A DNA stretch of 64,000 nucleotides from an uncultured Bacilli bacterium. Its GTDB lineage: Bacteria > Bacillota_I > Bacilli_A > RF39 > UBA660. The notes under the pieces were generated by a model. That model searched no databases. It had not been told where the DNA came from and saw nothing but the letters and a program-made list of their open reading frames with translations. Positions 1 to 64,000 of the stretch are shown here, in pieces (positions within the stretch are counted from its first letter, which is position 1; each line of letters begins with the position of its first letter). The translations under genes and the position numbers were made by a program. The DNA lies in the NCBI GenBank assembly GCA_934129885.1, contig CAKOWU010000006.1:12695-76694 (forward strand). Direction: 5' to 3'.

Positions 1-384
1 TTACTGGTAGAACATGGTATTTGGAACAGGTGGGTTCAGCCTGGTGGTCATATGGAAGATAATGAAACTCCAGAAGAAACAGCGATTAGAGAAGTGTTCG
101 AGGAGACAGGTATTAAGATTAGTCTGATAGGTGAACATTTTCCTAGAGAAGACGATATGATTAGACCACTTGGTATTCAGTGCAATAGAAAGGATAATGG
201 GGATAGGCAATTTGATATTATATATGCTGCGGTGCCAAATAATCCGGATAGTGCACTGATGATGAGCGAAGAAAGTACGGGTATTGGCTGGTTTTCTAGA
301 GAGGAACTTGAGAATTTATCTGTATTTCCTGATGTGAAAATTACTGTGGATTATATTTTGAAAAAATATTTTGGAGTAAATTAG
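1..384 (+). CDS. NUDIX hydrolase (5' end outside window)
   Basis: The frame is open from base 1. Nudix box 'GGHMEDNETPEETAIREVFEETG' (GX5EX7REUXEEXGU pattern). Confidence 0.85.
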   Translation, partial: LLVEHGIWNRWVQPGGHMEDNETPEETAIREVFEETGIKISLIGEHFPREDDMIRPLGIQCNRKDNGDRQFDIIYAAVPNNPDSALMMSEESTGIGWFSREELENLSVFPDVKITVDYILKKYFGVN

Positions 385-467
385 GCGTTAGTGATAGTGC
401 TTTTTCTGTGATTTACTTTCTTTTTTGATGTTAGTTTATTATCTTGTATGGTTTGGTTGTGGTGCCG

Positions 468-758
468 TTACCTTCTATTTTGATGTTGGATTGGTTTGAC
501 GGCGTAAGCATGATCGAAATAATAGCCACTTAACCAGCCCAATCCACTTTGGTCGGCAGTTAGTTCTTTGATATTACCTTTAGCGTTAAAGGTAAGGTTG
601 GTGCTGAAGGCAGAATAGCTTGTGGCAAGTATAAAAGTTAAACTTAAGAATGATGTCGTGAGTATTATTCTATGTTTTATAATATTTTTTTTCTTAATCT
701 TCTTTTGTGCTTTTTCCTCATAAAATGTACCGGCCTTTCTATTAGAGTTATCATACAA
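468..758 (-). CDS. Small membrane-anchored protein; only the N-terminal module of the local surface-protein family (probably a truncated copy)
   Basis: K-rich stretch, then TM, then 'SYSAFSTNLTFNAKGNIKEL', shared with the ORFs at 45746-46207 and 49464-50477. TTG start, no clear SD. Confidence 0.45.
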   Translation of the reverse strand: MYDNSNRKAGTFYEEKAQKKIKKKNIIKHRIILTTSFLSLTFILATSYSAFSTNLTFNAKGNIKELTADQSGLGWLSGYYFDHAYAVKPIQHQNRR

Positions 759-968
759 CTGTAAGTTATACGTTAACTTAAGGAACTTATATAGTGAAAA
801 TTCTTTATTTTATAATTGTTTAATATTTATAGATACTATGTATTGGGGTATCTTTTTTTGTTGTTTTTATATTTTTTAGGGATTTAATATTTGGCTGTGC
901 AGGTGCAAAAAAAATAAACCTCTTATATATGAGATTTATTCTGGTTTTACCAAAAACGTGAAACTCTA

Positions 969-1991
969 TTATTTTATTATTCCAGTAAACACTAATATTA
1001 GAAATAATAAGTAGAATAACCCACATGTTAATAGCATTTTGGCTGTTAGATGTTTTTTTGTTTTAAGTTCTATTAGTAGTAGACTGGCTGAGCCAATGGC
1101 TATTAGGGCAGATATTAATGTTCCAGATGATGTTAATGACCAGTTTGTGAGTAATATTCCGATGGCTGGTAATATTGATGCTTGGAACATCATGGCACCG
1201 GTTATATTACCTAGCGCAAGGGTATCTTTTTCACGTGATATCCAAATGACGCTGTTGAATTTTTCTGGTAGTTCTGTGGCAATTGGTGTTAAAATAATTG
1301 CTAGCACAAATGCTGGTATGTGCATTAGGTTTGATATGTAACTTAATGAGTTTACAAATTTATCGGCTCCAAATATTATTAGGAACAGTGCTACTGCGGC
1401 TTGAAATATAACGAGTATTATGGCATATTTTTCCTTCATTATGTTTGAATTTTTTAATGAAAAATATAGTTCTGGTATTTCGTTATCTTGTTCATCACGA
1501 TTTCCTTTGACTAGTTCTACTATGTATAGAATGTAGCCTATAAATAGGCTAATTGCTATAAATATTTTTATGGTTTTTAGACTTTCTGGGATGAAACCAC
1601 ATACGAGTGCAAGGGTAAATGAAAAGATAAAATATTTTAAGTCATGTGAGATATTTTTAATATTTACTAAGGCTTTATCATGGTGGGTTCTTTTCTTTTT
1701 ACATAGTATTATGGCACATCCGGTTACGAACATGGTTAAGGTCGAAAGCATTAGGGGGGATCCTAGGATGGCTCCTATTCCTATTTCTGATGAATGGGCG
1801 GTATCGTTTGTTAAGAGTGCTATGATAGGAATGAGGGTTTCTGGTAAGGCTGTACCAATGGCCGCTAGTACGGAACCTACAGCACCTTCTGATAGGTTAA
1901 GTAGTTTTCCAAGCCATTCTATGGCATTTACGAACAGTTCTGCTGCGACGAGTATTATTATGAGACTTAATATTAATATTGCAAATTCCAT
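969..1991 (-). CDS. CaCA-family sodium/calcium exchanger membrane protein
   Basis: Polytopic membrane protein with two alpha-repeat-like motifs, 'GTALPETLIPIIA' and 'GNITGAMMFQASI'. The ATG at 1991 has a GGTGA RBS. The longer ORF reaching 2069 lacks an RBS. Confidence 0.75.
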   Translation of the reverse strand: MEFAILILSLIIILVAAELFVNAIEWLGKLLNLSEGAVGSVLAAIGTALPETLIPIIALLTNDTAHSSEIGIGAILGSPLMLSTLTMFVTGCAIILCKKKRTHHDKALVNIKNISHDLKYFIFSFTLALVCGFIPESLKTIKIFIAISLFIGYILYIVELVKGNRDEQDNEIPELYFSLKNSNIMKEKYAIILVIFQAAVALFLIIFGADKFVNSLSYISNLMHIPAFVLAIILTPIATELPEKFNSVIWISREKDTLALGNITGAMMFQASILPAIGILLTNWSLTSSGTLISALIAIGSASLLLIELKTKKHLTAKMLLTCGLFYLLFLILVFTGIIK

Positions 1992-2085
1992 TTTATCACC
2001 AAAACAATTATACTTATAATGCAATAGATAGTCAATTAAAAATTGGTTATCTTCTTTAATGGCATTCAATTTAAGGGGTTAGTGT

Positions 2086-2114
2086 TTTACAAATTTGTAA
2101 ATACGTGCTATAAT
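2086..2114 (+). promoter_or_regulatory. Sigma-A type promoter of typA
   Basis: TTTACA, 17 bp spacer, TATAAT, with TG at -15/-14 (TGcTATAAT), about 30 bp upstream of the typA start. Confidence 0.6.
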
Positions 2115-2144
2115 ATGCAAAGTTTATAAAGGAAGTGTTTTTTT

Positions 2145-3959
2145 ATGAAACAAAGAAATATTGCGATTATTGCACACGTAGATCATGGTAAGACTACTTT
2201 GGTTGATAAGTTATTACAAATGTCTGGTACTTTTAGAGAGAATGAAGATGTTTCGGTACGTGTAATGGACTCTAATGATATTGAGAGGGAAAGAGGTATT
2301 ACTATACTTGCGAAGACGACCGCTATTAATTATAAAGGATATAGAATTAATATTTTAGATACTCCTGGTCACGCGGATTTTGGTGGCGAGGTCGAGAGAA
2401 TTATGAATATGGTTGATGGCGTATTACTTGTTGTTGATGCATATGAGGGTACTATGCCACAGACTAGGTTTGTTCTTAAGAAGGCTTTGGATGCTGGGGT
2501 TACTCCTATTGTTGTTGTAAATAAGGTTGATAAGGATTCTGCTAGACCTACTGAGGTTGTTGATGAGGTTCTTGATTTATTTATTGAACTTGGTGCTTCT
2601 TTGGAACAATTAGATTTCCCAGTTATTTATGCTTCTGCGCTTTCTGGTACTTCTAGTTTATCTCCCGATTTATCTACGCAAAAGGAGACTATGGATCCTA
2701 TTTTAGATACTGTTATTAATCATATTCCTGCTCCTAAGGTGGAAGAAAACGGGCCACTGCAATTTCAACCAGCACTTTTAGACTACAATGATTTTGTCGG
2801 ACGTATCGGTGTTGGTTTAATAAAAAGAGGAAAGATTAAACTTAATAGTATGGTTTCTTGTGTTCGCTTTGATGGCTCTATTAAGCAGTTTAGAGTTCAG
2901 AAAATTTTTGGTTATTTAGGTCTTAATAAGATTGAGCTTCAGGAAGCACATGCGGGCGATATTGTTGCTATTGCGGGATTACCGGACATTTCTGTCGGTG
3001 AGACTGTGTGTGAGGTTGGAAAAGAGGAAGCGTTACCGCATTTACGTATTGATGAGCCAACTTTACAAATGAGATTTGGTGTTAATACTTCGCCTTTCTG
3101 TGGTAAAGAAGGAAAGTTTATTACTGCTAGAAAGATAGAGGAAAGACTTATGAAGGAAACTGAAAGGGATGTTTCACTTAAGGTTGAGCCTTTTGATTCG
3201 GAGTCTTGGACTGTTTCTGGTAGAGGTGAGTTACATCTTTCTATTTTAATTGAAAATATGCGTAGAGGTGGCTATGAAATTGAGGTATCTAAACCAGAGA
3301 TAATTGTTAAGGAAATAGATGGCACTAAATACGAGCCATATGAAGATGTTCAAATTGATGTCCCTGATGAGTATGTTGGTAGTGTTATTGAAATTCTTGG
3401 TACTCGTGGTGGAAGTATGGAGAATATGGATTCTAAGGAAAATCAGACTAGACTTAATTATGTTATGCCATCTAGGGGATTAATTGGTTTTATGACTGAT
3501 TTTATGACACTTACTAAAGGTTATGGTATTATTAACCACACTTTTAAGGAATATTTACCTATGACTAGTGCTGCGGTTGGTCAAAGAAAGAATGGCGTTT
3601 TGGTTTCTATGGAAAATGGTAAGGCAACTGCTTATTCTTTGGGCGCTCTTGAGGACAGAGGTGTTATGTTTATTGAACCTGGTACTGATGTATATGAGGG
3701 CATGATTGTTGGCGAGAATAATCATGATAATGATCTTGCAGTAAATGTTGTTAAGGGTAAGCAACTTACAAATACTCGTTCTGCGGGTAAGGATCATACT
3801 GTGGTTTTGAAAAGACCTAGAGAGATGAGTTTGGAAGTTTGTCTTGATTATATTAATGATGATGAACTCGTTGAGGTTACTCCTGTTAGTTACAGACTTC
3901 GTAAGAAGATTTTAAATACTAACGAAAGAAAGAAATTTGATAATAAGAAAAAGGCTTAG
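2145..3959 (+). CDS. typA: Translational GTPase TypA/BipA
   Basis: 'NIAIIAHVDHGKTTLVD', 'DTPGHADFGGEVER', 'NKVD'. The 604-aa full-length architecture is typical of BipA. Confidence 0.97.
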   Translation: MKQRNIAIIAHVDHGKTTLVDKLLQMSGTFRENEDVSVRVMDSNDIERERGITILAKTTAINYKGYRINILDTPGHADFGGEVERIMNMVDGVLLVVDAYEGTMPQTRFVLKKALDAGVTPIVVVNKVDKDSARPTEVVDEVLDLFIELGASLEQLDFPVIYASALSGTSSLSPDLSTQKETMDPILDTVINHIPAPKVEENGPLQFQPALLDYNDFVGRIGVGLIKRGKIKLNSMVSCVRFDGSIKQFRVQKIFGYLGLNKIELQEAHAGDIVAIAGLPDISVGETVCEVGKEEALPHLRIDEPTLQMRFGVNTSPFCGKEGKFITARKIEERLMKETERDVSLKVEPFDSESWTVSGRGELHLSILIENMRRGGYEIEVSKPEIIVKEIDGTKYEPYEDVQIDVPDEYVGSVIEILGTRGGSMENMDSKENQTRLNYVMPSRGLIGFMTDFMTLTKGYGIINHTFKEYLPMTSAAVGQRKNGVLVSMENGKATAYSLGALEDRGVMFIEPGTDVYEGMIVGENNHDNDLAVNVVKGKQLTNTRSAGKDHTVVLKRPREMSLEVCLDYINDDELVEVTPVSYRLRKKILNTNERKKFDNKKKA

Positions 3960-3963
3960 CAAT

Positions 3964-4103
3964 AAAATACTCTATAAAGTTTTAACCTTTATAGAGTATT
4001 TTTACATTTATTTACATTCAATTATAAAACATGATTATTTTTGCAATAAATTACTTATTGACTCGTTTTTTCTTTAATTTTGTGGTTGAATAAATATTAT
4101 TTT
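3964..4103. repeat. Left copy of an imperfect direct repeat of about 140 bp (partner at 12680-12818)
   Basis: By-eye alignment: identical hairpin arms 'aatactctataaag/ctttatagagtatt', then 'tttacattt(a/g)tttacatt', 'gattattttt', 'ttacttattg', 'tgtggtt(g/a)aataaat'. Confidence 0.85.
3966..4003 (+). terminator. Rho-independent terminator of typA
   Basis: 14-bp perfect stem (3966-3979 / 3987-4000), 7-nt loop, T-run. Confidence 0.85.
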
Positions 4104-4402
4104 CGGAAAGATATTCAAGTGTTATAGTTAATAAAAAATATAAGTTTAATTATGAAAGTAATGTTTATCGAATTTTAAGGTGATTTTAATTTAGTACTAT
4201 CTAGTAAGTAAGATATAATTTGGTGAAGAAACAATTTAATAAAAAGAGAAATTTAGGCATTTACTTTGTACCTAAGGAAAAGCATCACAAACCCTTATAA
4301 ATATTGGTTATAGTGATGCTTTTTAAGTTGATTAACTGAAAAAGCATGGTTATATCATTAGTGAAATATAATCATAAGAATTAATAAATTAATGTTGTTA
4401 AT

Positions 4403-4430
4403 TTGACAAATCTTTTTAATTTTGTATAAT
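4403..4430 (+). promoter_or_regulatory. Sigma-A type promoter for the first island genes
   Basis: TTGACA (4403-4408), 16 bp spacer, TATAAT (4425-4430), preceded by TG. Confidence 0.55.
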
Positions 4431-4461
4431 AACATTGTTTTTTAAGAGGGGAGAGATTATT

Positions 4462-5571
4462 ATGGTGGATAATAGCTATGGGGATAATATGTTTAGTAAA
4501 AATTCAGGTTTTCTAAAAAAACAATCAGATATTGTCTCATTATCTAATAGTAATGATTTTGATGATTGGATTAATGAAGTTAATCAGATATTTGATGAGA
4601 TAGAAAACGGTAAATCCGAAGGGAAATATAAACATTTAACAAAAACAGATTTAGAAGAATTATGTGATATAGTAAAATCGTATAAAGATTATAATGCTTC
4701 TGAGGCTGCCTCTAAGCTTTTATATGCAATGATGAAGATTCAAGATAGACTTTTTGAAGAAAAGTTTTTACTTCTACAAACTAAAGATATATTAGATTCA
4801 TTAAATTCATTACATTTTCCACATTTTGGTCAAAAACAAATTGCTACTAAAGATGGTGACGCTAGTAATGTTGCGTTGTCAGTTTTGCCTTATGCTATAG
4901 CTAGTGGCTATATAGAGAATCCTAGTAAAAAAACTGTAATTATTGCTAAATTAATTGGGAGAGATATATTGAATGACTATCAAGAAAAATCTAAAACGTT
5001 AGATAAAGGATGTTTACCTTTTGTGGATGAGGAAAAAAACGGTATAATGGCAATTATGAATGTAGTTAGGGTAAATGCTAAAAAATTAGTGGCAGGTAAG
5101 CAACTTGAAAATTGTATATATCCGGAAACTACTATGGCTTATATATATTCTTTATTAAAAGATGATATAAAAAATCCTTTTAAATACCTTGACTTTTTAA
5201 AGAAAAAAATTAAACAAAATGCTAGTGATACTTATTTAAATATTATTGCTCTTTATTCTGCTGATGATTTATTAGAAGGGCAGGTTGCTATTAGTGAAAT
5301 GGAGTGCGATATTGAAGATAGGGTGATTTACAATCCAATTAAGTTTTCATTTGATGATAATATTATTATAATAGGACTTGCTAAGAAATTAAAATCTGAT
5401 GGCTCTTATTTAGATGATTTTATTAAGTTATTAGTAGAAAATGGTTTGGCAAATGACCTTAATAATGTAAAAATAAAAGATTTTGAATTAGAATATGATC
5501 TATATAATAAGAAAGAAAAAAGTTATCAATATAAATTAAATTATAAAGATGATAAAATTAATGATTTGTAA
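4462..5571 (+). CDS. Hypothetical protein (island gene 1)
   Basis: Long ORF. ATG at 4462 is preceded by 'agaggggaga'. No motif recognised. Confidence 0.7.
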   Translation: MVDNSYGDNMFSKNSGFLKKQSDIVSLSNSNDFDDWINEVNQIFDEIENGKSEGKYKHLTKTDLEELCDIVKSYKDYNASEAASKLLYAMMKIQDRLFEEKFLLLQTKDILDSLNSLHFPHFGQKQIATKDGDASNVALSVLPYAIASGYIENPSKKTVIIAKLIGRDILNDYQEKSKTLDKGCLPFVDEEKNGIMAIMNVVRVNAKKLVAGKQLENCIYPETTMAYIYSLLKDDIKNPFKYLDFLKKKIKQNASDTYLNIIALYSADDLLEGQVAISEMECDIEDRVIYNPIKFSFDDNIIIIGLAKKLKSDGSYLDDFIKLLVENGLANDLNNVKIKDFELEYDLYNKKEKSYQYKLNYKDDKINDL

Positions 5572-5604
5572 AATATATAATTATTAAACGAGGGGGAGAT
5601 AAAA

Positions 5605-6330
5605 ATGTTAAGTAATGATATAATAATAAAATTTTTAAATGATATTGAAAATCCAGGAATAAATGTAAGCAAACGTGTGGAGCAATATTTGTCTATTGTA
5701 CCTGGCGACAAAAAGAAACAAACAATTTATGAAGTGATTGATGGGTTGAAAGAAATTAAAGAAGAAAAAGAAGTTTTAGAATCTTGTGAATTGTTTGAAA
5801 GACAAATAAAAATTTTAGATGAGATAATTAAGGAACTTATAAAAAGAGGAAAACATATGAATAAAAAAGTGCATATGAATAAAAAAGAAGATTTTGCTGA
5901 TAAACAAGAACAGAATAATAAACAAGTATTTTCTGAAGAAACTGAAAAAGCACCTGAGGTTACTGAAAATTTAAATGGGGGTGATACTTTGGATAATTCA
6001 GAGAGTATTAATGAAACAGAGGAGTTAGAACAAGTTAATATTAGTGCACAAGAATCTTCAGATAAAATAGAAAATTTTACTGGACAAGTAAGTAAAGATG
6101 AACTTGAAAATTATATATGTTTATTGAAAGAGCAATTTGATTCGTTAAAAGAAACAAATGACATAAAAGAGGCTTTAATTGATAAAATAAATGAAGTTCA
6201 AGCGGAAATAGCTAAAGAAATTGAAAGAGGTATTCAGTTGGATGAACAATTAATTGCTTTGCAAAGTAAGAATATTGGAATAAAAGAGGATGGAAATGAT
6301 GGACGTCAATTTGTTAAAAACAATGAATGA
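5605..6330 (+). CDS. Hypothetical acidic coiled-coil protein (island gene 2)
   Basis: ORF with RBS 'gaggggga'. E/K/D-rich. No motif recognised. Confidence 0.65.
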   Translation: MLSNDIIIKFLNDIENPGINVSKRVEQYLSIVPGDKKKQTIYEVIDGLKEIKEEKEVLESCELFERQIKILDEIIKELIKRGKHMNKKVHMNKKEDFADKQEQNNKQVFSEETEKAPEVTENLNGGDTLDNSESINETEELEQVNISAQESSDKIENFTGQVSKDELENYICLLKEQFDSLKETNDIKEALIDKINEVQAEIAKEIERGIQLDEQLIALQSKNIGIKEDGNDGRQFVKNNE

Positions 6331-6427
6331 AAAACAATTACAAGAATTGTTAGAAAGCCTTGAAAATGAATTGCAGATTTTGAAGCTTAAAAATTTGAAG
6401 AAAGAAATATTAATTGAAACGCTATAA
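6290..6427 (+). CDS. Possible 45-aa coiled-coil micro-ORF overlapping the end of island gene 2
   Basis: 'MEMMDVNLLKTMNEKQLQELLESLENELQILKLKNLKKEILIETL', immediately followed by a hairpin plus T-run (6428-6450). No clear RBS. Confidence 0.2.
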   Translation: MEMMDVNLLKTMNEKQLQELLESLENELQILKLKNLKKEILIETL

Positions 6428-6545
6428 GCTGTTTTTACGGCTTTTTTCCATAGTGATTTTATGGAAATTTGGTATACAAAAATGTAAAACTTTAAGTAAA
6501 ATTAGTTACTGTTTACATAATTCTTGATAAATGTTGCTTTTCTTA

Positions 6546-6554
6546 TGCTATAAT
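6546..6554 (+). promoter_or_regulatory. Extended -10 element upstream of the sigma gene
   Basis: TGcTATAAT. The nearest TTGATA lies 19 bp upstream, so its spacing is suboptimal. Confidence 0.4.
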
Positions 6555-6587
6555 GAAAAAAATAGAGTGTTATAGGGGGTGGACGCT

Positions 6588-8018
6588 ATGGATAAATATA
6601 TATTGCCAAAAAATTTGGCTAAATACGGATATGGCTGTGATGATCCTGTTAGGACTGCTTTTTCGGTAGATGAAGAGGGATTATTTGATTATGATTCTTT
6701 AGAATCAATTGACGATGATATATTAGATGAAGAAACTGTTAAAGTAAATGTGAATAAAATTATAACGGTTGTTGATAATTTGGCGTATGAACATAGAAAA
6801 CTTTTAAAAAACGGGAGTCAATATTTTGAACTGGAGTCAATTATACCATTACATGAAATAAAAGAAAAATTTGATAATGATAATGAGATTAAATTGGCTT
6901 TGGATTATGCAATTAGTATGGGTTATAAAATTCGTGGTAATGATGCTGATATGGAAAGTGAACAAGAAAATTATTATAGACATGCGGATAATGCTAAAAT
7001 TAATTTACCAATACCATATGAAAGAAATTATCAAAATCAATTACTAGAACAATTAATTACATATAGAAATATATTGTGTTCTTTAATGTATTTAGATGGC
7101 GAAAATGTGTCTTTTGAAAAAAAAGACACCATAAAATTAAACATGGATGATGACACAGAAGAATTTTTAGCTTTTAAAAATAAATATTCAGAAATATTTT
7201 CAGAATATTATCGAATTAGGGGTGAAATAGCTGAGCATAATATGAGGTTAGTAAATTGGTGGTTCTATAAACAGAAAATAAAGGAGATAAATACTGAAAA
7301 TTTTATTTCTACTGGTTATCTAATTTTGTTTAAGGCTATCGATAATTATGTGCGCAAGCCAGAAAATTTGAAAAATTATGCATTATCAACATTTATATGT
7401 AATCAACTTAATTGGATGTTTGTTAAGAGTAATAAAGGTATAGCAGAATATGATGATACTACTTTTATAAGGCTTCCGGATTATATTGTTACGCAAATAA
7501 ATAAATATAAAAAAGTTAGAAATGCTTTGTCTGAGTTTGGTGAACCTACAAGTAGTGAGATAGGGGGAGCGATGGGACTTTATAGTGAAAGAGTTAGGGA
7601 ACTTGAAATGTTAGATGAAAGAAAAAAAGTTTTGAGTTTAGATGAACTACTTTCTCAAAATCTAGATTTAGAAATTTATTCAGTTGGTTTAGAGAAACCA
7701 ATGGTTTCTCATGATCCGGAATTGGTGGCAGAATTTAATGAGGTTAAAGAAAGCGTGTCTAGAGTATTGGATAGATTTTCTGAAAGAGAAAGAAAAGTTA
7801 TTGAACTAAGATTTGGACTAAAAGATGGTTACCAACGTACTCTTGAAGAAGTCGCCCGTGAATTTGGTGTAACTAGAGAGAGAATAGCACAAATGGAAAG
7901 TAAGGTTTTAGCAAAATTACGTCTTGCTTCTAATAGTTCAGAACTTAATAAATATGTAGTTGATGGTGTTAGTCCGTATTCAGAGATAGAGGCAGAATAT
8001 GGCGGTCGCACTTTATAA
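6588..8018 (+). CDS. RpoD-like sigma-70 family sigma factor paralog with a long N-terminal extension
   Basis: Region 2 'HNMRLVNWW...FISTGYLILFKAIDNY', region 3 'IRLPDYIVTQINKYKKVRNAL', region 4 'ERERKVIELRFGLKDGYQRTLEEVAREFGVTRERIAQMESKVLAKLR'. Confidence 0.85.
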   Translation: MDKYILPKNLAKYGYGCDDPVRTAFSVDEEGLFDYDSLESIDDDILDEETVKVNVNKIITVVDNLAYEHRKLLKNGSQYFELESIIPLHEIKEKFDNDNEIKLALDYAISMGYKIRGNDADMESEQENYYRHADNAKINLPIPYERNYQNQLLEQLITYRNILCSLMYLDGENVSFEKKDTIKLNMDDDTEEFLAFKNKYSEIFSEYYRIRGEIAEHNMRLVNWWFYKQKIKEINTENFISTGYLILFKAIDNYVRKPENLKNYALSTFICNQLNWMFVKSNKGIAEYDDTTFIRLPDYIVTQINKYKKVRNALSEFGEPTSSEIGGAMGLYSERVRELEMLDERKKVLSLDELLSQNLDLEIYSVGLEKPMVSHDPELVAEFNEVKESVSRVLDRFSERERKVIELRFGLKDGYQRTLEEVAREFGVTRERIAQMESKVLAKLRLASNSSELNKYVVDGVSPYSEIEAEYGGRTL

Positions 8019-10623
8019 ACATAATGAAGAAGCTTATCAAAAATTAATAAGTACTTTAAAAAATAATAAGTATGCTACTATAAATCATGCGACAGGAACA
8101 GGAAAATCATATATAATTTTAAAATATATGGAAGAACATCCAAACGCAAGAATTTTGTATATTGCTCCTACGTATGAAATAATTAATCAATTGATAAATA
8201 GAGATGCTCCTAAGCTGGGAATAGAAAAATTAGATAATGTTGATACTTTGATATATAGAACTTTACTAGATAAAAATATGAGTGATTTGGCTTTGAATTA
8301 TGATGTTTTTATACTTGATGAATATCATAGAGCAGGTGCAAAAAAGACAAATAATAGAATTAAAGAATTAAAAGAAATTATAAATAATGCCGATAAAAAA
8401 ATGATTGGTTTTTCAGCGACACCAACCAGATATTTAGATAATAAAAGAAATATGAAAGAAGAATTGTTTGAAGATGTAGAAGCATCTGAACTTTCAGTAG
8501 CTACTGCTATGGCTAATAATCTTTTGCCAGTGCCACTTTACGTGGTGTCAAAAATGGCTTTAAAGGATGATTATGCTAAGGCTATTCGTAGCGTTGATAG
8601 ATTGTTTCCGTCGTCTAGAAAGCAGAAATTACTTAGAGAATTAAACAGTATTTTTCCGCAAGGTGAGAGTTACAAGAAAACTATTAATAAATATGTAAAA
8701 GAAAATAGCAAAAATATTGTCTTCTGTTCAACTATTGGTGATTTAAATGAGACTATCAAAGAAAGTGAACTATGGTTTGAAGATTATGATAATGTATTTA
8801 GATATGCGATACATTCTGGTAAAACTCATGAGGAAAATATTCGAACTTTAAATGAATTTAATTTGACTAATAATGGATTATCAGTGCTTTTTGTTATAAA
8901 TATTTTAAATGAAGGTATTCATGTTGATTCTGTAGATAATATAATTTTAAATAGAAGGACTACTTCACCTATTATATATTTGCAACAAATTGGAAGAGTA
9001 TTATCGGCAAATCAAGTCAATAGAGATGTAACGATAATTGATTTAGTAAACAATTTTGATGCAACTAAAGAAATTAGGGAATTATTTTTGGATATTGAAG
9101 ATGAAATAAATAAAAAAATGGGTGAAGATTCTTTACAAAAAGAGTTATATCAGGAAAAATTAAACAAATTAAAATCTGCTCACGCAACTGCGGAAACACT
9201 TGAAAGACTTAGAAATATTAGGAATGAAGTAACGAGAGAAACAATCATTGATTCAAAAATAGAAAATTCTATAAATATTTTAGATTGTTATCAAAAGCAA
9301 ATAAAAAAACGTTTAACTATGTATAACATTTTAGATCCGAAAGTAAAAAATGCTTATATTTATATTTATAAGTATGTCAATTATATAACTAATGAACAAT
9401 TTGATCTGCTGAAAGAAATAGATATGGTACTTCCTTTAGAACTTCAAGTAACTTTTGAGGAGAGGAAAGAACAGTTAAAGGGTTATAATAGTATATTTTT
9501 AAGAGATATGGCTGTTTTGAAACAGAATTTTGAAGATGTACTTGTTGCTTTAGATACTCATATACCAGATGCAAATTCAAGCGATGAAGAAGAACGTGCA
9601 CTTGGTAATATTTATATGGATTTATTGGTAAGCAGTAATAAAGATGATTTAAATTTACTTAAGAATAAGGCGATAAAATTTGATTTATCACCAATTGAAA
9701 AAGCTTTATTTAGAATGGAATTATCAAATGAAGAAATTGAAAAATTGATAATTAGTGCTTATGATTCTTATAAAGGTGATTCGGTGTCAGAACAAATTAA
9801 AAAGGCTTTATCTAGTGTTTATGGTGAAAATAAAAAGTACGATGAATTGATTATAAAACTTTTAAATTTAATTGAAAAAAGAGAAAATCAGCAAATAGAA
9901 AAAATAAATAAAAATTTAAAATTGATTAGATTATTAAATCAAATAACTGAAGATAAAGATGATTATGAAGATGATTACTACTTTATGGAAGATTTTGAAA
10001 AATTATCTATGAAGGAGCAAATGGAAGTTAATAAAAAAATAGAATTTGCAAGGCATCGTAAATATTATAAGATGATGAAGCAATTAAATAGTACTTATAG
10101 TATTAGTGAGTATATGGATATTTATAGTAAGTTAGATGAAGATAATATTGACTACTATAGAGAAGTGATTGCTGAGTGTAAAAATTTAAATAATCTTCTT
10201 AAAGATTACGTAAAAAATGATGGTGATTTAAAAGAAGAAGTATTAGACGAAATTAGCCAAATGCTACAAAAAAGAGGAATGATTTTGGATGATATTAAGA
10301 AGACTATGCAGAAAAATAAAACAAAATTTTATTCAAAATTATTGGAAGAAGATATTCAATTAGAAAAAAAAGATTTTCTTTGTTTATATACTAGATTTAT
10401 AAAAGTCCATGAAAGGAAGCCGTTGCAGGAAATAGAAGAGGAGGCAACTCTTTATGAACAATATTGGGATTATCTAAATATATTTTCAAAGGGGGAAATA
10501 GATTGTATATTGAAAAAAGTAAATACTAATAAGGTACTTGATAATACTTTAAAAATGCGTCGCAAATATTATAGTAAGCAACTGAACGTAAGGTTTCAAA
10601 ATAACGGGAGGCAGGTAAAATGA
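7999..10623 (+). CDS. Superfamily-2 (ResIII/DEAH-like) helicase with a C-terminal extension of about 500 aa
   Basis: Motif I 'HATGTGKS', motif II 'DEYH', motif III 'SATP', motif VI 'QQIGRVLS'. The start overlaps the sigma gene by 20 nt. Confidence 0.85.
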   Translation: MAVALYKHNEEAYQKLISTLKNNKYATINHATGTGKSYIILKYMEEHPNARILYIAPTYEIINQLINRDAPKLGIEKLDNVDTLIYRTLLDKNMSDLALNYDVFILDEYHRAGAKKTNNRIKELKEIINNADKKMIGFSATPTRYLDNKRNMKEELFEDVEASELSVATAMANNLLPVPLYVVSKMALKDDYAKAIRSVDRLFPSSRKQKLLRELNSIFPQGESYKKTINKYVKENSKNIVFCSTIGDLNETIKESELWFEDYDNVFRYAIHSGKTHEENIRTLNEFNLTNNGLSVLFVINILNEGIHVDSVDNIILNRRTTSPIIYLQQIGRVLSANQVNRDVTIIDLVNNFDATKEIRELFLDIEDEINKKMGEDSLQKELYQEKLNKLKSAHATAETLERLRNIRNEVTRETIIDSKIENSINILDCYQKQIKKRLTMYNILDPKVKNAYIYIYKYVNYITNEQFDLLKEIDMVLPLELQVTFEERKEQLKGYNSIFLRDMAVLKQNFEDVLVALDTHIPDANSSDEEERALGNIYMDLLVSSNKDDLNLLKNKAIKFDLSPIEKALFRMELSNEEIEKLIISAYDSYKGDSVSEQIKKALSSVYGENKKYDELIIKLLNLIEKRENQQIEKINKNLKLIRLLNQITEDKDDYEDDYYFMEDFEKLSMKEQMEVNKKIEFARHRKYYKMMKQLNSTYSISEYMDIYSKLDEDNIDYYREVIAECKNLNNLLKDYVKNDGDLKEEVLDEISQMLQKRGMILDDIKKTMQKNKTKFYSKLLEEDIQLEKKDFLCLYTRFIKVHERKPLQEIEEEATLYEQYWDYLNIFSKGEIDCILKKVNTNKVLDNTLKMRRKYYSKQLNVRFQNNGRQVK

Positions 10624-12608
10624 ACTTTGAAGAATATTTAAAATTAGCAATAGAGGATGAAAATATTAATTTAATTGGAATATTGGTGGAAAAATATAGA
10701 ACGGAAGGGATTGAAGCCGTAGAAAGTCTTTTGTCTAGCTATAATCCAGAAAATAAAGATAAAAGTCAATTTTTTACTCCTCTGGTGGAAAAATGTCAAG
10801 AATTGATGGAAACCGCTAATGAAGAAGAAAAGAATATATATGAGGCAATAATAGATTTTTGTCAGGCACAGCCTAAAGATGAATATGATTTTTTAAATGG
10901 AGGTAGTAGTAAATTTAAAGTTTTTTTTGCAGGTAAGTCTTTAGAATGCTGGAAAAACCTGGATCCTGCTTATCGAGTAAAATTTTTAGATTGTATTGAA
11001 AATTATCTTTCCTCTGAACATGATGAAATTGCATTAGTTGATGTTAAAACTTTGTATTCTTTCAATAGTGGAATAACTGTTAGAAGACGAAAGTATGCTA
11101 GATTTAATCGTATAATTTTTTATCGTGTTCCAGCTGATAGATGTGTAGTAATACTTGGAATGTTTAAAAGAACTGGTAATGCATTAGATTATTCTAAATT
11201 TATTCCAGTTGATAAAAAACTAGATTCTATTGAAGAGTCACGAAAAGCTTTTTTGAATGGAACTTTAAGTTTGGATAATGAACACTATAGCGTTGTAAAA
11301 GAAATAAAGAAATTTTTGTTTAGAGTAAATAAAAATGAGTATCCAACATCATTGGAAATAAAAGATATTTTGCCTGAAACTACGCTTTCTACTGGTGACG
11401 ATTCAATAACTGATGTATCAGCGTTGACAAAGTTAGATGATGAGGTAATTGAAGATGGTGTGAAAATTGCAGAATCTAGTGAAAACACAGTGGTTGAAAC
11501 TGGTATGAAAGTGTTATCTAGTGAAGAAGATATACCTAAGTCTAAAGTGAGAAAAAGCAAGAGAAATAACAGAACTGGAATACCTGATGTTATGTGGCTT
11601 AGTAGGTTTGATGTTGCCAAAGTCTTTTATGATAAATATGGTCATTTGAATTTTGATGAGGTCACTGAATGTGCTGAACTTGGATATTTGAATATGAAGA
11701 TGTGGTTAGACGAACAGAAAAAGTTATTTCAAAGAGGACTTCTTTCGAAGCAGCAATGTGAAAAATTAAAAGAAATTGGTATTTCTTTTGAAACACCTTC
11801 TAAAGAAGATGAAAAAATTGAGGTCTTGACTCTTGAAGTTACGGAAGAAGATGCAAAAAGTGAAAAGTCTCCTGCTATTGTACTTCCAAACGATTCTTTC
11901 TTTGATGAGAGGTCAGTAATAAATGCTATAAATGATATTACTTTAGTAGAACCTTTAAGGTTACTTTCTGTGGAAGAACTTAATAGTTTAGATGAAGGTT
12001 TTATAGATGATTTTACTATAGTATATAATTATAAAAAAGAAACTGGTACAATTGATATCCATGATAAAAATTTTAATATTGGTGAAAATGCTGGTAAAGT
12101 AAATAATATTATTAAAAAATGGAATAAGAAGAAAAATAAGTTTAATGAAGTAAAAAGAAAATTAATTGATGAATTGTGTATGTCTTTAAAAGAAGAAGAA
12201 TTAGCCAAGTCTGTTGTTCTTGCCGAAGAATCAACGGATGGGGATTTTAGTTTGGTATTACAATCTTTTGATGATGTTAGGGGGGCGATTCTTGGAGAAA
12301 CCGAAGAAGAATCAACTCAGTCATTGGAAACTTTGGGAAATGAATTTATAAGTGATTGTGATGATTATCATATTCTAGCTAAAAAAATGAATATTTTAAC
12401 TTTTATTAATAATATGTCTGATGATAAAATTAAACAAATAAATGCAGTATTAAATTGTGATTTTAGCGATGATTATTCACCAAAGGAAACTTTGTTAATG
12501 CTTATTAATAATGTGTCTGATGAACATTTGGATCAAGTGCTAAAAATATTGGATAATGTTTATAGTAACGACGTGCCAACTGTCCATGATGGAAAATCAA
12601 TTAGTTAA
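10620..12608 (+). CDS. Multidomain protein: RelE/HigB (Gp49)-like core, helicase-associated (HA) domain and an acidic C-terminal region
   Basis: ATGA start/stop overlap with the helicase. 'RRRKYARFNRIIFYRVPADRCVVILGMFKRTG' is RelE/HigB-like. 'WLSRFDVAKVFYDKYGHLNFDE...LGYLNMKMWLDEQKKLFQRGLLSKQQCEKLKEIGISF' is an HA domain. Confidence 0.8.
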   Translation: MNFEEYLKLAIEDENINLIGILVEKYRTEGIEAVESLLSSYNPENKDKSQFFTPLVEKCQELMETANEEEKNIYEAIIDFCQAQPKDEYDFLNGGSSKFKVFFAGKSLECWKNLDPAYRVKFLDCIENYLSSEHDEIALVDVKTLYSFNSGITVRRRKYARFNRIIFYRVPADRCVVILGMFKRTGNALDYSKFIPVDKKLDSIEESRKAFLNGTLSLDNEHYSVVKEIKKFLFRVNKNEYPTSLEIKDILPETTLSTGDDSITDVSALTKLDDEVIEDGVKIAESSENTVVETGMKVLSSEEDIPKSKVRKSKRNNRTGIPDVMWLSRFDVAKVFYDKYGHLNFDEVTECAELGYLNMKMWLDEQKKLFQRGLLSKQQCEKLKEIGISFETPSKEDEKIEVLTLEVTEEDAKSEKSPAIVLPNDSFFDERSVINAINDITLVEPLRLLSVEELNSLDEGFIDDFTIVYNYKKETGTIDIHDKNFNIGENAGKVNNIIKKWNKKKNKFNEVKRKLIDELCMSLKEEELAKSVVLAEESTDGDFSLVLQSFDDVRGAILGETEEESTQSLETLGNEFISDCDDYHILAKKMNILTFINNMSDDKIKQINAVLNCDFSDDYSPKETLLMLINNVSDEHLDQVLKILDNVYSNDVPTVHDGKSIS

Positions 12609-12679
12609 GCTGGGTAGTGTGTCTTGATAAACATTGTGTTGTTGGTTTTTCTTACCAATACTAAATATTGTAGAATTCT

Positions 12680-12818
12680 AAAATACTCTATAAAGATGAA
12701 ACTTTATAGAGTATTTTTACATTTGTTTACATTTAAATACAAAATGTGATTATTTTTACAATAAGTTACTTATTGGTCAACTTTTTATTTATTTGTGTGG
12801 TTAAATAAATTTTATTTT
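12680..12818. repeat. Right copy of the imperfect direct repeat of about 140 bp (partner at 3964-4103)
   Basis: See the left copy. It ends at the stop codon region of cotJC. Confidence 0.85.
12682..12718. terminator. Bidirectional rho-independent terminator (island operon / cotJC)
   Basis: Same 14-bp stem as at 3966-4003 with a different loop ('atgaaa'). A-run on one side and T-run on the other. Confidence 0.8.
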
Positions 12819-13384
12819 TTAGTTCCTTTGATTTTAGCGTCTAGATAGTAGTCTCTTAATTCTTTAAACCTTTGATAGTGAACGATTTCTCTTTCTCTTA
12901 AGAATGCTAGTGGTGCTAGTACGTCTGGGTCATTTGTTAGATCCATTAGGTGTTCGTAGGTGGCTCTGGCTCTTTGTTCAGCTCCCATATTACTTTCTAG
13001 ATCGGCAATGTAGTCGCCTGCTACTTTGATATAGGACATGCTAAATGGATTACCGAAGGTGTCAGATGGGAATAGGTCTTTACCGAACTGTGCGTAGTTG
13101 GTGTCTAAACCTGCAGCTTTTATTTCTTCTAGGCTTGCGTCTTTGGTTAGTTGGTAAAGCATTGTACTGATGATTTCGACGTGAGCTAATTCTTCGGTAC
13201 CAATGTCAGTTAGTAAGGCTTTACCTCTATCATCTGGCATACTGTATCTTTGATCTAGGTATTGCCAAGCGGCCGCTAATTCGCCGGCGGGACCGCCATA
13301 TTGAGCAATTATATATTTGGCAAGTTTTAAATCTTTATTTTTAATATTTACAGGATACTGTAATTTTTTTTCATATTTCCACAT
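12812..13384 (-). CDS. cotJC: Spore coat protein CotJC (manganese catalase family)
   Basis: 'GGPAGELAAAWQYLDQRY', 'GTEELAHVEIISTML', 'REREIVHYQRF'. Immediately downstream of a CotJB-like gene. Confidence 0.9.
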   Translation of the reverse strand: MWKYEKKLQYPVNIKNKDLKLAKYIIAQYGGPAGELAAAWQYLDQRYSMPDDRGKALLTDIGTEELAHVEIISTMLYQLTKDASLEEIKAAGLDTNYAQFGKDLFPSDTFGNPFSMSYIKVAGDYIADLESNMGAEQRARATYEHLMDLTNDPDVLAPLAFLREREIVHYQRFKELRDYYLDAKIKGTKK

Positions 13385-13395
13385 AATGGTACCCC

Positions 13396-14061
13396 CTATT
13401 CATTTTCCCATGGCCATGGTGATTCATTCCAAGACCAAGGTGTCCTTTCTGCACTATTTACATATATTGGTCCATATTCTTTTTCATAATCTTTTGTGAT
13501 TTTATCTAATTCTTTAGTAAATGTTTTGAATAGATTTAACATATTTGTATCGTTTGGATGTGTATCTAAATATAGATTTAAATCATGAGTTGCGAAAGAA
13601 TAAGCATATATATATGTAAGCATTTCTGCCTGTTTGTTTATTGGTTTTACCTCGTAAGGCTTTGATATTTTATATGAATTATATAAGTCTTTAAACATAT
13701 TACCGCTGATGAAACCGGTATATACTTCGTATAGATCATTTGGATTTACGTTTTGGATGTAGTTTGGTTTATTAAAGTTCATGTTATTACCTGCTTCTTT
13801 ATTTAATTTGTTTATAAGTTCGTTATTTGGTGTTCCTTGAACATTTAGATTTGAATTTATATTATAATTTTGGTTATTAGTGTATATTCCGTTTGTGGCG
13901 TATTTTTGATTACTCGCATAAGTTCCGCTTTTGGTGTAGTTATAGTTGTTGTTTGGCATGTTTTGCCCAGTTATGGTTTTATTCCAATTATAGTTTGGAT
14001 ACATTTCGGTATTGTAATTTGAATTATTTGGAATATAATTCATATTGTTATAGTTATACAT
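13396..14061 (-). CDS. cotJB: CotJB-domain spore coat protein with a CotJA-like motif and an N/Y-rich N-terminal extension
   Basis: C-terminal 'FATHDLNLYLDTHPNDTNMLNLF...YEKEYGP' (CotJB). Strong RBS 'gaggagggtaattaaATG'. Confidence 0.8.
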   Translation of the reverse strand: MYNYNNMNYIPNNSNYNTEMYPNYNWNKTITGQNMPNNNYNYTKSGTYASNQKYATNGIYTNNQNYNINSNLNVQGTPNNELINKLNKEAGNNMNFNKPNYIQNVNPNDLYEVYTGFISGNMFKDLYNSYKISKPYEVKPINKQAEMLTYIYAYSFATHDLNLYLDTHPNDTNMLNLFKTFTKELDKITKDYEKEYGPIYVNSAERTPWSWNESPWPWENE

Positions 14062-14210
14062 TTAATTACCCTCCTCAATTTTATGGTATGATTACCTAGC
14101 GTCTGTGAACGGGCTAAAGACTAGAAATAGGTGTTTTTTGTTGATTACTTGAAAAAAGGCCTTTTGAGTGTTGCTATTTCGGAAAATATGATGTAGTATA
14201 ACGTGTGGTG

Positions 14211-17200
14211 ATGTTGGTGAGTAAGTTTTACAATGAATTGGCGAGGAAATTAGGTCCTACATCGTTTACTAGAGGTGTTAGTTATAATGCGTCTAAGGTA
14301 CATTTAACTCGCTCGGAGTTTAATGATGAATATAAAAAGAGTTTTTTTGATGTACAGTCAGAGAACAGCGATGAAGCTTATAAAGTAGTAATTTTGACTG
14401 ATACTGAAGATGAAGAAATTTTGAACTATTCTTGTAGTTGCCCATGGTTCGCTCAGGTTCATACTTGTAAGCATGTCGTGGCGTGTGCGATTAAGTATGA
14501 AGATTTTATATTTGATGATGAAGAAGGAGCAACTCAAATTGATGAGAAACATAAGTTGCAAGTATCAAGGTCTATTATTAACACTTTATTTAAACCTAGA
14601 AATAAGAATATCAGGAAGAAACTTAAACTTGAGATAATACTTGCGGAAACCAACACTTGGTATGATGATAGATTATATGCACAATTTAAAATAGGTGAAG
14701 AAAAGACTTATGTACTTTCAAATAAGTATAATCGTTTTATTTCGGCGTATGAAAAAGGTGAGCCTTTTAAGATGACTGCAAAATTCACTTATGATCCGGC
14801 GGTACATTATTTTAGTGATGAAGATAAAAATATTTTAGATTTTGTCGCTGGTAATTATCAAACACTTAGTAATAGTGATGGATTATTTATTATGCCTAGG
14901 CAATTGGATTTTTTTATGAACTTTCTAAAGAAAAAGAGATTTCGTATTAAGGATGGTCCTACTTTTCAAGGCTTTTTGGAAGAAAATCCTTTTGATACGG
15001 AACTATCACGTGCGGGCGATACTTATACTTTGAAGATTGTTAACCAAGATAGTTATAGTTCACTTTGTTCTTCTAGATATATTTATGATAGTAAGAATAT
15101 GTATAAACTTTCGGATGATATAGCTGTGATGTATTTTAATTTATTAAGATTTGGAATGGATAGTCTTGTTTTTGAAAAAAAGGATCTTAATAATTTTACA
15201 CAAGGGGTTTTACCTTTAGTTAAGGATAAAGTTGTGGTAGATGAAAGTGCTGGTGAGATTAAGATTAGTTTAAAGCCAAGGGGTCAGTTATATTTTGATT
15301 TTTATCATAATGCAATTGAGTGTAAAGTTAAGTTAATATATGGCGAAAAGGCGATCAATTTATTTGATAAAGTTGATAATATTTTAAGAGATGACGAGTA
15401 CGAAAGTAGTATAATCATGAAATTACATGAACTTGGCTTTGAAGAAAATAAGAAGAAGTTTATTCTTGATGATATTGATTTAATGGGTGAATTTTTAGAT
15501 GAGGGACTTGATAAGCTTACTGATAAATATGAGATTTTTACTTCTAAAAAGATAAAAGATAGTAAGATTATGAAGAATATAAATGGTAATGCGAATTTTT
15601 CTATTGGTCAAGATAATATTATGAAGTATGATTTTTCTTTGGATGGTGTTTCTACGTCGGAACTTTCGTCTATTATGGACAGTATGCATATGAAGAAAAA
15701 ATATCACAGGCTTAAGAATGGTGATTTGATTGATTTACGTCATAATGATGCTTTAGAGAATATTGATAAGTTAGCGGCCGATATGGACTTATCAGAAAAG
15801 GAACTTCTAGGTGGCGAAATTCCAAAATATAGAGCTATATATTATGATAGTTTGAAGAACAGGTATGGTAATATTATTAGGACTAATAATTTATTTGATG
15901 ATCTCGTTACGAATTTTAAGAAGTATAAAGATGCTGAAATTAATCTTTCTAAAGAGGAAATGGCTGTTCTTCGTGATTATCAAAAAACTGGTGTTAAGTG
16001 GTTATATAATATTTATAAAACTGGTTTTGGCGGAATTTTAGCGGATGAAATGGGTCTTGGTAAGTCTATTCAACTTATTTATTTAATTAAGTTATTAGTA
16101 AGGGAAAAGGCTGATGCGAAAATATTAATTGTGGCACCGACATCTCTTGTTTACAATTGGAAGAAAGAGTTTGATAAGTTTGGCTCTGATATTAAGTATG
16201 GTGTTTTCGCCGAAGGAAGGGCTGAAAGGCGAGCTTTACTTAATGATTCTGATGATATTAATGTATATATTACTACTTATGGTCTTGTTAGGAATGATTT
16301 GGATGAGTATAATAATATTAATTTTGATTTGGTTGCTATTGACGAGGCCCAGAATATTAAAAATGCTTCTACTTTGGTTACTAAGGCTGTTAAGAGTTTG
16401 AATGCAAGGGTTAAGATTGCACTTACTGGTACGCCACTTGAGAATTCGGTCATGGAACTTTGGAGTATTTTTGATTTTATTATGCCTGGTTATTTAGCAA
16501 ATAGTAAGAAGTTTAAGAGTTTATATAATATAGGTGATGTTGATGATGAGTCACTTAAGAAGTTAAATAATCTTAATTTACAGATTAATAATTTTATATT
16601 AAGACGTAGAAAGAGCGATGTAGCGAAGGATTTACCTGATAAGATCTATAATAATATATATGTTGATTTTGGTGCGGAACAGAGGAAACTTTATATGGCA
16701 CAGGTGCAGAAGACTAAAGAAGAAATGCAGGAGATGATGGCTACTGAAGGGTTTATTAAGGCGAGGTTTAAGATTTTACAACTTTTAACTAAACTTAGGG
16801 AGATATGTATTGATCCTTCTATGGTGTTTGATAATTATAAGGGTGATAGAGTCAAGATTGATGAACTTATTAGGCTTGTTTTAGAGACGAAGGCTAATGG
16901 ACACAAGATGCTCGTTTTTACTTCTTATAAGACGGCACTTGATATTGTACTTAAGGAATTTGAAAAAAATGGCATAACAGCTTATTCGATAGATGGTAGC
17001 ACACCTTCTAAAAAGCGTATGGAGCTAGTGGAGAAGTTTAATAATGATAATACTGATGTGTTTATTATTACGCTTAAGGCTGGTGGTACGGGACTTAATT
17101 TGACATCTGCAAATGTTGTTATTCATTTGGATTTATGGTGGAACCCACAGGTTGAGAATCAGGCTACCGACAGGGCACACAGAATTGGTCAAAAAGAGAC

Positions 17201-17393
17201 TGTTTCGGTTATTAGGCTTATTGTAAATGGCACAATTGAGGAGAGAATTCTTGAGTTACAGGAAAAGAAACGCAAACTTGCTGATGTGCTAATCGAAGGT
17301 GATACTAGGTCTTTGAATAATCTTTCTAATTTGTCTGAAGAAGACATACAAATGTTGCTTTCTATGGACAATGATGAGGGTGTTAGAAAATAA
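14211..17393 (+). CDS. SWIM zinc-finger SNF2-family helicase (YwqA/RapA-like)
   Basis: SWIM 'CSCPWFAQVHTCKHVVA'. SNF2 motifs 'LADEMGLGKSIQ', 'DEAQNIKN', 'TGTPLEN', 'QATDRAHRIGQ'. Confidence 0.93.
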   Translation: MLVSKFYNELARKLGPTSFTRGVSYNASKVHLTRSEFNDEYKKSFFDVQSENSDEAYKVVILTDTEDEEILNYSCSCPWFAQVHTCKHVVACAIKYEDFIFDDEEGATQIDEKHKLQVSRSIINTLFKPRNKNIRKKLKLEIILAETNTWYDDRLYAQFKIGEEKTYVLSNKYNRFISAYEKGEPFKMTAKFTYDPAVHYFSDEDKNILDFVAGNYQTLSNSDGLFIMPRQLDFFMNFLKKKRFRIKDGPTFQGFLEENPFDTELSRAGDTYTLKIVNQDSYSSLCSSRYIYDSKNMYKLSDDIAVMYFNLLRFGMDSLVFEKKDLNNFTQGVLPLVKDKVVVDESAGEIKISLKPRGQLYFDFYHNAIECKVKLIYGEKAINLFDKVDNILRDDEYESSIIMKLHELGFEENKKKFILDDIDLMGEFLDEGLDKLTDKYEIFTSKKIKDSKIMKNINGNANFSIGQDNIMKYDFSLDGVSTSELSSIMDSMHMKKKYHRLKNGDLIDLRHNDALENIDKLAADMDLSEKELLGGEIPKYRAIYYDSLKNRYGNIIRTNNLFDDLVTNFKKYKDAEINLSKEEMAVLRDYQKTGVKWLYNIYKTGFGGILADEMGLGKSIQLIYLIKLLVREKADAKILIVAPTSLVYNWKKEFDKFGSDIKYGVFAEGRAERRALLNDSDDINVYITTYGLVRNDLDEYNNINFDLVAIDEAQNIKNASTLVTKAVKSLNARVKIALTGTPLENSVMELWSIFDFIMPGYLANSKKFKSLYNIGDVDDESLKKLNNLNLQINNFILRRRKSDVAKDLPDKIYNNIYVDFGAEQRKLYMAQVQKTKEEMQEMMATEGFIKARFKILQLLTKLREICIDPSMVFDNYKGDRVKIDELIRLVLETKANGHKMLVFTSYKTALDIVLKEFEKNGITAYSIDGSTPSKKRMELVEKFNNDNTDVFIITLKAGGTGLNLTSANVVIHLDLWWNPQVENQATDRAHRIGQKETVSVIRLIVNGTIEERILELQEKKRKLADVLIEGDTRSLNNLSNLSEEDIQMLLSMDNDEGVRK

Positions 17394-17473
17394 ATTTTCA
17401 AAAAAATGAAATAAAATGACAAAATAACTTGTCAAAAGACGTAATTATTGATAGAATAATTATGTTCTTGTAT

Positions 17474-17550
17474 GGCGGAATTGGTGAAGTGGTTAACACG
17501 ACGGATTGTGGTTCCGTTACGCATCGGTTCGATTCCGATATTCCGCCCCA
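17474..17550 (+). tRNA. tRNA-His: tRNA-His (GUG) with the extra 5' G and encoded CCA
   Basis: 77-nt cloverleaf. Anticodon loop 'TTGTGGT', T-arm 'GGTTCGATTCC', 3' CCA. Confidence 0.95.
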
Positions 17551-17590
17551 GAATGTAAAATCGTCGCACCAATTGCGACTTTATGATTAA

Positions 17591-17616
17591 ATCAACTGAA
17601 AAAAGTTGATTTTTTT
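17591..17616 (+). terminator. Terminator downstream of tRNA-His
   Basis: 'atcaact gaaaaa agttgat' followed by T6. A weaker hairpin, 'gtcgca ccaat tgcgac', lies just upstream. Confidence 0.7.
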
Positions 17617-17675
17617 GTGCTATTGCAAAGAAAGGTGTGATGTGATATGATAGTAATCATCAAGAAAAAATCAAT

Positions 17676-17918
17676 ATGAGTAAAGAACTCTATTCTAAAA
17701 TTGAATGGACTTGCACATTTCAGAAGAAAGACTTTAAAATTCTTGGGGGTCATCTTCGTATTGTGAAGCATACCAATTTAGCGTATGTGGAACCACATAG
17801 GGTTATTATTGATAACAAACTATATTTGTTCTTTAATGACCAAACATATTTCTATATTGGGAACCTAGAAAAGAAAATTCCCTTATCCGAATTATCAAAT
17901 TACATAGCAAGGCATTAA
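17676..17918 (+). CDS. Hypothetical protein
   Basis: 80-aa ORF upstream of the recombinase. No motif recognised. Confidence 0.45.
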   Translation: MSKELYSKIEWTCTFQKKDFKILGGHLRIVKHTNLAYVEPHRVIIDNKLYLFFNDQTYFYIGNLEKKIPLSELSNYIARH

Positions 17919-17994
17919 GAATTTTAGAATTTTAAAAAATTGCTTTATATTGATTGTTTTGTCGTGCAAATAATCAAATAAATTCTAAAATTGA

Positions 17995-19875
<1,881 letters not shown>

Positions 19876-19892
19876 AAAGAGTATGATGAAAA

Positions 19893-20246
19893 ATGAAAAT
19901 AAACTATATTAAAAATGGTGATTATTATTTACCAGACTTAAATTTAAATGAAGAAAAACAAGAAAATATTGGAAGATACGGAATATTAAGATTACGTTAT
20001 ATTAAAGAAAACAAAAAAGAACTTTATACTCATTTATTAATGACAAATAAATTAAATTATCATTTAAGGTTAATTAACGAAGTTTGTGAAACTAGATTTA
20101 AAGTTTTAATGGAAGATTTTATTAAAAATGATAAAAGACTAACCGAAAAAAGCAAAGCGAAAAATGGACTTGAGTGGACTAAAATTATGAATAACTATAA
20201 GAATGCTGCTGAAGAAATGATTATGAGTGAACTAATTTATGTTTAG
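19893..20246 (+). CDS. TnpV-like transposon protein
   Basis: 'YIKNGDYYLPDL...GRYGILRLRYIKENKKELYTHLLMTNKLNYHL' matches my memory of TnpV of Tn4451-type elements. Confidence 0.75.
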   Translation: MKINYIKNGDYYLPDLNLNEEKQENIGRYGILRLRYIKENKKELYTHLLMTNKLNYHLRLINEVCETRFKVLMEDFIKNDKRLTEKSKAKNGLEWTKIMNNYKNAAEEMIMSELIYV

Positions 20247-20330
20247 TTTCTCTCTATCTTCCATCATAAGCAAGCAACGTGTTTTTACTCCCATCACAAA
20301 AAACACACTAAACAGAAAGATTTTTATCTA

Positions 20331-21641
20331 ATGGCTGTTACTAAAATATGGAAGATAAAAAATAATTTAAAGCATTCTATAAATTATATAGTTAATCATG
20401 AAAAAACTTTAAACACTGAGTATGGAAAAAATGTATATGATGAATTTCATTTAGATAATAAACCTAATTATAAAAACGAATTGTCTCATTATATTACAGG
20501 AGTTAATTGTCTAGCAAATACGGCATATGAAGATATGATGATGACTAAACAGCAATACGGCAAAGAGGATGGCATTATTGCCTATCATGCATATCAATCT
20601 TTTAATGATGATATTACTCCTGAACTTGCTCATGAAATTGGTATTAAACTAGCTGAAGAAATGTGAAATGATTTTGAAGTAGTTGTTGCTACTCATCAAA
20701 ATACTAATCATATTCATAATCATTTCATAATTAATTCTGTTTCATATTATACGGATAAAAAATATAACAATAATAGACCTAATTTGGCTAAATTGAGGCA
20801 TATATCCGATGCTTTATGTGAAGAATATGGACTAACTACTTTAAATGAAAAAAGTGAATATAAAAACACTTATAAGTATAAAGTGTTAGATAACGATTAT
20901 TATAAAGTAGTTAAAGAAGATATAGATGATATTCTTAGCTATTCAATTACCTATGACCAATTTATAAACAGATTAAAAAAATTAAATTATAAAGTTTATA
21001 ACAATTATGGTAAACTTACTATTTATAAAGAAGGTTTTGATAAGGTTAGAATTGAAAAAGCATTTGGTGAAGATTATTGTATTGATAAAATTAAAGATAA
21101 ACTATATAACAACAAATATTCAAATCAAATTGCCTTCAAACCAAAATCCCAAAAGTCTATATTTGAAAAGTTTTTATCTATTACCAATAATAAGCATAAA
21201 GGAATACTTGGTTTATACTATTATTATTGCTATTTATTAGGTGTATTTCCAAAAGAAAATCCTAAACAATATTTGCCTTATTCAATAAGAAAAGAAATTA
21301 AAAAAATGGAACAATATTCTGAAGAAGCAAGGTTTATGGTTTCCAATAAAATTGAAACTAAAGATGATTTAGAAATTTTATTAAAAAATACAGAGGAGCA
21401 ATATTATAAATCAACTAGTGATAGAACAAATTTATGGACAAGACATCGTAGAGCAAAAACTGACGATGTTAAAAATGAAATTAAATCTAAAATAGATGAA
21501 ATTCAACCTAAAATTAAGGAACTTCGTAAACAAATTAAGTATTGTAAAAATATTAAAGAAAGATCTGAAGAAATGCAAAATAATATTAATAATTTTGATA
21601 AAGATTTAGCCAAAGAAAAAGACAAGTCATGGTCTAGATAA
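20331..21641 (+). pseudogene. MobA/VirD2-family relaxase interrupted by an in-frame TGA (20664-20666)
   Basis: The ORFs at 20331-20666 and 20784-21641 are in the same frame. The read-through segment contains the His triad 'ATHQNTNHIHNHFIINSVS'. Confidence 0.8.
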
Positions 21642-21658
21642 CCTGATTTGTCTTTTTA

Positions 21659-23893
21659 TTATTTGTGTTTCATTCCATAGTCAGTTATTACACCATCATA
21701 GTTTTCAATACTACCATCCATTTTATCTTCAGAAATCATTGACATTGGAATCACCATAGTTTTAGGGCTTTCTTTTTTTAAGGTGTATTCTGTATCATCA
21801 GCATATTCCCTTGCTGATTTTACTTCTAAATCATAAGAATGTAATTTATCAATAAATGTATTTAGGCTTTCATTACCCTCTCTAAAATAAACTCTAAAAG
21901 CTTCTTTGACTATTACATTTGATAAAGGTATATCATTATTCTTCAAAGTTTCTATAACCTCTTTTGAGTTTTCTTCAGTTATCTCAATTACATTATTATT
22001 TAAATCTAATATAGAATGTTTTACAGCTTTACCTTTATCATAGAAATATTCTTCTGGTTTGTACTGCCTTAAATATTGTAATGAATGACTTTTTAAAACT
22101 GAAAATCTTTCATTATCAGATAAATTCTTAAAACTTTCTTTTTTTGTATCAATATATAAAGTATTAAAGAAAGTTATTACTTCACCAAGTTTTTCATTTG
22201 GTATATCAACATCATTTGTAATCCAATTATTATCTAACGATTCATAAATTTTATGCAAATTACCAATAGAAACACCACTCTTTGCTAATAAATAAGAAAG
22301 CTTTATTTTTTGTTCATTATTTAATGCTTTCGCATTTCTACCAACATTACGAAGTTTTGGATTATATCTAACTTTTCCAAGTGAATCAACAATAACACTC
22401 ATTTTTTTAATGTTTTTAATCATAATATTTTTAAATCGGTATGAATTATCATTCAATGTTTTTTGAATTGCAATATATTGTTCTGGATATTTATCTTTCA
22501 TTTTTTCTAAAACATTATCAATAAAAACTATATCAACGCCATATTCATCAGATAATTGCTCTTTTGTTTTTAAAGTTTTAGGTAAATTATACAATTCTAT
22601 TTCAATTTGCTTTTCATTTTCTTCTGTTTTTATAACTTTTTGCATATCAGAATTTGGCATTATGCTTTCTGGATTATTTTTTGCATATTCAATCATTTCA
22701 TCAGTTAAATATTGCTTAGAAATTAAATTAATGTTTTTAGTTTTTTCAAAAATTTCATTATAAAAATTAGTAAGATAATTCTTTTTTTTAGTTTTAGGTA
22801 CTTCAAGTAATTTTTTTTCAAGGAATTTATCAACCATTTTTTTAGTTATATAACCCATTGGAACATATTCAAAATCCTCAATTGTTAGTGAACCTTTGTG
22901 CAAGTTATCGCTTTTTATATATCTATAACTATCTTTTGAATTACGATTTACATTATATATGAATATTTCTTCAATTTGTTCTTTCAAAGTTTGTCTTTTT
23001 AATGTGTAATTATAAAACTTAGAAAAACTTTCAACATATATACTGGCTAATTCTTCTGTTTGAAATTTTCTTGGAATCTGTCTTATACTATAATAAGACC
23101 TTCTGATGCATTCATTACACATTTCTTGGGTCGTATATTCTTCTGGAATATTAGAAATACTTCCACCATGATTTATATAATAATTACACAAATCTTGCGT
23201 TATGTATTCTTCTGGCACCCTTGTTAATGAGAAATATTTTTCATTATCTATTTTTCTCATAAAAAAGTATTCAAAAGCATATTCTCTATATTTGCCCTTA
23301 ACATCACTTGGATGTCCACCATTTTGAATATATTGTTCGCACATTTCTTTTGTCAAAAATTCTTTGGGAATACCACGAATGTCCCCTGTTTTATTAAACC
23401 AAAAATTGCAAAGAGTAGAATTTTTTTTATCGCTAGGTATACTAAGTCTAAAGACATAAGGGTCATCATATTTCTCAAAATATGCCTCACACATTTCATT
23501 TGTTAAAAATTGTTCTGGTATATACTGTATAAATGTCTTTGAATTGTGTGTTTCATTAGAAGACATACATTCTTCAAAATATTCATTACACATTTCTTGA
23601 GTTACGAATTCTTCTGGTATTCCCCTAAGGTCATGCTTCCATTCATACCAAAGATTACATATAAATGCATTTCTTTTATCTTCATTAATGCTATTTAGAT
23701 TATGAGACGCGAAATATCTTCTGCACATATCTTCTGTAATATATTCTGAAGGGATTTTATTTATATCTCCCGTTTTTGCGAAAAAATCATTGCAAATCTC
23801 CTGAAAAACAGAATGTCTATATTCTTCAGGAACTTCATTAGGTTTTCCACCATTTTTCAAATAATCATAATAATATTTTTGCATTTCATCCAT
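21659..23893 (-). CDS. DUF4116-like repeat protein (744 aa)
   Basis: At least eight copies of '(I/V)P(E/K)E(Y/F)xT(Q/K/E)EMCxxY(F/I)' in the N-terminal half. The C-terminal half is unrecognised. Confidence 0.7.
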   Translation of the reverse strand: MDEMQKYYYDYLKNGGKPNEVPEEYRHSVFQEICNDFFAKTGDINKIPSEYITEDMCRRYFASHNLNSINEDKRNAFICNLWYEWKHDLRGIPEEFVTQEMCNEYFEECMSSNETHNSKTFIQYIPEQFLTNEMCEAYFEKYDDPYVFRLSIPSDKKNSTLCNFWFNKTGDIRGIPKEFLTKEMCEQYIQNGGHPSDVKGKYREYAFEYFFMRKIDNEKYFSLTRVPEEYITQDLCNYYINHGGSISNIPEEYTTQEMCNECIRRSYYSIRQIPRKFQTEELASIYVESFSKFYNYTLKRQTLKEQIEEIFIYNVNRNSKDSYRYIKSDNLHKGSLTIEDFEYVPMGYITKKMVDKFLEKKLLEVPKTKKKNYLTNFYNEIFEKTKNINLISKQYLTDEMIEYAKNNPESIMPNSDMQKVIKTEENEKQIEIELYNLPKTLKTKEQLSDEYGVDIVFIDNVLEKMKDKYPEQYIAIQKTLNDNSYRFKNIMIKNIKKMSVIVDSLGKVRYNPKLRNVGRNAKALNNEQKIKLSYLLAKSGVSIGNLHKIYESLDNNWITNDVDIPNEKLGEVITFFNTLYIDTKKESFKNLSDNERFSVLKSHSLQYLRQYKPEEYFYDKGKAVKHSILDLNNNVIEITEENSKEVIETLKNNDIPLSNVIVKEAFRVYFREGNESLNTFIDKLHSYDLEVKSAREYADDTEYTLKKESPKTMVIPMSMISEDKMDGSIENYDGVITDYGMKHK

Positions 23894-24005
23894 ATATTAT
23901 CACCTTAATTTAATTAAATTATATCAAATTAAGCATTTGCTTACAACTGTTGATTAATAAAAACATTATATTAACTAAAAAAGACATAACTAAATGGTTA
24001 TATCC

Positions 24006-24419
24006 TTAATATCTTCTTTTGAATACTTCAGTATCTTTATAAGCATCTGCTAATTCTGCATAACCTTTTCTTTTTTCTTTTAATAAAGGATGTTCTGTGC
24101 GAAGAAGATAGGTAACTAATAGTTCATATATTTCCCTATGAGTATCCATCTCTCCACCATAATTTTCTCCTACTGTGTAAGAATCAATTTTCCCTTGAAT
24201 ATCTAATTCAACTGCTCTTGCAAGTAGCTCATGGCCATCATATTTCTCATATTTCTTTAATAATTAATCAACCATCTCTTTATCATTAAGAAACATATCA
24301 GAATAATAATGTGATTCTTCATCATTATTAGCATTAAAAATTACTGATGAATATTTCCCTTTCTTGTTTTGTGATTTTAAATCATTAGTTGGTTCTTTAT
24401 AATCTCTTTCTTCATTCAT
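24006..24419 (-). pseudogene. Hypothetical gene with an in-frame TAA (24264-24266)
   Basis: 138-codon frame 'MNEERDYKEP...MVD*LLKKYEKYDGHELLARAVELD...'. It starts 3 nt after the stop of the upstream gene. Confidence 0.45.
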
Positions 24420-24421
24420 TT

Positions 24422-24838
24422 TTAATCCTCCTCTTCAAATGAAATATTAATTATTTCTTCACAAAATAATTTTATTTTATCAATAATTATATTAACAATT
24501 ATTCTTTCTTTATCTATTCTTTTACACCTAACAAATACATCTTCATCTGGGATAATATCAACCTTGTAGTCTAAATCAACGCCATTTTCCACCAAATCAT
24601 TATTTTCATAATATAAATAATCACTAATTCCTTGTCTTTCTATGATGGCATCTACTTTTAAACTTTTAAGATATTCTAAATATTCAAAACTTTCAAAACA
24701 ATGTTTTTTAGTTTTTTCTTCTTCTTCGTATGAAATCAGTAAATCAACAACTTTAATATTTGTTTTTTTAGTATGCATACTTCCAATACTATACTGAACA
24801 TTTTCGTTTTTATATACTTGGTTACCTATTTTAAACAT
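24422..24838 (-). CDS. Hypothetical protein
   Basis: 138-aa ORF. No motif recognised. Confidence 0.55.
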   Translation of the reverse strand: MFKIGNQVYKNENVQYSIGSMHTKKTNIKVVDLLISYEEEEKTKKHCFESFEYLEYLKSLKVDAIIERQGISDYLYYENNDLVENGVDLDYKVDIIPDEDVFVRCKRIDKERIIVNIIIDKIKLFCEEIINISFEEED

Positions 24839-24928
24839 CTTAAGCCTCCAATAAAAATTACAAATTACAAATGTATGTCTACAATTATTCTATCATATTT
24901 GAATAACACTGAAAAGCATTATACTACT

Positions 24929-26263
24929 TTATTTTTTAACAATCCATTCGCCGTTCTTATTAGCCCCAGATCTTTCAATATAGTCGTTATCAATTAAATA
25001 TTTTATATGATTTCTAATAGTTCTAGGAGTTACACCTAATAAATTGGCCATTTCATCTTGAGTAATTTTAGGTTTATCTTCTATTAATCCGATTATACTT
25101 TTTTGTATATTATTTAATTCAAATTTTGCATAATCAATTACAGTATGTTTTTTATTTACTTTGTTATCATACTCAAATTTATTTTGATTATATTTAATAC
25201 TAACTCTTATAAAGTGTGGATAAAAATGATAGATACTCTTATCATATTTTTTTAGTATTCTTCTAATACCTGTCCCTAAATGTTCAACCAGTTCTAAATC
25301 TCTAAACACTCTCATTAATTCAGGATTTTTAGGAGCTGAATATCCTTGTAAAAATTCTTCTTCGGTAAATTCACTTTGAATTCCACCAAATGAAGATACT
25401 TCTAATCTATCACTAAAAAATTCAAATTTAGGTGGATATTCATTAGACCAATCATTATGGACAATAGCATTTATTACAGCTTCTCTAACAGCAGTATAAT
25501 CATACATAGGTTGTTCTTTTCTTTCTGGGTATGTAATTTTAGCATATACCTTATTTTCAGTTCTAAATTTTTCTAAAACTCTATAAGTTGCTTTAATAAG
25601 TGAACAATCACCAAATTCATAATTTTCCATTAATTCATCCACGTCATCACCTACATATTTAGCAACTTTAATTGAAACTCTATTATTATCAGCTAGAAGG
25701 TATGCAACATAATTGTATTTACCATCTTTTGTATAAAATTCTAATTGTTTTTCAAAATTATCTCCAATTTCAAAACCCTTTTCAGCATAGTATATTTTTA
25801 AATCTGCAAAAGTTAAATCCTGTTTTGGAGAAACGATATTTTTTAATGAATTTTTTGTTCTTTCTCTAAACATTTTATTTATTAAGTGCTCATCCATTCT
25901 TTCATTAGAACTTCCAACTCTAATAAAACAACTATCAGGAGTCATTCCCATACCTTTCACATGATAAGGAGTATCATATCCTTTAGCAATTGTTATTTTT
26001 AAATATTTTTTATTATCTTTTTCTAATACTTCTAAATCAAACAACCCTAATACTGAGGGCTCAATACTAGAAATAATTTTATCTTTAACTTTTCTTTGTA
26101 ATAAATCCATATTATTTTTTAGTCCAACTACATTACCTTTATCATTAACTCCGATATAAATATTTCCACCATCTTTATTTAAAAAAGCAATAACTGTTTC
26201 TTCTAAATCATCAACTAATTTAACTTTAAATTCCGTTCTTGAATCTTCAATTGTTTCTATCAT
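24929..26263 (-). CDS. AlbA_2 (Schlafen-like) / HATPase_c_4 / wHTH putative transcriptional regulator (COG2865-like)
   Basis: N-terminal 'SRTEFKVKL...ETVIAFLNKDGGNIYIGVNDKGNVVGL'. C-terminal HTH 'ITQDEMANLLGVTPRTIRNHIKYLIDNDYIER'. Confidence 0.78.
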   Translation of the reverse strand: MIETIEDSRTEFKVKLVDDLEETVIAFLNKDGGNIYIGVNDKGNVVGLKNNMDLLQRKVKDKIISSIEPSVLGLFDLEVLEKDNKKYLKITIAKGYDTPYHVKGMGMTPDSCFIRVGSSNERMDEHLINKMFRERTKNSLKNIVSPKQDLTFADLKIYYAEKGFEIGDNFEKQLEFYTKDGKYNYVAYLLADNNRVSIKVAKYVGDDVDELMENYEFGDCSLIKATYRVLEKFRTENKVYAKITYPERKEQPMYDYTAVREAVINAIVHNDWSNEYPPKFEFFSDRLEVSSFGGIQSEFTEEEFLQGYSAPKNPELMRVFRDLELVEHLGTGIRRILKKYDKSIYHFYPHFIRVSIKYNQNKFEYDNKVNKKHTVIDYAKFELNNIQKSIIGLIEDKPKITQDEMANLLGVTPRTIRNHIKYLIDNDYIERSGANKNGEWIVKK

Positions 26264-26322
26264 TTTGCACCTCCATTATCATCTAAACTAATCATATCAC
26301 ATTTTCTAATATTTTCCTAGTG

Positions 26323-26374
26323 AATTTCCTAATAAATTTCCTAATAAATTTCCTAATAAATTTCCTAATAAATT
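26323..26374. repeat. Tandem 12-bp repeat 'aatttcctaata' x4 plus a partial copy
   Basis: Perfect head-to-tail copies. Degenerate copies lie just upstream (26300-22). It sits 60-110 bp upstream of the AlbA_2 gene start, in a divergent intergenic region. Confidence 0.9.
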
Positions 26375-26501
26375 ATTGTCGTAAGAAATGTTGCAAGAAA
26401 AGCCGTAAGAAAATTTAACGATTTTGTTAGAAAATGTCTAAAAATAATAAATAGAGTGTTATAATATATGACAAAGTTTTTTGATAAAGAGGTGAAAAAG
26501 T

Positions 26502-27071
26502 ATGATCATAGCATTAGCATTACAAATTATTGGTCCTATATTAACAATTATTGGTATGTTTGCAACATTTTTTATAACAAGATATAGTTGTAAAAAAGAA
26601 ATTGAAAAGATACAAAAAGAAAAATCCATTGAAAAAACAATCGATATTCCAAATAAAGCATTAAATTGTATGCATGAAATGAGCAAAAACCCAAATACAA
26701 AGAATTTAAATAAATATACAAAAGAATGGGTTGAAATAATTAATTCTATTTTTTCATATGGAAGCAAAGATGCGATAAACATATGTACCTATATACAAGA
26801 ACAAGCATATTTAAATAAAGTGAATAATTGGAATTTGCTTTGTGCTTTTAGCATTTTAATTACACAAATGAAATACGACCTTACCGATGAAATAGTATCC
26901 CCAGAATTTTATTTTAGATTAAAAATAAATGATTATGATAATATGAAGATTCAAATAATTGACATTATTAATAAAATTATAGAAGAATTAAAACTAAATA
27001 AAGAGTTTATAATTAAAAAAAGGAATATAGAAAAACAAGTAAATATAAATTCTGAAGTAAAATCTAAATAG
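26502..27071 (+). CDS. Hypothetical membrane-anchored protein
   Basis: N-terminal TM 'IIALALQIIGPILTIIGMFATFFI'. RBS 'agaggtgaaaaagtATG'. Confidence 0.6.
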   Translation: MIIALALQIIGPILTIIGMFATFFITRYSCKKEIEKIQKEKSIEKTIDIPNKALNCMHEMSKNPNTKNLNKYTKEWVEIINSIFSYGSKDAINICTYIQEQAYLNKVNNWNLLCAFSILITQMKYDLTDEIVSPEFYFRLKINDYDNMKIQIIDIINKIIEELKLNKEFIIKKRNIEKQVNINSEVKSK

Positions 27072-27327
27072 TATAATAAACCATTGCAATTTCATATAAC
27101 TTTTGTTATAATCAACTTAGTTGATTTGGTCCTTTGTGGGAATATCTTTTTGCGAATATACTTAGAATTATGGCCCCAGATGAACATACCGAGTTTAGCT
27201 TTTGTTTATAAGGGCTTGCTCGTTTTTTTTAGTTTCTGAAACAAAGATTATAAGTAAAATAATATTATAAAATGGGCTTTAGATATACAAAAAAAATAAA
27301 ACAGCATAATTTAATATATTGTTAAAA

Positions 27328-27624
27328 TTAATTTTTAATATCTAGGCAGTTAGGTAGACTATTATTATATGTGATTATAAGGATGTGCATAGCACGAGTC
27401 ATGGCAACGTATAAAAGTTTCATGTCTAAATTATTATTAGAGGAGAAATTTGTTTCATCAGCGTTGTTAATGATAACTCTATCAAATTCTAAACATTTAC
27501 ATAAATGACAAGGAATGGTGCATATACCATTATTGAAATGTTGTTCTTTATTTGTTATGTTGTTGATTTTAAATGAATCTTTTAACTCTGAATATAACAT
27601 TTTTGACCATGTTTTATATGGCAA
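27328..27624 (-). pseudogene. C-terminal remnant of a UvrD-like helicase
   Basis: 'CLEFDRVII' and 'LLYVAMTRAMHILIITY' (motifs V/VI region), with no helicase core upstream. Confidence 0.55.
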
Positions 27625-27844
27625 AAAATGTTTTTTTATTAAAAATAGATTTTATTTATTAATGTTTTTAAAGAGTTAAAAAGAAATATTAGTAACATAT
27701 GTGATATAATCAGGTTAGTGATGATACATTCATGCACGAAAATAGGTGCCAATGCACCATATTAATTAAATAATTATTTAGGGTTAAACCTTTATTTTAA
27801 CTCTCTGTGTCATCTTAAATGGTATTAAATAAAAAAACAAAGCA

Positions 27845-28243
27845 TTATTTCTGTGCTTCAATATATTCTTTAACTAGAGGAATTCTTTTTTTATCTTTTT
27901 CTCTAGTACTACTTTCTAAATATTTTAAATATTCGTTTATGTTTTGAACATAATACCCATTTACTAGTTCTGTTTGATATGAAGAAGTTCCTTTTCTATC
28001 ACAAACACATTCAATATTTTCAGTAACTTTGTACCAGCCATTTTCCTTTTGGACTAGGTTATAATGTTCTTTTAATTTTTGTAGTCCTAATTCAGTAACT
28101 ACGATATCTAAATCACCAGCATCCTGCAATATATTTCTTAATACTAAAGCACCTGATGAGACTACATAAAATTCTTCTTTTGGAATGTTAAGTTCCGAAA
28201 TTAAATTTAACAGCTCTTGTTTACTCATTCTACTATTTTCCAT
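27845..28243 (-). CDS. Hypothetical protein, possibly nucleotidyltransferase fold
   Basis: 'VVSSGALVLRNILQDAGDLDIVV' resembles a G[SG]...DxD NTase signature. The functional call is weak. Confidence 0.5.
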   Translation of the reverse strand: MENSRMSKQELLNLISELNIPKEEFYVVSSGALVLRNILQDAGDLDIVVTELGLQKLKEHYNLVQKENGWYKVTENIECVCDRKGTSSYQTELVNGYYVQNINEYLKYLESSTREKDKKRIPLVKEYIEAQK

Positions 28244-28417
28244 AAATACCTCACTTCCTTTATTATATTATATATGATATTTAATTGGTTTTAAATATTA
28301 ATAAGTATTTTTTTGAGTTAGTGTTTGCGTATTATGCTTATTAATGCTATAATTCGATATGTAGTGATATTTAATTATAATATCATATCAAAATTATTTG
28401 GAGGTTATTTGGTTACT

Positions 28418-29254
28418 ATGAATTTAGAAGAAAATGTACACGTGAATATTGATAGGATTAATGAAATTGATATGCGTATAAATGAACTTGAAAAGTTAAA
28501 AGTGAATAAATTTAATGATTTAAATAAGGCTGAAGAGAGACTTGCCGAATTAAGGCAAAGACGCGAATTACTTATAACTCTGGTGGAAAATTTTAAAAAT
28601 GACCCTGATATAAAACGTCTTTATATTAACAGAAATGCATCTTTAGGCAGAGTTAGTCTTAATTTAAAAAGACTTAAGACATTACAGCAAATGACAATAA
28701 GTGGTGTGTCTAAAGTAGAGCGCAAAGATATTTCTCTACCTTACTATGATGATTTAGGTGCTAAAATAGCAGCTAATACGAAAAGGGTTGGTCTTGGGCT
28801 TTTAGTTTTTATGGCATTTCGTAAGGGAAATCTTTTAGAGGTAATTTCATCATTAGGTTTATCTTTGTATTTAGGTAGTAAAGTAGAAAAATCTAAAGAA
28901 TATATTTCAGTAGATAGAGCCTATGCTGAATGCGAAAGAAAACTTTCTACCGCAAGAGAACAGTTCTATACTGCTGAAGGTAAGGTAACGAAGTTAGAAG
29001 AATTGATTAGGTTATTCAATGAGGTATATAGTTCTGATGAATTATTATATTATATAGATGAATGGACAAAAACAGTTTTTGAGATAAAGGACTTGATATT
29101 GCAGATCGATAATGAAATTTTGGTGTTGTTAAAAGAAAAAACATTACTGGAAAATGTTCCTGTAAACGCAGAGGTTAATATTAATACAAATGATGACAAG
29201 GTAAGAAAGATAGGCCTTTTTAAGCCTGCTGATACATCTAAAGATGAATTGTAA
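28418..29254 (+). CDS. Hypothetical coiled-coil protein with a central hydrophobic segment
   Basis: ATG at 28418 follows 'ggaggt'. The longer ORF from 28325 lacks an RBS. Confidence 0.6.
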   Translation: MNLEENVHVNIDRINEIDMRINELEKLKVNKFNDLNKAEERLAELRQRRELLITLVENFKNDPDIKRLYINRNASLGRVSLNLKRLKTLQQMTISGVSKVERKDISLPYYDDLGAKIAANTKRVGLGLLVFMAFRKGNLLEVISSLGLSLYLGSKVEKSKEYISVDRAYAECERKLSTAREQFYTAEGKVTKLEELIRLFNEVYSSDELLYYIDEWTKTVFEIKDLILQIDNEILVLLKEKTLLENVPVNAEVNINTNDDKVRKIGLFKPADTSKDEL

Positions 29255-29342
29255 AATTATATACAATATTTTTACGTTTTACGGATTTACGTATGAATGT
29301 TATGCCTTTTACCTTTTATTGTTTTTGTGATGAGGTTTTGAT

Positions 29343-30761
29343 ATGAAATATGAATTTGTGAAAAAATTAATTTTATTTTTGTTATTTATTTTGTTTTTAG
29401 TTTGCATAATTATTCTTGTATTTACGCCTAATATTAGTTTAAATGATGATAAATATTTGAAGGTTTCTTATAATGATGATTATAAAGAGCCTGGATATAA
29501 AGCATCATTTATGGGGAAGGATTACCATAATAGGGTTATTGTATCTGGCCATGTTAATACGAAAAAACTTGGTGAATATGTGCTTACTTATAAGGTGAGT
29601 AATTCTATATTTACGAGTAAGGTTAAAAGAACAATAGAGGTTATTGATACAGAAAAGCCTTCTATTAGGCTTACTGGTGGTGATGTGATTACTATTTGCC
29701 CTAATGAGAAATACAAGGAAAAAGGGTATGTCGCACTTGATAATTATGACCATGATTTAACTGATAAGGTAAAGATAGAGACCTTTAAGGATAAGATTAT
29801 TTATAGCGTATCTGATTCATCTTTAAATAAAACAAAGGTTGTAAGAGATTTAATATATGAAGATAAAAAGAAACCAGAAATTGTATTTGACCACAGTTCA
29901 CCAGAATATGTGATGGAAGGCAGCACTTATAACAGTAATGTTTTTTACGCTAACGACAACTGTGATGGGGACGTTTCAAAAAAAGTGATTGTTAACGGGA
30001 ATGTTGACACTTCAAAACCTGGTAAGTATACGTTAAAATACAAGGTATCTGATAATGCGGGTAATGAAGATGTTGTTACTAGAACGGTAATTGTACAGAA
30101 TAAAGATTTATACACGCCTTATGGATGTGGTATTAAGGCTGGAATATTTTTAACTTTTGATGATGGACCTTCTAATGGTACTACTGAAGAAATCTTGAAT
30201 ATTTTGAAGGATGAAGGGGTGAAAGCGACATTTTTTGTTACTAATGGTGGCCCTGATAATTTAATAAAACGTGAGTATGATGAGGGACATGCGATAGGTA
30301 TTCATACAGCGTCTCATAGATATAATGAGGTTTATGCTTCGGTAGATAGTTATTTTAATGATTTGGACATTGTATTTAAGAGAATAGAGAGAATTACTGG
30401 CAAACAGACGAAAATTATTAGATTTCCTGGTGGTAGTAGTAATACGGTGAGTGCTAAATACAGTCCTGGTATTATGAGTGAACTTACTAATGAGGTCATA
30501 AATAAAGGTTATAAGTATTATGATTGGAATGTGGATTCTGAAGATGCAGGAAGATGTGCTGGTGGTACGGCGTCTTGTGTTTATGAAAATGTTGTTAGCC
30601 ATTTATCTACTTCAAGATGCAATATGGTTTTAATGCATGATATTAAGTTTACTACGGCAGGGGCTTTAAGAGATATTATTTCTTATGGAAAAGCAAATGG
30701 TTATAGTTTTTATAAGATAGACGCTAATACGCCAATGGTAAAACAGAAGGTTAATAACTAA
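29343..30761 (+). CDS. Membrane-anchored polysaccharide deacetylase (NodB domain) with DUF5011/Ig-like domains
   Basis: 'FLTFDDGPS', 'GIHTASH', 'LMHD'. Two 'KPGKYTLKYKVSDNAGN'-type Ig-like modules. N-terminal TM. Confidence 0.9.
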   Translation: MKYEFVKKLILFLLFILFLVCIIILVFTPNISLNDDKYLKVSYNDDYKEPGYKASFMGKDYHNRVIVSGHVNTKKLGEYVLTYKVSNSIFTSKVKRTIEVIDTEKPSIRLTGGDVITICPNEKYKEKGYVALDNYDHDLTDKVKIETFKDKIIYSVSDSSLNKTKVVRDLIYEDKKKPEIVFDHSSPEYVMEGSTYNSNVFYANDNCDGDVSKKVIVNGNVDTSKPGKYTLKYKVSDNAGNEDVVTRTVIVQNKDLYTPYGCGIKAGIFLTFDDGPSNGTTEEILNILKDEGVKATFFVTNGGPDNLIKREYDEGHAIGIHTASHRYNEVYASVDSYFNDLDIVFKRIERITGKQTKIIRFPGGSSNTVSAKYSPGIMSELTNEVINKGYKYYDWNVDSEDAGRCAGGTASCVYENVVSHLSTSRCNMVLMHDIKFTTAGALRDIISYGKANGYSFYKIDANTPMVKQKVNN

Positions 30762-30837
30762 CTGTTTTTTCTTTTTATGTATTTTTACTTGATATTGTGG
30801 GTAAATCAATATATAATATTGGCCAGAGGCGGATTGT

Positions 30838-32586
30838 ATGAAGAAAGATGAAATGAAGCGTATCATTGATGGCTTAAGCGATTTAATTATGAATCGTTAT
30901 GAGTTGTTTTTACATCTTATAGATTTAGAGATTAATGATATTTTTTGGAATGAAGAGTATTATTCTATTGTACAGAAGTTAGGTGTTTTAACGACTAAGG
31001 AAGATAGACTTATTAGTAAATTATCTGATATAACAAGTAATCTTGCGGATGATGATTTATCTTATGAAAGTGAACTTTGTTTTGATTTAGAAATAACTGA
31101 TGATGTTCTTCTTAAACGCTTAGATAGTATTTTGATGGAGACGAAGATTAATACAGATGATGAGTTAAATTATGCTTTAGATGATTATGATGACGATGAA
31201 GAGTATGAATATGATTATTATGATTTGTATGCGGTTATGGCGGAGAAGAAACTTGATTTAGAGTTTTTAGTTGCATTACAAGGAATGATTAATGAAGCAT
31301 CTGGCGATAAAAGGGGTGAGTTAATAGAATTTAAGTATAGGTTTATTTTTGAGAGGAAAAAGGTTAATGATGAGGTAGAAGTTGCTTTATATAATCCCGC
31401 TAATGTATTAGATATTCCTTTATCTTTGGAGATTGACAATTTTGATGAGGATGAATATAAAGAAGTGGAGAGTTCTATTACCTTTGATATGGTACTTGAA
31501 TTATTTAACGATTTACTTGTGGAAAAGCCTGAAGATTTGGCTGGTAAACGTGATTATCTTATATTTTTACTAAAAAAATTAGATGTTATTCATCTGCAAG
31601 ATATGGAACAGATGACTGATTTTTGTGATGAAAGCAATGATAATGAGAACGGGTTATGTGTTTCTGATATAAGTAAGATTATTAGAAAGATAATTAATGA
31701 CAAGGTTTTTGAGGGTAATATTGAATATAATGAGATATGTGAAGTGCTTGATGATGCAACGATTAACAATATTATTGCAGTTTCTAAAGTTGGAAAATTA
31801 ATTTTAGATATTATTGAAGGGCTTACAGATGCAGAAGATAAAGATGAACAATTTAAAAGACTTAGAAGTCTTATGGTGCTTGAAAGAGAAATGCTAGAAA
31901 ATATAAATGCTGATGAATATAATTTGGGCAGGATTATGGATGTTATTGAGAACTATGTTCCTATTTTTATTGGCGAGTTTGATAAAAAAGTAAGTAGAAC
32001 TTCTTCTCTTGTAATTAACCGAATGAAAGGTGCAATTAGGAAGATACATGGTTTAGATGATGGACCAACTACACTGGAATTGGAAATGCACTCTATTTTA
32101 AAAAATAATATGTTAGACACACTTGCTCTTTATTTTAGTTTAATTAATAATATCAATGATGAAGAAGAAAGAAAGATTTATGAGAATGTATATTATCATA
32201 CTTGGTTTATGGATTATTCTTTAATGGATGACTTTTTGGTTACGCAAGGGAATGTTTCAAATTTTATTTTGATGGATGATAAATTTTGGGCAGATTTTAC
32301 GGGTGTGAGTGATATTGAATATGGTTATGATAAAGATATGAAGTTATTTGAGGTTGGAATTGATATTATTGAGGAAATTGATGAAATGGATTTTGATGAT
32401 GCATATAATGCTCGTTATTTAGAATTTTTAGAGCTTAAACTTAAGAAAATATATGAAAATATTAGTATCGAACATGTTATGGAGTTGAAGGACGCGTTTA
32501 ATGGTATTAATTCTTATAAGAGAGGTAAGTGCAAATTACTGTGCAAATCTGGTAACAAGGTAAAGAAGAATAAAACAGGTAAGTAG
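30838..32586 (+). CDS. Hypothetical highly acidic protein (582 aa)
   Basis: Long ORF, D/E-rich. No motif recognised. Confidence 0.65.
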   Translation: MKKDEMKRIIDGLSDLIMNRYELFLHLIDLEINDIFWNEEYYSIVQKLGVLTTKEDRLISKLSDITSNLADDDLSYESELCFDLEITDDVLLKRLDSILMETKINTDDELNYALDDYDDDEEYEYDYYDLYAVMAEKKLDLEFLVALQGMINEASGDKRGELIEFKYRFIFERKKVNDEVEVALYNPANVLDIPLSLEIDNFDEDEYKEVESSITFDMVLELFNDLLVEKPEDLAGKRDYLIFLLKKLDVIHLQDMEQMTDFCDESNDNENGLCVSDISKIIRKIINDKVFEGNIEYNEICEVLDDATINNIIAVSKVGKLILDIIEGLTDAEDKDEQFKRLRSLMVLEREMLENINADEYNLGRIMDVIENYVPIFIGEFDKKVSRTSSLVINRMKGAIRKIHGLDDGPTTLELEMHSILKNNMLDTLALYFSLINNINDEEERKIYENVYYHTWFMDYSLMDDFLVTQGNVSNFILMDDKFWADFTGVSDIEYGYDKDMKLFEVGIDIIEEIDEMDFDDAYNARYLEFLELKLKKIYENISIEHVMELKDAFNGINSYKRGKCKLLCKSGNKVKKNKTGK

Positions 32587-32836
32587 ATGTATATTAGAAA
32601 AGATTAAAATGGTAAATACTTCGTTTTTGCATTTTATTCTTTTTTTGTATAATTTGGCGTTTGTGTAGTTATAGGCTCTTGACTGGCATACAAATGTATG
32701 GTAAGATATGTTTGTAGATTTAAAATGATATGTTGTGCTTTTCAATTTGAAAAATCACAAAAAATAAAAAATTGAAATTTGAAAAAGAAATTTAAAAACT
32801 TTTGTTGTATATTACTAGTGAGGGAGGTAATGTGCA

Positions 32837-33565
32837 ATGTTTATAAATTCTGTGGTAATGTTTTTACTTGCAAAGTTTCATATTATTTTAAATTTGAATG
32901 GTACTGTTATTAATTTAAAGGATAATGGTTTGTATTATGAAAATTCAAGATATGTTTATAAAGGAAGTTCACCTAATAATTACATTTTGTTTAACGAGGA
33001 ACTTTGGAGGATTGTGTACATTGATAGTGATTCGATAAAAATAATGAAGAATGACAGTATTGGTGAGTTGGTATTCGATGAAAGCAATAATATATGGCAT
33101 TCTTCTTCGCTACGACAGTATTTAAATAATGATTATTACAATTCATTAGATACTCATGATTATATTGTTTCACATAAGTTTGATACTATGGTTTACAGCG
33201 GTCAATCTTTGGAAGATATGCAAGATGATACAAAAGGTAATTCTATGGTTTCAAATATTGGACTTATTAGTTTAAAGGATTTTTTACTGGCGAATGAGAA
33301 CTCTAAATGTAATAGTGCCGAAAGTTATATTCAAAATAGTTTTTGCAAGGAAACCAATTATATAAACAAAATAATTGGCGGCGATACTGCTTGGTCTATT
33401 ACTAGTGATGATGCTTCTGATAATTTGGTGGTATCGCTTGGTAATTATTATTTTGGCGATAGTTTATCTATGTATGAACTTTCTGTATATCCGTCTTTAT
33501 ATTTAAGCAAGAATATTAAATTTGGCGGAAATGGGACTATGAGTAGTCCTTACTATATAAAATAG
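32837..33565 (+). CDS. Member of a local paralog family ('LWRIV' ... 'GNGTxxxPY' domain), single-domain copy
   Basis: Alignable by eye with both halves of 42049-43431 and with the pseudogene at 51165-51960. Confidence 0.65.
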   Translation: MFINSVVMFLLAKFHIILNLNGTVINLKDNGLYYENSRYVYKGSSPNNYILFNEELWRIVYIDSDSIKIMKNDSIGELVFDESNNIWHSSSLRQYLNNDYYNSLDTHDYIVSHKFDTMVYSGQSLEDMQDDTKGNSMVSNIGLISLKDFLLANENSKCNSAESYIQNSFCKETNYINKIIGGDTAWSITSDDASDNLVVSLGNYYFGDSLSMYELSVYPSLYLSKNIKFGGNGTMSSPYYIK

Positions 33566-33592
33566 TTTTTTATGGTTGAATGGAGGAATAGT

Positions 33593-34894
33593 ATGCATGA
33601 ACTTAAATGCCCTAATTGTGGCAAGGTTTTTAGAATTGATGAGGCTAGTTATGATAAAGTAGTTAAACAGGTTAGAGATGTAGAGTTTGAAAAGGAATTA
33701 CAACGAACAATAATGCAAAGTGATAAAGAGAAAGAGGCTGCGATTAAGATTACTGAAGCAAGGCTTGAGAAAAAAATGGATGCAAGTTTGCACGAAAAGT
33801 CTTTAGAGATTACGGAGTTAAAAAATAAGATTAAGACGATGGAAAGTACAATGAAGTCTGATTTTGAGGTAAGGCTTGCTAAAAGGATTGGTGATAAAGA
33901 TAAAGAGATAAGCGAACTTAAAAATCAGCTTAAACTTAATTTGAAAGAGAATGAACTTTCTGTTAAAGAAGCCGTTTCTTCTAAAGATATGGTTATAGAG
34001 AGATTACAAAATGAAATAAAAAATAGTAATAGTGAGTTTTTACTTAAGGAGAAGTCTATAAAGGAAGGTTATGATGAGAAAATAAGACTTAAGGATGAGC
34101 AAATTGCTTATTATAGGGATTTTAAGGCAAGACAATCTACTAAAATGGTGGGCGAATCTTTGGAACAGCATTGTTTTACGGAATTTAATAGGTATAGGCC
34201 ATTATTTAAAAATGCTTATTTTGAAAAAGATAATGATGCGAGAACTGGGTCAAAGGGCGATTTTATTTTTAGAGATTTTGATGACGAGGGGACCGAGGTT
34301 GTTTCTATTATGTTTGAGATGAAAAATGAGGCTGATAAAACGTCAACCAAACATAAGAATGAAGACTTTTTAAAGGAACTTGATAAAGATAGAAAAGAGA
34401 AAAACTGTGAATATGCGGTACTTGTTTCTTTACTAGAGATGGATAGTGAGTTATATAATGGTGGTATTGTTGATATGTCCCATAAGTATGACAAGATGTA
34501 TGTTATTAGACCGCAGTTCTTTATGTCTTTGATTACTTTAATTAGAAGTGCTTCTTTGAAATCTTTAGATTATAAAAAGGAACTAAAACTTGTACGTAAT
34601 CAAAATATAGATATTTCTAAATTTGAAGATAATATGAATCAGTTTAAAGAAGGTTTTGCACGTAATTATCGCTTGGCTTCTACTAAATTTAAGAAAGCAA
34701 TAGAGGAGATTGATAAGACTATTGATCACCTGCAGAAGACAAAAGATGCATTGCTTTCTAGTGAAAATAATTTAAGACTTGCAAATAATAAGGCTGAGGA
34801 TTTAACTATTAAAAGGCTTACTAAAGATAGCGAGACTATGCAAAAGATGTTTGAAGAGCAAAAACAAAAAAGTGCTGAGAACACGGCTAATTAA
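33593..34894 (+). CDS. DUF2130-like protein (N-terminal zinc ribbon, long coiled coil, C-terminal globular domain)
   Basis: 'MHELKCPNCGKVFRIDEASY' followed by a coiled coil. RBS 'tggagga'. Confidence 0.7.
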   Translation: MHELKCPNCGKVFRIDEASYDKVVKQVRDVEFEKELQRTIMQSDKEKEAAIKITEARLEKKMDASLHEKSLEITELKNKIKTMESTMKSDFEVRLAKRIGDKDKEISELKNQLKLNLKENELSVKEAVSSKDMVIERLQNEIKNSNSEFLLKEKSIKEGYDEKIRLKDEQIAYYRDFKARQSTKMVGESLEQHCFTEFNRYRPLFKNAYFEKDNDARTGSKGDFIFRDFDDEGTEVVSIMFEMKNEADKTSTKHKNEDFLKELDKDRKEKNCEYAVLVSLLEMDSELYNGGIVDMSHKYDKMYVIRPQFFMSLITLIRSASLKSLDYKKELKLVRNQNIDISKFEDNMNQFKEGFARNYRLASTKFKKAIEEIDKTIDHLQKTKDALLSSENNLRLANNKAEDLTIKRLTKDSETMQKMFEEQKQKSAENTAN

Positions 34895-35049
34895 AGATGA
34901 TTCTTTCCAAATATTTTGTTTTCATATAATAAATCGGACTAGTTATCTTTTGATTATTTTACTTTATCACCTTTGAAAAAAGTATAATAAAAATATCTTG
35001 AGATATATAGGCTTTGTGTGATATGATGTTGATAATAGGAGGTGAAGTT

Positions 35050-37347
35050 ATGATTGATTTACTAAAAGACAATTCTTTAATTATTACAGGAACAAAAGTT
35101 AAAGAAAAATTACTTGGCGGACTTGCTAAAGAACATAAATTACTTAATTTAAAATTTATGACTTTGAATGAATTTACTTCTGAATATTTTGGTACTTATG
35201 ATGAGCGGGCTTTATATTTTTTGATTAAGAAATATGGCCTTAATTATGATGTTGCTAAAAAGTATTTAAATAATATATATTATGATGTTCCTTTTTTGAA
35301 ACAATATTATGACGTTCTTATTGAAAATAATTTACTTATTTTTGATGATAGTTTTAAAAAGAGTTTAAATAATATTATGGTAATTGGATATGACAATATT
35401 GATACATATATAAAAAAGGAACTTGAAAAATATAATACCGAATATATTTCTTTGTATGAAGGAGAGCATACTCCTTTGGTATATGGTTTTTCTATGGCGG
35501 AAAACGAAATTTCTTTTGTGGCGTCTGATATTGCTAGTAAATTAAGAAATGCTGATATAAATGATTTTTATTTGATACTTGGTAATGATAGTTATAATTT
35601 TGAGGTAAAAAGGATTTTTAATTTATATAATTTACCAGTGAATTTTAATATTTCTAAAGGAATATATGGTACTGAAACTTGCAAAAAGTTTATTTATATG
35701 TTGGAAGAGACTAGAAATGTTACTAAAGCGATAGAGGCGATACCACGTAATGATGTATATAATGCGGTTATTGATGTTTTAAATAAATATGTTTTTGTAT
35801 CTGAAGTTGATGATGTTTATATTGATATAATAAAGGAAGAACTTAAGCACAAGAATATAGAAGGTATAAAATTAAATAATGCAATCTCAGTTATTAATTT
35901 TGATGATATCGGCGGAGACGGCTATTATTATGTACTTGGATTTAATCAAGGGGTATATCCTAGGTTATATCATGATGATGATTTGATTAAAGATTTAGAT
36001 AAGAAAAGACTTGGCATAAATACTTCTTTAGAAAATCTTAGGTATGAAAAGATTAAAATAACAAATGTTATAAATTCTACTCCTAATTTAGTAATTACTT
36101 TTAAAGAAAAAGATAACTATTTAACTTTTTATCCATCACCACTTATCAAGGAAATGGGGCTTAATGTGATTTTTAACCCTGCTATTTCTTTTGATTATTC
36201 AAATAGATATAATGAATATTCACTAGCGTTGGCACTTGATAATTTGATTAAATTTAATGAGAAGTCTCCTTCTCTGGATTTGCTTTTGAATAGTTATCCT
36301 GATATTAAATATCAGATATATGACAATAAGTTTTCGGGTGTTAGTTTTGATAATGTAAATAAATTGCTTAAGGGAAAGATGAATTTATCTTATTCTACTA
36401 TTAATAATTATTTTTCGTGTGCTTTTAGATTTTATATTCAAAATGTACTTAAATTAGATCCTTATGAAGAAAAGTTTGCGACTACGGTAGGTAATTTATT
36501 TCATTATGTATTAAGTCATATGTATGATGATAATTTTGATTTGGAGAAAAGTTATAAGTTTTATTTAAAAGATAAGATTTTGACGGAAAAAGAGAAGTAT
36601 TTTACCGATAAGTTATATAGTAATTTAGAGTTTGTTATTGATACTATAAGAAAACAGGAAGAATATTCTAAATTTTCTAAGGTTATGACTGAGCAGAGAT
36701 TTGAACTTGATATGTCATCTAAATTAGCAATTAAATTTGTTGGAGTAGTTGATAAAATAAAATATATGGAAGAAGAAGAAAAGGTGCTGATGGCGATCAT
36801 TGATTATAAGACTGGCCCTGTGCCTGCTACTTTAGATAATATTAATTATGGACTACATTTACAACTACCTGTATATATTTATTTAGTTAAGAATGGTATT
36901 CATAAAGACATTTCTATTGCGGGCTTCTATCTTCAAAAAATATTACAGAACAAAGATATGGATACTGATGATAATGATTTGGCTAAAAAACTTAAATTGG
37001 ATGGTTATACAATTAATAATGAAGATATTATTAAGAAGTTTGATTATAATTATTCATCTAGTGAAGTGATAAAAAGTATGGGCACTACACGAAATGGCTT
37101 TTCAAAATATGCTAAAGTAATAAGTGAAGATGAGATTGATATTGTTACTGATATTGTTCAAGATAAAATAGGTGAAGTTATTAAAAATATGGAAACTGGT
37201 AATTTTGAGATAAATCCTAAAAGACTTGGGGATAAAATTGTTGGTTGTGATTTTTGTAAGTTCAGAGATTTATGTTATAGAAAAGAAGAGGATATTGTTA
37301 ATTTAATCGATACTAAATTTAAGGATATTGTAAGTAGGAAGGAGTGA
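35050..37347 (+). CDS. addB: Helicase-exonuclease AddAB subunit AddB
   Basis: Lies directly upstream of addA. C-terminal PD-(D/E)XK 'IIDYKTG' and Cys cluster 'CDFCKFRDLC'. RBS 'aggaggtg'. Confidence 0.85.
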   Translation: MIDLLKDNSLIITGTKVKEKLLGGLAKEHKLLNLKFMTLNEFTSEYFGTYDERALYFLIKKYGLNYDVAKKYLNNIYYDVPFLKQYYDVLIENNLLIFDDSFKKSLNNIMVIGYDNIDTYIKKELEKYNTEYISLYEGEHTPLVYGFSMAENEISFVASDIASKLRNADINDFYLILGNDSYNFEVKRIFNLYNLPVNFNISKGIYGTETCKKFIYMLEETRNVTKAIEAIPRNDVYNAVIDVLNKYVFVSEVDDVYIDIIKEELKHKNIEGIKLNNAISVINFDDIGGDGYYYVLGFNQGVYPRLYHDDDLIKDLDKKRLGINTSLENLRYEKIKITNVINSTPNLVITFKEKDNYLTFYPSPLIKEMGLNVIFNPAISFDYSNRYNEYSLALALDNLIKFNEKSPSLDLLLNSYPDIKYQIYDNKFSGVSFDNVNKLLKGKMNLSYSTINNYFSCAFRFYIQNVLKLDPYEEKFATTVGNLFHYVLSHMYDDNFDLEKSYKFYLKDKILTEKEKYFTDKLYSNLEFVIDTIRKQEEYSKFSKVMTEQRFELDMSSKLAIKFVGVVDKIKYMEEEEKVLMAIIDYKTGPVPATLDNINYGLHLQLPVYIYLVKNGIHKDISIAGFYLQKILQNKDMDTDDNDLAKKLKLDGYTINNEDIIKKFDYNYSSSEVIKSMGTTRNGFSKYAKVISEDEIDIVTDIVQDKIGEVIKNMETGNFEINPKRLGDKIVGCDFCKFRDLCYRKEEDIVNLIDTKFKDIVSRKE

Positions 37348-37351
37348 GATA

Positions 37352-40300
37352 ATGCCTAAATGGACAGAAGAACAAAGCCTAGCAATTCATGAAAAGGGTA
37401 AAAATATTATTGTTTCGGCAGGGGCAGGTTCAGGGAAGACAGCGGTTTTATCTGAAAGGGTTCTTACGCATGTTATGAACGGTATGCATATTGATGAGAT
37501 GCTTATTTTAACGTTTACTAATGCGGCAGCGGCGGAAATGAAGGAACGTATTAGAAAAAAGATAAGTGAAGTTTCAGAGCTAAAGGATGAACTTGATAAG
37601 GTTGATATTGCTTATATAACTACGTTTGATGCTTTTGCGTTATCTTTGGTAAAAAAATATAATCATTTACTTAATATTTCTGATAAAATTACTATTACTC
37701 CTTCTAGTATAATTGATTTAAAAAGGAAAGAGATACTTAACGACATTTTTGATACGAAGTATAAAAATAAAGATGAAAAATTTTTGAAACTTATTAATGA
37801 TTTTTGTTTGAAGGATGATAAAGAAGTATTTACATCTATTTTAAAAATTAATGCTCAATTAGATAATAAATTTGACAAGACAGAATATTTGAATACTTAT
37901 GTTGATAAGTATTATGATAGTGATTACGTTAATAATATAATAAATGAATATGTTGCTTTAATACGTAGTAAAGTTAATGGAATTCAGTCACTTATTAAAA
38001 ACTTATCTTGTTATGTTGATTACAATTATATTGAAAAATTAAATGAGGCACTTTTTCCATTATTTAATGCTGAAAGTTATGAGGATTATAGAAATAATTG
38101 TAAAGTTAAAATGCTGCCTATACCAAGAGGGAGTGATGAGACTGCTAAAACAATAAAGAAACAAATTCCAACAGAACTTAAGGCTATAGAGGAACTTACG
38201 GCTTATGAAAATATAGAGGAAATTATATCTTCTATTATGTCTACTAAAGATTATGTTATAGCAATTATTGATTTGATAAAATTATTGGATGAGAGAGTAA
38301 GAAAATTTAAACTGGCTAACAGTGCTTATGAGTTTACAGATATATCTATGATGGCTATAAAAATTCTTATGGAAAATGAAGATGTTAGAAATGAAATGAA
38401 AGGTCAGTATAAAGAAATATTAATCGACGAGTATCAAGATACTAATGATCTGCAAGATTTATTTATATCTCAAATAGAAAATAATAATGTTTACATGGTT
38501 GGTGATATAAAGCAGTCTATATATCGTTTTAGGAATGCTAATCCATTACTTTTTAAAAATAAGTATGACAGTTATAGTAAAGGCGTTTCTGGTTATAAGA
38601 TAGATTTAAATAAGAATTTTAGATCACGAAAAGATGTTACTGAAAATATAAATTTGATTTTTAATCAAATTATGAGTAATTCTATTGGTGGGGCTGATTA
38701 TTTGGCTTCTCACCAAATGGTGTTTGGTAATACTTCTTATAATGAAGTTAATACGGAAAATTATCAAATGGAAATTTTAAATTATGAAAAACCAAAAGAT
38801 AAACAATTTTCAGATGTTGAGATGGAAATTTTTATAATTGCGAATGATATAAAAAGTAAGATTAATTCTGGTTATGAGATTATGGATAAAGATACGTTAA
38901 AGAAACGAAAGGTAACTTATGATGATTTTGTTATTTTAATGGATCGTGGCACTAATTTCGGATTATATAAAAAAGTATTTGAATATATGAATATTCCTCT
39001 TACTATTTATAGAGATACTAATGTTTCGGATTCTTCGGATATTCATATTATTAAAAATATTTATAATTTAATTATTAATATTAATAATTTTGATATTAAT
39101 TTTAAGTATTCATTTATGGCTATTGCAAGAAGTTATTTGTTTGCGTATAGTGATGATGAAATTTTATCAATTATTAATTCAAATGGATATAAAGAAACTG
39201 ATATTTATAAAAAGTCTTCTACTATTGCGAATTCTCTTGATGTTTTAAGTAATACTGAAGTTTATGATAAAATTATTGATTATTTTGATTTTTATGACAA
39301 AATTATAAATGTTGGTGATGTTCATAATCATTTGGTTACCTTGGAATCTATTGGTAAAATTGCTAAAGATGCAGAGGCATTTGGATATAGTCCTAGAGAG
39401 TTTTTAGATTATCTTTGTGATGTTTCTGATGAAGGGTTATCTATAAAATTATCTCTTAATAAAGATAGTGGTAATTCTGTAAAGATAATGACGATACATA
39501 CATCTAAAGGTCTTGAGTATCATGTATGTTATTTTAGCGGTTTATCTAAATCATTTAATATTGATGATTTAAAGGGTAAATTTATGTATTCTAATCATTA
39601 TGGTATTATTACTCCGTATTTTGATGAAGGGGCACACACTAGTGTTTTAAAAAAATTAGTTAAACAGAAATATATACATGAAGAAATATCAGAGAAACTT
39701 AGGCTATTTTATGTGGCTTTGACAAGGGCTAGGGAAAAGATGATACTGATAACTTCGCTAAAGGAAAATGTTTTATCTTATAAAGATGAAGGCGTTATTG
39801 ATGAAGAGACAAGACTTAAGTACAGATCTTTTATAGATATGCTTAATTCTGTTTATCCATCACTTACTAATTATATTAAGGAAATTGATATATCAACTTT
39901 AGGTTTAACTAAAGATTATAATTTTAAAAAAGAGGTTTCTTTGAATAGAGACTTTAATACACTTCAAAAAGTTGTTCCGTTAGAATATAAAAATACTTCT
40001 ACTGTTATAGAAAGTGCGAGGTTTTCTAAAAATGAACATGTTTTATATTCTGCGGAGGATAAGAAAAATATAGATTTAGGTTTGAAATTACATTCTTTAT
40101 TTGAAAATATTGATTTATTAAATCCTGATTATACTGGTATTTCAGATTTTTATAAGGATAAAATACAAGGATTTATTGATACGGGCATTTTAGATAATTG
40201 TTTAAAATTATACAAGGAATATGAATTCATTTATATTTATAATGATAAAAAATATCATGGTTTTATTGATTTGCTTATAGAATATGATGATTATTATACA

Positions 40301-40450
40301 ATTGTGGATTATAAACTTAAAAATACTACCTCTGATGCTTATAAAAAACAACTAAATGGGTATAAAGAATATATTGGTTCTTTAACTGGTAAGCCTGTTA
40401 AGACTTATTTATATTCTATTTTAGATAATACTTTAACAGAAATAGATTAG
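37352..40450 (+). CDS. addA: Helicase-exonuclease AddAB subunit AddA
   Basis: 'SAGAGSGKT', 'IDEYQDTN', 'SIYRFRNA', 'TIHTSKGLEY', 'LFYVALTRAREKM'. C-terminal nuclease 'IVDYKLK'. Confidence 0.92.
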   Translation: MPKWTEEQSLAIHEKGKNIIVSAGAGSGKTAVLSERVLTHVMNGMHIDEMLILTFTNAAAAEMKERIRKKISEVSELKDELDKVDIAYITTFDAFALSLVKKYNHLLNISDKITITPSSIIDLKRKEILNDIFDTKYKNKDEKFLKLINDFCLKDDKEVFTSILKINAQLDNKFDKTEYLNTYVDKYYDSDYVNNIINEYVALIRSKVNGIQSLIKNLSCYVDYNYIEKLNEALFPLFNAESYEDYRNNCKVKMLPIPRGSDETAKTIKKQIPTELKAIEELTAYENIEEIISSIMSTKDYVIAIIDLIKLLDERVRKFKLANSAYEFTDISMMAIKILMENEDVRNEMKGQYKEILIDEYQDTNDLQDLFISQIENNNVYMVGDIKQSIYRFRNANPLLFKNKYDSYSKGVSGYKIDLNKNFRSRKDVTENINLIFNQIMSNSIGGADYLASHQMVFGNTSYNEVNTENYQMEILNYEKPKDKQFSDVEMEIFIIANDIKSKINSGYEIMDKDTLKKRKVTYDDFVILMDRGTNFGLYKKVFEYMNIPLTIYRDTNVSDSSDIHIIKNIYNLIININNFDINFKYSFMAIARSYLFAYSDDEILSIINSNGYKETDIYKKSSTIANSLDVLSNTEVYDKIIDYFDFYDKIINVGDVHNHLVTLESIGKIAKDAEAFGYSPREFLDYLCDVSDEGLSIKLSLNKDSGNSVKIMTIHTSKGLEYHVCYFSGLSKSFNIDDLKGKFMYSNHYGIITPYFDEGAHTSVLKKLVKQKYIHEEISEKLRLFYVALTRAREKMILITSLKENVLSYKDEGVIDEETRLKYRSFIDMLNSVYPSLTNYIKEIDISTLGLTKDYNFKKEVSLNRDFNTLQKVVPLEYKNTSTVIESARFSKNEHVLYSAEDKKNIDLGLKLHSLFENIDLLNPDYTGISDFYKDKIQGFIDTGILDNCLKLYKEYEFIYIYNDKKYHGFIDLLIEYDDYYTIVDYKLKNTTSDAYKKQLNGYKEYIGSLTGKPVKTYLYSILDNTLTEID

Positions 40451-40504
40451 GTGCTTTATGCACTTTTTTTCTTTGGGACAATACAATAATATGGGTGTTT
40501 TGAT

Positions 40505-41401
40505 GTGAAGAAGTTGTTTGTTATTATGATTATGCTTTTCAGTTTTAAAATAAGTGCTTTGGCTTCTGTTTATGATATGGTTAGGTATAATAGCTGTCTT
40601 ATAGACAAACCTATATCAAATAGTGACTTATTAGATAAGAAACATGAAATAGATAAATGGATAGATGAAAACAATTATATGATTTCGGTAAAATATGAAG
40701 ATATTATTACAGGGTTTAGTTATGAATATGCTTCTGATAAAGTGTATTATGGGGCCTCACTTATAAAAATTCTTGATGCTTTATATTTGATAGAGAGGGC
40801 AACTTCTGATAAGATTAATTTAGATACTGAAACCGTTAAATATACTTCTAATTATATAAGACCATTTAGTAAAGGGATGAAAAAGCGTATGATAACAGAA
40901 GAGGTAAGTTTGAGAGATTTAATTTATTACGCAGTAAAGTATTCAGATAATACAGCCCATTTAATGCTTATAGATTATATCGGTTTTAATAATTTGAAAG
41001 AATATGGCATGAGTTTAGGAGGTAAAGTTCTTTTATCTACTAGTGATAAATTTGGTAATCAAACGGCAGAAGATATGAATAAATATTTACTTAGAGCTTA
41101 TGAGATTATTAAACGTAATGATAAATATGGTAAGTTTTTAAAAGATATTATGGACAATGATGAACGGAATTCTTTTAATAATGGTAATTTAAAAATACAT
41201 CATAAGTATGGTGCATATGGAAACAATTATCATGACGTTGGTCTTAATTTGATGGATAATCATCCATACGTGATTTCTATTTTTACATTATATGAAGGTA
41301 GACAGTATAAAGACGTTATTCAAAAAGTACACTCTAAAATAATTGAGTTACATACTTCGTTTTGGTGTAGGCGTAAATACCAATGTTATAAAAAATTTTA
41401 A
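40505..41401 (+). CDS. Class A beta-lactamase-related serine hydrolase (secreted)
   Basis: Signal peptide. 'ASLIK' (SxxK), 'YSDNTA' (SDN), 'HKYG' (KTG-like). Confidence 0.7.
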   Translation: MKKLFVIMIMLFSFKISALASVYDMVRYNSCLIDKPISNSDLLDKKHEIDKWIDENNYMISVKYEDIITGFSYEYASDKVYYGASLIKILDALYLIERATSDKINLDTETVKYTSNYIRPFSKGMKKRMITEEVSLRDLIYYAVKYSDNTAHLMLIDYIGFNNLKEYGMSLGGKVLLSTSDKFGNQTAEDMNKYLLRAYEIIKRNDKYGKFLKDIMDNDERNSFNNGNLKIHHKYGAYGNNYHDVGLNLMDNHPYVISIFTLYEGRQYKDVIQKVHSKIIELHTSFWCRRKYQCYKKF

Positions 41402-41405
41402 CAAA

Positions 41406-41432
41406 TTAGCACTTAACTGTTGACAGTGCTAA
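41406..41432. promoter_or_regulatory. CIRCE element (HrcA operator)
   Basis: TTAGCACTT-N9-CAGTGCTAA versus the consensus TTAGCACTC-N9-GAGTGCTAA. Confidence 0.8.
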
Positions 41433-41448
41433 AAAAAGGTTATATAAT
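41420..41448 (+). promoter_or_regulatory. Sigma-A promoter of hsp20, overlapping CIRCE
   Basis: TTGACA (41420-25), 17 bp spacer, TATAAT (41443-48). Confidence 0.8.
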
Positions 41449-41551
41449 TAGAATGTAAGAGGTATGGTGATACTTTTTACGGGCAATATAATATTGTATA
41501 GGTGTGCTACCAAAATGATAACACATTATGATGAAAGGAAGCGAATGATAT

Positions 41552-41962
41552 ATGATGTTAGTGCCAAGAAGAAATTTTGATTTATTTGATGAGATGTTTG
41601 AGGATCCTTTTTTCTCAAAATCTAGTAAACTTATGAAAACTGATATAAAAGAAAATGAGAATGACTATACTATTGAGGTTGATTTGCCTGGCTATTCTAA
41701 AGATGATATTCAAATTACGGTTGATGACGGATATCTTACTGTAAGTGCTAATACATCTAAAGAAGACGCTGATACTTCTTCAAAATATGTTAAAAGAGAA
41801 AGATATTACGGGGAATGTTCTAGAAGTTTTTATGTGGGCAATGATGTGGAAACTGAAGATGTTAGGGCATCTTTCCGTAATGGTATTTTGAAACTAGAAG
41901 TACCTAAAAAAGAAGATGTAAAGCAATTACCTGAGAAAAAGTATGTTCAAATTGAAGATTAA
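41552..41962 (+). CDS. Hsp20/alpha-crystallin family small heat-shock protein
   Basis: 'DIKENENDYTIEVDLPGYSKDDIQI...', 'SFRNGILKLEVPK'. Confidence 0.92.
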   Translation: MMLVPRRNFDLFDEMFEDPFFSKSSKLMKTDIKENENDYTIEVDLPGYSKDDIQITVDDGYLTVSANTSKEDADTSSKYVKRERYYGECSRSFYVGNDVETEDVRASFRNGILKLEVPKKEDVKQLPEKKYVQIED

Positions 41963-41968
41963 TTGTTA

Positions 41969-41992
41969 GGAACTCTAATGAGTTCTTTTTTT
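41969..41992 (+). terminator. Terminator of hsp20
   Basis: 'ggaactc taat gagttc' plus a T-run. Confidence 0.7.
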
Positions 41993-42048
41993 CTTGTCAA
42001 GGACTACTGATGTGTGCTATAATCTTTACGATATTGGTGGTGTGATGT

Positions 42049-43431
42049 GTGAAAGATACAAAATTAAATAAAGAGACTTTGGAAGAAGTTAAAGATACAG
42101 AAAACCTTTTAAATACAGAGATAGAAGGTAAGAAAGTTAAAAAGAAACGTTCTAAACAAAAGATATTTATTATAGTTAGTATTATTTTTTTACTTGGATG
42201 TATTTTTATTTATGGCGGAAGGTTTACATATTTTTATTTAAATAATAAGAAGACGGAGGATGCTGAGAAAAATTTATTTGCGACTACTTTAAAGGTTAAT
42301 AATAAAGATTCTGATAATTTTAAAAATATTGATGACGTATATTATTTTTATAAAGATGCAAAAAACAATTATGTTAAATATTCTAATTTAATTTGGAGAG
42401 TTATTAAGATTAATAAAGATAAAAGTGTTACTATGATACTTGATAGCCCTATTACAATTTTAGGTTATGGTGATATGGAGACTTCTTATGATGAATCTAA
42501 TCTTGTAAACTGGCTTAATAATTCTGATAATGGGTTATTACATGAGATTACTACGACGGAGAAGTATTTATCTCAAAACAAGGTGTGTACTGATGCGGTA
42601 AGTAAGATTAGTAAAAGAACTTGTAAGAATAAGGGTTCACATTATTTTGATTTATTATCTATTGATGATTATGTAAAGACTGGTAATACAGATAGTTTTA
42701 TTAATAATGGTTATTATAATTATTTGGCTAATAAAGATGATAGTGGTAATATTTGGTATATTAATGCGGAAGGTAAACTTGCGACGAGTGAGGGTAAAGA
42801 TTTATATGGTGTGAAGCCAGTTGTTACTTTGAATTATAGCTTGGAAACTAATGGCGGAGATGGTAGTTCTGATAAACCTTATACTTTAAGTGAGGATTCT
42901 ACTTATTTTGGTAGTTATGTTAAGTTAGGTGAAGATACTTATAGGGTTTATGATGTTACTGATGGAAATGTTAAAATGGTAAAAACTTCAGTAATTAAAG
43001 ACGGAGATGTTGATTTAAAACATGTATATTCTGTAGGTAGTAGTAAGTTTAATTTATCATATAGGTCTAGTTTGGCATATTATTTAAATTATACTTATCT
43101 TAAGAATTTGGATTATAAAGATACTCTTATTAAAAATAATTATTATAATGGTTATTATACTGATGATTATAATACGTCTTTAAATCCTATGGAACTTACA
43201 GTGGGAGTGCCTTCTATTGGAGATGTTATGTTTGATAATGAGTCTGATGAGTATTTTACAATGACAGGAACGGCTGAAACGTCTTCATATGTTTATGTTA
43301 TTAGAGGTGATGGTTCTGGTTCTTACAGGGGAGTAAAATTTAATAGTGGTGTACTTCCATGCGTGAGCGTTAGTAGTGAGAGTTTGAAGTCGGGAAATGG
43401 AACTATGGAAGAACCATATAGAGCGGAGTAG
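42049..43431 (+). CDS. Membrane-anchored two-domain member of the local 'WRVI ... G(D/N)G(S/T)xxxPY' paralog family
   Basis: TM 'IFIIVSIIFLLGCIFIYG'. The first domain ends 'NGGDGSSDKPYTL' and the second ends 'SGNGTMEEPYRAE'. Confidence 0.7.
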   Translation: MKDTKLNKETLEEVKDTENLLNTEIEGKKVKKKRSKQKIFIIVSIIFLLGCIFIYGGRFTYFYLNNKKTEDAEKNLFATTLKVNNKDSDNFKNIDDVYYFYKDAKNNYVKYSNLIWRVIKINKDKSVTMILDSPITILGYGDMETSYDESNLVNWLNNSDNGLLHEITTTEKYLSQNKVCTDAVSKISKRTCKNKGSHYFDLLSIDDYVKTGNTDSFINNGYYNYLANKDDSGNIWYINAEGKLATSEGKDLYGVKPVVTLNYSLETNGGDGSSDKPYTLSEDSTYFGSYVKLGEDTYRVYDVTDGNVKMVKTSVIKDGDVDLKHVYSVGSSKFNLSYRSSLAYYLNYTYLKNLDYKDTLIKNNYYNGYYTDDYNTSLNPMELTVGVPSIGDVMFDNESDEYFTMTGTAETSSYVYVIRGDGSGSYRGVKFNSGVLPCVSVSSESLKSGNGTMEEPYRAE

Positions 43432-43435
43432 TAGT

Positions 43436-44497
43436 ATGAGTAGGAAAGAGAAGAAAGTGAAAAAGGATAGAAAAGAAAAAAAGAAATCTAAAATATGGAA
43501 AAGTACAGTTGTGTTTATTATTCTTGATTTATGTGCTTTGGCTGGTTTCTTTGTAATGTATGGACCTTTTGACTATGTTAGGAATTTGTATGTTACGACG
43601 GCGATGCAGACGATGAATCATCAATATTTGGCTAGAGTTTTTTACAGTGAAAAGACTATTGAGGCTATTATGTCTAAAAATTATATTTCTGGTTTAGATG
43701 AGGACGCTAATTTAAATGATATTGTTATTGATACTTCTAAGAAGACGTCTTTTAAGGATGAATATGAGAAGGAACTTCTTACTAGGGAACCTGGTAATGA
43801 TTTATATAAGATATTGAATGTTAATGTTGGTAACGCCAATGGATATTTGGTAGCAATATATGATCCAAAGAAGGTTAAATTATTACGTACTAAAAAGTTT
43901 AATGCTGGTACGCAAGGTGAACGTGTATCTGATATGTGTAAGAGATATGGTGGAACTGTGTGTATAAACGGCGGCGGATTTGCGAACGGACTTGATAATG
44001 GTTCTGATGTGCCACTTGGACATGTTATAGATGACGGAAAAGTTGTATGGCCTTTGAGTGAAGACGGTAGCAGAGGAGACATTATTGGTCTTACTAATGA
44101 AGGTAAATTAAAACTTGTTAGTAATTCTACGGGTAGTGAGGCTGTGGCTGCTGGTATTGAACAAGGTCTTGAGTTTGGACCATTCCTTATTGTAAATGGT
44201 AAATCTGCGAAGATAAGTGGTACTCCTTATGGGGTTGCAAATAAATGTGTTATTGCACAGCGTAAAGACGGGGTTATGATGTTCCTTGTTACTGAGGGAG
44301 AGACTTATATTGATGGCGCTAGTTTATCTGATGTGGTAACTACGCTTGAAAGGTACGGGGCATATAATGCAGCGAATTTGGACGGCGGACAGTCAACTAG
44401 TTTGGTTGTTGACGGTAAACTTGTTAATTCTCCTAATTATTTAGCGAAGAAACAAGGCGGTAGGTATGTTGTTACTGGTTGGGGTCTTATTCCTTAA
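43436..44497 (+). CDS. Phosphodiester glycosidase family protein (DUF2233/NAGPA-like), membrane anchored
   Basis: 'CINGGGF' and 'AANLDGGQSTSLV' motifs. N-terminal K-rich stretch plus TM. Confidence 0.8.
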   Translation: MSRKEKKVKKDRKEKKKSKIWKSTVVFIILDLCALAGFFVMYGPFDYVRNLYVTTAMQTMNHQYLARVFYSEKTIEAIMSKNYISGLDEDANLNDIVIDTSKKTSFKDEYEKELLTREPGNDLYKILNVNVGNANGYLVAIYDPKKVKLLRTKKFNAGTQGERVSDMCKRYGGTVCINGGGFANGLDNGSDVPLGHVIDDGKVVWPLSEDGSRGDIIGLTNEGKLKLVSNSTGSEAVAAGIEQGLEFGPFLIVNGKSAKISGTPYGVANKCVIAQRKDGVMMFLVTEGETYIDGASLSDVVTTLERYGAYNAANLDGGQSTSLVVDGKLVNSPNYLAKKQGGRYVVTGWGLIP

Positions 44498-44506
44498 ATT
44501 TATATT

Positions 44507-44569
44507 AAAAAGTAGACTGATTATGATATGAACTTTTAATTTCATAAGAGTTTAGTCTACTTTTTTTTT
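44507..44569 (+). terminator. Long-stem terminator
   Basis: 'aaaaagtagact ... agtctactttttttt', with an inner hairpin. Confidence 0.7.
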
Positions 44570-44600
44570 AATTAAATATGATTATATAGGTAGGTATGTT

Positions 44601-44879
44601 ATGAGTGTTATTCCGAATGTTTCTCCCAAGGTTTTTACTTTAAGTGCGGTCGCTATTGGATATTTACTTATTGATAGCAATACGGCTAATGAGCAAAATG
44701 CACTTGGTAACTGGCTTATGCTTGTGGCACAGGTGTTATGTACTAATGCTTATTTTTTACAGGTTCAAGATGAGAGGAAAAATGTTAATGAGATGAGTAG
44801 TGAAGATACTATTGAATTGCTTCAGAAAATGGTTAGTGCTTTAAGCACTGAGATAGATAATTTGAAGAAAAATTTATAA
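44601..44879 (+). CDS. Hypothetical small protein
   Basis: 92-aa ORF with a hydrophobic N-terminal half ('NALGNWLMLVAQVL'). Confidence 0.5.
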   Translation: MSVIPNVSPKVFTLSAVAIGYLLIDSNTANEQNALGNWLMLVAQVLCTNAYFLQVQDERKNVNEMSSEDTIELLQKMVSALSTEIDNLKKNL

Positions 44880-44935
44880 TATGATTTACAAATATTATGG
44901 CCTATTATATAATGATTAGTAGTGAAGGTGATAGA

Positions 44936-45685
44936 ATGAAGGCATTAATTACGGGCGCAAGCAGTGGTATAGGTGAGGCAATTGCTAGAGTACTTGTAAG
45001 TGAAGGGTACGAGGTTATTCTGGTTGCGAGAAGGAAGACTAAACTTGAGAAACTTACAAAGGAACTTGGAAATGGTGCTAGTTATATTGTGACAGATATT
45101 TCTAGTACGTTTAATTGTACGGAGTTATATAACAAGGTAAAAAAAGAAGATATTGATATTTTGGTTAATAATGCAGGTTTTGGGCTTTGTGATGATTTTA
45201 GTAAGTCTAAACTTGATAAAGAACTTGATATGATTGACCTTAATATTAAAGGATTACATACTTTGACGAAGTTATTTTTGGCTGATTTTAGAAAAAAAGA
45301 TAGAGGTTATATTTTGAATGTTGCATCTTCGGCGGCGTTTATGCCTGGGCCACTTATGGCGACGTATTATGCGTCTAAAAGTTATGTTTTGAATTTATCT
45401 TTAGCGATTTATGAGGAACTTAAACGTGAGGGTAGTAATGTTTCTATTAGTGTTTTATGCCCTGGACCTGTTGATACGGAGTTTAATAAGGTCGCAAAGG
45501 TTAATTTTAGTATTAAAGGGATTGATAAGGATGTCGTGGCAGAGTATGCGGTTAAGAAGATGTTCAGTGAAAAGTTGATTATTATTCCTGGTTTTAAAAT
45601 GAAGTTGGCTGTTTTTCTAACTAGATTTGTACCTAGAAAGTTACTTCTTAAAATTGTTTATAATATCCAAGATAAGAAGAGATAG
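44936..45685 (+). CDS. SDR-family oxidoreductase
   Basis: 'TGASSGIG', 'NNAG', 'YYASK'. RBS 'gaaggtg'. Confidence 0.9.
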   Translation: MKALITGASSGIGEAIARVLVSEGYEVILVARRKTKLEKLTKELGNGASYIVTDISSTFNCTELYNKVKKEDIDILVNNAGFGLCDDFSKSKLDKELDMIDLNIKGLHTLTKLFLADFRKKDRGYILNVASSAAFMPGPLMATYYASKSYVLNLSLAIYEELKREGSNVSISVLCPGPVDTEFNKVAKVNFSIKGIDKDVVAEYAVKKMFSEKLIIIPGFKMKLAVFLTRFVPRKLLLKIVYNIQDKKR

Positions 45686-45702
45686 TTTATTTATATGTTC
45701 AC

Positions 45703-45734
45703 AAAAAACATTAGAATTTTGTTTCTAATGTTTT
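45703..45734. terminator. Bidirectional terminator hairpin (copy 1 of a duplicated hairpin)
   Basis: 'aaaacattag' + 10-nt loop + 'ctaatgtttt'. Confidence 0.75.
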
Positions 45735-45745
45735 AATTATATGGG

Positions 45746-46207
45746 TTAGCTGTTGCATTTACCTGTGGTTACGGAAGAGATGTTGCTATCTGTAAACATA
45801 TTAGATGAATTAGCGTTTTCTGGGATTTTCCAATTTGTGCCTACATATACGTTTTTTAAATTGTTTGTGTAAGCAAACATGTGATCTACTTTGCTTATAT
45901 TTTTAGTATCAAAGTTACACAAATTTAATTCTTCAATATTATATGTGGATGAAAACATGTACTCCATATTTACTACGTTACTTGTAATAAAATTGCTGAC
46001 ATCTAATTCTTTTAAATTGCCTTTAGCAGATAAATTTATGTCGGTACTGAAGACAGAATAACCAACCGATAGGCATAGTAATGTTGTGAATAAACTTAAT
46101 ATAATTATTTTTCTTTGTTTATTTGCTTTTCTTCGATGTAGTCGCTTTCTATGTTTTATGTCATCATCTCCATTAAAATAAACGTATAACAGTATATTAT
46201 ATGCCAA
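45746..46207 (-). CDS. Surface protein with 26-residue repeats (DUF285/BspA-like) and the family N-terminal module
   Basis: 'VGYSVFSTDINLSAKGNLKEL', then 'NVVNMEYMFSS...LNLCNFDTKNISKVDHMFAYTNNL'. Confidence 0.72.
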   Translation of the reverse strand: MAYNILLYVYFNGDDDIKHRKRLHRRKANKQRKIIILSLFTTLLCLSVGYSVFSTDINLSAKGNLKELDVSNFITSNVVNMEYMFSSTYNIEELNLCNFDTKNISKVDHMFAYTNNLKNVYVGTNWKIPENANSSNMFTDSNISSVTTGKCNS

Positions 46208-46438
46208 AAAACGAACGAAAATATTACTTTTGTAGTAGATAAATTGGTTGAGTAGACATCTAAAACACCTAATTTTAGGTAAAAAATAATCGTATAATAT
46301 GCTGTTATACGATAATTCTTGATTAAAATTATATTTAATACTTTCTGTATCAATAATAACATTTTATATAAGGATAGTGCAAATAATATGTGCAAAAATT
46401 TACTTCAAGTTTACATATGATATGTTTTATTAAACATC

Positions 46439-46470
46439 AAAAAACATTAGATTTCTTTTTCTAATGTTTT
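46439..46470. terminator. Terminator hairpin (copy 2 of the duplicated hairpin)
   Basis: Identical arms 'aaaacattag/ctaatgtttt' with a different 10-nt loop. Confidence 0.7.
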
Positions 46471-46694
46471 GAGTTCTTCTTTAGATAAGCTTGGTGCTTT
46501 TGCAATATTGTTAATGGACATTTTCATTTTAAGCAAATTTTTTGCAGTTTCTAGCCTAGCGTTTTGTCTCTGATTTCTTCGCTGTTGGCAAAATAGGTAT
46601 TTCGGGTTTTCTCTTCATCTTCCTCTTTTGACATAAACTCTATGAAGTCAGAATTATTATTAATTTCTTTTACACTCTTTACAAACTCTTTCAT
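46447..46694 (-). pseudogene. Frameshifted remnant ending in a short helix-turn-helix-like tail
   Basis: Frame a: 'MKEFVKSVKEINNNSDFIEFMSKEEDEEKTRNTYFANSEEIRDKTLG*'. Frame b: '...ARLETAKNLLKMKMSINNIAKAPSLSKEELKTLEKEI*'. Confidence 0.3.
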
Positions 46695-46974
46695 AATCTT
46701 ATCTTCCTCCTTCCGAAAAAATGAATACAGTCCCTTTTATTCAGAGGATCCACTTTCCCCCTCGTTAGTAATATACTGTGTTTATTTGCAAATTTCTTTT
46801 TTTTCTGGAAGTTTTTTGATTTTTTTGCAAAAAAAATTTTTAGAATAGATACTATCTATGTTTTATTATTTATTTTATATTGGTGTAGTTAAAACCCTGA
46901 AAAGTTTTATTAATTTTTAATCTTTTTCCTTTAAAAAAACCCATAATTATATTATAATATGAATTACTGGTGAT

Positions 46975-47769
46975 GTGGCTATGGAATATGCTTTAGATAT
47001 TAATGATTTCACATTTAAATATGACGATAAAATTTTGTTTGAAAATTTAAATATAAGTCTTTTGAGAAGTTCACTTTGTACATTTTTTTGCGAAAACGGA
47101 AGCGGTAAGTCGACGCTTGCATCTATTATAAAGGGTGATATTGATGCCGGTTATAATGTTATGGTGTTTGATAAATTGCCTAGTTTATCTAAAAAAGATG
47201 TGTTTGTGATAGATGCGAATTTTGGTAAATGTTTTAAGAGTTCTAGTATTGATGAAGTTATAGAAAAAGAGTTATTAAAGTATGATGTGTTACTTAAGAA
47301 TGTGTCTGATAGGGTATCTGTTTTTTTAGAATTATTTGGAATTGATAGAGATGCGGATGTACGAAGTCTTTCTGGGAGTGATAAGTTGGTTATTATTTTT
47401 CTAATTTCTTTATTAAGTGGTGTAAAAATGGTGGTTATTGATAATATTTTTGAATATTTAAGTGTGCCTATTAGGAACAAGATGTTTAGAATACTTAAGA
47501 CTTTTAATGAGAAAGAATTACTTACTATACTAAATTTTACAACTAATATTGAGGATGCATTATATATGAATGAACTTATTATATATAAAGATAAAAAGGT
47601 ACTTATGAAGGGGAATACTAAAGAGGTTTTACAAAATATAGATGTTTTTGAGGAAAATAAAATTGAATTACCTTTTGTTGTTTCTTTATCTAATAAACTT
47701 ATGTTTTATGACCTTATAGACAGGGTTTATTATGATGCGGGGGATTTGGTGAATGCGATATGGAAGTAA
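46975..47769 (+). CDS. ecfA1: ECF-transporter-type ABC ATPase with degenerate catalytic motifs
   Basis: Position upstream of ecfA2-truA. Walker A 'CENGSGKST', signature 'LSGSD', Walker B 'VVIDN' (no Glu). No Q-loop Gln or H-loop His was seen. Confidence 0.75.
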   Translation: MAMEYALDINDFTFKYDDKILFENLNISLLRSSLCTFFCENGSGKSTLASIIKGDIDAGYNVMVFDKLPSLSKKDVFVIDANFGKCFKSSSIDEVIEKELLKYDVLLKNVSDRVSVFLELFGIDRDADVRSLSGSDKLVIIFLISLLSGVKMVVIDNIFEYLSVPIRNKMFRILKTFNEKELLTILNFTTNIEDALYMNELIIYKDKKVLMKGNTKEVLQNIDVFEENKIELPFVVSLSNKLMFYDLIDRVYYDAGDLVNAIWK

Positions 47770-48536
47770 TGTTAGTGGATGTTACGTACAGGTATAAGAA
47801 TTCTTCTAGAGATAGTTTAGTTTCTATAAATATGAATATTAGTGGTCCTTCTATTACGGGTATTACAGGGGTTCCTGGGAGTGGTAAGACTACTTTGCTT
47901 GGTATTATTTCAGATGTTATAAAGCCTACGGCTGGGAAAGTATATATACAACCTAAAGATGTTTTAATGGTGTTTCAAAATCCTGCGAATGTGTTTAGTG
48001 AGCATACTGTTTTTGGTGAGATATGCAAGCACACGAGAAGTAAGGACGCTAGAAGGGTACTGGCATCACTGAAAATGGTACGACTTGATGATAGTTATTT
48101 ATACATGGATCCTTTTTGTCTTAGTGAGAGTGAGCAGAGGCTTGTTTGTATTGCATCGGTGTTAGCTGCCAATCCAAAGATTATTGTATTTGATGAGCCT
48201 TTTAGGGGTCTTGATGATAATAATAAGAAATATATGATTAAGTTATTTAAGATGATGAAGTACAGGTATAATAAGATGATTTTGGTGGCAAGTATTGATA
48301 CGGATTTACTTGATGCGATTTGTGATACGGTGTATGTTATGAAGGATGGAGAAGTTGTTTGTTCTGGAGACAAGTATGAGGTTTTATCTAATGAGAAGAT
48401 TATGGTAGATAGTGGGCTTTGCTCTCCTAAAACGCTTGAGTTTTCTAATTTGGTAAAGAGGATGAAGAATGTAAATTTAGGAAAAAGAAATGATATTAAT
48501 GATTTAATAAAAGATATATATAGGAAAGCAAGATAA
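47760..48536 (+). CDS. ecfA2: ECF-transporter-type ABC ATPase
   Basis: Walker A 'GVPGSGKTT', Q-loop 'VFQNP', signature 'LSESEQ', Walker B 'IIVFDEP'. Confidence 0.82.
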   Translation: MEVMLVDVTYRYKNSSRDSLVSINMNISGPSITGITGVPGSGKTTLLGIISDVIKPTAGKVYIQPKDVLMVFQNPANVFSEHTVFGEICKHTRSKDARRVLASLKMVRLDDSYLYMDPFCLSESEQRLVCIASVLAANPKIIVFDEPFRGLDDNNKKYMIKLFKMMKYRYNKMILVASIDTDLLDAICDTVYVMKDGEVVCSGDKYEVLSNEKIMVDSGLCSPKTLEFSNLVKRMKNVNLGKRNDINDLIKDIYRKAR

Positions 48537-48599
48537 AATTTGACAGTTATTTTATTTTGGTTATACTATAATATAGTGATATGAGAGGAGTAATATAAT

Positions 48600-49340
48600 A
48601 TGAGATATTTTATGACTTTTGCGTATGATGGCTCAAAATATAAAGGATATCAAAAGCAACCTGATGTAAAGACGGTTCAAGGGGAGATAGAGAAAGCACT
48701 TACTACTATTAATGGTGGCGAGAATGTAGATATTCATGCGGCGGGTAGAACGGATGCTGGGGTACATGCTTTTAACCAGAAGGCACATTTTGATTTGAAT
48801 AAAAATATTGCTGTGGAAAAGATTAGGGATGGCGTAAATAGTTTAATCCCAGACGATATATATATTAAAAATGTTGAGATTGTGGCGGATGATTTTCATG
48901 CCAGATACAATGCGAAGGCGAAGGAATATATTTATATGATTAATATGGGAGAGTATAACCCTATTGATAAGGATTATATATATCAGTACAATAAGAAGTT
49001 AGATGTTGTTGAGATGCAGAGGGCTCTTAAGTATTTAGAGGGGACGCATAGTTTTAAGACTTTTACTAAGGCTGATGATGAGAGGGAAGATTATACGAGG
49101 ACGATTGTGCAGACTAATTTGATTAGAGATATGAAGAATGTAAATAAGATTACAATGTCATTTTTAGGTACTGGTTTTATGAGGTATCAAGTTAGGAATA
49201 TGGTTGGAACTTTACTAGAGATTGGCGAAGGTAAAAGAAAGAGTGAGGATATTATTGATCTTATTAGGGCAGAGGATAGGACTGTTGCGGGTAAGACGGC
49301 TGCGCCTGAGGGATTATATTTAAAGGATGTTCTGTATTAA
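48600..49340 (+). CDS. truA: tRNA pseudouridine(38-40) synthase TruA
   Basis: 'YDGSKYKGYQKQP', 'AGRTDAGVHA', 'FHARY'. Conserved position after the ecfA genes. Confidence 0.95.
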   Translation: MRYFMTFAYDGSKYKGYQKQPDVKTVQGEIEKALTTINGGENVDIHAAGRTDAGVHAFNQKAHFDLNKNIAVEKIRDGVNSLIPDDIYIKNVEIVADDFHARYNAKAKEYIYMINMGEYNPIDKDYIYQYNKKLDVVEMQRALKYLEGTHSFKTFTKADDEREDYTRTIVQTNLIRDMKNVNKITMSFLGTGFMRYQVRNMVGTLLEIGEGKRKSEDIIDLIRAEDRTVAGKTAAPEGLYLKDVLY

Positions 49341-49374
49341 GGTAATATTTTAATGAAGTAATGTAAATACATGT

Positions 49375-49400
49375 AAAAAACTAGGGTAGCCTAGTTTTTT
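49375..49400. terminator. Bidirectional terminator after truA (copy 1 of a duplicated hairpin)
   Basis: 'aaaaaactagg gtag cctagtttttt'. Confidence 0.8.
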
Positions 49401-49463
49401 ATTAAGGATTATTAAAGTCTAGTTTTAGGATATATATCAATGATTTGACTTTTAATTTTTACA

Positions 49464-50477
49464 TTAATCGGTACCAGTCCAATTTACTGTGGCATTTGTG
49501 GCACCCCATGGAGCGCCCACGATAGTATTTTATTTTCTTTCTATATTAATTGTAATGTTTAAATGCAAAATCTTCAATATTTTTTATTGAACTTGGAATA
49601 TTATAAATGATAGCCTTTGATTGATGAAAGGTATTTCCTTTTATTGTTTCTACGCTATTGGGTAAATTTATTGTATTTGCATTTACGTAATGCAATGATT
49701 TGTATTCAAGCGTTTTTACTCCATTTGGTATATTTAATATATCAGTATGCTTTTTGGTCGCGTAAGAATTTAAATTTGTATAGTCGATACTTCCGTCAGC
49801 GTTTTTACTATATATAAATGCATTTTTTAATTCTAAATTATTGGCAGTAAATGATCCGGAGTCATATTCTATATTATTTAATGAAGGTATTGAGGTTAGA
49901 TTATTATTCATAAATGTGCCGCTATTGATTTTCTTTAACGAATTTGGAAAAATTATATTTGTAATTTTATTAAAGTGAAAGGCTTCTTTGCCGATTACTT
50001 GTAAACTATTTCCTAGAGTTAGTTCTGTAATATCATTTGCATAAAATGCCCATATCCCAATATAAGTTACTGTGCCTGGTATTACTATTTTAGTTAAGTT
50101 TTTATGACTAAATGATTTTGCTTTTGTTTCTTCCCATGAGGGGTAAGATCCTATTTTAGTTACAGTTTTACCTTTTATATGGTGTCTGGAATATTTACTT
50201 CACTACCACAAGATTTATCGTAGTCAGTTATAGTAACTGTTCCGTCTCCGTTGTCAGATGTTTCGTAGTATAAATTTTCTTTATTATATATGTTGCCTTT
50301 GGCAGATAGGTTGATATTTGTACTAAAGGCAGAATAACCTATGGTAAGTATAAGTGTTAAACTGAAAAATGATATTGTAATTATTATTCTACGTTTTACA
50401 ATATTTTTTTTCTTAATCTTTTTCTATGTCTTTTCCTCATAAAATATTATGTCTTTTCTATCAAAATCATCATATAA
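49464..50477 (-). pseudogene. BspA-type leucine-rich-repeat surface protein, multiply disrupted
   Basis: The start position reads TTA. In-frame TAG at 50424-26. Frameshift near 50175-50185 after 'NIPDTI'. Premature stop at 49546 with the tail 'IVGAPWGATNATVNWTGTD' in another frame. Confidence 0.75.
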
Positions 50478-50573
50478 CTTCCAGTTATGCGATAAAAATA
50501 AAGGCAAAAAATAGAGAATGAATATATAAATTAATTTAAAATGACAATTTTGTGATATGATTTATATAGATAA

Positions 50574-50602
50574 TTAACGTATAACTGAAAGTTATACGTT
50601 AA
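50574..50602. repeat. Perfect 13-bp inverted repeat 'ttaacgtataact-gaa-agttatacgttaa'
   Basis: Read directly. Related half-sites lie at 764-776, 46291-46315, 46184-46191 and 50474-50488. Confidence 0.85.
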
Positions 50603-50829
50603 TGGTTAAGGTTTTACACAGTAAAAAATCACTTTAGTATCTAGATTATTAAAGTGATTTTTAAGCTTTATATCAATTTCAGAAAATATTGTTGATATAA
50701 TTCTTGTTTTATGTTATGGGTTTTCTTATTCTATTTTTACATTTTACCTTTGATATAGCGTATTTTTTGTGGAATAAGCACCTAAAATGTCCTAAAACGG
50801 ACCTTTGATAATGTGATAATTATATTGAG

Positions 50830-51168
50830 GTGTTTGATGTGGAAATAAAACAGGCTTATCAAATGGAAGAAATTGCATATGAGGTTAGAAATAGTTGCTA
50901 TGATAAGATACTTGCTTATAATTTAAGAAAATTTAGAATGGAACGTTTTAAATTATATAAACTTGATAATGCCGAAATTGATAATCCTTATAGTATTGAT
51001 AATATTTCTTCATTATTAAATATCACTAGAAGACATTATGCACGGCTTGAAAATCCAAGTTGTATTGGTAAGAATATAACTTTAGATAAACTTCTTATTT
51101 TATCTAAAGTATATGATGTAGCAATTAATGATTTTTTTAAGAAAGATGAAAAAACTAGGGTTTCCTAG
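50830..51168 (+). CDS. XRE-family helix-turn-helix protein
   Basis: 'ISSLLNITRRHYARLEN...LDKLLILSKVYDVAINDFF'. Confidence 0.65.
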   Translation: MFDVEIKQAYQMEEIAYEVRNSCYDKILAYNLRKFRMERFKLYKLDNAEIDNPYSIDNISSLLNITRRHYARLENPSCIGKNITLDKLLILSKVYDVAINDFFKKDEKTRVS

Positions 51169-51173
51169 TTTTT
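51149..51173. terminator. Bidirectional terminator (copy 2 of the duplicated hairpin)
   Basis: 'aaaaaactagg gttt cctagttttt'. Confidence 0.75.
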
Positions 51174-51960
51174 AATTATATAAGGTTCATTAATACTTCC
51201 TGAACCTTTTATTTTTATGTCAGAAGGTAAAAACATTACTGGGTAGGCATCATTGTATCCTATAACTTTGTTTCCCGAGGTTACTTCTAAGGCTTCTTGG
51301 TAATTTCTTCCTATCCAACTTTTACTGTTGAGTGTTGCGACCATATTTTTAATATTACTATATGTATTAATTGTTCACGCAAACTGTTTAGGTAGTAGGT
51401 AATTAGAGTACCTGCAGGTGGTTAAATAATTTTCGCTTGTTAATTTTAAATTGTCACACTTTGATGTATTAGTATTGGCTTTTATGAAATCACTTACGGT
51501 TATTAGGCCTATTTTGCCATTCCATATTGTTTGTTTTTCATTTTGTATTTGTTTAGTTAAACCATCGTTATCATATGTTATTTGACCGATATTAAAGTTA
51601 TGTGTTACTACTTTATCTGTATTGTTTAGGGAAGAATAGTATGTGGTGTTTAAGTAGTTATTTAGTGATGAGATTGTCCAGTCATTTTTATTGTCACTAT
51701 TCCATACTTGTTTTTCTAAAGGTTCATTTTTTATTATTTTTAAGGTGTTATTTTGTTCTATGGCAACAATACGCTAGAGGTCGTTACCTAGTTTTAGATA
51801 ATTATTTGGATTTGCACCTTTATAGATATACCTATTATTTTCATATATGTCTTGATATAGACCTTCACCGTCAGTGGTTATTTGTTTTTTTAGGTAGTCT
51901 GATGTGTTTATAGTGTTTATATTGCATTTAATCGTACAAAACTGCTGGGTGAATACGATG
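51165..51960 (-). pseudogene. Decayed member of the 'LWRIV ... GSGSxxxPY' paralog family
   Basis: A single continuous frame with TAG at 51774-76 and TGA at 51375-77. Both align to Trp in the intact paralogs. The 5' end (start and anchor) is missing. Confidence 0.75.
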
Positions 51961-52074
51961 ATTGGCTTTAAAACATATGGAAACTAGTGGTAATTTTAAA
52001 CAAACTAATATGACACGATTAATTAATATTAAGTAAAATACGTTATTTAGATATGAGACAATTTAAAAAATGTT

Positions 52075-52755
52075 TTAGGCAGTTTTTATCAGGTTGTTTA
52101 GTATTTTTAACATGAAGTCTGCGATGGCAGTGGTGCTTTGAACGAGGAAATTTTCGTAGGTGATTTTATTGTTATCGCCTGGGCAGTCTGATATGCTTCT
52201 TATTATTATAAATGGTACGTTACATAGTTTACATACTTGTGCTATGGCGGCGCCTTCCATTTCTACACAGAGGGCTCCGAATTTTTGACTTATTTTTTTA
52301 CTCATGTTTTTTTCGGTACAGAAAATATCGCCAGATGCTATGGTGCCGATAATGGCGTTATGTTGTTTGGCAATTTCTATTAGGCGTTTATCTGCATTTA
52401 TGTATGTGCCGATGTTTGGTATGTAGCCTTTGGTGTGGTCAAAAGCGGTTATGTCAAAGTCGTGCTGGATTAGTTTATCACTGGCAACGATGTCTAGAAT
52501 TTTTAGGTTTTTTGATACGCCCCCAGCGATGCCAATGCCAAATATGTAATTTGGATTATAGTTATCTATTAATATTTGGGTACTGCGGGCGGCGTTTACT
52601 TTTCCGATGCCACTCTCTACGATGACTAGTTTTAGCTTTTTATATGTTCCTTTATAAAAGGTTAGATTATATATGGTTTGTGTTTTTTCGCAAGCAATTT
52701 TCTTTAGAAACTTTTCTATTTCTTCTTTCATAGCGAATATTATACCGATTGTCAT
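52075..52755 (-). CDS. mtnN: 5'-methylthioadenosine/S-adenosylhomocysteine nucleosidase
   Basis: 'IGIIFAMKEE', 'GIGKVNAA', 'VEMEGAAIAQV', 'IIRSISD'. Confidence 0.93.
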   Translation of the reverse strand: MTIGIIFAMKEEIEKFLKKIACEKTQTIYNLTFYKGTYKKLKLVIVESGIGKVNAARSTQILIDNYNPNYIFGIGIAGGVSKNLKILDIVASDKLIQHDFDITAFDHTKGYIPNIGTYINADKRLIEIAKQHNAIIGTIASGDIFCTEKNMSKKISQKFGALCVEMEGAAIAQVCKLCNVPFIIIRSISDCPGDNNKITYENFLVQSTTAIADFMLKILNNLIKTA

Positions 52756-52909
52756 ATTTTTTGGCTCCTTTTTGTTTTAGTTTATCATAATGTTTAGAGA
52801 ATGTCATGATTTTATTTTTATTTTTTGAGTTGTTAAAATGTTTTTTTGACGTTATATCTTTTGGTGTAGTAAAAAAGGCGTAAAATTCTTGAAAATGCAT
52901 ATATTTTTG

Positions 52910-52938
52910 TTGACAAGGTGGGGCATTTTTAGTATTAT
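52910..52938 (+). promoter_or_regulatory. Sigma-A promoter of rplM-rpsI
   Basis: TTGACA, 17 bp spacer, TATTAT. It is followed by a leader of about 75 nt containing the hairpin 'gaacaagtt ctgggaa aacttgtt'. Confidence 0.55.
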
Positions 52939-53016
52939 TAATACTGGTACATTTATTTATCCCACATGAACAAGTTCTGGGAAAACTTGTTAATGTAATG
53001 GAGAAAGGAAATTGTT

Positions 53017-53448
53017 ATGAAAACATACATGCAAAGAAAAGAAGATGTAGTTAGAGACTGGTATGTTATTGATGCTGAAGGTCAAACTTTAGGTCGTCTT
53101 GCTACTAAAGTTGCTTCTGTTTTAAGAGGTAAACATAAACCTACTTATACTCCTCATATTGATGGTGGAGATTACGTTATTGTTGTTAACGCTGGTAAGG
53201 TTAATTTAACTGGTAATAAGTTAAATGATAAAATTTATTATAACCACAGTAGATATACTGGTGGTCTTAGAGAAAGAACTGCTAAAGAGATGGTTGAGAA
53301 TTATCCTGTTGAAATGATTGAAAGAGCTGTAAAGGGTATGTTACCTAAAGGTAGACTTGGAAGACAAATGTATAAAAAATTATTTGTATATGCAGAAAGT
53401 GAACATCCACATAGCGCACAAAAGCCTGTGGAACTTAAGGTTGATTAG
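53017..53448 (+). CDS. rplM: 50S ribosomal protein L13
   Basis: '[16 protein letters not shown]', '[10 protein letters not shown]', 'GDYVIVVNA'. Confidence 0.97.
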
Positions 53449-53458
53449 GAGGGTTTAA

Positions 53459-53878
53459 ATGGCAAATAAAAAAGAATTTACTGGAACTGGTAGAAGAAAG
53501 GCTTCTGTTGCTAGAGTTAAATTAATAACTCCTGGTACTGGTTCAATTACTATTAATGGTAGAGATGTTAGAGACTTCATGCCATATGAAACTAACGTTA
53601 TGGATTTAATGCAACCACTTGTTGCTACAAATAATGAAAAAACATTTGATGTTGTTGTTAAAGTTAACGGCGGTGGATTTACAGGTCAAACTGGTGCTAT
53701 CAGATTAGGTATTACTAGAGCATTACTTGAATATGATAAAGCTAATGAAGAAAATGAAGATAGTTATAGAAAAACTTTAAAAAGAGCAGGATTTGTTACT
53801 AGAGACGCTAGAGTTAAGGAAAGAAAGAAACCTGGACTTAAAGGAGCACGTAGAGCACCTCAATTCTCAAAGAGATAA
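53459..53878 (+). CDS. rpsI: 30S ribosomal protein S9
   Basis: '[12 protein letters not shown]', '[19 protein letters not shown]', C-terminal '[17 protein letters not shown]'. Confidence 0.97.
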
Positions 53879-54190
53879 TAAATTTTATAGAAAGAACACT
53901 GAACTTTGTTTTTGGTGTTTTTTTGTACTTTATATTTTAATTTTGTGTCAAGAATGGTGTAAAGTCGGGATTTTTCTGTCTTTTTGTGTTGATAAAAATA
54001 AAATATTAGAATATTATTAAAGTAGGGAAGGGTCTTGAAAGTAAAAAAATAGTTCATGGGGCTGGACTTACAAGCGTCTATTCAATATAAAAAGATACTT
54101 ATTTCAAGATTTCCTTAATTATGGAGGCAACGCCTTCATTTTTTTTGCTATAATTTGTTTATTAATGTATAATGTTTGTAGGTGATTTGA

Positions 54191-55054
54191 ATGCTTAAAA
54201 TTAGTGATGAATGGAAAGATTATGAATGTTTGGATGCCGGTGGTGGCGAAAAACTGGAAAGATGGGGAGACGTTATTTTAAGGCGTCCTGATCCGCAGGC
54301 TATGTGGGATATTTCAAAGGATGCGACTTGGAAGAAGGTCGACGCTTTTTATCATAGGTCTGATAAGGGTGGCGGTTACTGGGAGTATAAGAATAAACTT
54401 CCAGAAGAATGGTATGTTTCTTACAAGCACTTAAAGTTTAAGGTTACGCCGACAGGATTTAAGCATACTGGTTTATTTCCGGAACAGGCTACTAACTGGG
54501 ATTTTATGATGAATAAGATTAAGGACAGTGGCAGAAAGATAAAGGTTTTGAATTTATTTGCGTATACTGGTGGTGCGACGATGGCGTGTGCAAGTGCGGG
54601 GGCTGATGTTGTGCAAGTTGATGCATCTCGTGGTATGACTGCGTGGGCTAAAGAGAATATGAAGTTATGTAATCTTGAAGACAAATATATTAGATTTATT
54701 GTTGATGACTGTTTGAAGTTTGTTCAAAGGGAATTTAGACGTGGCAATAGGTATGATGCCATTGTAATGGACCCACCTAGTTATGGCAGAGGACCTAACA
54801 AAGAGGTTTGGAAGTTTGAGAAGAATATTGCTGTACTACTGGAGGAATGCATCAAAATTTTAAGTGATGACCCTTTATTTATTTTGATTAATTCTTATAC
54901 TACTGGGGTATCTAATATTGTATTAGGTAATATGCTTAAGTCTTCTAATTTACCGGCTGGTAAGATTGAAACTGGTGAGGTAGGACTTCATATAACTAAA
55001 AATGATATGATTTTACCATGCGGAATATATGGAAGATGGGAATGTAATGATTGA
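54191..55054 (+). CDS. Class I SAM-dependent (RlmI/RlmK-like) RNA methyltransferase
   Basis: 'LNLFAYTGGATMACASAGA', 'VMDPPSYGRG'. Confidence 0.78.
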   Translation: MLKISDEWKDYECLDAGGGEKLERWGDVILRRPDPQAMWDISKDATWKKVDAFYHRSDKGGGYWEYKNKLPEEWYVSYKHLKFKVTPTGFKHTGLFPEQATNWDFMMNKIKDSGRKIKVLNLFAYTGGATMACASAGADVVQVDASRGMTAWAKENMKLCNLEDKYIRFIVDDCLKFVQREFRRGNRYDAIVMDPPSYGRGPNKEVWKFEKNIAVLLEECIKILSDDPLFILINSYTTGVSNIVLGNMLKSSNLPAGKIETGEVGLHITKNDMILPCGIYGRWECND

Positions 55055-55694
55055 TATTCTATATGAAGATAATCATTTATTAGTTGTTTCAAAACCTATT
55101 AATGTGCCTGTTCAAAGTGATATAAGTGGAGATGAAGATTTACTCTCTATTTTAAAGAAGTATCTTAAAGATAAGTATAATAAGCCTGGCAATGTCTATT
55201 TAGGACTGGTACACAGGTTAGATAGGCCGGTTGGAGGACTTATGGTTTTTGCGAAGACTAGTAAGGCGGCATCTAGACTTTCTAAAGAGATACGTGATAA
55301 GATGTTTAATAAGGTTTATTATGCGGTGGTACTGGGAAATATAAAAAATAGCGATATTTTTGTAGATAAATTATACAAAGACAGGGTTAGAAATATTTCT
55401 TATGTTTCTGATAAGGGACTTGTTTCTAAATTATCATATGAAAAGATAGGGTACAAAGATGGCTTTTCTTTGGTACGTATTAATTTAGAAACTGGAAGAT
55501 CTCATCAAATAAGGGTACAGTTTTCTTCTAGAGGTTTTCCTTTGTACGGTGATCAAAAGTATAATAAAAAGGCCGTTAAGGCTCCAATTGCTTTATTTGC
55601 GGGGAAGTTAGAGTTCGTTCATCCGACTACAAAAGAAGTTATGAGTTTTTCTTTACCTTTGCCTGACAGATATCCTTTTAATTTATTTAAATGA
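55047..55694 (+). CDS. RluA-family pseudouridine synthase
   Basis: 'ILYEDNHLLVVSKP', 'HRLDRPVGGLMVFAKT', 'GRSHQIRVQ'. An alternative ATG lies at 55029. Confidence 0.88.
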   Translation: MIDILYEDNHLLVVSKPINVPVQSDISGDEDLLSILKKYLKDKYNKPGNVYLGLVHRLDRPVGGLMVFAKTSKAASRLSKEIRDKMFNKVYYAVVLGNIKNSDIFVDKLYKDRVRNISYVSDKGLVSKLSYEKIGYKDGFSLVRINLETGRSHQIRVQFSSRGFPLYGDQKYNKKAVKAPIALFAGKLEFVHPTTKEVMSFSLPLPDRYPFNLFK

Positions 55695-55853
55695 TTATAA
55701 TTTTGTGTAAAATGCGTAAAAAAAGTGCCAAAATTTTGTGCTGTTTATAAAAATATATAGTGTATCATTGCTTTTTAACTTGATTATGTAAATATTTATT
55801 TTATGTGTAAAGTAACAAAAAAAATTCTCTTTTAATTGTTAGATGTGTTATAA

Positions 55854-57519
<1,666 letters not shown>

Positions 57520-57708
57520 CTTTTTTTTGTAATTTTTAAATATGTGTGTGGAAGAAAGTTTTGCAAATGCAGCTGCAAAACTTTCTACTTTTGAATATTG
57601 TTGCAAGTACACTTGCAAAATTTCTGTTTTTCTCAACTATTTTTGGCAATAATATCATTATTTTAGATATAACTTTATGTTTGTGTAGTTTAAAAAGTGA
57701 AAAAATAG

Positions 57709-57737
57709 TTGACACTTATTTTTATGTCTGCTATAAC
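57709..57737 (+). promoter_or_regulatory. Sigma-A promoter of the MBL-fold gene
   Basis: TTGACA, 17 bp spacer, TATAAC, preceded by TGc. Confidence 0.55.
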
Positions 57738-57756
57738 TAATTTTGGAGATGATAAT

Positions 57757-58551
57757 ATGCATGATTTTGAGATTAAAGAAATTTATCCGAATGTATTTCA
57801 ACTTAGTGATTATAGAGGTTTACATGTTATTTTGATTAATGGTAAAAATAAGTCTATTTTATGGGATATGGGGTTTGGTGTTTATGATTTGAAGTGTGAA
57901 CTTAAGAAATTAACAGATAATGAGATTATGGTTTTTGGTAGTCATGGTCATTTGGACCATACTTTAGGATGTACACAGTTTGACGAAGTTTATGTAAATA
58001 AGCGTGATCATAAGTTATTTTACAAGCAAAATGGGTTTGCGATTAGGAGAAAAGTTGGTCAAAATTTGATGAAACACAATATATACAATAAGAAACAGGC
58101 TTTTGAATATAAGCACCGCAAGTTACCAAAGTTGAACGATTTGCCGGTGGGCGCTACTTACGATTTAGGTGATCTTACGGCAGAAGTTGTTGATTTATCG
58201 GGTCATACGGCTGGTTCTGTGGGATTACTTATTAAAGAGTATAGGTTACTTTTGACAGGGGATGCTGTTTGTAATGATTTATGGATTTATTTGAAAGAGT
58301 CCTTTAGTGCAAAATATTGTTTGGAGACATTGAAAAAGACTTTGAAGTTACCTTTTGATAATTATGTTTGTGCACATAAAAGTACGATTTTTCCTAAAGA
58401 GCATATAAATAGTATTATTGACGTTATGGAGCATTTGGACCCTAGCACTAATAATACAAGGGTTTTATTTAGGACTACTGAAGTGTATGAGTGTACAAAA
58501 GATACGGAGTATGGCACTATTAGTATTTTATATGATGAAAGCAAGTTGTAA
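57757..58551 (+). CDS. MBL-fold metallo-hydrolase
   Basis: 'GSHGHLDHTLG' (HxHxDH), 'SGHTAGS', 'TGDA'. RBS 'ggagatg'. Confidence 0.85.
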   Translation: MHDFEIKEIYPNVFQLSDYRGLHVILINGKNKSILWDMGFGVYDLKCELKKLTDNEIMVFGSHGHLDHTLGCTQFDEVYVNKRDHKLFYKQNGFAIRRKVGQNLMKHNIYNKKQAFEYKHRKLPKLNDLPVGATYDLGDLTAEVVDLSGHTAGSVGLLIKEYRLLLTGDAVCNDLWIYLKESFSAKYCLETLKKTLKLPFDNYVCAHKSTIFPKEHINSIIDVMEHLDPSTNNTRVLFRTTEVYECTKDTEYGTISILYDESKL

Positions 58552-58639
58552 AATAATGATGTAATTATTTTGGCTACCAAGTAGTTAATTATATGGTGAT
58601 AGAAGAATTATAGCTTTTAAAACACATATATTTTAATAG

Positions 58640-59311
58640 GTGATTTATTTGAAGATTAAAGTATGTGTTTTTTTTGCTCTTATATTTTTACTTTTTACGG
58701 TTAATTATGTTTCGGCAGAAAATAAAAGTTTGCCACTTATTTCTAAAGTTATTTACCTTGATCCTGGACATGGCGGGGCAGATAGCGGCGCTTATTATAA
58801 GGGGGTGCGGGAGTCTGATCTCAATTTAAAAATATCTAAAACTATTATGAAAGCTTTAAATGCTGAAGGGGCGACGGTATATTTGACGAGGTATGACAAT
58901 TATGATTTAGCGGTTCCTAATGCATATAATAGAAAGCGGAGTGATTTATCTAGACGCGCTAATGTAATTAATAAATCTGGATGTGATATGTTTATTTCGA
59001 TACATTTGAATGCGAGCGAAAGCGTGAGTTGGTATGGTGCACAGGTATATTATGATAGTATAAATAAGGAAAATGAAAAGATTGCGAAGATATTTTCGGA
59101 AGAGGCAAAAAGATATTTAGAGACCAGCAGGGAGTATAAGGAAAATAATACGAAGTATATGCAGCATAGAATAAATAGGCCTGGGATTTTATTCGAGGTG
59201 GGTTTTCTTTCTAATCCAAACGAAAGGTTATTGCTTCAAGATAGTAAGTATCAGGAAAAAGTTGCGAGTGTTGTTAGTAAAGCGGTTATTAAATATTTTG
59301 CAAATTCATAG
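58640..59311 (+). CDS. cwlD: N-acetylmuramoyl-L-alanine amidase, CwlD-like (germination-specific)
   Basis: 'DPGHGGADSGA', 'ISIHLNA', 'EVGFLSNPNE'. Bacillus-like position downstream of rplM-rpsI. Confidence 0.82.
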   Translation: MIYLKIKVCVFFALIFLLFTVNYVSAENKSLPLISKVIYLDPGHGGADSGAYYKGVRESDLNLKISKTIMKALNAEGATVYLTRYDNYDLAVPNAYNRKRSDLSRRANVINKSGCDMFISIHLNASESVSWYGAQVYYDSINKENEKIAKIFSEEAKRYLETSREYKENNTKYMQHRINRPGILFEVGFLSNPNERLLLQDSKYQEKVASVVSKAVIKYFANS

Positions 59312-59364
59312 TATTTTCACAAAACAGGTATAAAATATGTTATAATTAATGATAGGTGAATACC

Positions 59365-60294
59365 ATGAAGAATAAAATATTTAAAACGATAAGTGAACAG
59401 ATTGATATTCTAAAGAATAGAGGTTTACTTATTAAAGATGAGGCTGAAACAAAAGAAATTCTTTTGATGGAAAATTATTTTTTTGTTAATGGATACAGGC
59501 ATATGTTTATATCTAGTGGTAGGACTAATAAATTCTTACCTGGTACAACTTTTGATGAACTTTATGCTACGTTTGTCTTTGATAGAAAACTTAGAAATAT
59601 ATTTTTCCAGAATATTTTAATTATAGAAAATAATATTAAGTCTATCATTAGTTACCAATTATCTAAAAAGTATGGTTTTAGGGAAAAAGATTATTTAAAT
59701 CCTAACAATTATACTCAAGATAAACTTGCGGATAGGCAGGTTAGGGATGTTTTGAATAAGGTTAAAAGGCAGATTAGAATTAACGCACCTAAGCATTCGG
59801 CGACGATGCACTATTCACTTAATTATGGTTATATTCCGATGTGGGTTGTTGTTAAGGTCTTGTCTTTTGGTATTATGTCAGAATTTTATGGAATTTTAAA
59901 GCAAGATGATCAAAAAAGTGTGGCTGATATATATGGTATTAATCCACAGGTGTTGGAGATTTATTTGAGTTTACTTTCTAATTTTAGGAATGTGTGTGCT
60001 CATGAAGATATTTTATATGATCATCGTACGCAGAAGTTAATCCCTGATACTAAGTATCATGAGTTACTTAACATTGAAAAAGTTAGTGATGCTTATATTT
60101 ATGGGAAGAATGATTTATTTAGTTTGGTTATTATGATGAAGTATTTACTTAGAGAAAATGATTTTAAGGTTATGATTAATCAGATTAAGTATGAGGTAGA
60201 TTTACTTGATAAGAAGATTGATGTTATACCACTTAAAAATATTTTAAACAGGATTGGTTTTCCAGATAATTGGTTTGATATAAAAAATATTTAG
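59365..60294 (+). CDS. Abi_2 (AbiD/AbiF-like) abortive-infection family protein
   Basis: 'QIDILKNRGLLIKDE...LLMENYFFVNGYRHMF', 'FDRKLRN', 'RNVCAHEDILYD'. Confidence 0.78.
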   Translation: MKNKIFKTISEQIDILKNRGLLIKDEAETKEILLMENYFFVNGYRHMFISSGRTNKFLPGTTFDELYATFVFDRKLRNIFFQNILIIENNIKSIISYQLSKKYGFREKDYLNPNNYTQDKLADRQVRDVLNKVKRQIRINAPKHSATMHYSLNYGYIPMWVVVKVLSFGIMSEFYGILKQDDQKSVADIYGINPQVLEIYLSLLSNFRNVCAHEDILYDHRTQKLIPDTKYHELLNIEKVSDAYIYGKNDLFSLVIMMKYLLRENDFKVMINQIKYEVDLLDKKIDVIPLKNILNRIGFPDNWFDIKNI

Positions 60295-60304
60295 GAGGAG
60301 TTTT

Positions 60305-61393
60305 ATGCGAGAGAGAATTATTCAAGTGATTGTTTTAGTTATTGCGGTTATCGTAGGCGTGCTTGGAACACTGTACTTTTTAGATAAGGATAATATTCAG
60401 ACAACGTCATCAAAAAATGTGACAATTTCAGAGAAAGACTCTATTAGTGAGGCTGTGGATAAGATTTATAATTCTGTAGTTGTTGTGGAAAATATTAGTA
60501 ATGGACAGGCTGCGGGTTCTGGTAGTGGCTTTGTCTACAAGAAAGATAGTAAATATGGTTATATTTTGACTAACTATCATGTTGTAAATGGTGCGACCAG
60601 TTTAAAGGTTGTTACTATGGACAATAATGAAGTAGACGCTACTTATTTAGGTGGTGACAGTTATACTGATGTTGCGGTGCTTAGGATTGCAGCTGATAAG
60701 GTACTTGATGTTGCTTCAATAGGTGATAGTTCTAAAAGTAGTATTGGTGATACCGTGTTTACTGTAGGTACTCCTGTCGGTACCACTTATATGGGTACGG
60801 TTACTAAAGGTATTTTATCTGGGGTTAACAGGGAAGTTACTTTATCTGATAGTGAAAATGGTTCTAGTTATATGATAGAGGTATTACAAACTGACGCTTC
60901 TATAAATCCTGGTAACAGTGGTGGACCTCTTGTTAATATTAATGGCGAAGTTATTGGTATTACTTCTAGTAAACTTGTCAATGATGAAATTGAAGGTATG
61001 GGGTTCGCTATTCCAATTGAACTTGCGACTTCAGAGGTAGATGAGTTAGAAAAGGGTCAGAGTATAGAAAGACCATATATTGGTGTATCTTTATATGATG
61101 TAAGTAATAGCAATTATTTCTCTAGATATAATTTTGATATTGACTCTAATATTACTTCTGGTGTAGTTATTGCTTCTGTTGAAGAAAATGGAGATGCTGC
61201 GAAGGCAGGGCTTAAAGCCGGCGATGTTGTTTTATCTGTTGATGGTACTAAAGTAGATGGTTCTGCGAAGTTTAAATATATACTTTATAAACATTCTATT
61301 GGAGATACTGTTAAGGTACATATTAATCGTGGTGGAAGCGAAAAAGATATTGAAATGAAACTTACACAAACACTTGGTAGTACAAAAAATTAG
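60305..61393 (+). CDS. htrA: HtrA/DegP-family serine protease with PDZ domain
   Basis: TM anchor. 'GSGSGFVY', 'ILTNYHVV', 'DVAVLRI', 'GNSGGPLVN'. PDZ 'AGLKAGDVVLSVDG'. Confidence 0.92.
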   Translation: MRERIIQVIVLVIAVIVGVLGTLYFLDKDNIQTTSSKNVTISEKDSISEAVDKIYNSVVVVENISNGQAAGSGSGFVYKKDSKYGYILTNYHVVNGATSLKVVTMDNNEVDATYLGGDSYTDVAVLRIAADKVLDVASIGDSSKSSIGDTVFTVGTPVGTTYMGTVTKGILSGVNREVTLSDSENGSSYMIEVLQTDASINPGNSGGPLVNINGEVIGITSSKLVNDEIEGMGFAIPIELATSEVDELEKGQSIERPYIGVSLYDVSNSNYFSRYNFDIDSNITSGVVIASVEENGDAAKAGLKAGDVVLSVDGTKVDGSAKFKYILYKHSIGDTVKVHINRGGSEKDIEMKLTQTLGSTKN

Positions 61394-61488
61394 GATAGAT
61401 TTTCTATTCTTTTTTGTTTTTTGTAACAATTATGAAAGTTTTGTGATGTTTTGGTGTGAATGTGTGATATAATGCTAGTATAGGAGGT

Positions 61489-62856
61489 ATGCTTATGAGC
61501 GTGAAAAAAATTTTGAGTACAGGTTTATTTTCATTAGGTATAATGATGATAGGTGTATGTGGAGCGAATGCTCAAGAATTATCTGGAGATATAACGGAAA
61601 GGACTACTTTAACTGAAGATACTAAATTAACTGGAAACGTTAAATTAGATAAAGTATTACAAGTTGAAAGTGGTAAATCTATTACTTTAGATTTAAATGG
61701 CTACAAGTTAGAGGCACCAAATTTTAGTAGTGATGAGTATTATGCTATTGAAAACAATGGTAATTTAACTATTGTAGATAATGGAAGCGAAAAGGGTGAG
61801 ATTTCTTGCACAAAGACTGGTTCATCATGTATTAGAAATACCGGAACTATTACTATGACTGGTGTTAAGGTTTCTAGCACTTGGCTTACTTTTAAAAATG
61901 AGGGTGGCGGAGTTGCGACTATAAACAGTTCTAATATTTCAAGTTCTGATACATCTTTAAACGGTGCTACTATATTTAACTATGGTACACTTACTATTAA
62001 TAATTCTGATATTGCTATGACTGGTAATAAGAAAAATGCTACTGTGTACGCTACAAATTCTGATGATAATGGTGTACATAAAACTAGTAAGACTGTTATA
62101 AATAATTCTACTTTATCTTCAAAGGGTAGAAAAACTATTTCTATTCCATATGGTGCTGGAAGTAACAATTCTGACGATGAGTTAATACTTAATTCTATAA
62201 CCATTATAGGTGGCTTTGATGTTGGCACTAATACTAAAACATCTATTTCTGGAGATATAAAGACTACTTATTTGGGAACTACAAAATTACTTACTAATGC
62301 GACTAAAGGAACTGTTGTTACTTTGATTAATGGAGATGTTGTGGCTCATAAATTAAGTAATAACGGAACTATTCCTGAAGGTGTAACTTTGAAAATATCA
62401 GATGGAATTGATTTAAAAATTAATAATCCATATACTTTAAATGTAGAGGGAAAATTACATTTTGATGGTTCTTCTAAATATACACTTGCAGGTTCAAATT
62501 CAAAAGTGGTAACTGCTGTATATAATAAGACACAAAATTCTTATTATGGAACTATTGATGCTGTTTTGGCAGATGCTAATGAGAATGATGAAATTGAGAT
62601 TATAGATACTAATATGGATTTATCTAATGTTAGTAATGGTTCTGTTACTTTGGTAAAGGATGATAATGGTGGTTATATTATTGCGAAGGTGAAGAAAGAA
62701 ACTTTACCAGAAAATAATGTTACTACTAAAGATAATGCTTCTGAAGTTAAAAACCCTGAAACTAGCGACAATATAGTTATATATATGATATTATCTATTG
62801 TAGTTTTAACTGGATCTGTTTATTTAGTAAAAAGATTAAGAAAAAATTACAATTAA
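61489..62856 (+). CDS. Cell-wall-anchored surface protein with an NPETS-type sorting signal
   Basis: Signal peptide and a repetitive T/N/G-rich body. C-terminus 'NPETSDN', then TM 'IVIYMILSIVVLTGSVYLV', then 'KRLRKNYN'. Confidence 0.75.
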   Translation: MLMSVKKILSTGLFSLGIMMIGVCGANAQELSGDITERTTLTEDTKLTGNVKLDKVLQVESGKSITLDLNGYKLEAPNFSSDEYYAIENNGNLTIVDNGSEKGEISCTKTGSSCIRNTGTITMTGVKVSSTWLTFKNEGGGVATINSSNISSSDTSLNGATIFNYGTLTINNSDIAMTGNKKNATVYATNSDDNGVHKTSKTVINNSTLSSKGRKTISIPYGAGSNNSDDELILNSITIIGGFDVGTNTKTSISGDIKTTYLGTTKLLTNATKGTVVTLINGDVVAHKLSNNGTIPEGVTLKISDGIDLKINNPYTLNVEGKLHFDGSSKYTLAGSNSKVVTAVYNKTQNSYYGTIDAVLADANENDEIEIIDTNMDLSNVSNGSVTLVKDDNGGYIIAKVKKETLPENNVTTKDNASEVKNPETSDNIVIYMILSIVVLTGSVYLVKRLRKNYN

Positions 62857-62880
62857 AAAATCTTCAAAGAAGATTTTTTT
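62855..62880 (+). terminator. Terminator after the surface-protein gene
   Basis: 'aaaaaatcttc aaa gaagatttttt'. Confidence 0.8.
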
Positions 62881-62908
62881 GTTATAATATAAGTGGATGT
62901 AATGGGCG

Positions 62909-63766
62909 GTGTGTATGGAGAAAAGAGTTAGTTATCAAAGGAAGAAACGATTAAAAAGGCGACTTTCAAATATTTTTTTAGGATTAATGCTTTGTCTTTG
63001 TCTTTGCATTTTTATATTTTGTATTTTAAAGGTTTTTGTGTGGGGCCAAGAAAATAATAAAGCTTCAAAGATTAAGGATAATGTGACTAAGAATGTGGTG
63101 GAGAGGGCCGCTATTAAAGACAAAACGATAAATGTTAATCCACCTACTGATAAGACTGATGATTATTTTGATTATATAAAGATGGATATGATGAGTGCGG
63201 ATTTTAAGGCACTTAAGAAGAAAAATATTGATACGGTTGGTTTTATAAAGGTAAATGGAACAAATATTAATTATCCAGTTGTTCAAACTACTGATAATGA
63301 TTTTTATTTAAATCATGCTTTTGATAGAAGTAAGAATTCTGCAGGTTGGGTTTTCGCAGATTATAGGAATAATATGATGGATTTCGATAAAAATACTATT
63401 ATATATGCTCACGGACGACTTAATAATACGATGTTTGGCAGCCTTAAAAATATTGTAAATAGTAGTTGGTACGATAATAAAAATAATTATATTGTGAAGT
63501 TTTCTACGCCTTATGAAAATACTCTGTGGCGAGTATTTAGTGTATATACGGTGCCTGCGGAGAGTTATTATATAACGACCAATTTTAAAACAGATAATGA
63601 TTATAAGAGTTTTCTTGACACGATTACCCGAAGGTCAAAGAAGGATTTTAATACTACTGTTGATATAAATGATAAGGTATTAACGTTATCTACTTGTAAG
63701 GATGTGGCTGGTAAGGAACGAGTTGTGATGCATGCTAAAATGATTAAAATTGAAAAAAGGGGCTAA
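62909..63766 (+). CDS. srtB: Class B sortase
   Basis: TM anchor. 'TNINYPVVQTTDNDFYLNH', 'IIYAHG', 'LTLSTC'. Confidence 0.88.
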   Translation: MCMEKRVSYQRKKRLKRRLSNIFLGLMLCLCLCIFIFCILKVFVWGQENNKASKIKDNVTKNVVERAAIKDKTINVNPPTDKTDDYFDYIKMDMMSADFKALKKKNIDTVGFIKVNGTNINYPVVQTTDNDFYLNHAFDRSKNSAGWVFADYRNNMMDFDKNTIIYAHGRLNNTMFGSLKNIVNSSWYDNKNNYIVKFSTPYENTLWRVFSVYTVPAESYYITTNFKTDNDYKSFLDTITRRSKKDFNTTVDINDKVLTLSTCKDVAGKERVVMHAKMIKIEKRG

Positions 63767-63893
63767 TGTGTTAATAAATTTTTTTTCTAGTTTATTAATA
63801 TGCTTTATTTTAGGGATAAACAGGTCATTTGGGTAATTTGACTTGTTTTCTTTTTAATGGTAAACTGGTTTATAGATTGTAGGAGAGATGTGA

Positions 63894-64000
63894 ATGAAAC
63901 CTAATACCATGGTAGGGGCGGTTATTGTTTTTGGTTTACTTGTGGCTATTGTTACGCCACATATGACGGAAATTGTTTTTAGAAACAGCAATTCTTATAA
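63894..64000 (+). CDS. Start of a small membrane or secreted protein (3' end outside window)
   Basis: ATG after 'aggagag'. 'MKPNTMVGAVIVFGLLVAIVTPH...'. Too short to classify. Confidence 0.3.
   Translation, partial: MKPNTMVGAVIVFGLLVAIVTPHMTEIVFRNSNSY

Follow-up and report, generated by a model that had tools for sequence, protein, structure and literature searches.

In the 64-kb window (i.e., the whole stretch of DNA that was analyzed, 64,000 nt in length), the segment between 3960 and 12811 is on balance best explained as an accessory-island allele that carries two copies of an intergenic spacer from a related lineage, is exchanged through its flanks and owes the doubling of its spacer to the history of its cargo. 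The island is one allele of a presence/absence polymorphism in an uncultured human-gut Bacilli species and lies in the spacer between the convergent core genes typA/bipA (2145–3959, + strand; Pfam GTP_EFTU, BipA_C and EFG_C) and cotJC (12812–13384, − strand; Mn_catalase match), the latter of which adjoins cotJB (13396–14061, − strand; Pfam CotJB at 1.7e-25). It is an 8.7-kb block of five genes (g1 to g5), which encode an extra sigma factor, a helicase and three proteins without assigned function. The repeats at its two ends, each consisting of a strong predicted bidirectional terminator and some 100 nt more, are best read as foreign, diverged versions of the typA-cotJC spacer that arrived with the island, and the island's present gain and loss most likely proceed by homologous recombination in the flanking core genes.

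The direct repeats (3964–4103 and 12680–12818, both + strand) align from end to end with 117 of 140 columns identical (83.6%) and a single 1-nt gap, and blastn within the window retrieved the same pair over 141 nt at 83.7% identity (E about 4e-38). This bears out an earlier note on this DNA, in which segments of about 140 bp were said to align over their full length with at least four-fifths of positions identical. The left copy (140 nt) starts 4 nt past the typA stop at 3959, while the right copy extends into the cotJC stop codon (12812–12814), its last bases overlapping that stop and the final codons; the placement of one copy after the typA stop and of the other against the cotJC stop was thus correct. 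Both copies open with the hairpin AAAATACTCTATAAAG-loop-CTTTATAGAGTATTTT, in which the stems are identical at 32 of 32 positions and the loops differ (TTTTAAC vs. ATGAAA), as had been described, although the terminator scan gave a stem of 16 bp rather than the 14 bp originally stated. The stems are more conserved than the remaining repeat (32/32 vs. 85/108; Fisher p = 0.002), and the longest stretches identical between left and right, of 23 and 16 nt, are both found inside the hairpin. The tandem TTTACA motif (TTTTTACATTTATTTACATT in the left copy), likewise noted before, was located in both copies (3999–4018 and 12714–12733, + strand). In the left copy, the second TTTACA stands 16–17 nt upstream of (G)ATTAT(T), which is a promoter-like arrangement.

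Both repeat hairpins were called as intrinsic terminators with 16 pairs and a T run (left, 3964–4002, 7-nt loop; right, 12680–12717, 6-nt loop), and both appear in the minimum-free-energy and centroid RNA folds of either strand. The left hairpin, which is preceded by an A tract and followed by a T tract and is thus bidirectional in form, would end the typA transcripts. The right hairpin is predicted to end the g3–g5 transcript as well as the cotJC-cotJB transcripts from the opposite strand.

Repeat search and blastn found only two full copies of the repeat in the window; the search in this genome covered the window and about 8 kb upstream. The repeat is not quite unique, as its first ~60 nt are partly echoed at 49.4 kb. 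At this third, partial site (49360–49379, − strand), the tandem motif recurs downstream of a terminator hairpin with a single mismatch over its 20 positions, and the block AAATATTAC is also present, so that short conserved blocks are common to the site and the first ~60 nt of the repeat. The motif was counted four times, which is above the 0.54 occurrences expected by chance. No further copy of the repeat was detected across 2.7 Mb of related loci, and in other species the repeat was undetectable except for weak similarity at the syntenic position. A distant blastn search of PLSDB plasmids with the left repeat and spacer yielded no match, and the exact hairpin 21-mer had no match in IMG/VR. 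It also had none in the JGI metagenomes, which says little because all records of the island proteins stem from NCBI, ENA and Logan, so that the species may well be absent from these metagenomes.

Further analyses revealed metagenome contigs of the same species that lack the island (L095–L101 and L109). In these contigs, whose flanks are 99.0–99.7% identical to the window, typA faces cotJC across a spacer of 188–190 bp, which confirms that the segment between the repeats is an insertion. Identity to the empty-site strains ends at 3958 on the typA side, where the two alleles have different stop codons (TAG with the island, TAA without it). On the right, the boundary is the cotJC stop codon, and the alleles are already distinct at the final sense codon (12815), with cotJC ending in AAA TAA when the island is present and in AAC TAG when it is absent. 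The allelic difference spans the typA stop to the last cotJC codon, and both repeats therefore belong to the island allele, which takes the place of the entire 188-bp resident spacer between the two stop codons. The empty spacer has another typA terminator (AAAAGGC...GCCTTTT) that is built from the last typA codons. Its 5′ arm, AAAAAGGC, is kept in the island allele without a pairing partner, which indicates that the island allele is the derived state. Two sister lineages (L106–108 and L192–195) are also empty, and the first of them has a resident-type typA terminator.

The left and right copies are 82–84% identical to each other, and either is 64–67% identical to the resident spacer. The latter level is the same as that between the resident spacer and the spacer of the sister species, in which typA is 91% identical at the nucleotide level. 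All spacer versions have conserved blocks at the same position and are thus homologous. The earlier note had offered two origins, and the data agree better with an insertion that came with an intergenic region of its own than with one that duplicated the resident region. Its expectation that relatives would have an empty site with a single repeat copy was borne out as far as the empty site is concerned, but the spacer there is not a single copy of the repeat, being only about 65% identical to either copy. Likewise, the convergent order of typA and cotJC that it proposed as ancestral stands, but the interval did not always hold just one terminator, since several of the closest species have a lipoprotein gene there.

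The island is carried by about half of the same-species contigs sampled. Among the places listed, it is present in all 19 contigs with the TypA variant of the window and in all 22 with its CotJC variant, while the 18 contigs read with TypA variant P0123 are all empty, as are 2 + 1 + 1 others. The island is found on different typA SNP backgrounds, as two island-bearing contigs (L102 and L103) have SNPs in common with the empty L101, and no SNP cluster was seen beside either junction. These several backgrounds, together with the lack of SNP clusters at the junctions, point to recombination in the flanks. The contig of the diverged strain L004 includes only g5 of the island, and its divergence of 1.0% compares with 0.9–1.4% for the flanks, so that the island has co-diverged with the core. 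All three differences inside the right repeat of L004 point to the left-copy state. By our estimate, chance alone would give this pattern in about 60% of cases, and we thus draw no inference from it on gene conversion between the copies.

Presence and absence of the block, near-identical flanks and more than one flank haplotype are the features of an island that is exchanged by recombination in its flanks. Homologous import from a diverged donor would be expected to leave donor-type tracts in typA and cotJC. None were seen, so that later erosion of such tracts by recombination must be assumed. Our searches found no donor lineage for the island, the nearest relative of its cargo being 43% identical. 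In 19 related GTDB species that keep typA and cotJC near each other, the two genes lie between 18 bp and 7.3 kb apart and enclose unrelated cargo, such as Ddl, an ABC-F protein, an M3 peptidase, an Ltp lipoprotein and a SpoU methylase; one core-gene pair thus frames different cargo across related genomes, as is characteristic of a hotspot.

We propose that the cargo may have entered the typA-cotJC spacer in a related lineage and duplicated the spacer as it did so. Most economically, a circular DNA that bore one copy of the spacer would have integrated into the chromosomal spacer by a single crossover. The two copies would then have diverged to 84% identity, with both terminator stems preserved by selection, and the whole block would now move between strains, or be lost, as the conserved genes on either side undergo homologous recombination; site-specific recombination at the repeats would play no part in present gain and loss. 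The event that created the spacer duplication is inferred rather than directly observed. The locus provides a base-resolved case of a small-genome gut bacterium that swaps accessory genes at a convergent-gene spacer without a dedicated recombinase. It also illustrates that an incoming block can bring its own terminators, which keeps the neighboring essential and sporulation genes insulated.

Comparative genomics has established the concept of integration hotspots that are flanked by core genes and in which islands are exchanged by homologous recombination in the flanks. The typA-cotJC locus is similar to such hotspots in having different cargo in each species, presence/absence polymorphism, flanks that are ~99% or more identical, several haplotypes and no recombinase. 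It is different in that two diverged spacer copies are present as direct repeats and in that the boundary coincides with the stop codons to the base.

The flanking repeats had been likened to attL and attR in the earlier note. Under this reading, which we consider unlikely, the island would be a site-specific integrative element whose recombinase acts in trans or is a novel type among g1, g2 and g5; the large serine recombinases of neighboring elements would be candidates for action in trans. The direct repeats exactly at both ends of the island, its presence/absence polymorphism and three cargo proteins that cannot be annotated are in line with such an element, as are a serine recombinase gene 5 kb away (18007–19875) and another within cotJC in L102 and L103. 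The neighboring recombinase, however, belongs to a separate element with CCCCAG at both ends, the left copy being the 3′ end of tRNA-His, and serine recombinases are not known to generate direct repeats of 140 bp. In addition, the only long stretches that left and right have in common without a mismatch lie in a hairpin that is missing from the empty site, which has a different hairpin and is 64–67% identical overall to either repeat. An identical core common to attL, attR and attB is thus absent. No integrase, transposase or recombinase was found among g1–g5 in Pfam, NCBIfam, PHROGs or PADLOC, in agreement with what had been read from the ORF translations. No circle junction was detected among 19 g5-bearing contigs and no single-repeat allele, as expected after excision, among 22 contigs with the island-linked cotJC allele, although assemblies are a weak test for rare forms. 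The island was also seen at no other locus and in no other species. The att-like arrangement is thus not upheld, and the block looks like an ordinary swappable accessory island rather than a self-mobile element. As a caution for genome scanning, att sites should not be inferred solely from long imperfect direct repeats on either side of an island.

Comparison with known integrase-borne elements (prophages, ICEs, tRNA islands and SCCmec at the 3′ end of orfX) leads to the same distinction. The island resembles them in its direct repeats at both ends, its position just downstream of a conserved gene, its variability among strains and a G+C content somewhat below that of its flanks. Unlike them, it has no integrase or Ccr-type recombinase, its 140-nt repeats are 84% identical without an identical core, its empty site lacks a repeat core and no excised form was seen. 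The G+C content is 27.4% in the island and 29.3% in the whole window, only the immediate core flanks being higher, and is a weak sign of foreign origin. Elements that depend on Xer (e.g., IMEX at dif and pdif modules) also have repeats at both ends and no recombinase. There is also some resemblance between the TTTACAT unit and part of the XerD-side arm of Bacillus dif (AGTTTACATAA). A dif/Xer module was rejected, as it would require inverted arms around a spacer of 6–8 nt, whereas the two units of the motif are in direct orientation, 10 nt apart. The GC skew is positive across the window except for a local reversal inside a second island; without a sustained switch, the window is taken to contain no replication terminus.

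It is very unlikely that the 140-nt unit is a dispersed short repeat (REP-like, MITE-like or a conserved regulatory element linked to terminators) that flanks the island by coincidence or because such repeats mark spacers prone to insertion. The partial site at 49.4 kb, with its hairpin, tandem motif and AAATATTAC, and the excess of the motif would be consistent with such a family. That site, however, has only ~60 nt of short blocks and neither the 140-nt unit nor the hairpin sequence of the repeats, and the searches described above returned no other copy in 64 kb, in 2.7 Mb of related loci or in PLSDB and no exact hairpin 21-mer in the JGI metagenome and IMG/VR collections. The shared blocks occupy the same typA-cotJC spacer position in every lineage, which argues for descent and not dispersal.

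Still less probable is a duplication in situ in this species, by a long target duplication or by template switching, followed by divergence. Although the two copies resemble each other more than any other sequence, they differ by 16% mutually and by about 35% from the resident spacer, while the flanks of the two alleles differ by 0.3–1%. Such divergence would have needed far more time than the species offers, unless the mutation rate of the spacer exceeded that of its surroundings by orders of magnitude. Least probable is the reading in which the island is ancestral and the empty allele is a deletion between the repeats. RecA-dependent deletion can act on direct repeats of 140 bp, and the island has co-diverged with the core in L004, but this reading is already largely refuted by the sequence of the empty site, whose spacer is no left/right hybrid. 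That spacer has about 70 extra nucleotides and a different terminator, which is formed from the last codons of typA itself. The two sister lineages that are also empty, one of them with the resident-type typA terminator, likewise count against a deletion.

All five ORFs of the accessory island are on the + strand, as the earlier note had observed, and are predicted from their signals to form two operons with sigma-A-type promoters, g1–g2 and g3–g5. The predicted promoter of the first unit (TTGACA-16-TATAAT, 4403–4430, + strand) matches the sigma-A consensus at all 12 positions in the scan and is followed by a ribosome-binding site, AGAGGGGAG, and the ATG of g1 at 4462. A terminator-like hairpin (6426–6443, + strand; scan and reading of the sequence) separates the units, and the promoter-like site of the second unit (6524–6554, + strand), read from the sequence, consists of TTGATA, a 19-nt spacer and an extended −10 element (TGcTATAAT).

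The first unit encodes two of the proteins without assigned function. g1 (4435–5571; 369 aa from the likely start at 4462) has no match in Pfam, NCBIfam, PHROGs, PADLOC or PDB and only 8, distant homologues among 1.84 billion representatives; its AlphaFold model has a pLDDT of 59 and no Foldseek match better than E = 1. g2 (5605–6330) is an acidic, coiled-coil-looking protein of 241 aa with no Pfam match and a weak PADLOC match to PDC-M38B (7e-6). It also weakly resembles the ORF that precedes the sigma gene in L089. A 43-aa ORF (6296–6427, + strand) that overlaps the end of g2 is known from metagenome gene calls in L085–L088, with converted coordinates. No recognizable fold was found in g1, g2 or most of g5, which leaves some room for a novel recombinase among them, and neither g4 nor g5 has a sequence match in PDB.

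g3 (6579–8018) is a sigma-70-family factor with an RpoD-like C-terminal half, in which regions 2, 3 and 4 are present, and an N-terminal extension of 210 aa. Its Pfam Sigma70_r4 match (9e-16) scores 57.5 bits vs. a cut-off of 24.1, and region 3 scores 23.3 vs. 25.3. The NCBIfam RpoD_Cterm model is covered from position 4 to 237 of 238 (E = 5e-33) with a score far below the RpoD equivalog cut-off, and g3 is thus not the housekeeping sigma factor. A match to PHROG 351 was also found, and the best family in both PADLOC and NCBIfam is MzaA of the MZA anti-phage system (NCBIfam, 8e-35). Like g3, MzaA is a sigma-70-type factor from an accessory or defense context. The match, in contrast to a full MzaA, covers the sigma domain only, with 120.9 bits vs. 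a cut-off of 800, and none of the other island proteins matched MzaB–E in PADLOC, so that the island is not assigned to MZA.

g4 (7999–10623) is a superfamily-2 helicase (ResIII and Helicase_C) with a C-terminal extension of 500 aa without assigned function. It belongs to a family of proteins of about 880 aa, of which the nearest, at 43% identity, is the closest relative of any cargo protein. g5 (10620–12608; 662 aa) has one helicase-associated (HA) domain (residues 323–387; Pfam HA at 2.6e-7). No homologue was found beyond its own cluster, although it is 22% identical to the product of the gene downstream of the L089 helicase. The N-terminal model of g5 is too poor for use (pLDDT 43), and a RelE/Gp49-like appearance of residues 150–200 found no support in Pfam with a threshold as lax as E = 5. 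Among the HA (PF03457) helicases of Bacillota and Actinomycetota, the core of g4 is 30–35% identical to plasmid proteins from Ruminococcus albus and Aneurinibacillus whose annotation is “Helicase associated domain protein”. In most metagenomic relatives, the helicase is fused to HA repeats, while here HA is found on the separate g5, and coupling of helicase and sigma genes was seen only in the subfamily closest to g4. IMG/VR has no close relatives of g4 and g5, and tblastn against INPHARED phages and PLSDB plasmids gave only distant helicase cores and generic RpoD-like sigma domains.

The exchange of an island at a core-gene spacer represents a known type of element, but the pairing of sigma factor and HA helicase is uncharacterized, and a search of the literature on MzaA and sigma-helicase-HA neighborhoods found nothing usable. 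The sigma-helicase(-HA) core is a recurrent module, as it recurs at other loci in gut Bacillota, with the sigma-helicase pairing found in L089, L090, L091–94, L110, L113–115 and L119. The cargo thus points to a recurrent coupling of an RpoD-like sigma factor with an HA-family helicase. Our guess is that the unit is an auxiliary transcription module, possibly a defensive one. It could serve in defense or in transcription takeover, with its own sigma factor redirecting RNA polymerase and the helicase acting on foreign nucleic acid. The cassette may also have spread between spacers without a recombinase, by single-crossover homologous recombination via its own copy of the target spacer. That the sigma factor, the SF2 helicase and HA together constitute an undescribed system, perhaps one that spreads free of a recombinase via a carried copy of the target spacer, is a tentative and rather doubtful proposal. 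Sigma factors such as MzaA are only beginning to enter defense-system catalogues, and the sigma-helicase pairing is therefore a reasonable candidate for functional screening.

In L090, one of the other loci with this pairing, the module is bracketed by duplicated flanking sequence in the form of two glucosaminidase paralogues, which would be another trace of such a recombinase-free spread.

Exact-sequence look-ups with the TypA and CotJC proteins of the window led to 19 and 22 contigs, respectively, that were read, and the five-gene island (g1-g5) between the convergent core genes typA and cotJC was present in all places shown. Among other TypA variants taken from 90% clusters, empty loci were found through P0123 (18 contigs read), P0125 (2), P0127 (1) and some P0124 contigs. 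In the empty contigs L095-L101 and L109, typA and cotJC converge over 188-190 bp without the island, and their left and right flanks are 99.1-99.5% and 98.6-99.4% identical to those of the window, respectively, which indicates that empty and island-bearing contigs are of the same species. The island occurs in roughly half of this species' sampled contigs, including L102 and L103 (TypA variant P0124), where it is 99.9% identical. The locus is also empty in two sister lineages, L106-108 (nucleotide identities of 91% for typA and 88% for cotJC) and the more distant L192-195. The proposal of an earlier note that the block is an insertion is thus confirmed by empty loci in both the same species and its relatives. 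Identity between the two alleles stops at window 3958, with the typA stop codon being TAG in the island allele and TAA in the empty one, and restarts at the cotJC stop codon, where the last sense codon and stop are AAA TAA and AAC TAG, respectively.

The direct repeats at the island ends, at 3964-4103 (left copy) and 12680-12818 (right copy), align end to end with 117 of 140 columns identical and a single 1-nt gap (82-84% global identity; by blastn within the window, 141 nt, 83.7%, E about 4e-38), in agreement with the earlier estimate of at least four-fifths identity. A repeat search found no third full copy in the 64 kb. As previously described, the left copy follows the typA stop (3959), beginning 4 nt later, and the right copy reaches the cotJC stop (12812-12814), terminating within the final codons; Pfam upheld the identities of typA, cotJC and cotJB. 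Both copies start with a hairpin, AAAATACTCTATAAAG-loop-CTTTATAGAGTATTTT, whose stems match at all 32 positions and whose loops differ (TTTTAAC vs. ATGAAA). The shared stem and differing loops had been recognized correctly, but the stem length of 14 bp had not, as a terminator scan accepted both hairpins with 16 pairs and a T run. Both hairpins dominate the predicted RNA folds of either strand. Outside the stems, 85 of 108 columns are identical, and the higher conservation of the stems (Fisher p = 0.002) fits selection on both hairpins.

The empty site is not, however, one copy of this repeat, as had been supposed. The resident spacer of empty contigs has a different typA terminator, the 5' arm of which comes from the final typA codons (AAAAAGGC...GCCTTTTT), and about 70 extra nt carrying their own hairpin; its global identity to either island copy is 64-67%. 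Given that the resident and sister-species spacers are also only about 66% identical, against 91% for typA, spacers here diverge quickly, and the island copies look like spacer versions of a lineage about sister-species distance away. The best blastn matches of both copies outside island alleles were the syntenic spacers of empty strains and the sister lineage, with one left-copy exception, and all aligned spacer versions share the same blocks in the same order (TTTACA-N4-TTTAC, ATTAnTT 17 nt on, then AnAnnTTACnT). These matches and ordered blocks argue that the island copies are homologous to the resident spacer, and we infer that both are foreign to the species. Of the two possibilities raised previously, an island that came with its own version of the intergenic region is a better fit than one that copied the resident spacer. 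The island allele keeps the AAAAAGGC arm of typA with its pairing partner absent, so it is the derived state.

We noticed that, in all typA-cotJC spacer versions, the second TTTACA precedes (G/T)ATTAT(T) by 16-17 nt (window 4011-4038 and 12726-12753; 11848-11876 of the empty contig L095), a promoter-like -35/-10 pair oriented toward the cotJC 3' end. In the resident spacer, this pair is followed by a same-strand hairpin and T run (GATTTTAATGAT...ATCATTAAAATC TATTTTTTT), so the spacer may encode a small RNA or a cotJC-antisense transcript, about 90 nt long; no match was found in Rfam.

Because the two copies are 16% apart while the flanks differ by <1%, the duplication appears to have existed before the block entered the current population. 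Most simply, a circular DNA bearing one copy of the spacer would have integrated into a chromosomal spacer by a single crossover; this circle would be self-contained, running from the spacer with its terminator through the promoter and g1-g5 back to the terminator. This route cannot be distinguished from other duplicative ones. Had the block been imported by recombination, stretches of donor sequence would be expected in both typA and cotJC; their absence counts against such a history and means that later recombination must be invoked. No SNP cluster lies beside the junctions in either gene, and differences stay at background, about 1 in 200 nt, as far as the stop codons.

Through TypA, 80 related GTDB species were retrieved, in 19 of which typA and cotJC are convergent, as here, over a short interval. 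This interval is 18 bp to 7.3 kb long, and its genes are unrelated: the closest species have a conserved lipoprotein there, and others have Ddl, ABC-F, M3 peptidase, Ltp lipoprotein or SpoU methylase. At least two typA haplotypes carry the island, and island-bearing L102/L103 share one of them with empty L101. In the diverged island-bearing strain L004, g5 (the island part on the contig) is 1.0% diverged and the core flanks 0.9-1.4%, and this equal divergence implies that the island is not a recent arrival in the species. In 19 of 19 g5-bearing contigs g5 adjoins cotJC, and none contained a g5-repeat-g1 (circle) junction; nor did any of the 22 contigs whose CotJC allele is linked to the island show a single-repeat form, assemblies being a weak test for rare forms of either kind. 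Taken together, the flank SNP pattern, haplotypes, co-divergence, absence of a circle junction from these contigs, varied interval and cargo without close relatives are what a hotspot flanked by core genes would show, with alleles swapped by homologous recombination in the flanks, and not what an element moving by its own att sites would. No integrase, transposase or recombinase was detected between the repeats, in agreement with the earlier note (none of g1-g5 had a recombinase match in four libraries). The attL/attR-like arrangement proposed there is not supported, the empty site not being a repeat copy. This accessory island belongs to a known general class; worth noting are its terminal spacer-terminators, which are foreign and duplicated, and its uncharacterised sigma-helicase-HA module. 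The lipoprotein gene of the closest other species (about 225 aa; L005, L006, L009, L012-L015, L019 and L030) is directly downstream of cotJC, belongs to no Pfam family and gave no tblastn match in the window.

All five island ORFs are on the + strand, as previously described. Unit 1 has a predicted perfect promoter (TTGACA-16-TATAAT, 4403-4430) and a strong RBS before the likely g1 start at 4462, followed by g1, g2, a 43-aa ORF and a terminator-like hairpin (6426-6443). Unit 2 starts with a predicted extended -10 promoter (TGcTATAAT, 6546-6554). The C-terminal half of g3 covers the whole RpoD C-terminal model (E = 5e-33), placing it in the sigma-70 family; it shares about 35% identity with SigA/RpoD proteins, and MzaA is the named family that it matches best, with MzaA and RpoD scores far under the equivalog cut-offs. 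The g4 product is an SF2 helicase (ResIII and Helicase_C) with a long unassigned extension, and g5 has one HA domain. No close relatives of the cargo were found: among 5.8 billion clusters the nearest helicase was 43% identical to g4, g5 had no relatives, and g1 had eight distant ones among 1.84 billion representatives.

In the three contexts examined for the nearest g4 homologues (L089, L090 and L091-94), a sigma gene abuts the helicase, and in two a g5-like or HA protein follows. A metagenome scan found the sigma-helicase pairing in 5 of about 10 g4-like subfamily loci. In the wider g4 family, the helicases are fused to HA repeats, and no sigma gene was detected beside them. An auxiliary transcription or defence role of the cargo is a guess. 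In L103 (14731-17485), g4 is broken into ORFs of 636 and 279 aa and is probably a pseudogene, which would mean that strict selection does not maintain the module in every carrier. In one metagenomic relative (L114 1241-7146), the g4-like helicase has sigma-factor genes on both sides that share 300 nt at 78% identity. The related MAG locus L090 (CALVVT010000053) is a second case of the module between duplicated flanking sequence: together with a DUF4116 gene, it spans about 8.6 kb and lies between glucosaminidase paralogues at 3951-4661 and 13272-13976 (46% identical proteins; last 255 nt 71%).

A second strain-variable island (17553-27172) starts at the 3' end of tRNA-His (17475-17550), whose terminal CCCCAG at the left junction is repeated at the island's right end. 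Its genes include one for a large serine recombinase of 622 aa (18007-19875) and, on the - strand, one for a Schlafen/AlbA_2-HTH protein (24929-26263); the others are unassigned, and metagenome annotations add TnpV and part of a relaxase. Just upstream of the Schlafen/AlbA_2 gene, at 26313-26374, a 12-nt unit (TTTCCTAATAAA) occurs in about five tandem copies. The island is missing in L097-L100, where identity skips from 17552 to 27173, and the site holds other cargo in L096 (an N6_Mtase/Eco57I enzyme), L101 and L109. In island-bearing L102 (21156-21815) and L103 (20162-20691), cotJC is shortened to 163 aa by an insertion, equivalent to window 13300, that opens with a 504-aa large serine recombinase gene. 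This recalls skin in sigK, a recombinase-borne intervening element that interrupts a sporulation gene.

A third terminator hairpin, AAAAAACTAGG-CTAC-CCTAGTTTTTT (49360-49400, - strand), is followed by the tandem motif of the island repeat (TTTTTACATGTATTTACATT) and the block AAATATTACC. The site is in a further spacer between convergent genes, beside the stop of the gene at 48600-49340, and suggests that this species has a short terminator-linked element of its own. A separate direct repeat pair, unrelated to the island repeat, is found at 571-776 and 50290-50495 (206 nt, 76% identical, 49.7 kb apart).

Follow-up and report, generated by a model that had tools for sequence, protein, structure and literature searches.

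In the prevailing view, promoter melting by sigma-70-family factors requires neither ATP nor a helper motor. ATP-dependent promoter opening is carried out by sigma-54 with its enhancer-binding AAA+ proteins and by eukaryotic TFIIH XPB/SSL2, and the RNA-polymerase-associated ATPases RapA (SNF2) and HelD (SF1) act on polymerase-DNA complexes. HA-domain helicases combine ResIII and Helicase_C domains with repeated PF03457 domains, as in two tandem genes on the Ruminococcus albus 7 plasmid pRUMAL01 and in Bacteroides vulgatus BVU_0683, and to our knowledge are uncharacterized in function. DNA binding has been reported for HA domains (Mills 2013, cited in PMC12191111). The sigma-70 protein MzaA is a component of a defence system that has been validated (PMC9523054).

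The operon analysed here lies in a 64,000-nucleotide stretch of DNA (the window) and encodes a sigma-70-type protein, a helicase and a third protein. The sigma-helicase gene pair is undescribed, and full-text literature searches found no description of the cassette.

Organization of the operon

The three genes are packed on the plus strand. The sigma gene spans 6579–8018 and encodes 479 residues from a GTG codon; gene callers use the ATG at 6588, the probable start, which gives 476 residues. The ATG of the helicase gene (7999–10623, 874 residues) lies 20 nt inside the sigma gene, creating an overlap at 7999–8018, and a GAGG ribosome-binding site is located upstream of this start. The helicase is joined to the third gene (10620–12608, 662 residues) by an ATGA overlap at 10620–10623 that is preceded by a GGGAGG site. 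Both overlapping junctions reported in the initial annotation are present in the sequence.

An extended -10 promoter element, TGcTATAAT (6546–6554, plus strand), was read directly from the sequence upstream of the sigma gene, and a terminator scan placed the plus-strand operon terminator hairpin at 12680–12717, in the right copy of a direct repeat. All three genes are read as one transcript with coupled translation, running from this housekeeping-type extended -10 promoter as far as the hairpin. Housekeeping-type promoters comparable to that of the window are found upstream of cassettes at other loci. With promoters of this type upstream, there was no need to invoke autoregulation by the cassette's own sigma, and the idea was dropped.

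The sigma factor

Gene 1 encodes an RpoD/SigA-derived alternative sigma factor with regions 2–4. Pfam Sigma70_r4 matched at 9e-16 (57.5 bits), NCBIfam RpoD_Cterm covered residues 216–460 (5e-33), and the best solved-structure match was B. subtilis SigA over residues 194–459 (8e-26). The protein had been described as a complete sigma-70 factor with regions 1–4. Regions 2–4 of that description stand, with region 3 below its Pfam cutoff (23.3 versus 25.3 bits) and region 2 visible only through RpoD models; Pfam and profile searches returned no r1_1 or r1_2 match for regions 1.1 and 1.2. The region 2, region 3 and region 4.2 helix-turn-helix features of the sigma-70 family (group 1/2-like) are present. 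The protein does not qualify as a primary RpoD/SigA, which is defined by regions 1.1/1.2, TWWIRQ, RTIRIP and an equivalog-level score; it reaches 116 bits against the RpoD/SigA equivalog cutoff of 572.

The family alignment shows that the TWWIRQ melting motif is lost, with NQLNWM in its place in the window sigma, that region 4.2 is nearly identical to that of RpoD, and that the family has a conserved N terminus of its own. Most family members retain the FSTYA core of region 2.3, which reads LSTFI in the window sigma. Region 2.4/3.0 is also lost in most relatives, and the core-polymerase-binding regions 2.1/2.2 are retained. A sigma that keeps regions 2.1/2.2 and an RpoD-like region 4.2 and is without the Trp-Trp motif would therefore be expected to recognize promoters with a normal -35 and an unusual -10 element.

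The helicase

The second gene encodes a DExH SF2 helicase or translocase, in agreement with its first description as a ResIII/DEAH-like helicase of 874 residues. Pfam identified ResIII (2e-14) and Helicase_C (6e-12), and 60 homologues share the motifs HATGTGKS, DEYH, TATP and QQIGR without variation. The motor occupies residues 1–355 and is followed by an all-helical tail (residues 356–874). The SF2 hallmarks, motifs I, II (DExH), III and VI and two RecA-like domains, are all present, and the AlphaFold2 prediction (mean pLDDT of 89.5) is a confident two-lobe model. Foldseek matches were limited to the core (LlaBIII, RadD, SauUSI, ISWI and HsdR, with XPB and SSL2-type helicases also listed), and the best match in a profile search of the PDB was SauUSI (1e-17).

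The tail was searched with an HMM of the HA domain derived from 356 instances, and hhalign was run against the alignment of helicase C-terminal regions. No HA domain was detected in residues 356–874; the best HA-HMM domain had an E-value of 0.13 and the hhalign probability was 0.5%. These values do not sustain the earlier proposal that the C-terminal 500 residues consist of degenerate HA-like modules, and the window helicase does not have the architecture of HA-domain helicases, in which HA repeats and motor share one polypeptide. Distant relatives with the same motor carry 5–12 true HA domains in the same polypeptide. In the window, and at the related loci L013 and L014, HA domains are encoded in the gene that follows the helicase. 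By its motor the helicase is a member of the classic HA-helicase clade, but here a separate protein provides the HA modules, a relationship that had been missed.

The third protein

The third protein is composed, in order, of N-terminal helices, a predicted RelE/YoeB-fold domain (residues ~97–185), an HA domain (323–391), a second, weak HA-like stretch (459–523) and C-terminal helical repeats. The HA domain, already recognized in the first description of the 662-residue protein, scored 31.3 bits over residues 323–387 against the PF03457 gathering cutoff of 28.4, and 33.3 bits when the fragment was searched alone. RelE was not detected by sequence in Pfam searches of fragments (E up to 5) or in a PDB-sequence profile search. 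AlphaFold2 modelled residues ~95–240 mostly with high confidence, with a dip at ~130–150 (10-residue block means of 63–96). The top Foldseek matches of this region were consistently RelE, YoeB, YafQ and HigB toxins but were weak (E-values of 0.02–1, target-normalised TM-scores of 0.6–0.79, rmsd ~3 Å). The RelE/HigB-like core proposed in the initial annotation is thus supported only at the fold level, by structure prediction, and not by a Pfam or PDB sequence match. Conserved residues in the region are R156, R164, R169, D190, Y191 and H222. RelE/ParE toxins are small stand-alone proteins with an adjacent antitoxin gene, whereas this domain is internal to a large protein and the upstream gene encodes the helicase.

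Homologues of the third gene are present in L013 and L014. Finding relatives of the protein required an exhaustive search; a word-indexed search retrieved only the protein itself. The loci of two full-length relatives, P0127 and P0204, gave no confirmed match in JGI metagenomes. Stand-alone RelE-fold relatives of ~300 residues also exist, and these were rejected as cassette members because their loci contain no helicase or sigma gene.

Conservation of the sigma-helicase pair

Of 27 related species-level genomes, 23 have a sigma paralogue next to the helicase and on the same strand, and the genomes with this adjacency are all from uncultured gut Bacilli, Clostridia or Tenericutes. The core is kept together in at least 22 species-level genomes besides that of the window, with intergenic gaps mostly between -38 and +68 nt. 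Both gene orders occur, and therefore the adjacency has survived rearrangement; across the adjacent pairs, identity is 28–44%. Pairwise distances of the helicase core and the sigma are correlated (r = 0.90, a value reached by 0 of 2000 Mantel permutations) and the lengths of the two proteins co-vary (r = 0.71). Adjacent genes are expected to co-evolve from shared descent alone.

The full trio recurs in L013 and L014, the two relatives with the gene order of the window. In most species the cassette consists of helicase and sigma only, with no recognizable effector, and accessory partners differ by lineage. This distribution points to the sigma-helicase pair, not the trio, as the conserved unit, which the initial annotation had not recognized. 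Within clades the gene order flanking the cassette is common to different species, and the contexts seen in relatives are the housekeeping genes nusA-infB, ychF and rpsF-ssb. At one locus (L022) the helicase lies directly upstream of dnaG, followed by a true rpoD. The GC content of cassettes at other loci is on average 1.9 points below that of the flanks (negative in 21 of 23), a difference that is small and not diagnostic. In many other species the core is inherited stably as a chromosomal cassette.

A strain-variable island

The operon lies in an 8,854-bp strain-variable island (3959–12812) that stands in place of a 188–190-nt typA-cotJC spacer. Island-free strains (L065–L069) are 99.4–99.8% identical to the window up to 3958 and from 12813, which bears out the earlier view of the island as an insertion, and every contig with the window's exact TypA or helicase also carries the island. 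The cassette is therefore accessory in the window species, being present in some strains and absent from others. The empty site was located through a TypA variant; a search of metagenomes with the empty-site DNA pattern gave no match.

GC content is about 0.35 on the typA side and 0.25–0.29 inside the island. An imperfect direct repeat of ~140 nt has its left copy at 3963–4103, which includes the typA terminator hairpin (3964–4002, terminator scan), and its right copy, which holds the operon terminator, at 12679–12818, both on the plus strand. The copies are 83–85% identical with a spacing of 8715–8716 (repeat families D1 and D9), and the empty-site spacer only partly resembles either one. Upstream of the cassette is a plus-strand operon of orphan genes (4435–6427) driven by a housekeeping-type promoter, TTGACA-16-TATAAT (4403–4430, plus strand), that matches the consensus at 12 of 12 positions. 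It comprises orf369/378 (4435 or 4462 to 5571), orf241 (5605–6330) and orf43 (6296–6427) and is followed by a plus-strand terminator at 6426–6443 (terminator scan). These genes have no Pfam, NCBIfam or PHROG match and no homologues at any related locus fetched; orf241 has a weak PADLOC match to PDC-M38B (7e-6). The neighbourhood of the island is a hotspot for mobile elements. The window contains no rRNA genes.

No recombinase, replication, packaging or transfer gene is present inside 3959–12812, and this interval lacks the features of a prophage, ICE or plasmid backbone. PADLOC 2.0 gave no system-level match, only generic helicase-core matches (PbeA and type IV restriction enzyme cores for the motor) and the weak orf241 candidate. 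Phage, viral-contig and plasmid collections returned only motor-core or generic RpoD matches. The sigma-helicase-third gene combination is recognized by no defence, phage, plasmid or toxin-antitoxin library, as had been anticipated when the locus was first annotated. The accompanying suggestion of a degenerate or satellite-type element finds no support, given the missing recombinase, replication and packaging genes and the core's stable inheritance elsewhere, with conserved flanks and housekeeping-type promoters.

Possible functions of the cassette

Our leading reading, a tentative one at a little under even confidence, is that this operon is a copy of the conserved sigma-helicase cassette gained by horizontal transfer, and we infer that sigma and helicase work on DNA as a single functional unit. 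The sigma would load core polymerase at promoters with a normal -35 but unusual -10 element, and the motor, from the DNA-translocase branch of SF2, would use ATP to open, clear or remodel DNA where the sigma works. In the window sub-clade the motor is paired with the separately encoded HA protein, and the RelE-fold domain may be an accessory module, regulatory or effector, that is restricted to this sub-clade. Linkage, co-evolution, stable inheritance elsewhere, the sigma features, the housekeeping-type promoters and the HA link argue for a single unit. Against it, no sigma-helicase fusion protein was seen, no regulon or promoter motif for the sigma was found, and many alternative sigmas without the Trp-Trp motif need no helicase. 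That the motor has its nearest solved relatives among restriction enzymes and repair helicases rather than among transcription factors also speaks against a unit of this kind. The more specific proposal of helicase-dependent sigma-70-family initiation, in which the sigma positions RNA polymerase and a dedicated SF2 motor spends ATP to open or clear the promoter as a bacterial counterpart of TFIIH XPB independent of sigma-54, is improbable.

In the window species the cassette is dispensable and shares its island with orphan genes, an arrangement that suits a conflict system no less well. Anti-phage defence or addiction, in which the helicase and HA DNA binding would sense foreign or damaged DNA and either the RelE-fold domain (as a ribosome-dependent RNase) or a sigma hijacking RNA polymerase would arrest the cell, is a candidate, though a somewhat unlikely one. 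It draws on the strain variability, lower GC and orphan genes of the island, the hotspot neighbourhood, the lineage-variable partners, the RelE/YoeB fold with its family-invariant Arg, Tyr and His, the likeness of the motor to SauUSI, Type ISP and HsdR and its PbeA and type IV restriction matches, the orf241 match, and the sigma-70 precedent of mzaA (PMC9523054; NCBIfam NF041931). It is weakened by the lack of a PADLOC system-level match, a sigma score far under the MzaA cutoff (121 versus 800 bits), a cassette that in most species has no nuclease or toxin domain, a position that is stable between species beside housekeeping genes, and the occurrence of the cassette in small-genome lineages. 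RadD ranks with the best structural matches (rmsd ~8 Å over ~390 columns), alternative sigmas are often co-transcribed with genes of their pathway, and the operon is read from housekeeping-type promoters, all of which would suit a stress- or repair-type sigma that shares an operon with a RadD-like repair or recombination helicase and takes no joint action at promoters. We consider this quite unlikely, since adjacency through order inversion and 28–44% identity, together with tight translational coupling, exceeds what one normally sees between a regulator and one of its targets, and no other repair genes are linked. It is very unlikely that the pair is a historical accident, with an rpoD duplicate left by inertia beside a helicase that once adjoined dnaG-rpoD, and the island a dying mobile-element fragment without current function. 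The gene order at L022, the flanking repeats of only 83% identity and the missing recombinase point that way, but about 22 independent contigs carry the three ORFs intact, none of the ATPase motifs varies among 60 homologues, and adjacency is kept in both orders across 23 species.

A sigma lineage locked to an SF2 DNA motor across many gut Firmicutes species suggests either a new form of transcription-initiation control or a new class of conflict system with a sigma factor among its components. Each of these readings, if true, adds a module that can be tested in bacteria that are numerous in the human gut and have hardly been studied, and the cassette gives a first genomic handle on the uncharacterized HA-helicase family. 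The cassette is self-contained at ~6 kb and natural strains with and without it exist, which makes cloning and comparison practical.

Comparison with known systems

The window helicase shares a motor clade with the HA-domain helicases, with 30–35% identity over residues 1–357 and the same motifs, and is followed by a gene for an HA-domain protein. It differs from them in having no detectable HA domain itself, the HA modules being in the separate protein, and the classic members examined have no sigma neighbour. MzaA of MZA (mzaABCDE) is likewise a sigma-70 domain protein in an operon with ATPase/helicase-type partners, and its model is the best NCBIfam match of the window sigma by E-value (NF041931, 7.7e-35). 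However, this match spans the generic sigma domain only, falls far short of the model cutoff and is no better than those to RpoD models, and the N termini differ; PADLOC found no MzaB-E homologues, and the operon is not a member of MZA.

SauUSI, Type ISP and Type I restriction motors are the closest solved motors by sequence profile and fold, but the window helicase lacks a nuclease, methyltransferase or target-recognition domain. The third protein resembles RelE/YoeB/HigB type II toxins and RelE-fold effectors (Cami1) in its predicted beta-alpha-alpha-beta-beta-beta fold (target-normalised TM-score up to 0.79) and in its conserved basic residues and C-terminal Tyr, and any RNase activity is putative; it differs in its multidomain setting, the absence of a small adjacent antitoxin and the lack of a sequence-profile match. 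As for RapA, the structural matches of the window helicase include SNF2 and ISWI motors, whereas RapA and HelD are not genetically coupled to a dedicated sigma and have a different domain architecture. Unlike the sigma-54/AAA+ systems, the cassette has a sigma of the sigma-70 family and an SF2 motor, and helicase-dependent melting is here an analogy only. In the same works-like sense, it resembles both sigma-54/AAA+ and TFIIH XPB/SSL2 in combining an initiation factor with an ATP-driven DNA motor.

Organization of the operon and its island

The window has a low GC content of about 0.25-0.35 and derives from a spore-forming Firmicute; its source assemblies are human gut metagenomes, for the most part from Hadza samples. 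Three same-strand open reading frames encode a sigma factor (6579-8018), a helicase (7999-10623) and a third protein of 662 residues (10620-12608). Gene callers place the sigma start at ATG 6588 in independent contigs, which gives a 476-residue protein. The sigma and helicase genes overlap by 20 nt: the helicase ATG is at 7999, with a GAGG ribosome-binding site ahead of it. The third gene starts in an ATGA overlap (10620-10623) preceded by GGGAGG. The trio is bracketed by an extended -10 element (TGcTATAAT, 6546-6554) 5' of the sigma gene and a 16-bp hairpin (12680-12717) 3' of the third gene.

Eighteen contigs with a slightly different TypA (P0300) carry cotJC directly after typA with a spacer of 188-190 nt. 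On either side of this spacer they match the window at 99.4-99.8% identity, and homology ends exactly at 3958 and resumes at 12813; the intervening 8,854 bp (3959-12812) is therefore a strain-variable island. The island is present in every contig bearing the window's exact TypA or helicase, and no recombinase gene was found within 3959-12812. The initial annotation had proposed three genes with two overlapping junctions inside an inserted segment, and both the coordinates and the near-identical flanks of the island-free strains bear this out.

Imperfect direct repeats of ~140 nt (3963-4103 and 12679-12818; 83% identity), each with a terminator hairpin, flank the island. The repeats duplicate the typA terminator hairpin, and because the island-free spacer only partly resembles them, the island may have arrived from a relative by flanking homologous recombination rather than site-specific integration. 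The island also carries an orphan operon (4403-6443) of orf369, orf241 and an overlapping orf43, with a perfect TTGACA-16-TATAAT promoter at its start and a terminator at its end. The orf241 product weakly matches the PADLOC defence candidate PDC-M38B (7e-6).

The CotJB homologue (13396-14061, minus strand) has an Asn/Tyr-rich low-complexity N-terminal extension of ~140 residues. Just beyond cotJB/cotJC, a large SWIM, SNF2_assoc and SNF2 helicase gene (14205-17393) is found in island-bearing and island-free strains alike. Beyond a tRNA-His gene (17475-17550), and as far as about 21000, lie genes for a serine recombinase, TnpV and a fragmentary relaxase. Of the five island-free contigs, three (L066-L068) cease to resemble the window at 17552, and a fourth, L065, matches it past this point and also has the recombinase, TnpV and relaxase genes. 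This region (17475 to ~21000) is a second strain-variable integration site, occupied in one strain by a type IIG restriction-modification gene. In another island-bearing strain, cotJC is cut to 163 residues by a recombinase-bearing prophage-like insertion (L002, 14814-22625) containing PemK, HTH repressors and DnaB_2. The GC skew changes sign at ~21000-27000, across a minus-strand gene block (21659-26263), where the GC content is the lowest of the window (about 0.24).

Sigma factor

Region 4 of the sigma factor matches Pfam at 9e-16, and region 3 falls slightly below the Pfam cutoff. Residues 216-460 align to NCBIfam RpoD_Cterm (5e-33), and the closest solved structure is Bacillus subtilis SigA (8e-26, residues 194-459). 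The protein scores 116 bits against the RpoD equivalog (cutoff 572) and 121 bits against the MzaA equivalog (cutoff 800). Regions 1.1 and 1.2 were undetected in Pfam, NCBIfam and structure-profile comparisons, so that of the regions 1-4 originally assigned, only 2-4 stand. Because the matches lie far under the equivalog cutoffs and regions 1.1 and 1.2 were undetected, the protein is an RpoD-derived alternative sigma factor in which regions 2-4 follow a family-specific N-terminal part of ~190 residues.

Alignment of the sigma family reveals a common acidic DYEY start, a region-1.1-like segment and the motif IRGxNxTxSGExxNYxH. Regions 2.1/2.2 are intact and region 4.2 is nearly identical to that of RpoD. 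In region 2.3, most members have FSTYA but no TWWIRQ melting motif; LSTFI occupies the FSTYA position in the window sigma. An IR(I/L)P-like region 2.4/3.0 is retained only in the sigmas of the window and the related loci L013 and L014.

Helicase and third protein

Helicase residues 1-350 comprise the Pfam ResIII and Helicase_C domains, and the GTGKS, DEYH, TATP and QQIGR motifs are invariant among 60 homologues. Homologues number in the hundreds and are about 880-1300 residues long. The AlphaFold2 model is confident (mean pLDDT 89.5) and shows a motor of two lobes, after which the rest of the protein is entirely helical. Foldseek matched the motor alone, both to PDB entries (Type ISP LlaBIII, RadD, SauUSI, ISWI, HsdR and XPB) and to SSL2/A18-type helicases among viral models, and SauUSI was the top sequence-profile match among solved structures (1e-17). 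The degenerate HA-like modules suggested for the helicase tail were not recovered by an HA HMM or by hhalign.

The third protein has one firm HA domain (residues 323-391) and a second, weak HA-like domain (459-523). Its proposed RelE-like core was not found by any sequence method tried and emerges at the fold level. An AlphaFold2 model based on 22 N-terminal-region homologues has mostly high confidence over residues ~95-240, lower at ~130-150, and contains a beta-alpha-alpha-beta-beta-beta unit. RelE, YoeB, YafQ, HigB and ParE toxins form the majority of its top 50 PDB matches in Foldseek, with target-normalised TM-scores of 0.6-0.79, rmsd near 3 Å and weak E-values (0.02-1). The model thus suggests a RelE fold. 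Polar residues R156, R164, R169, D190, Y191 and H222 are invariant across the family.

Next to the helicase on its downstream side, L013 and L014 both encode a protein of ~1000 residues that combines a helical N-terminal portion with a RelE/Gp49-like motif and five HA domains. Because BLASTP connects both proteins with the window's third protein, the trio is conserved in this sub-clade. Two more full-length relatives (P0127 and P0204) are colinear at 28-31% identity. A family of ~300 residues consists of the N-terminal part and predicted RelE fold alone and is found in unrelated operons, as at L056 (7583-8924) and L058 (5076-6878), where its genes accompany small overlapping uncharacterised open reading frames. 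These stand-alone proteins may constitute an undescribed toxin-antitoxin-like family.

Conservation of the sigma-helicase cassette

A survey of one genome per species yielded 43 loci. Every one belongs to an uncultured organism, and the closely related loci come from gut Bacilli, Clostridia, Tenericutes and Erysipelotrichaceae. For 27 loci the helicase is close and the DNA usable, and in 23 of these a sigma paralogue lies on the same strand, mostly directly adjacent (gap -38 to +68 nt). Among the 23, L022 departs from this pattern: its sigma, located behind dnaG and 1.9 kb from the helicase on the downstream side, is a true rpoD. This Clostridia genome from sheep omasum thus has the helicase immediately before dnaG and the primary rpoD (7992-14604), an order that may represent the original setting of the sigma-helicase link. 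In a Tenericutes genome, divergent sigma paralogues flank the helicase on both sides (L030, 6628-12127).

The helicase precedes the sigma at most loci, and the sigma precedes the helicase in the window, L013 and L014. Pairwise distances of the helicase core and the sigma correlate at r = 0.90, a value reached in 0 of 2000 Mantel permutations. Because adjacency outlasted inversion, coupling is tight and the two proteins co-evolve, these comparisons argue firmly for a functional link between sigma and helicase.

Within clades, different species share the genes flanking the cassette, which are housekeeping (nusA-infB, ychF, rpsF-ssb) and not mobile or defence genes, and canonical housekeeping-type promoters lie upstream. 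Other clades have different small helical partners beside the cassette. Acidic all-helical proteins of ~150-190 residues without a Pfam match, sometimes encoded between helicase and sigma, occur at L005 (13994-14560), L012 (12048-12533), L018 (10750-11310 and 13759-14187), L019, L024 and L021. In one clade (L005, L012 and L020), a two-component system consisting of a response regulator and a 722-residue histidine kinase is encoded immediately upstream on the same strand.

Discussion

We tentatively favor, at somewhat less than an even chance, a model in which sigma and helicase act jointly on DNA. The sigma would place polymerase at promoters whose -35 element is normal but whose -10 element is unusual, and the motor would perform ATP-driven work there. 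The HA domain is described as DNA-binding (Mills 2013, as cited in PMC12191111), and in the sub-clade of the window, L013 and L014 the separately encoded HA protein, paired with the motor, may tether it to DNA. That the cassette constitutes a helicase-dependent sigma-70-type initiation system is improbable.

The main alternative, a less likely one, is a defence or addiction system, as suggested by the variable island, a restriction-type motor, the predicted RelE fold, the varying accessory partners and the MZA precedent (PMC9523054); the common two-gene form, however, has no recognisable effector and occupies stable housekeeping contexts. A plain operon of a regulator and its target has a low probability, and historical accident or decay is very unlikely.

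Each of the three proteins adds a member to an already known superfamily, and their association is undescribed. As first proposed, the combination went unrecognised by PADLOC, Pfam, NCBIfam and PHROGs and in phage genomes, viral contigs and plasmids, and full-text literature searches found no description of a sigma-helicase cassette. The distantly related classic HA helicases, among them those of Bacteroidota and Subdoligranulum and two encoded in tandem on Ruminococcus albus 7 pRUMAL01, have no sigma neighbour. They share the same motor and carry 5-12 true HA domains in one polypeptide. Because these relatives have the HA domains in the motor polypeptide, the window's clade represents the classic HA helicase in split form.
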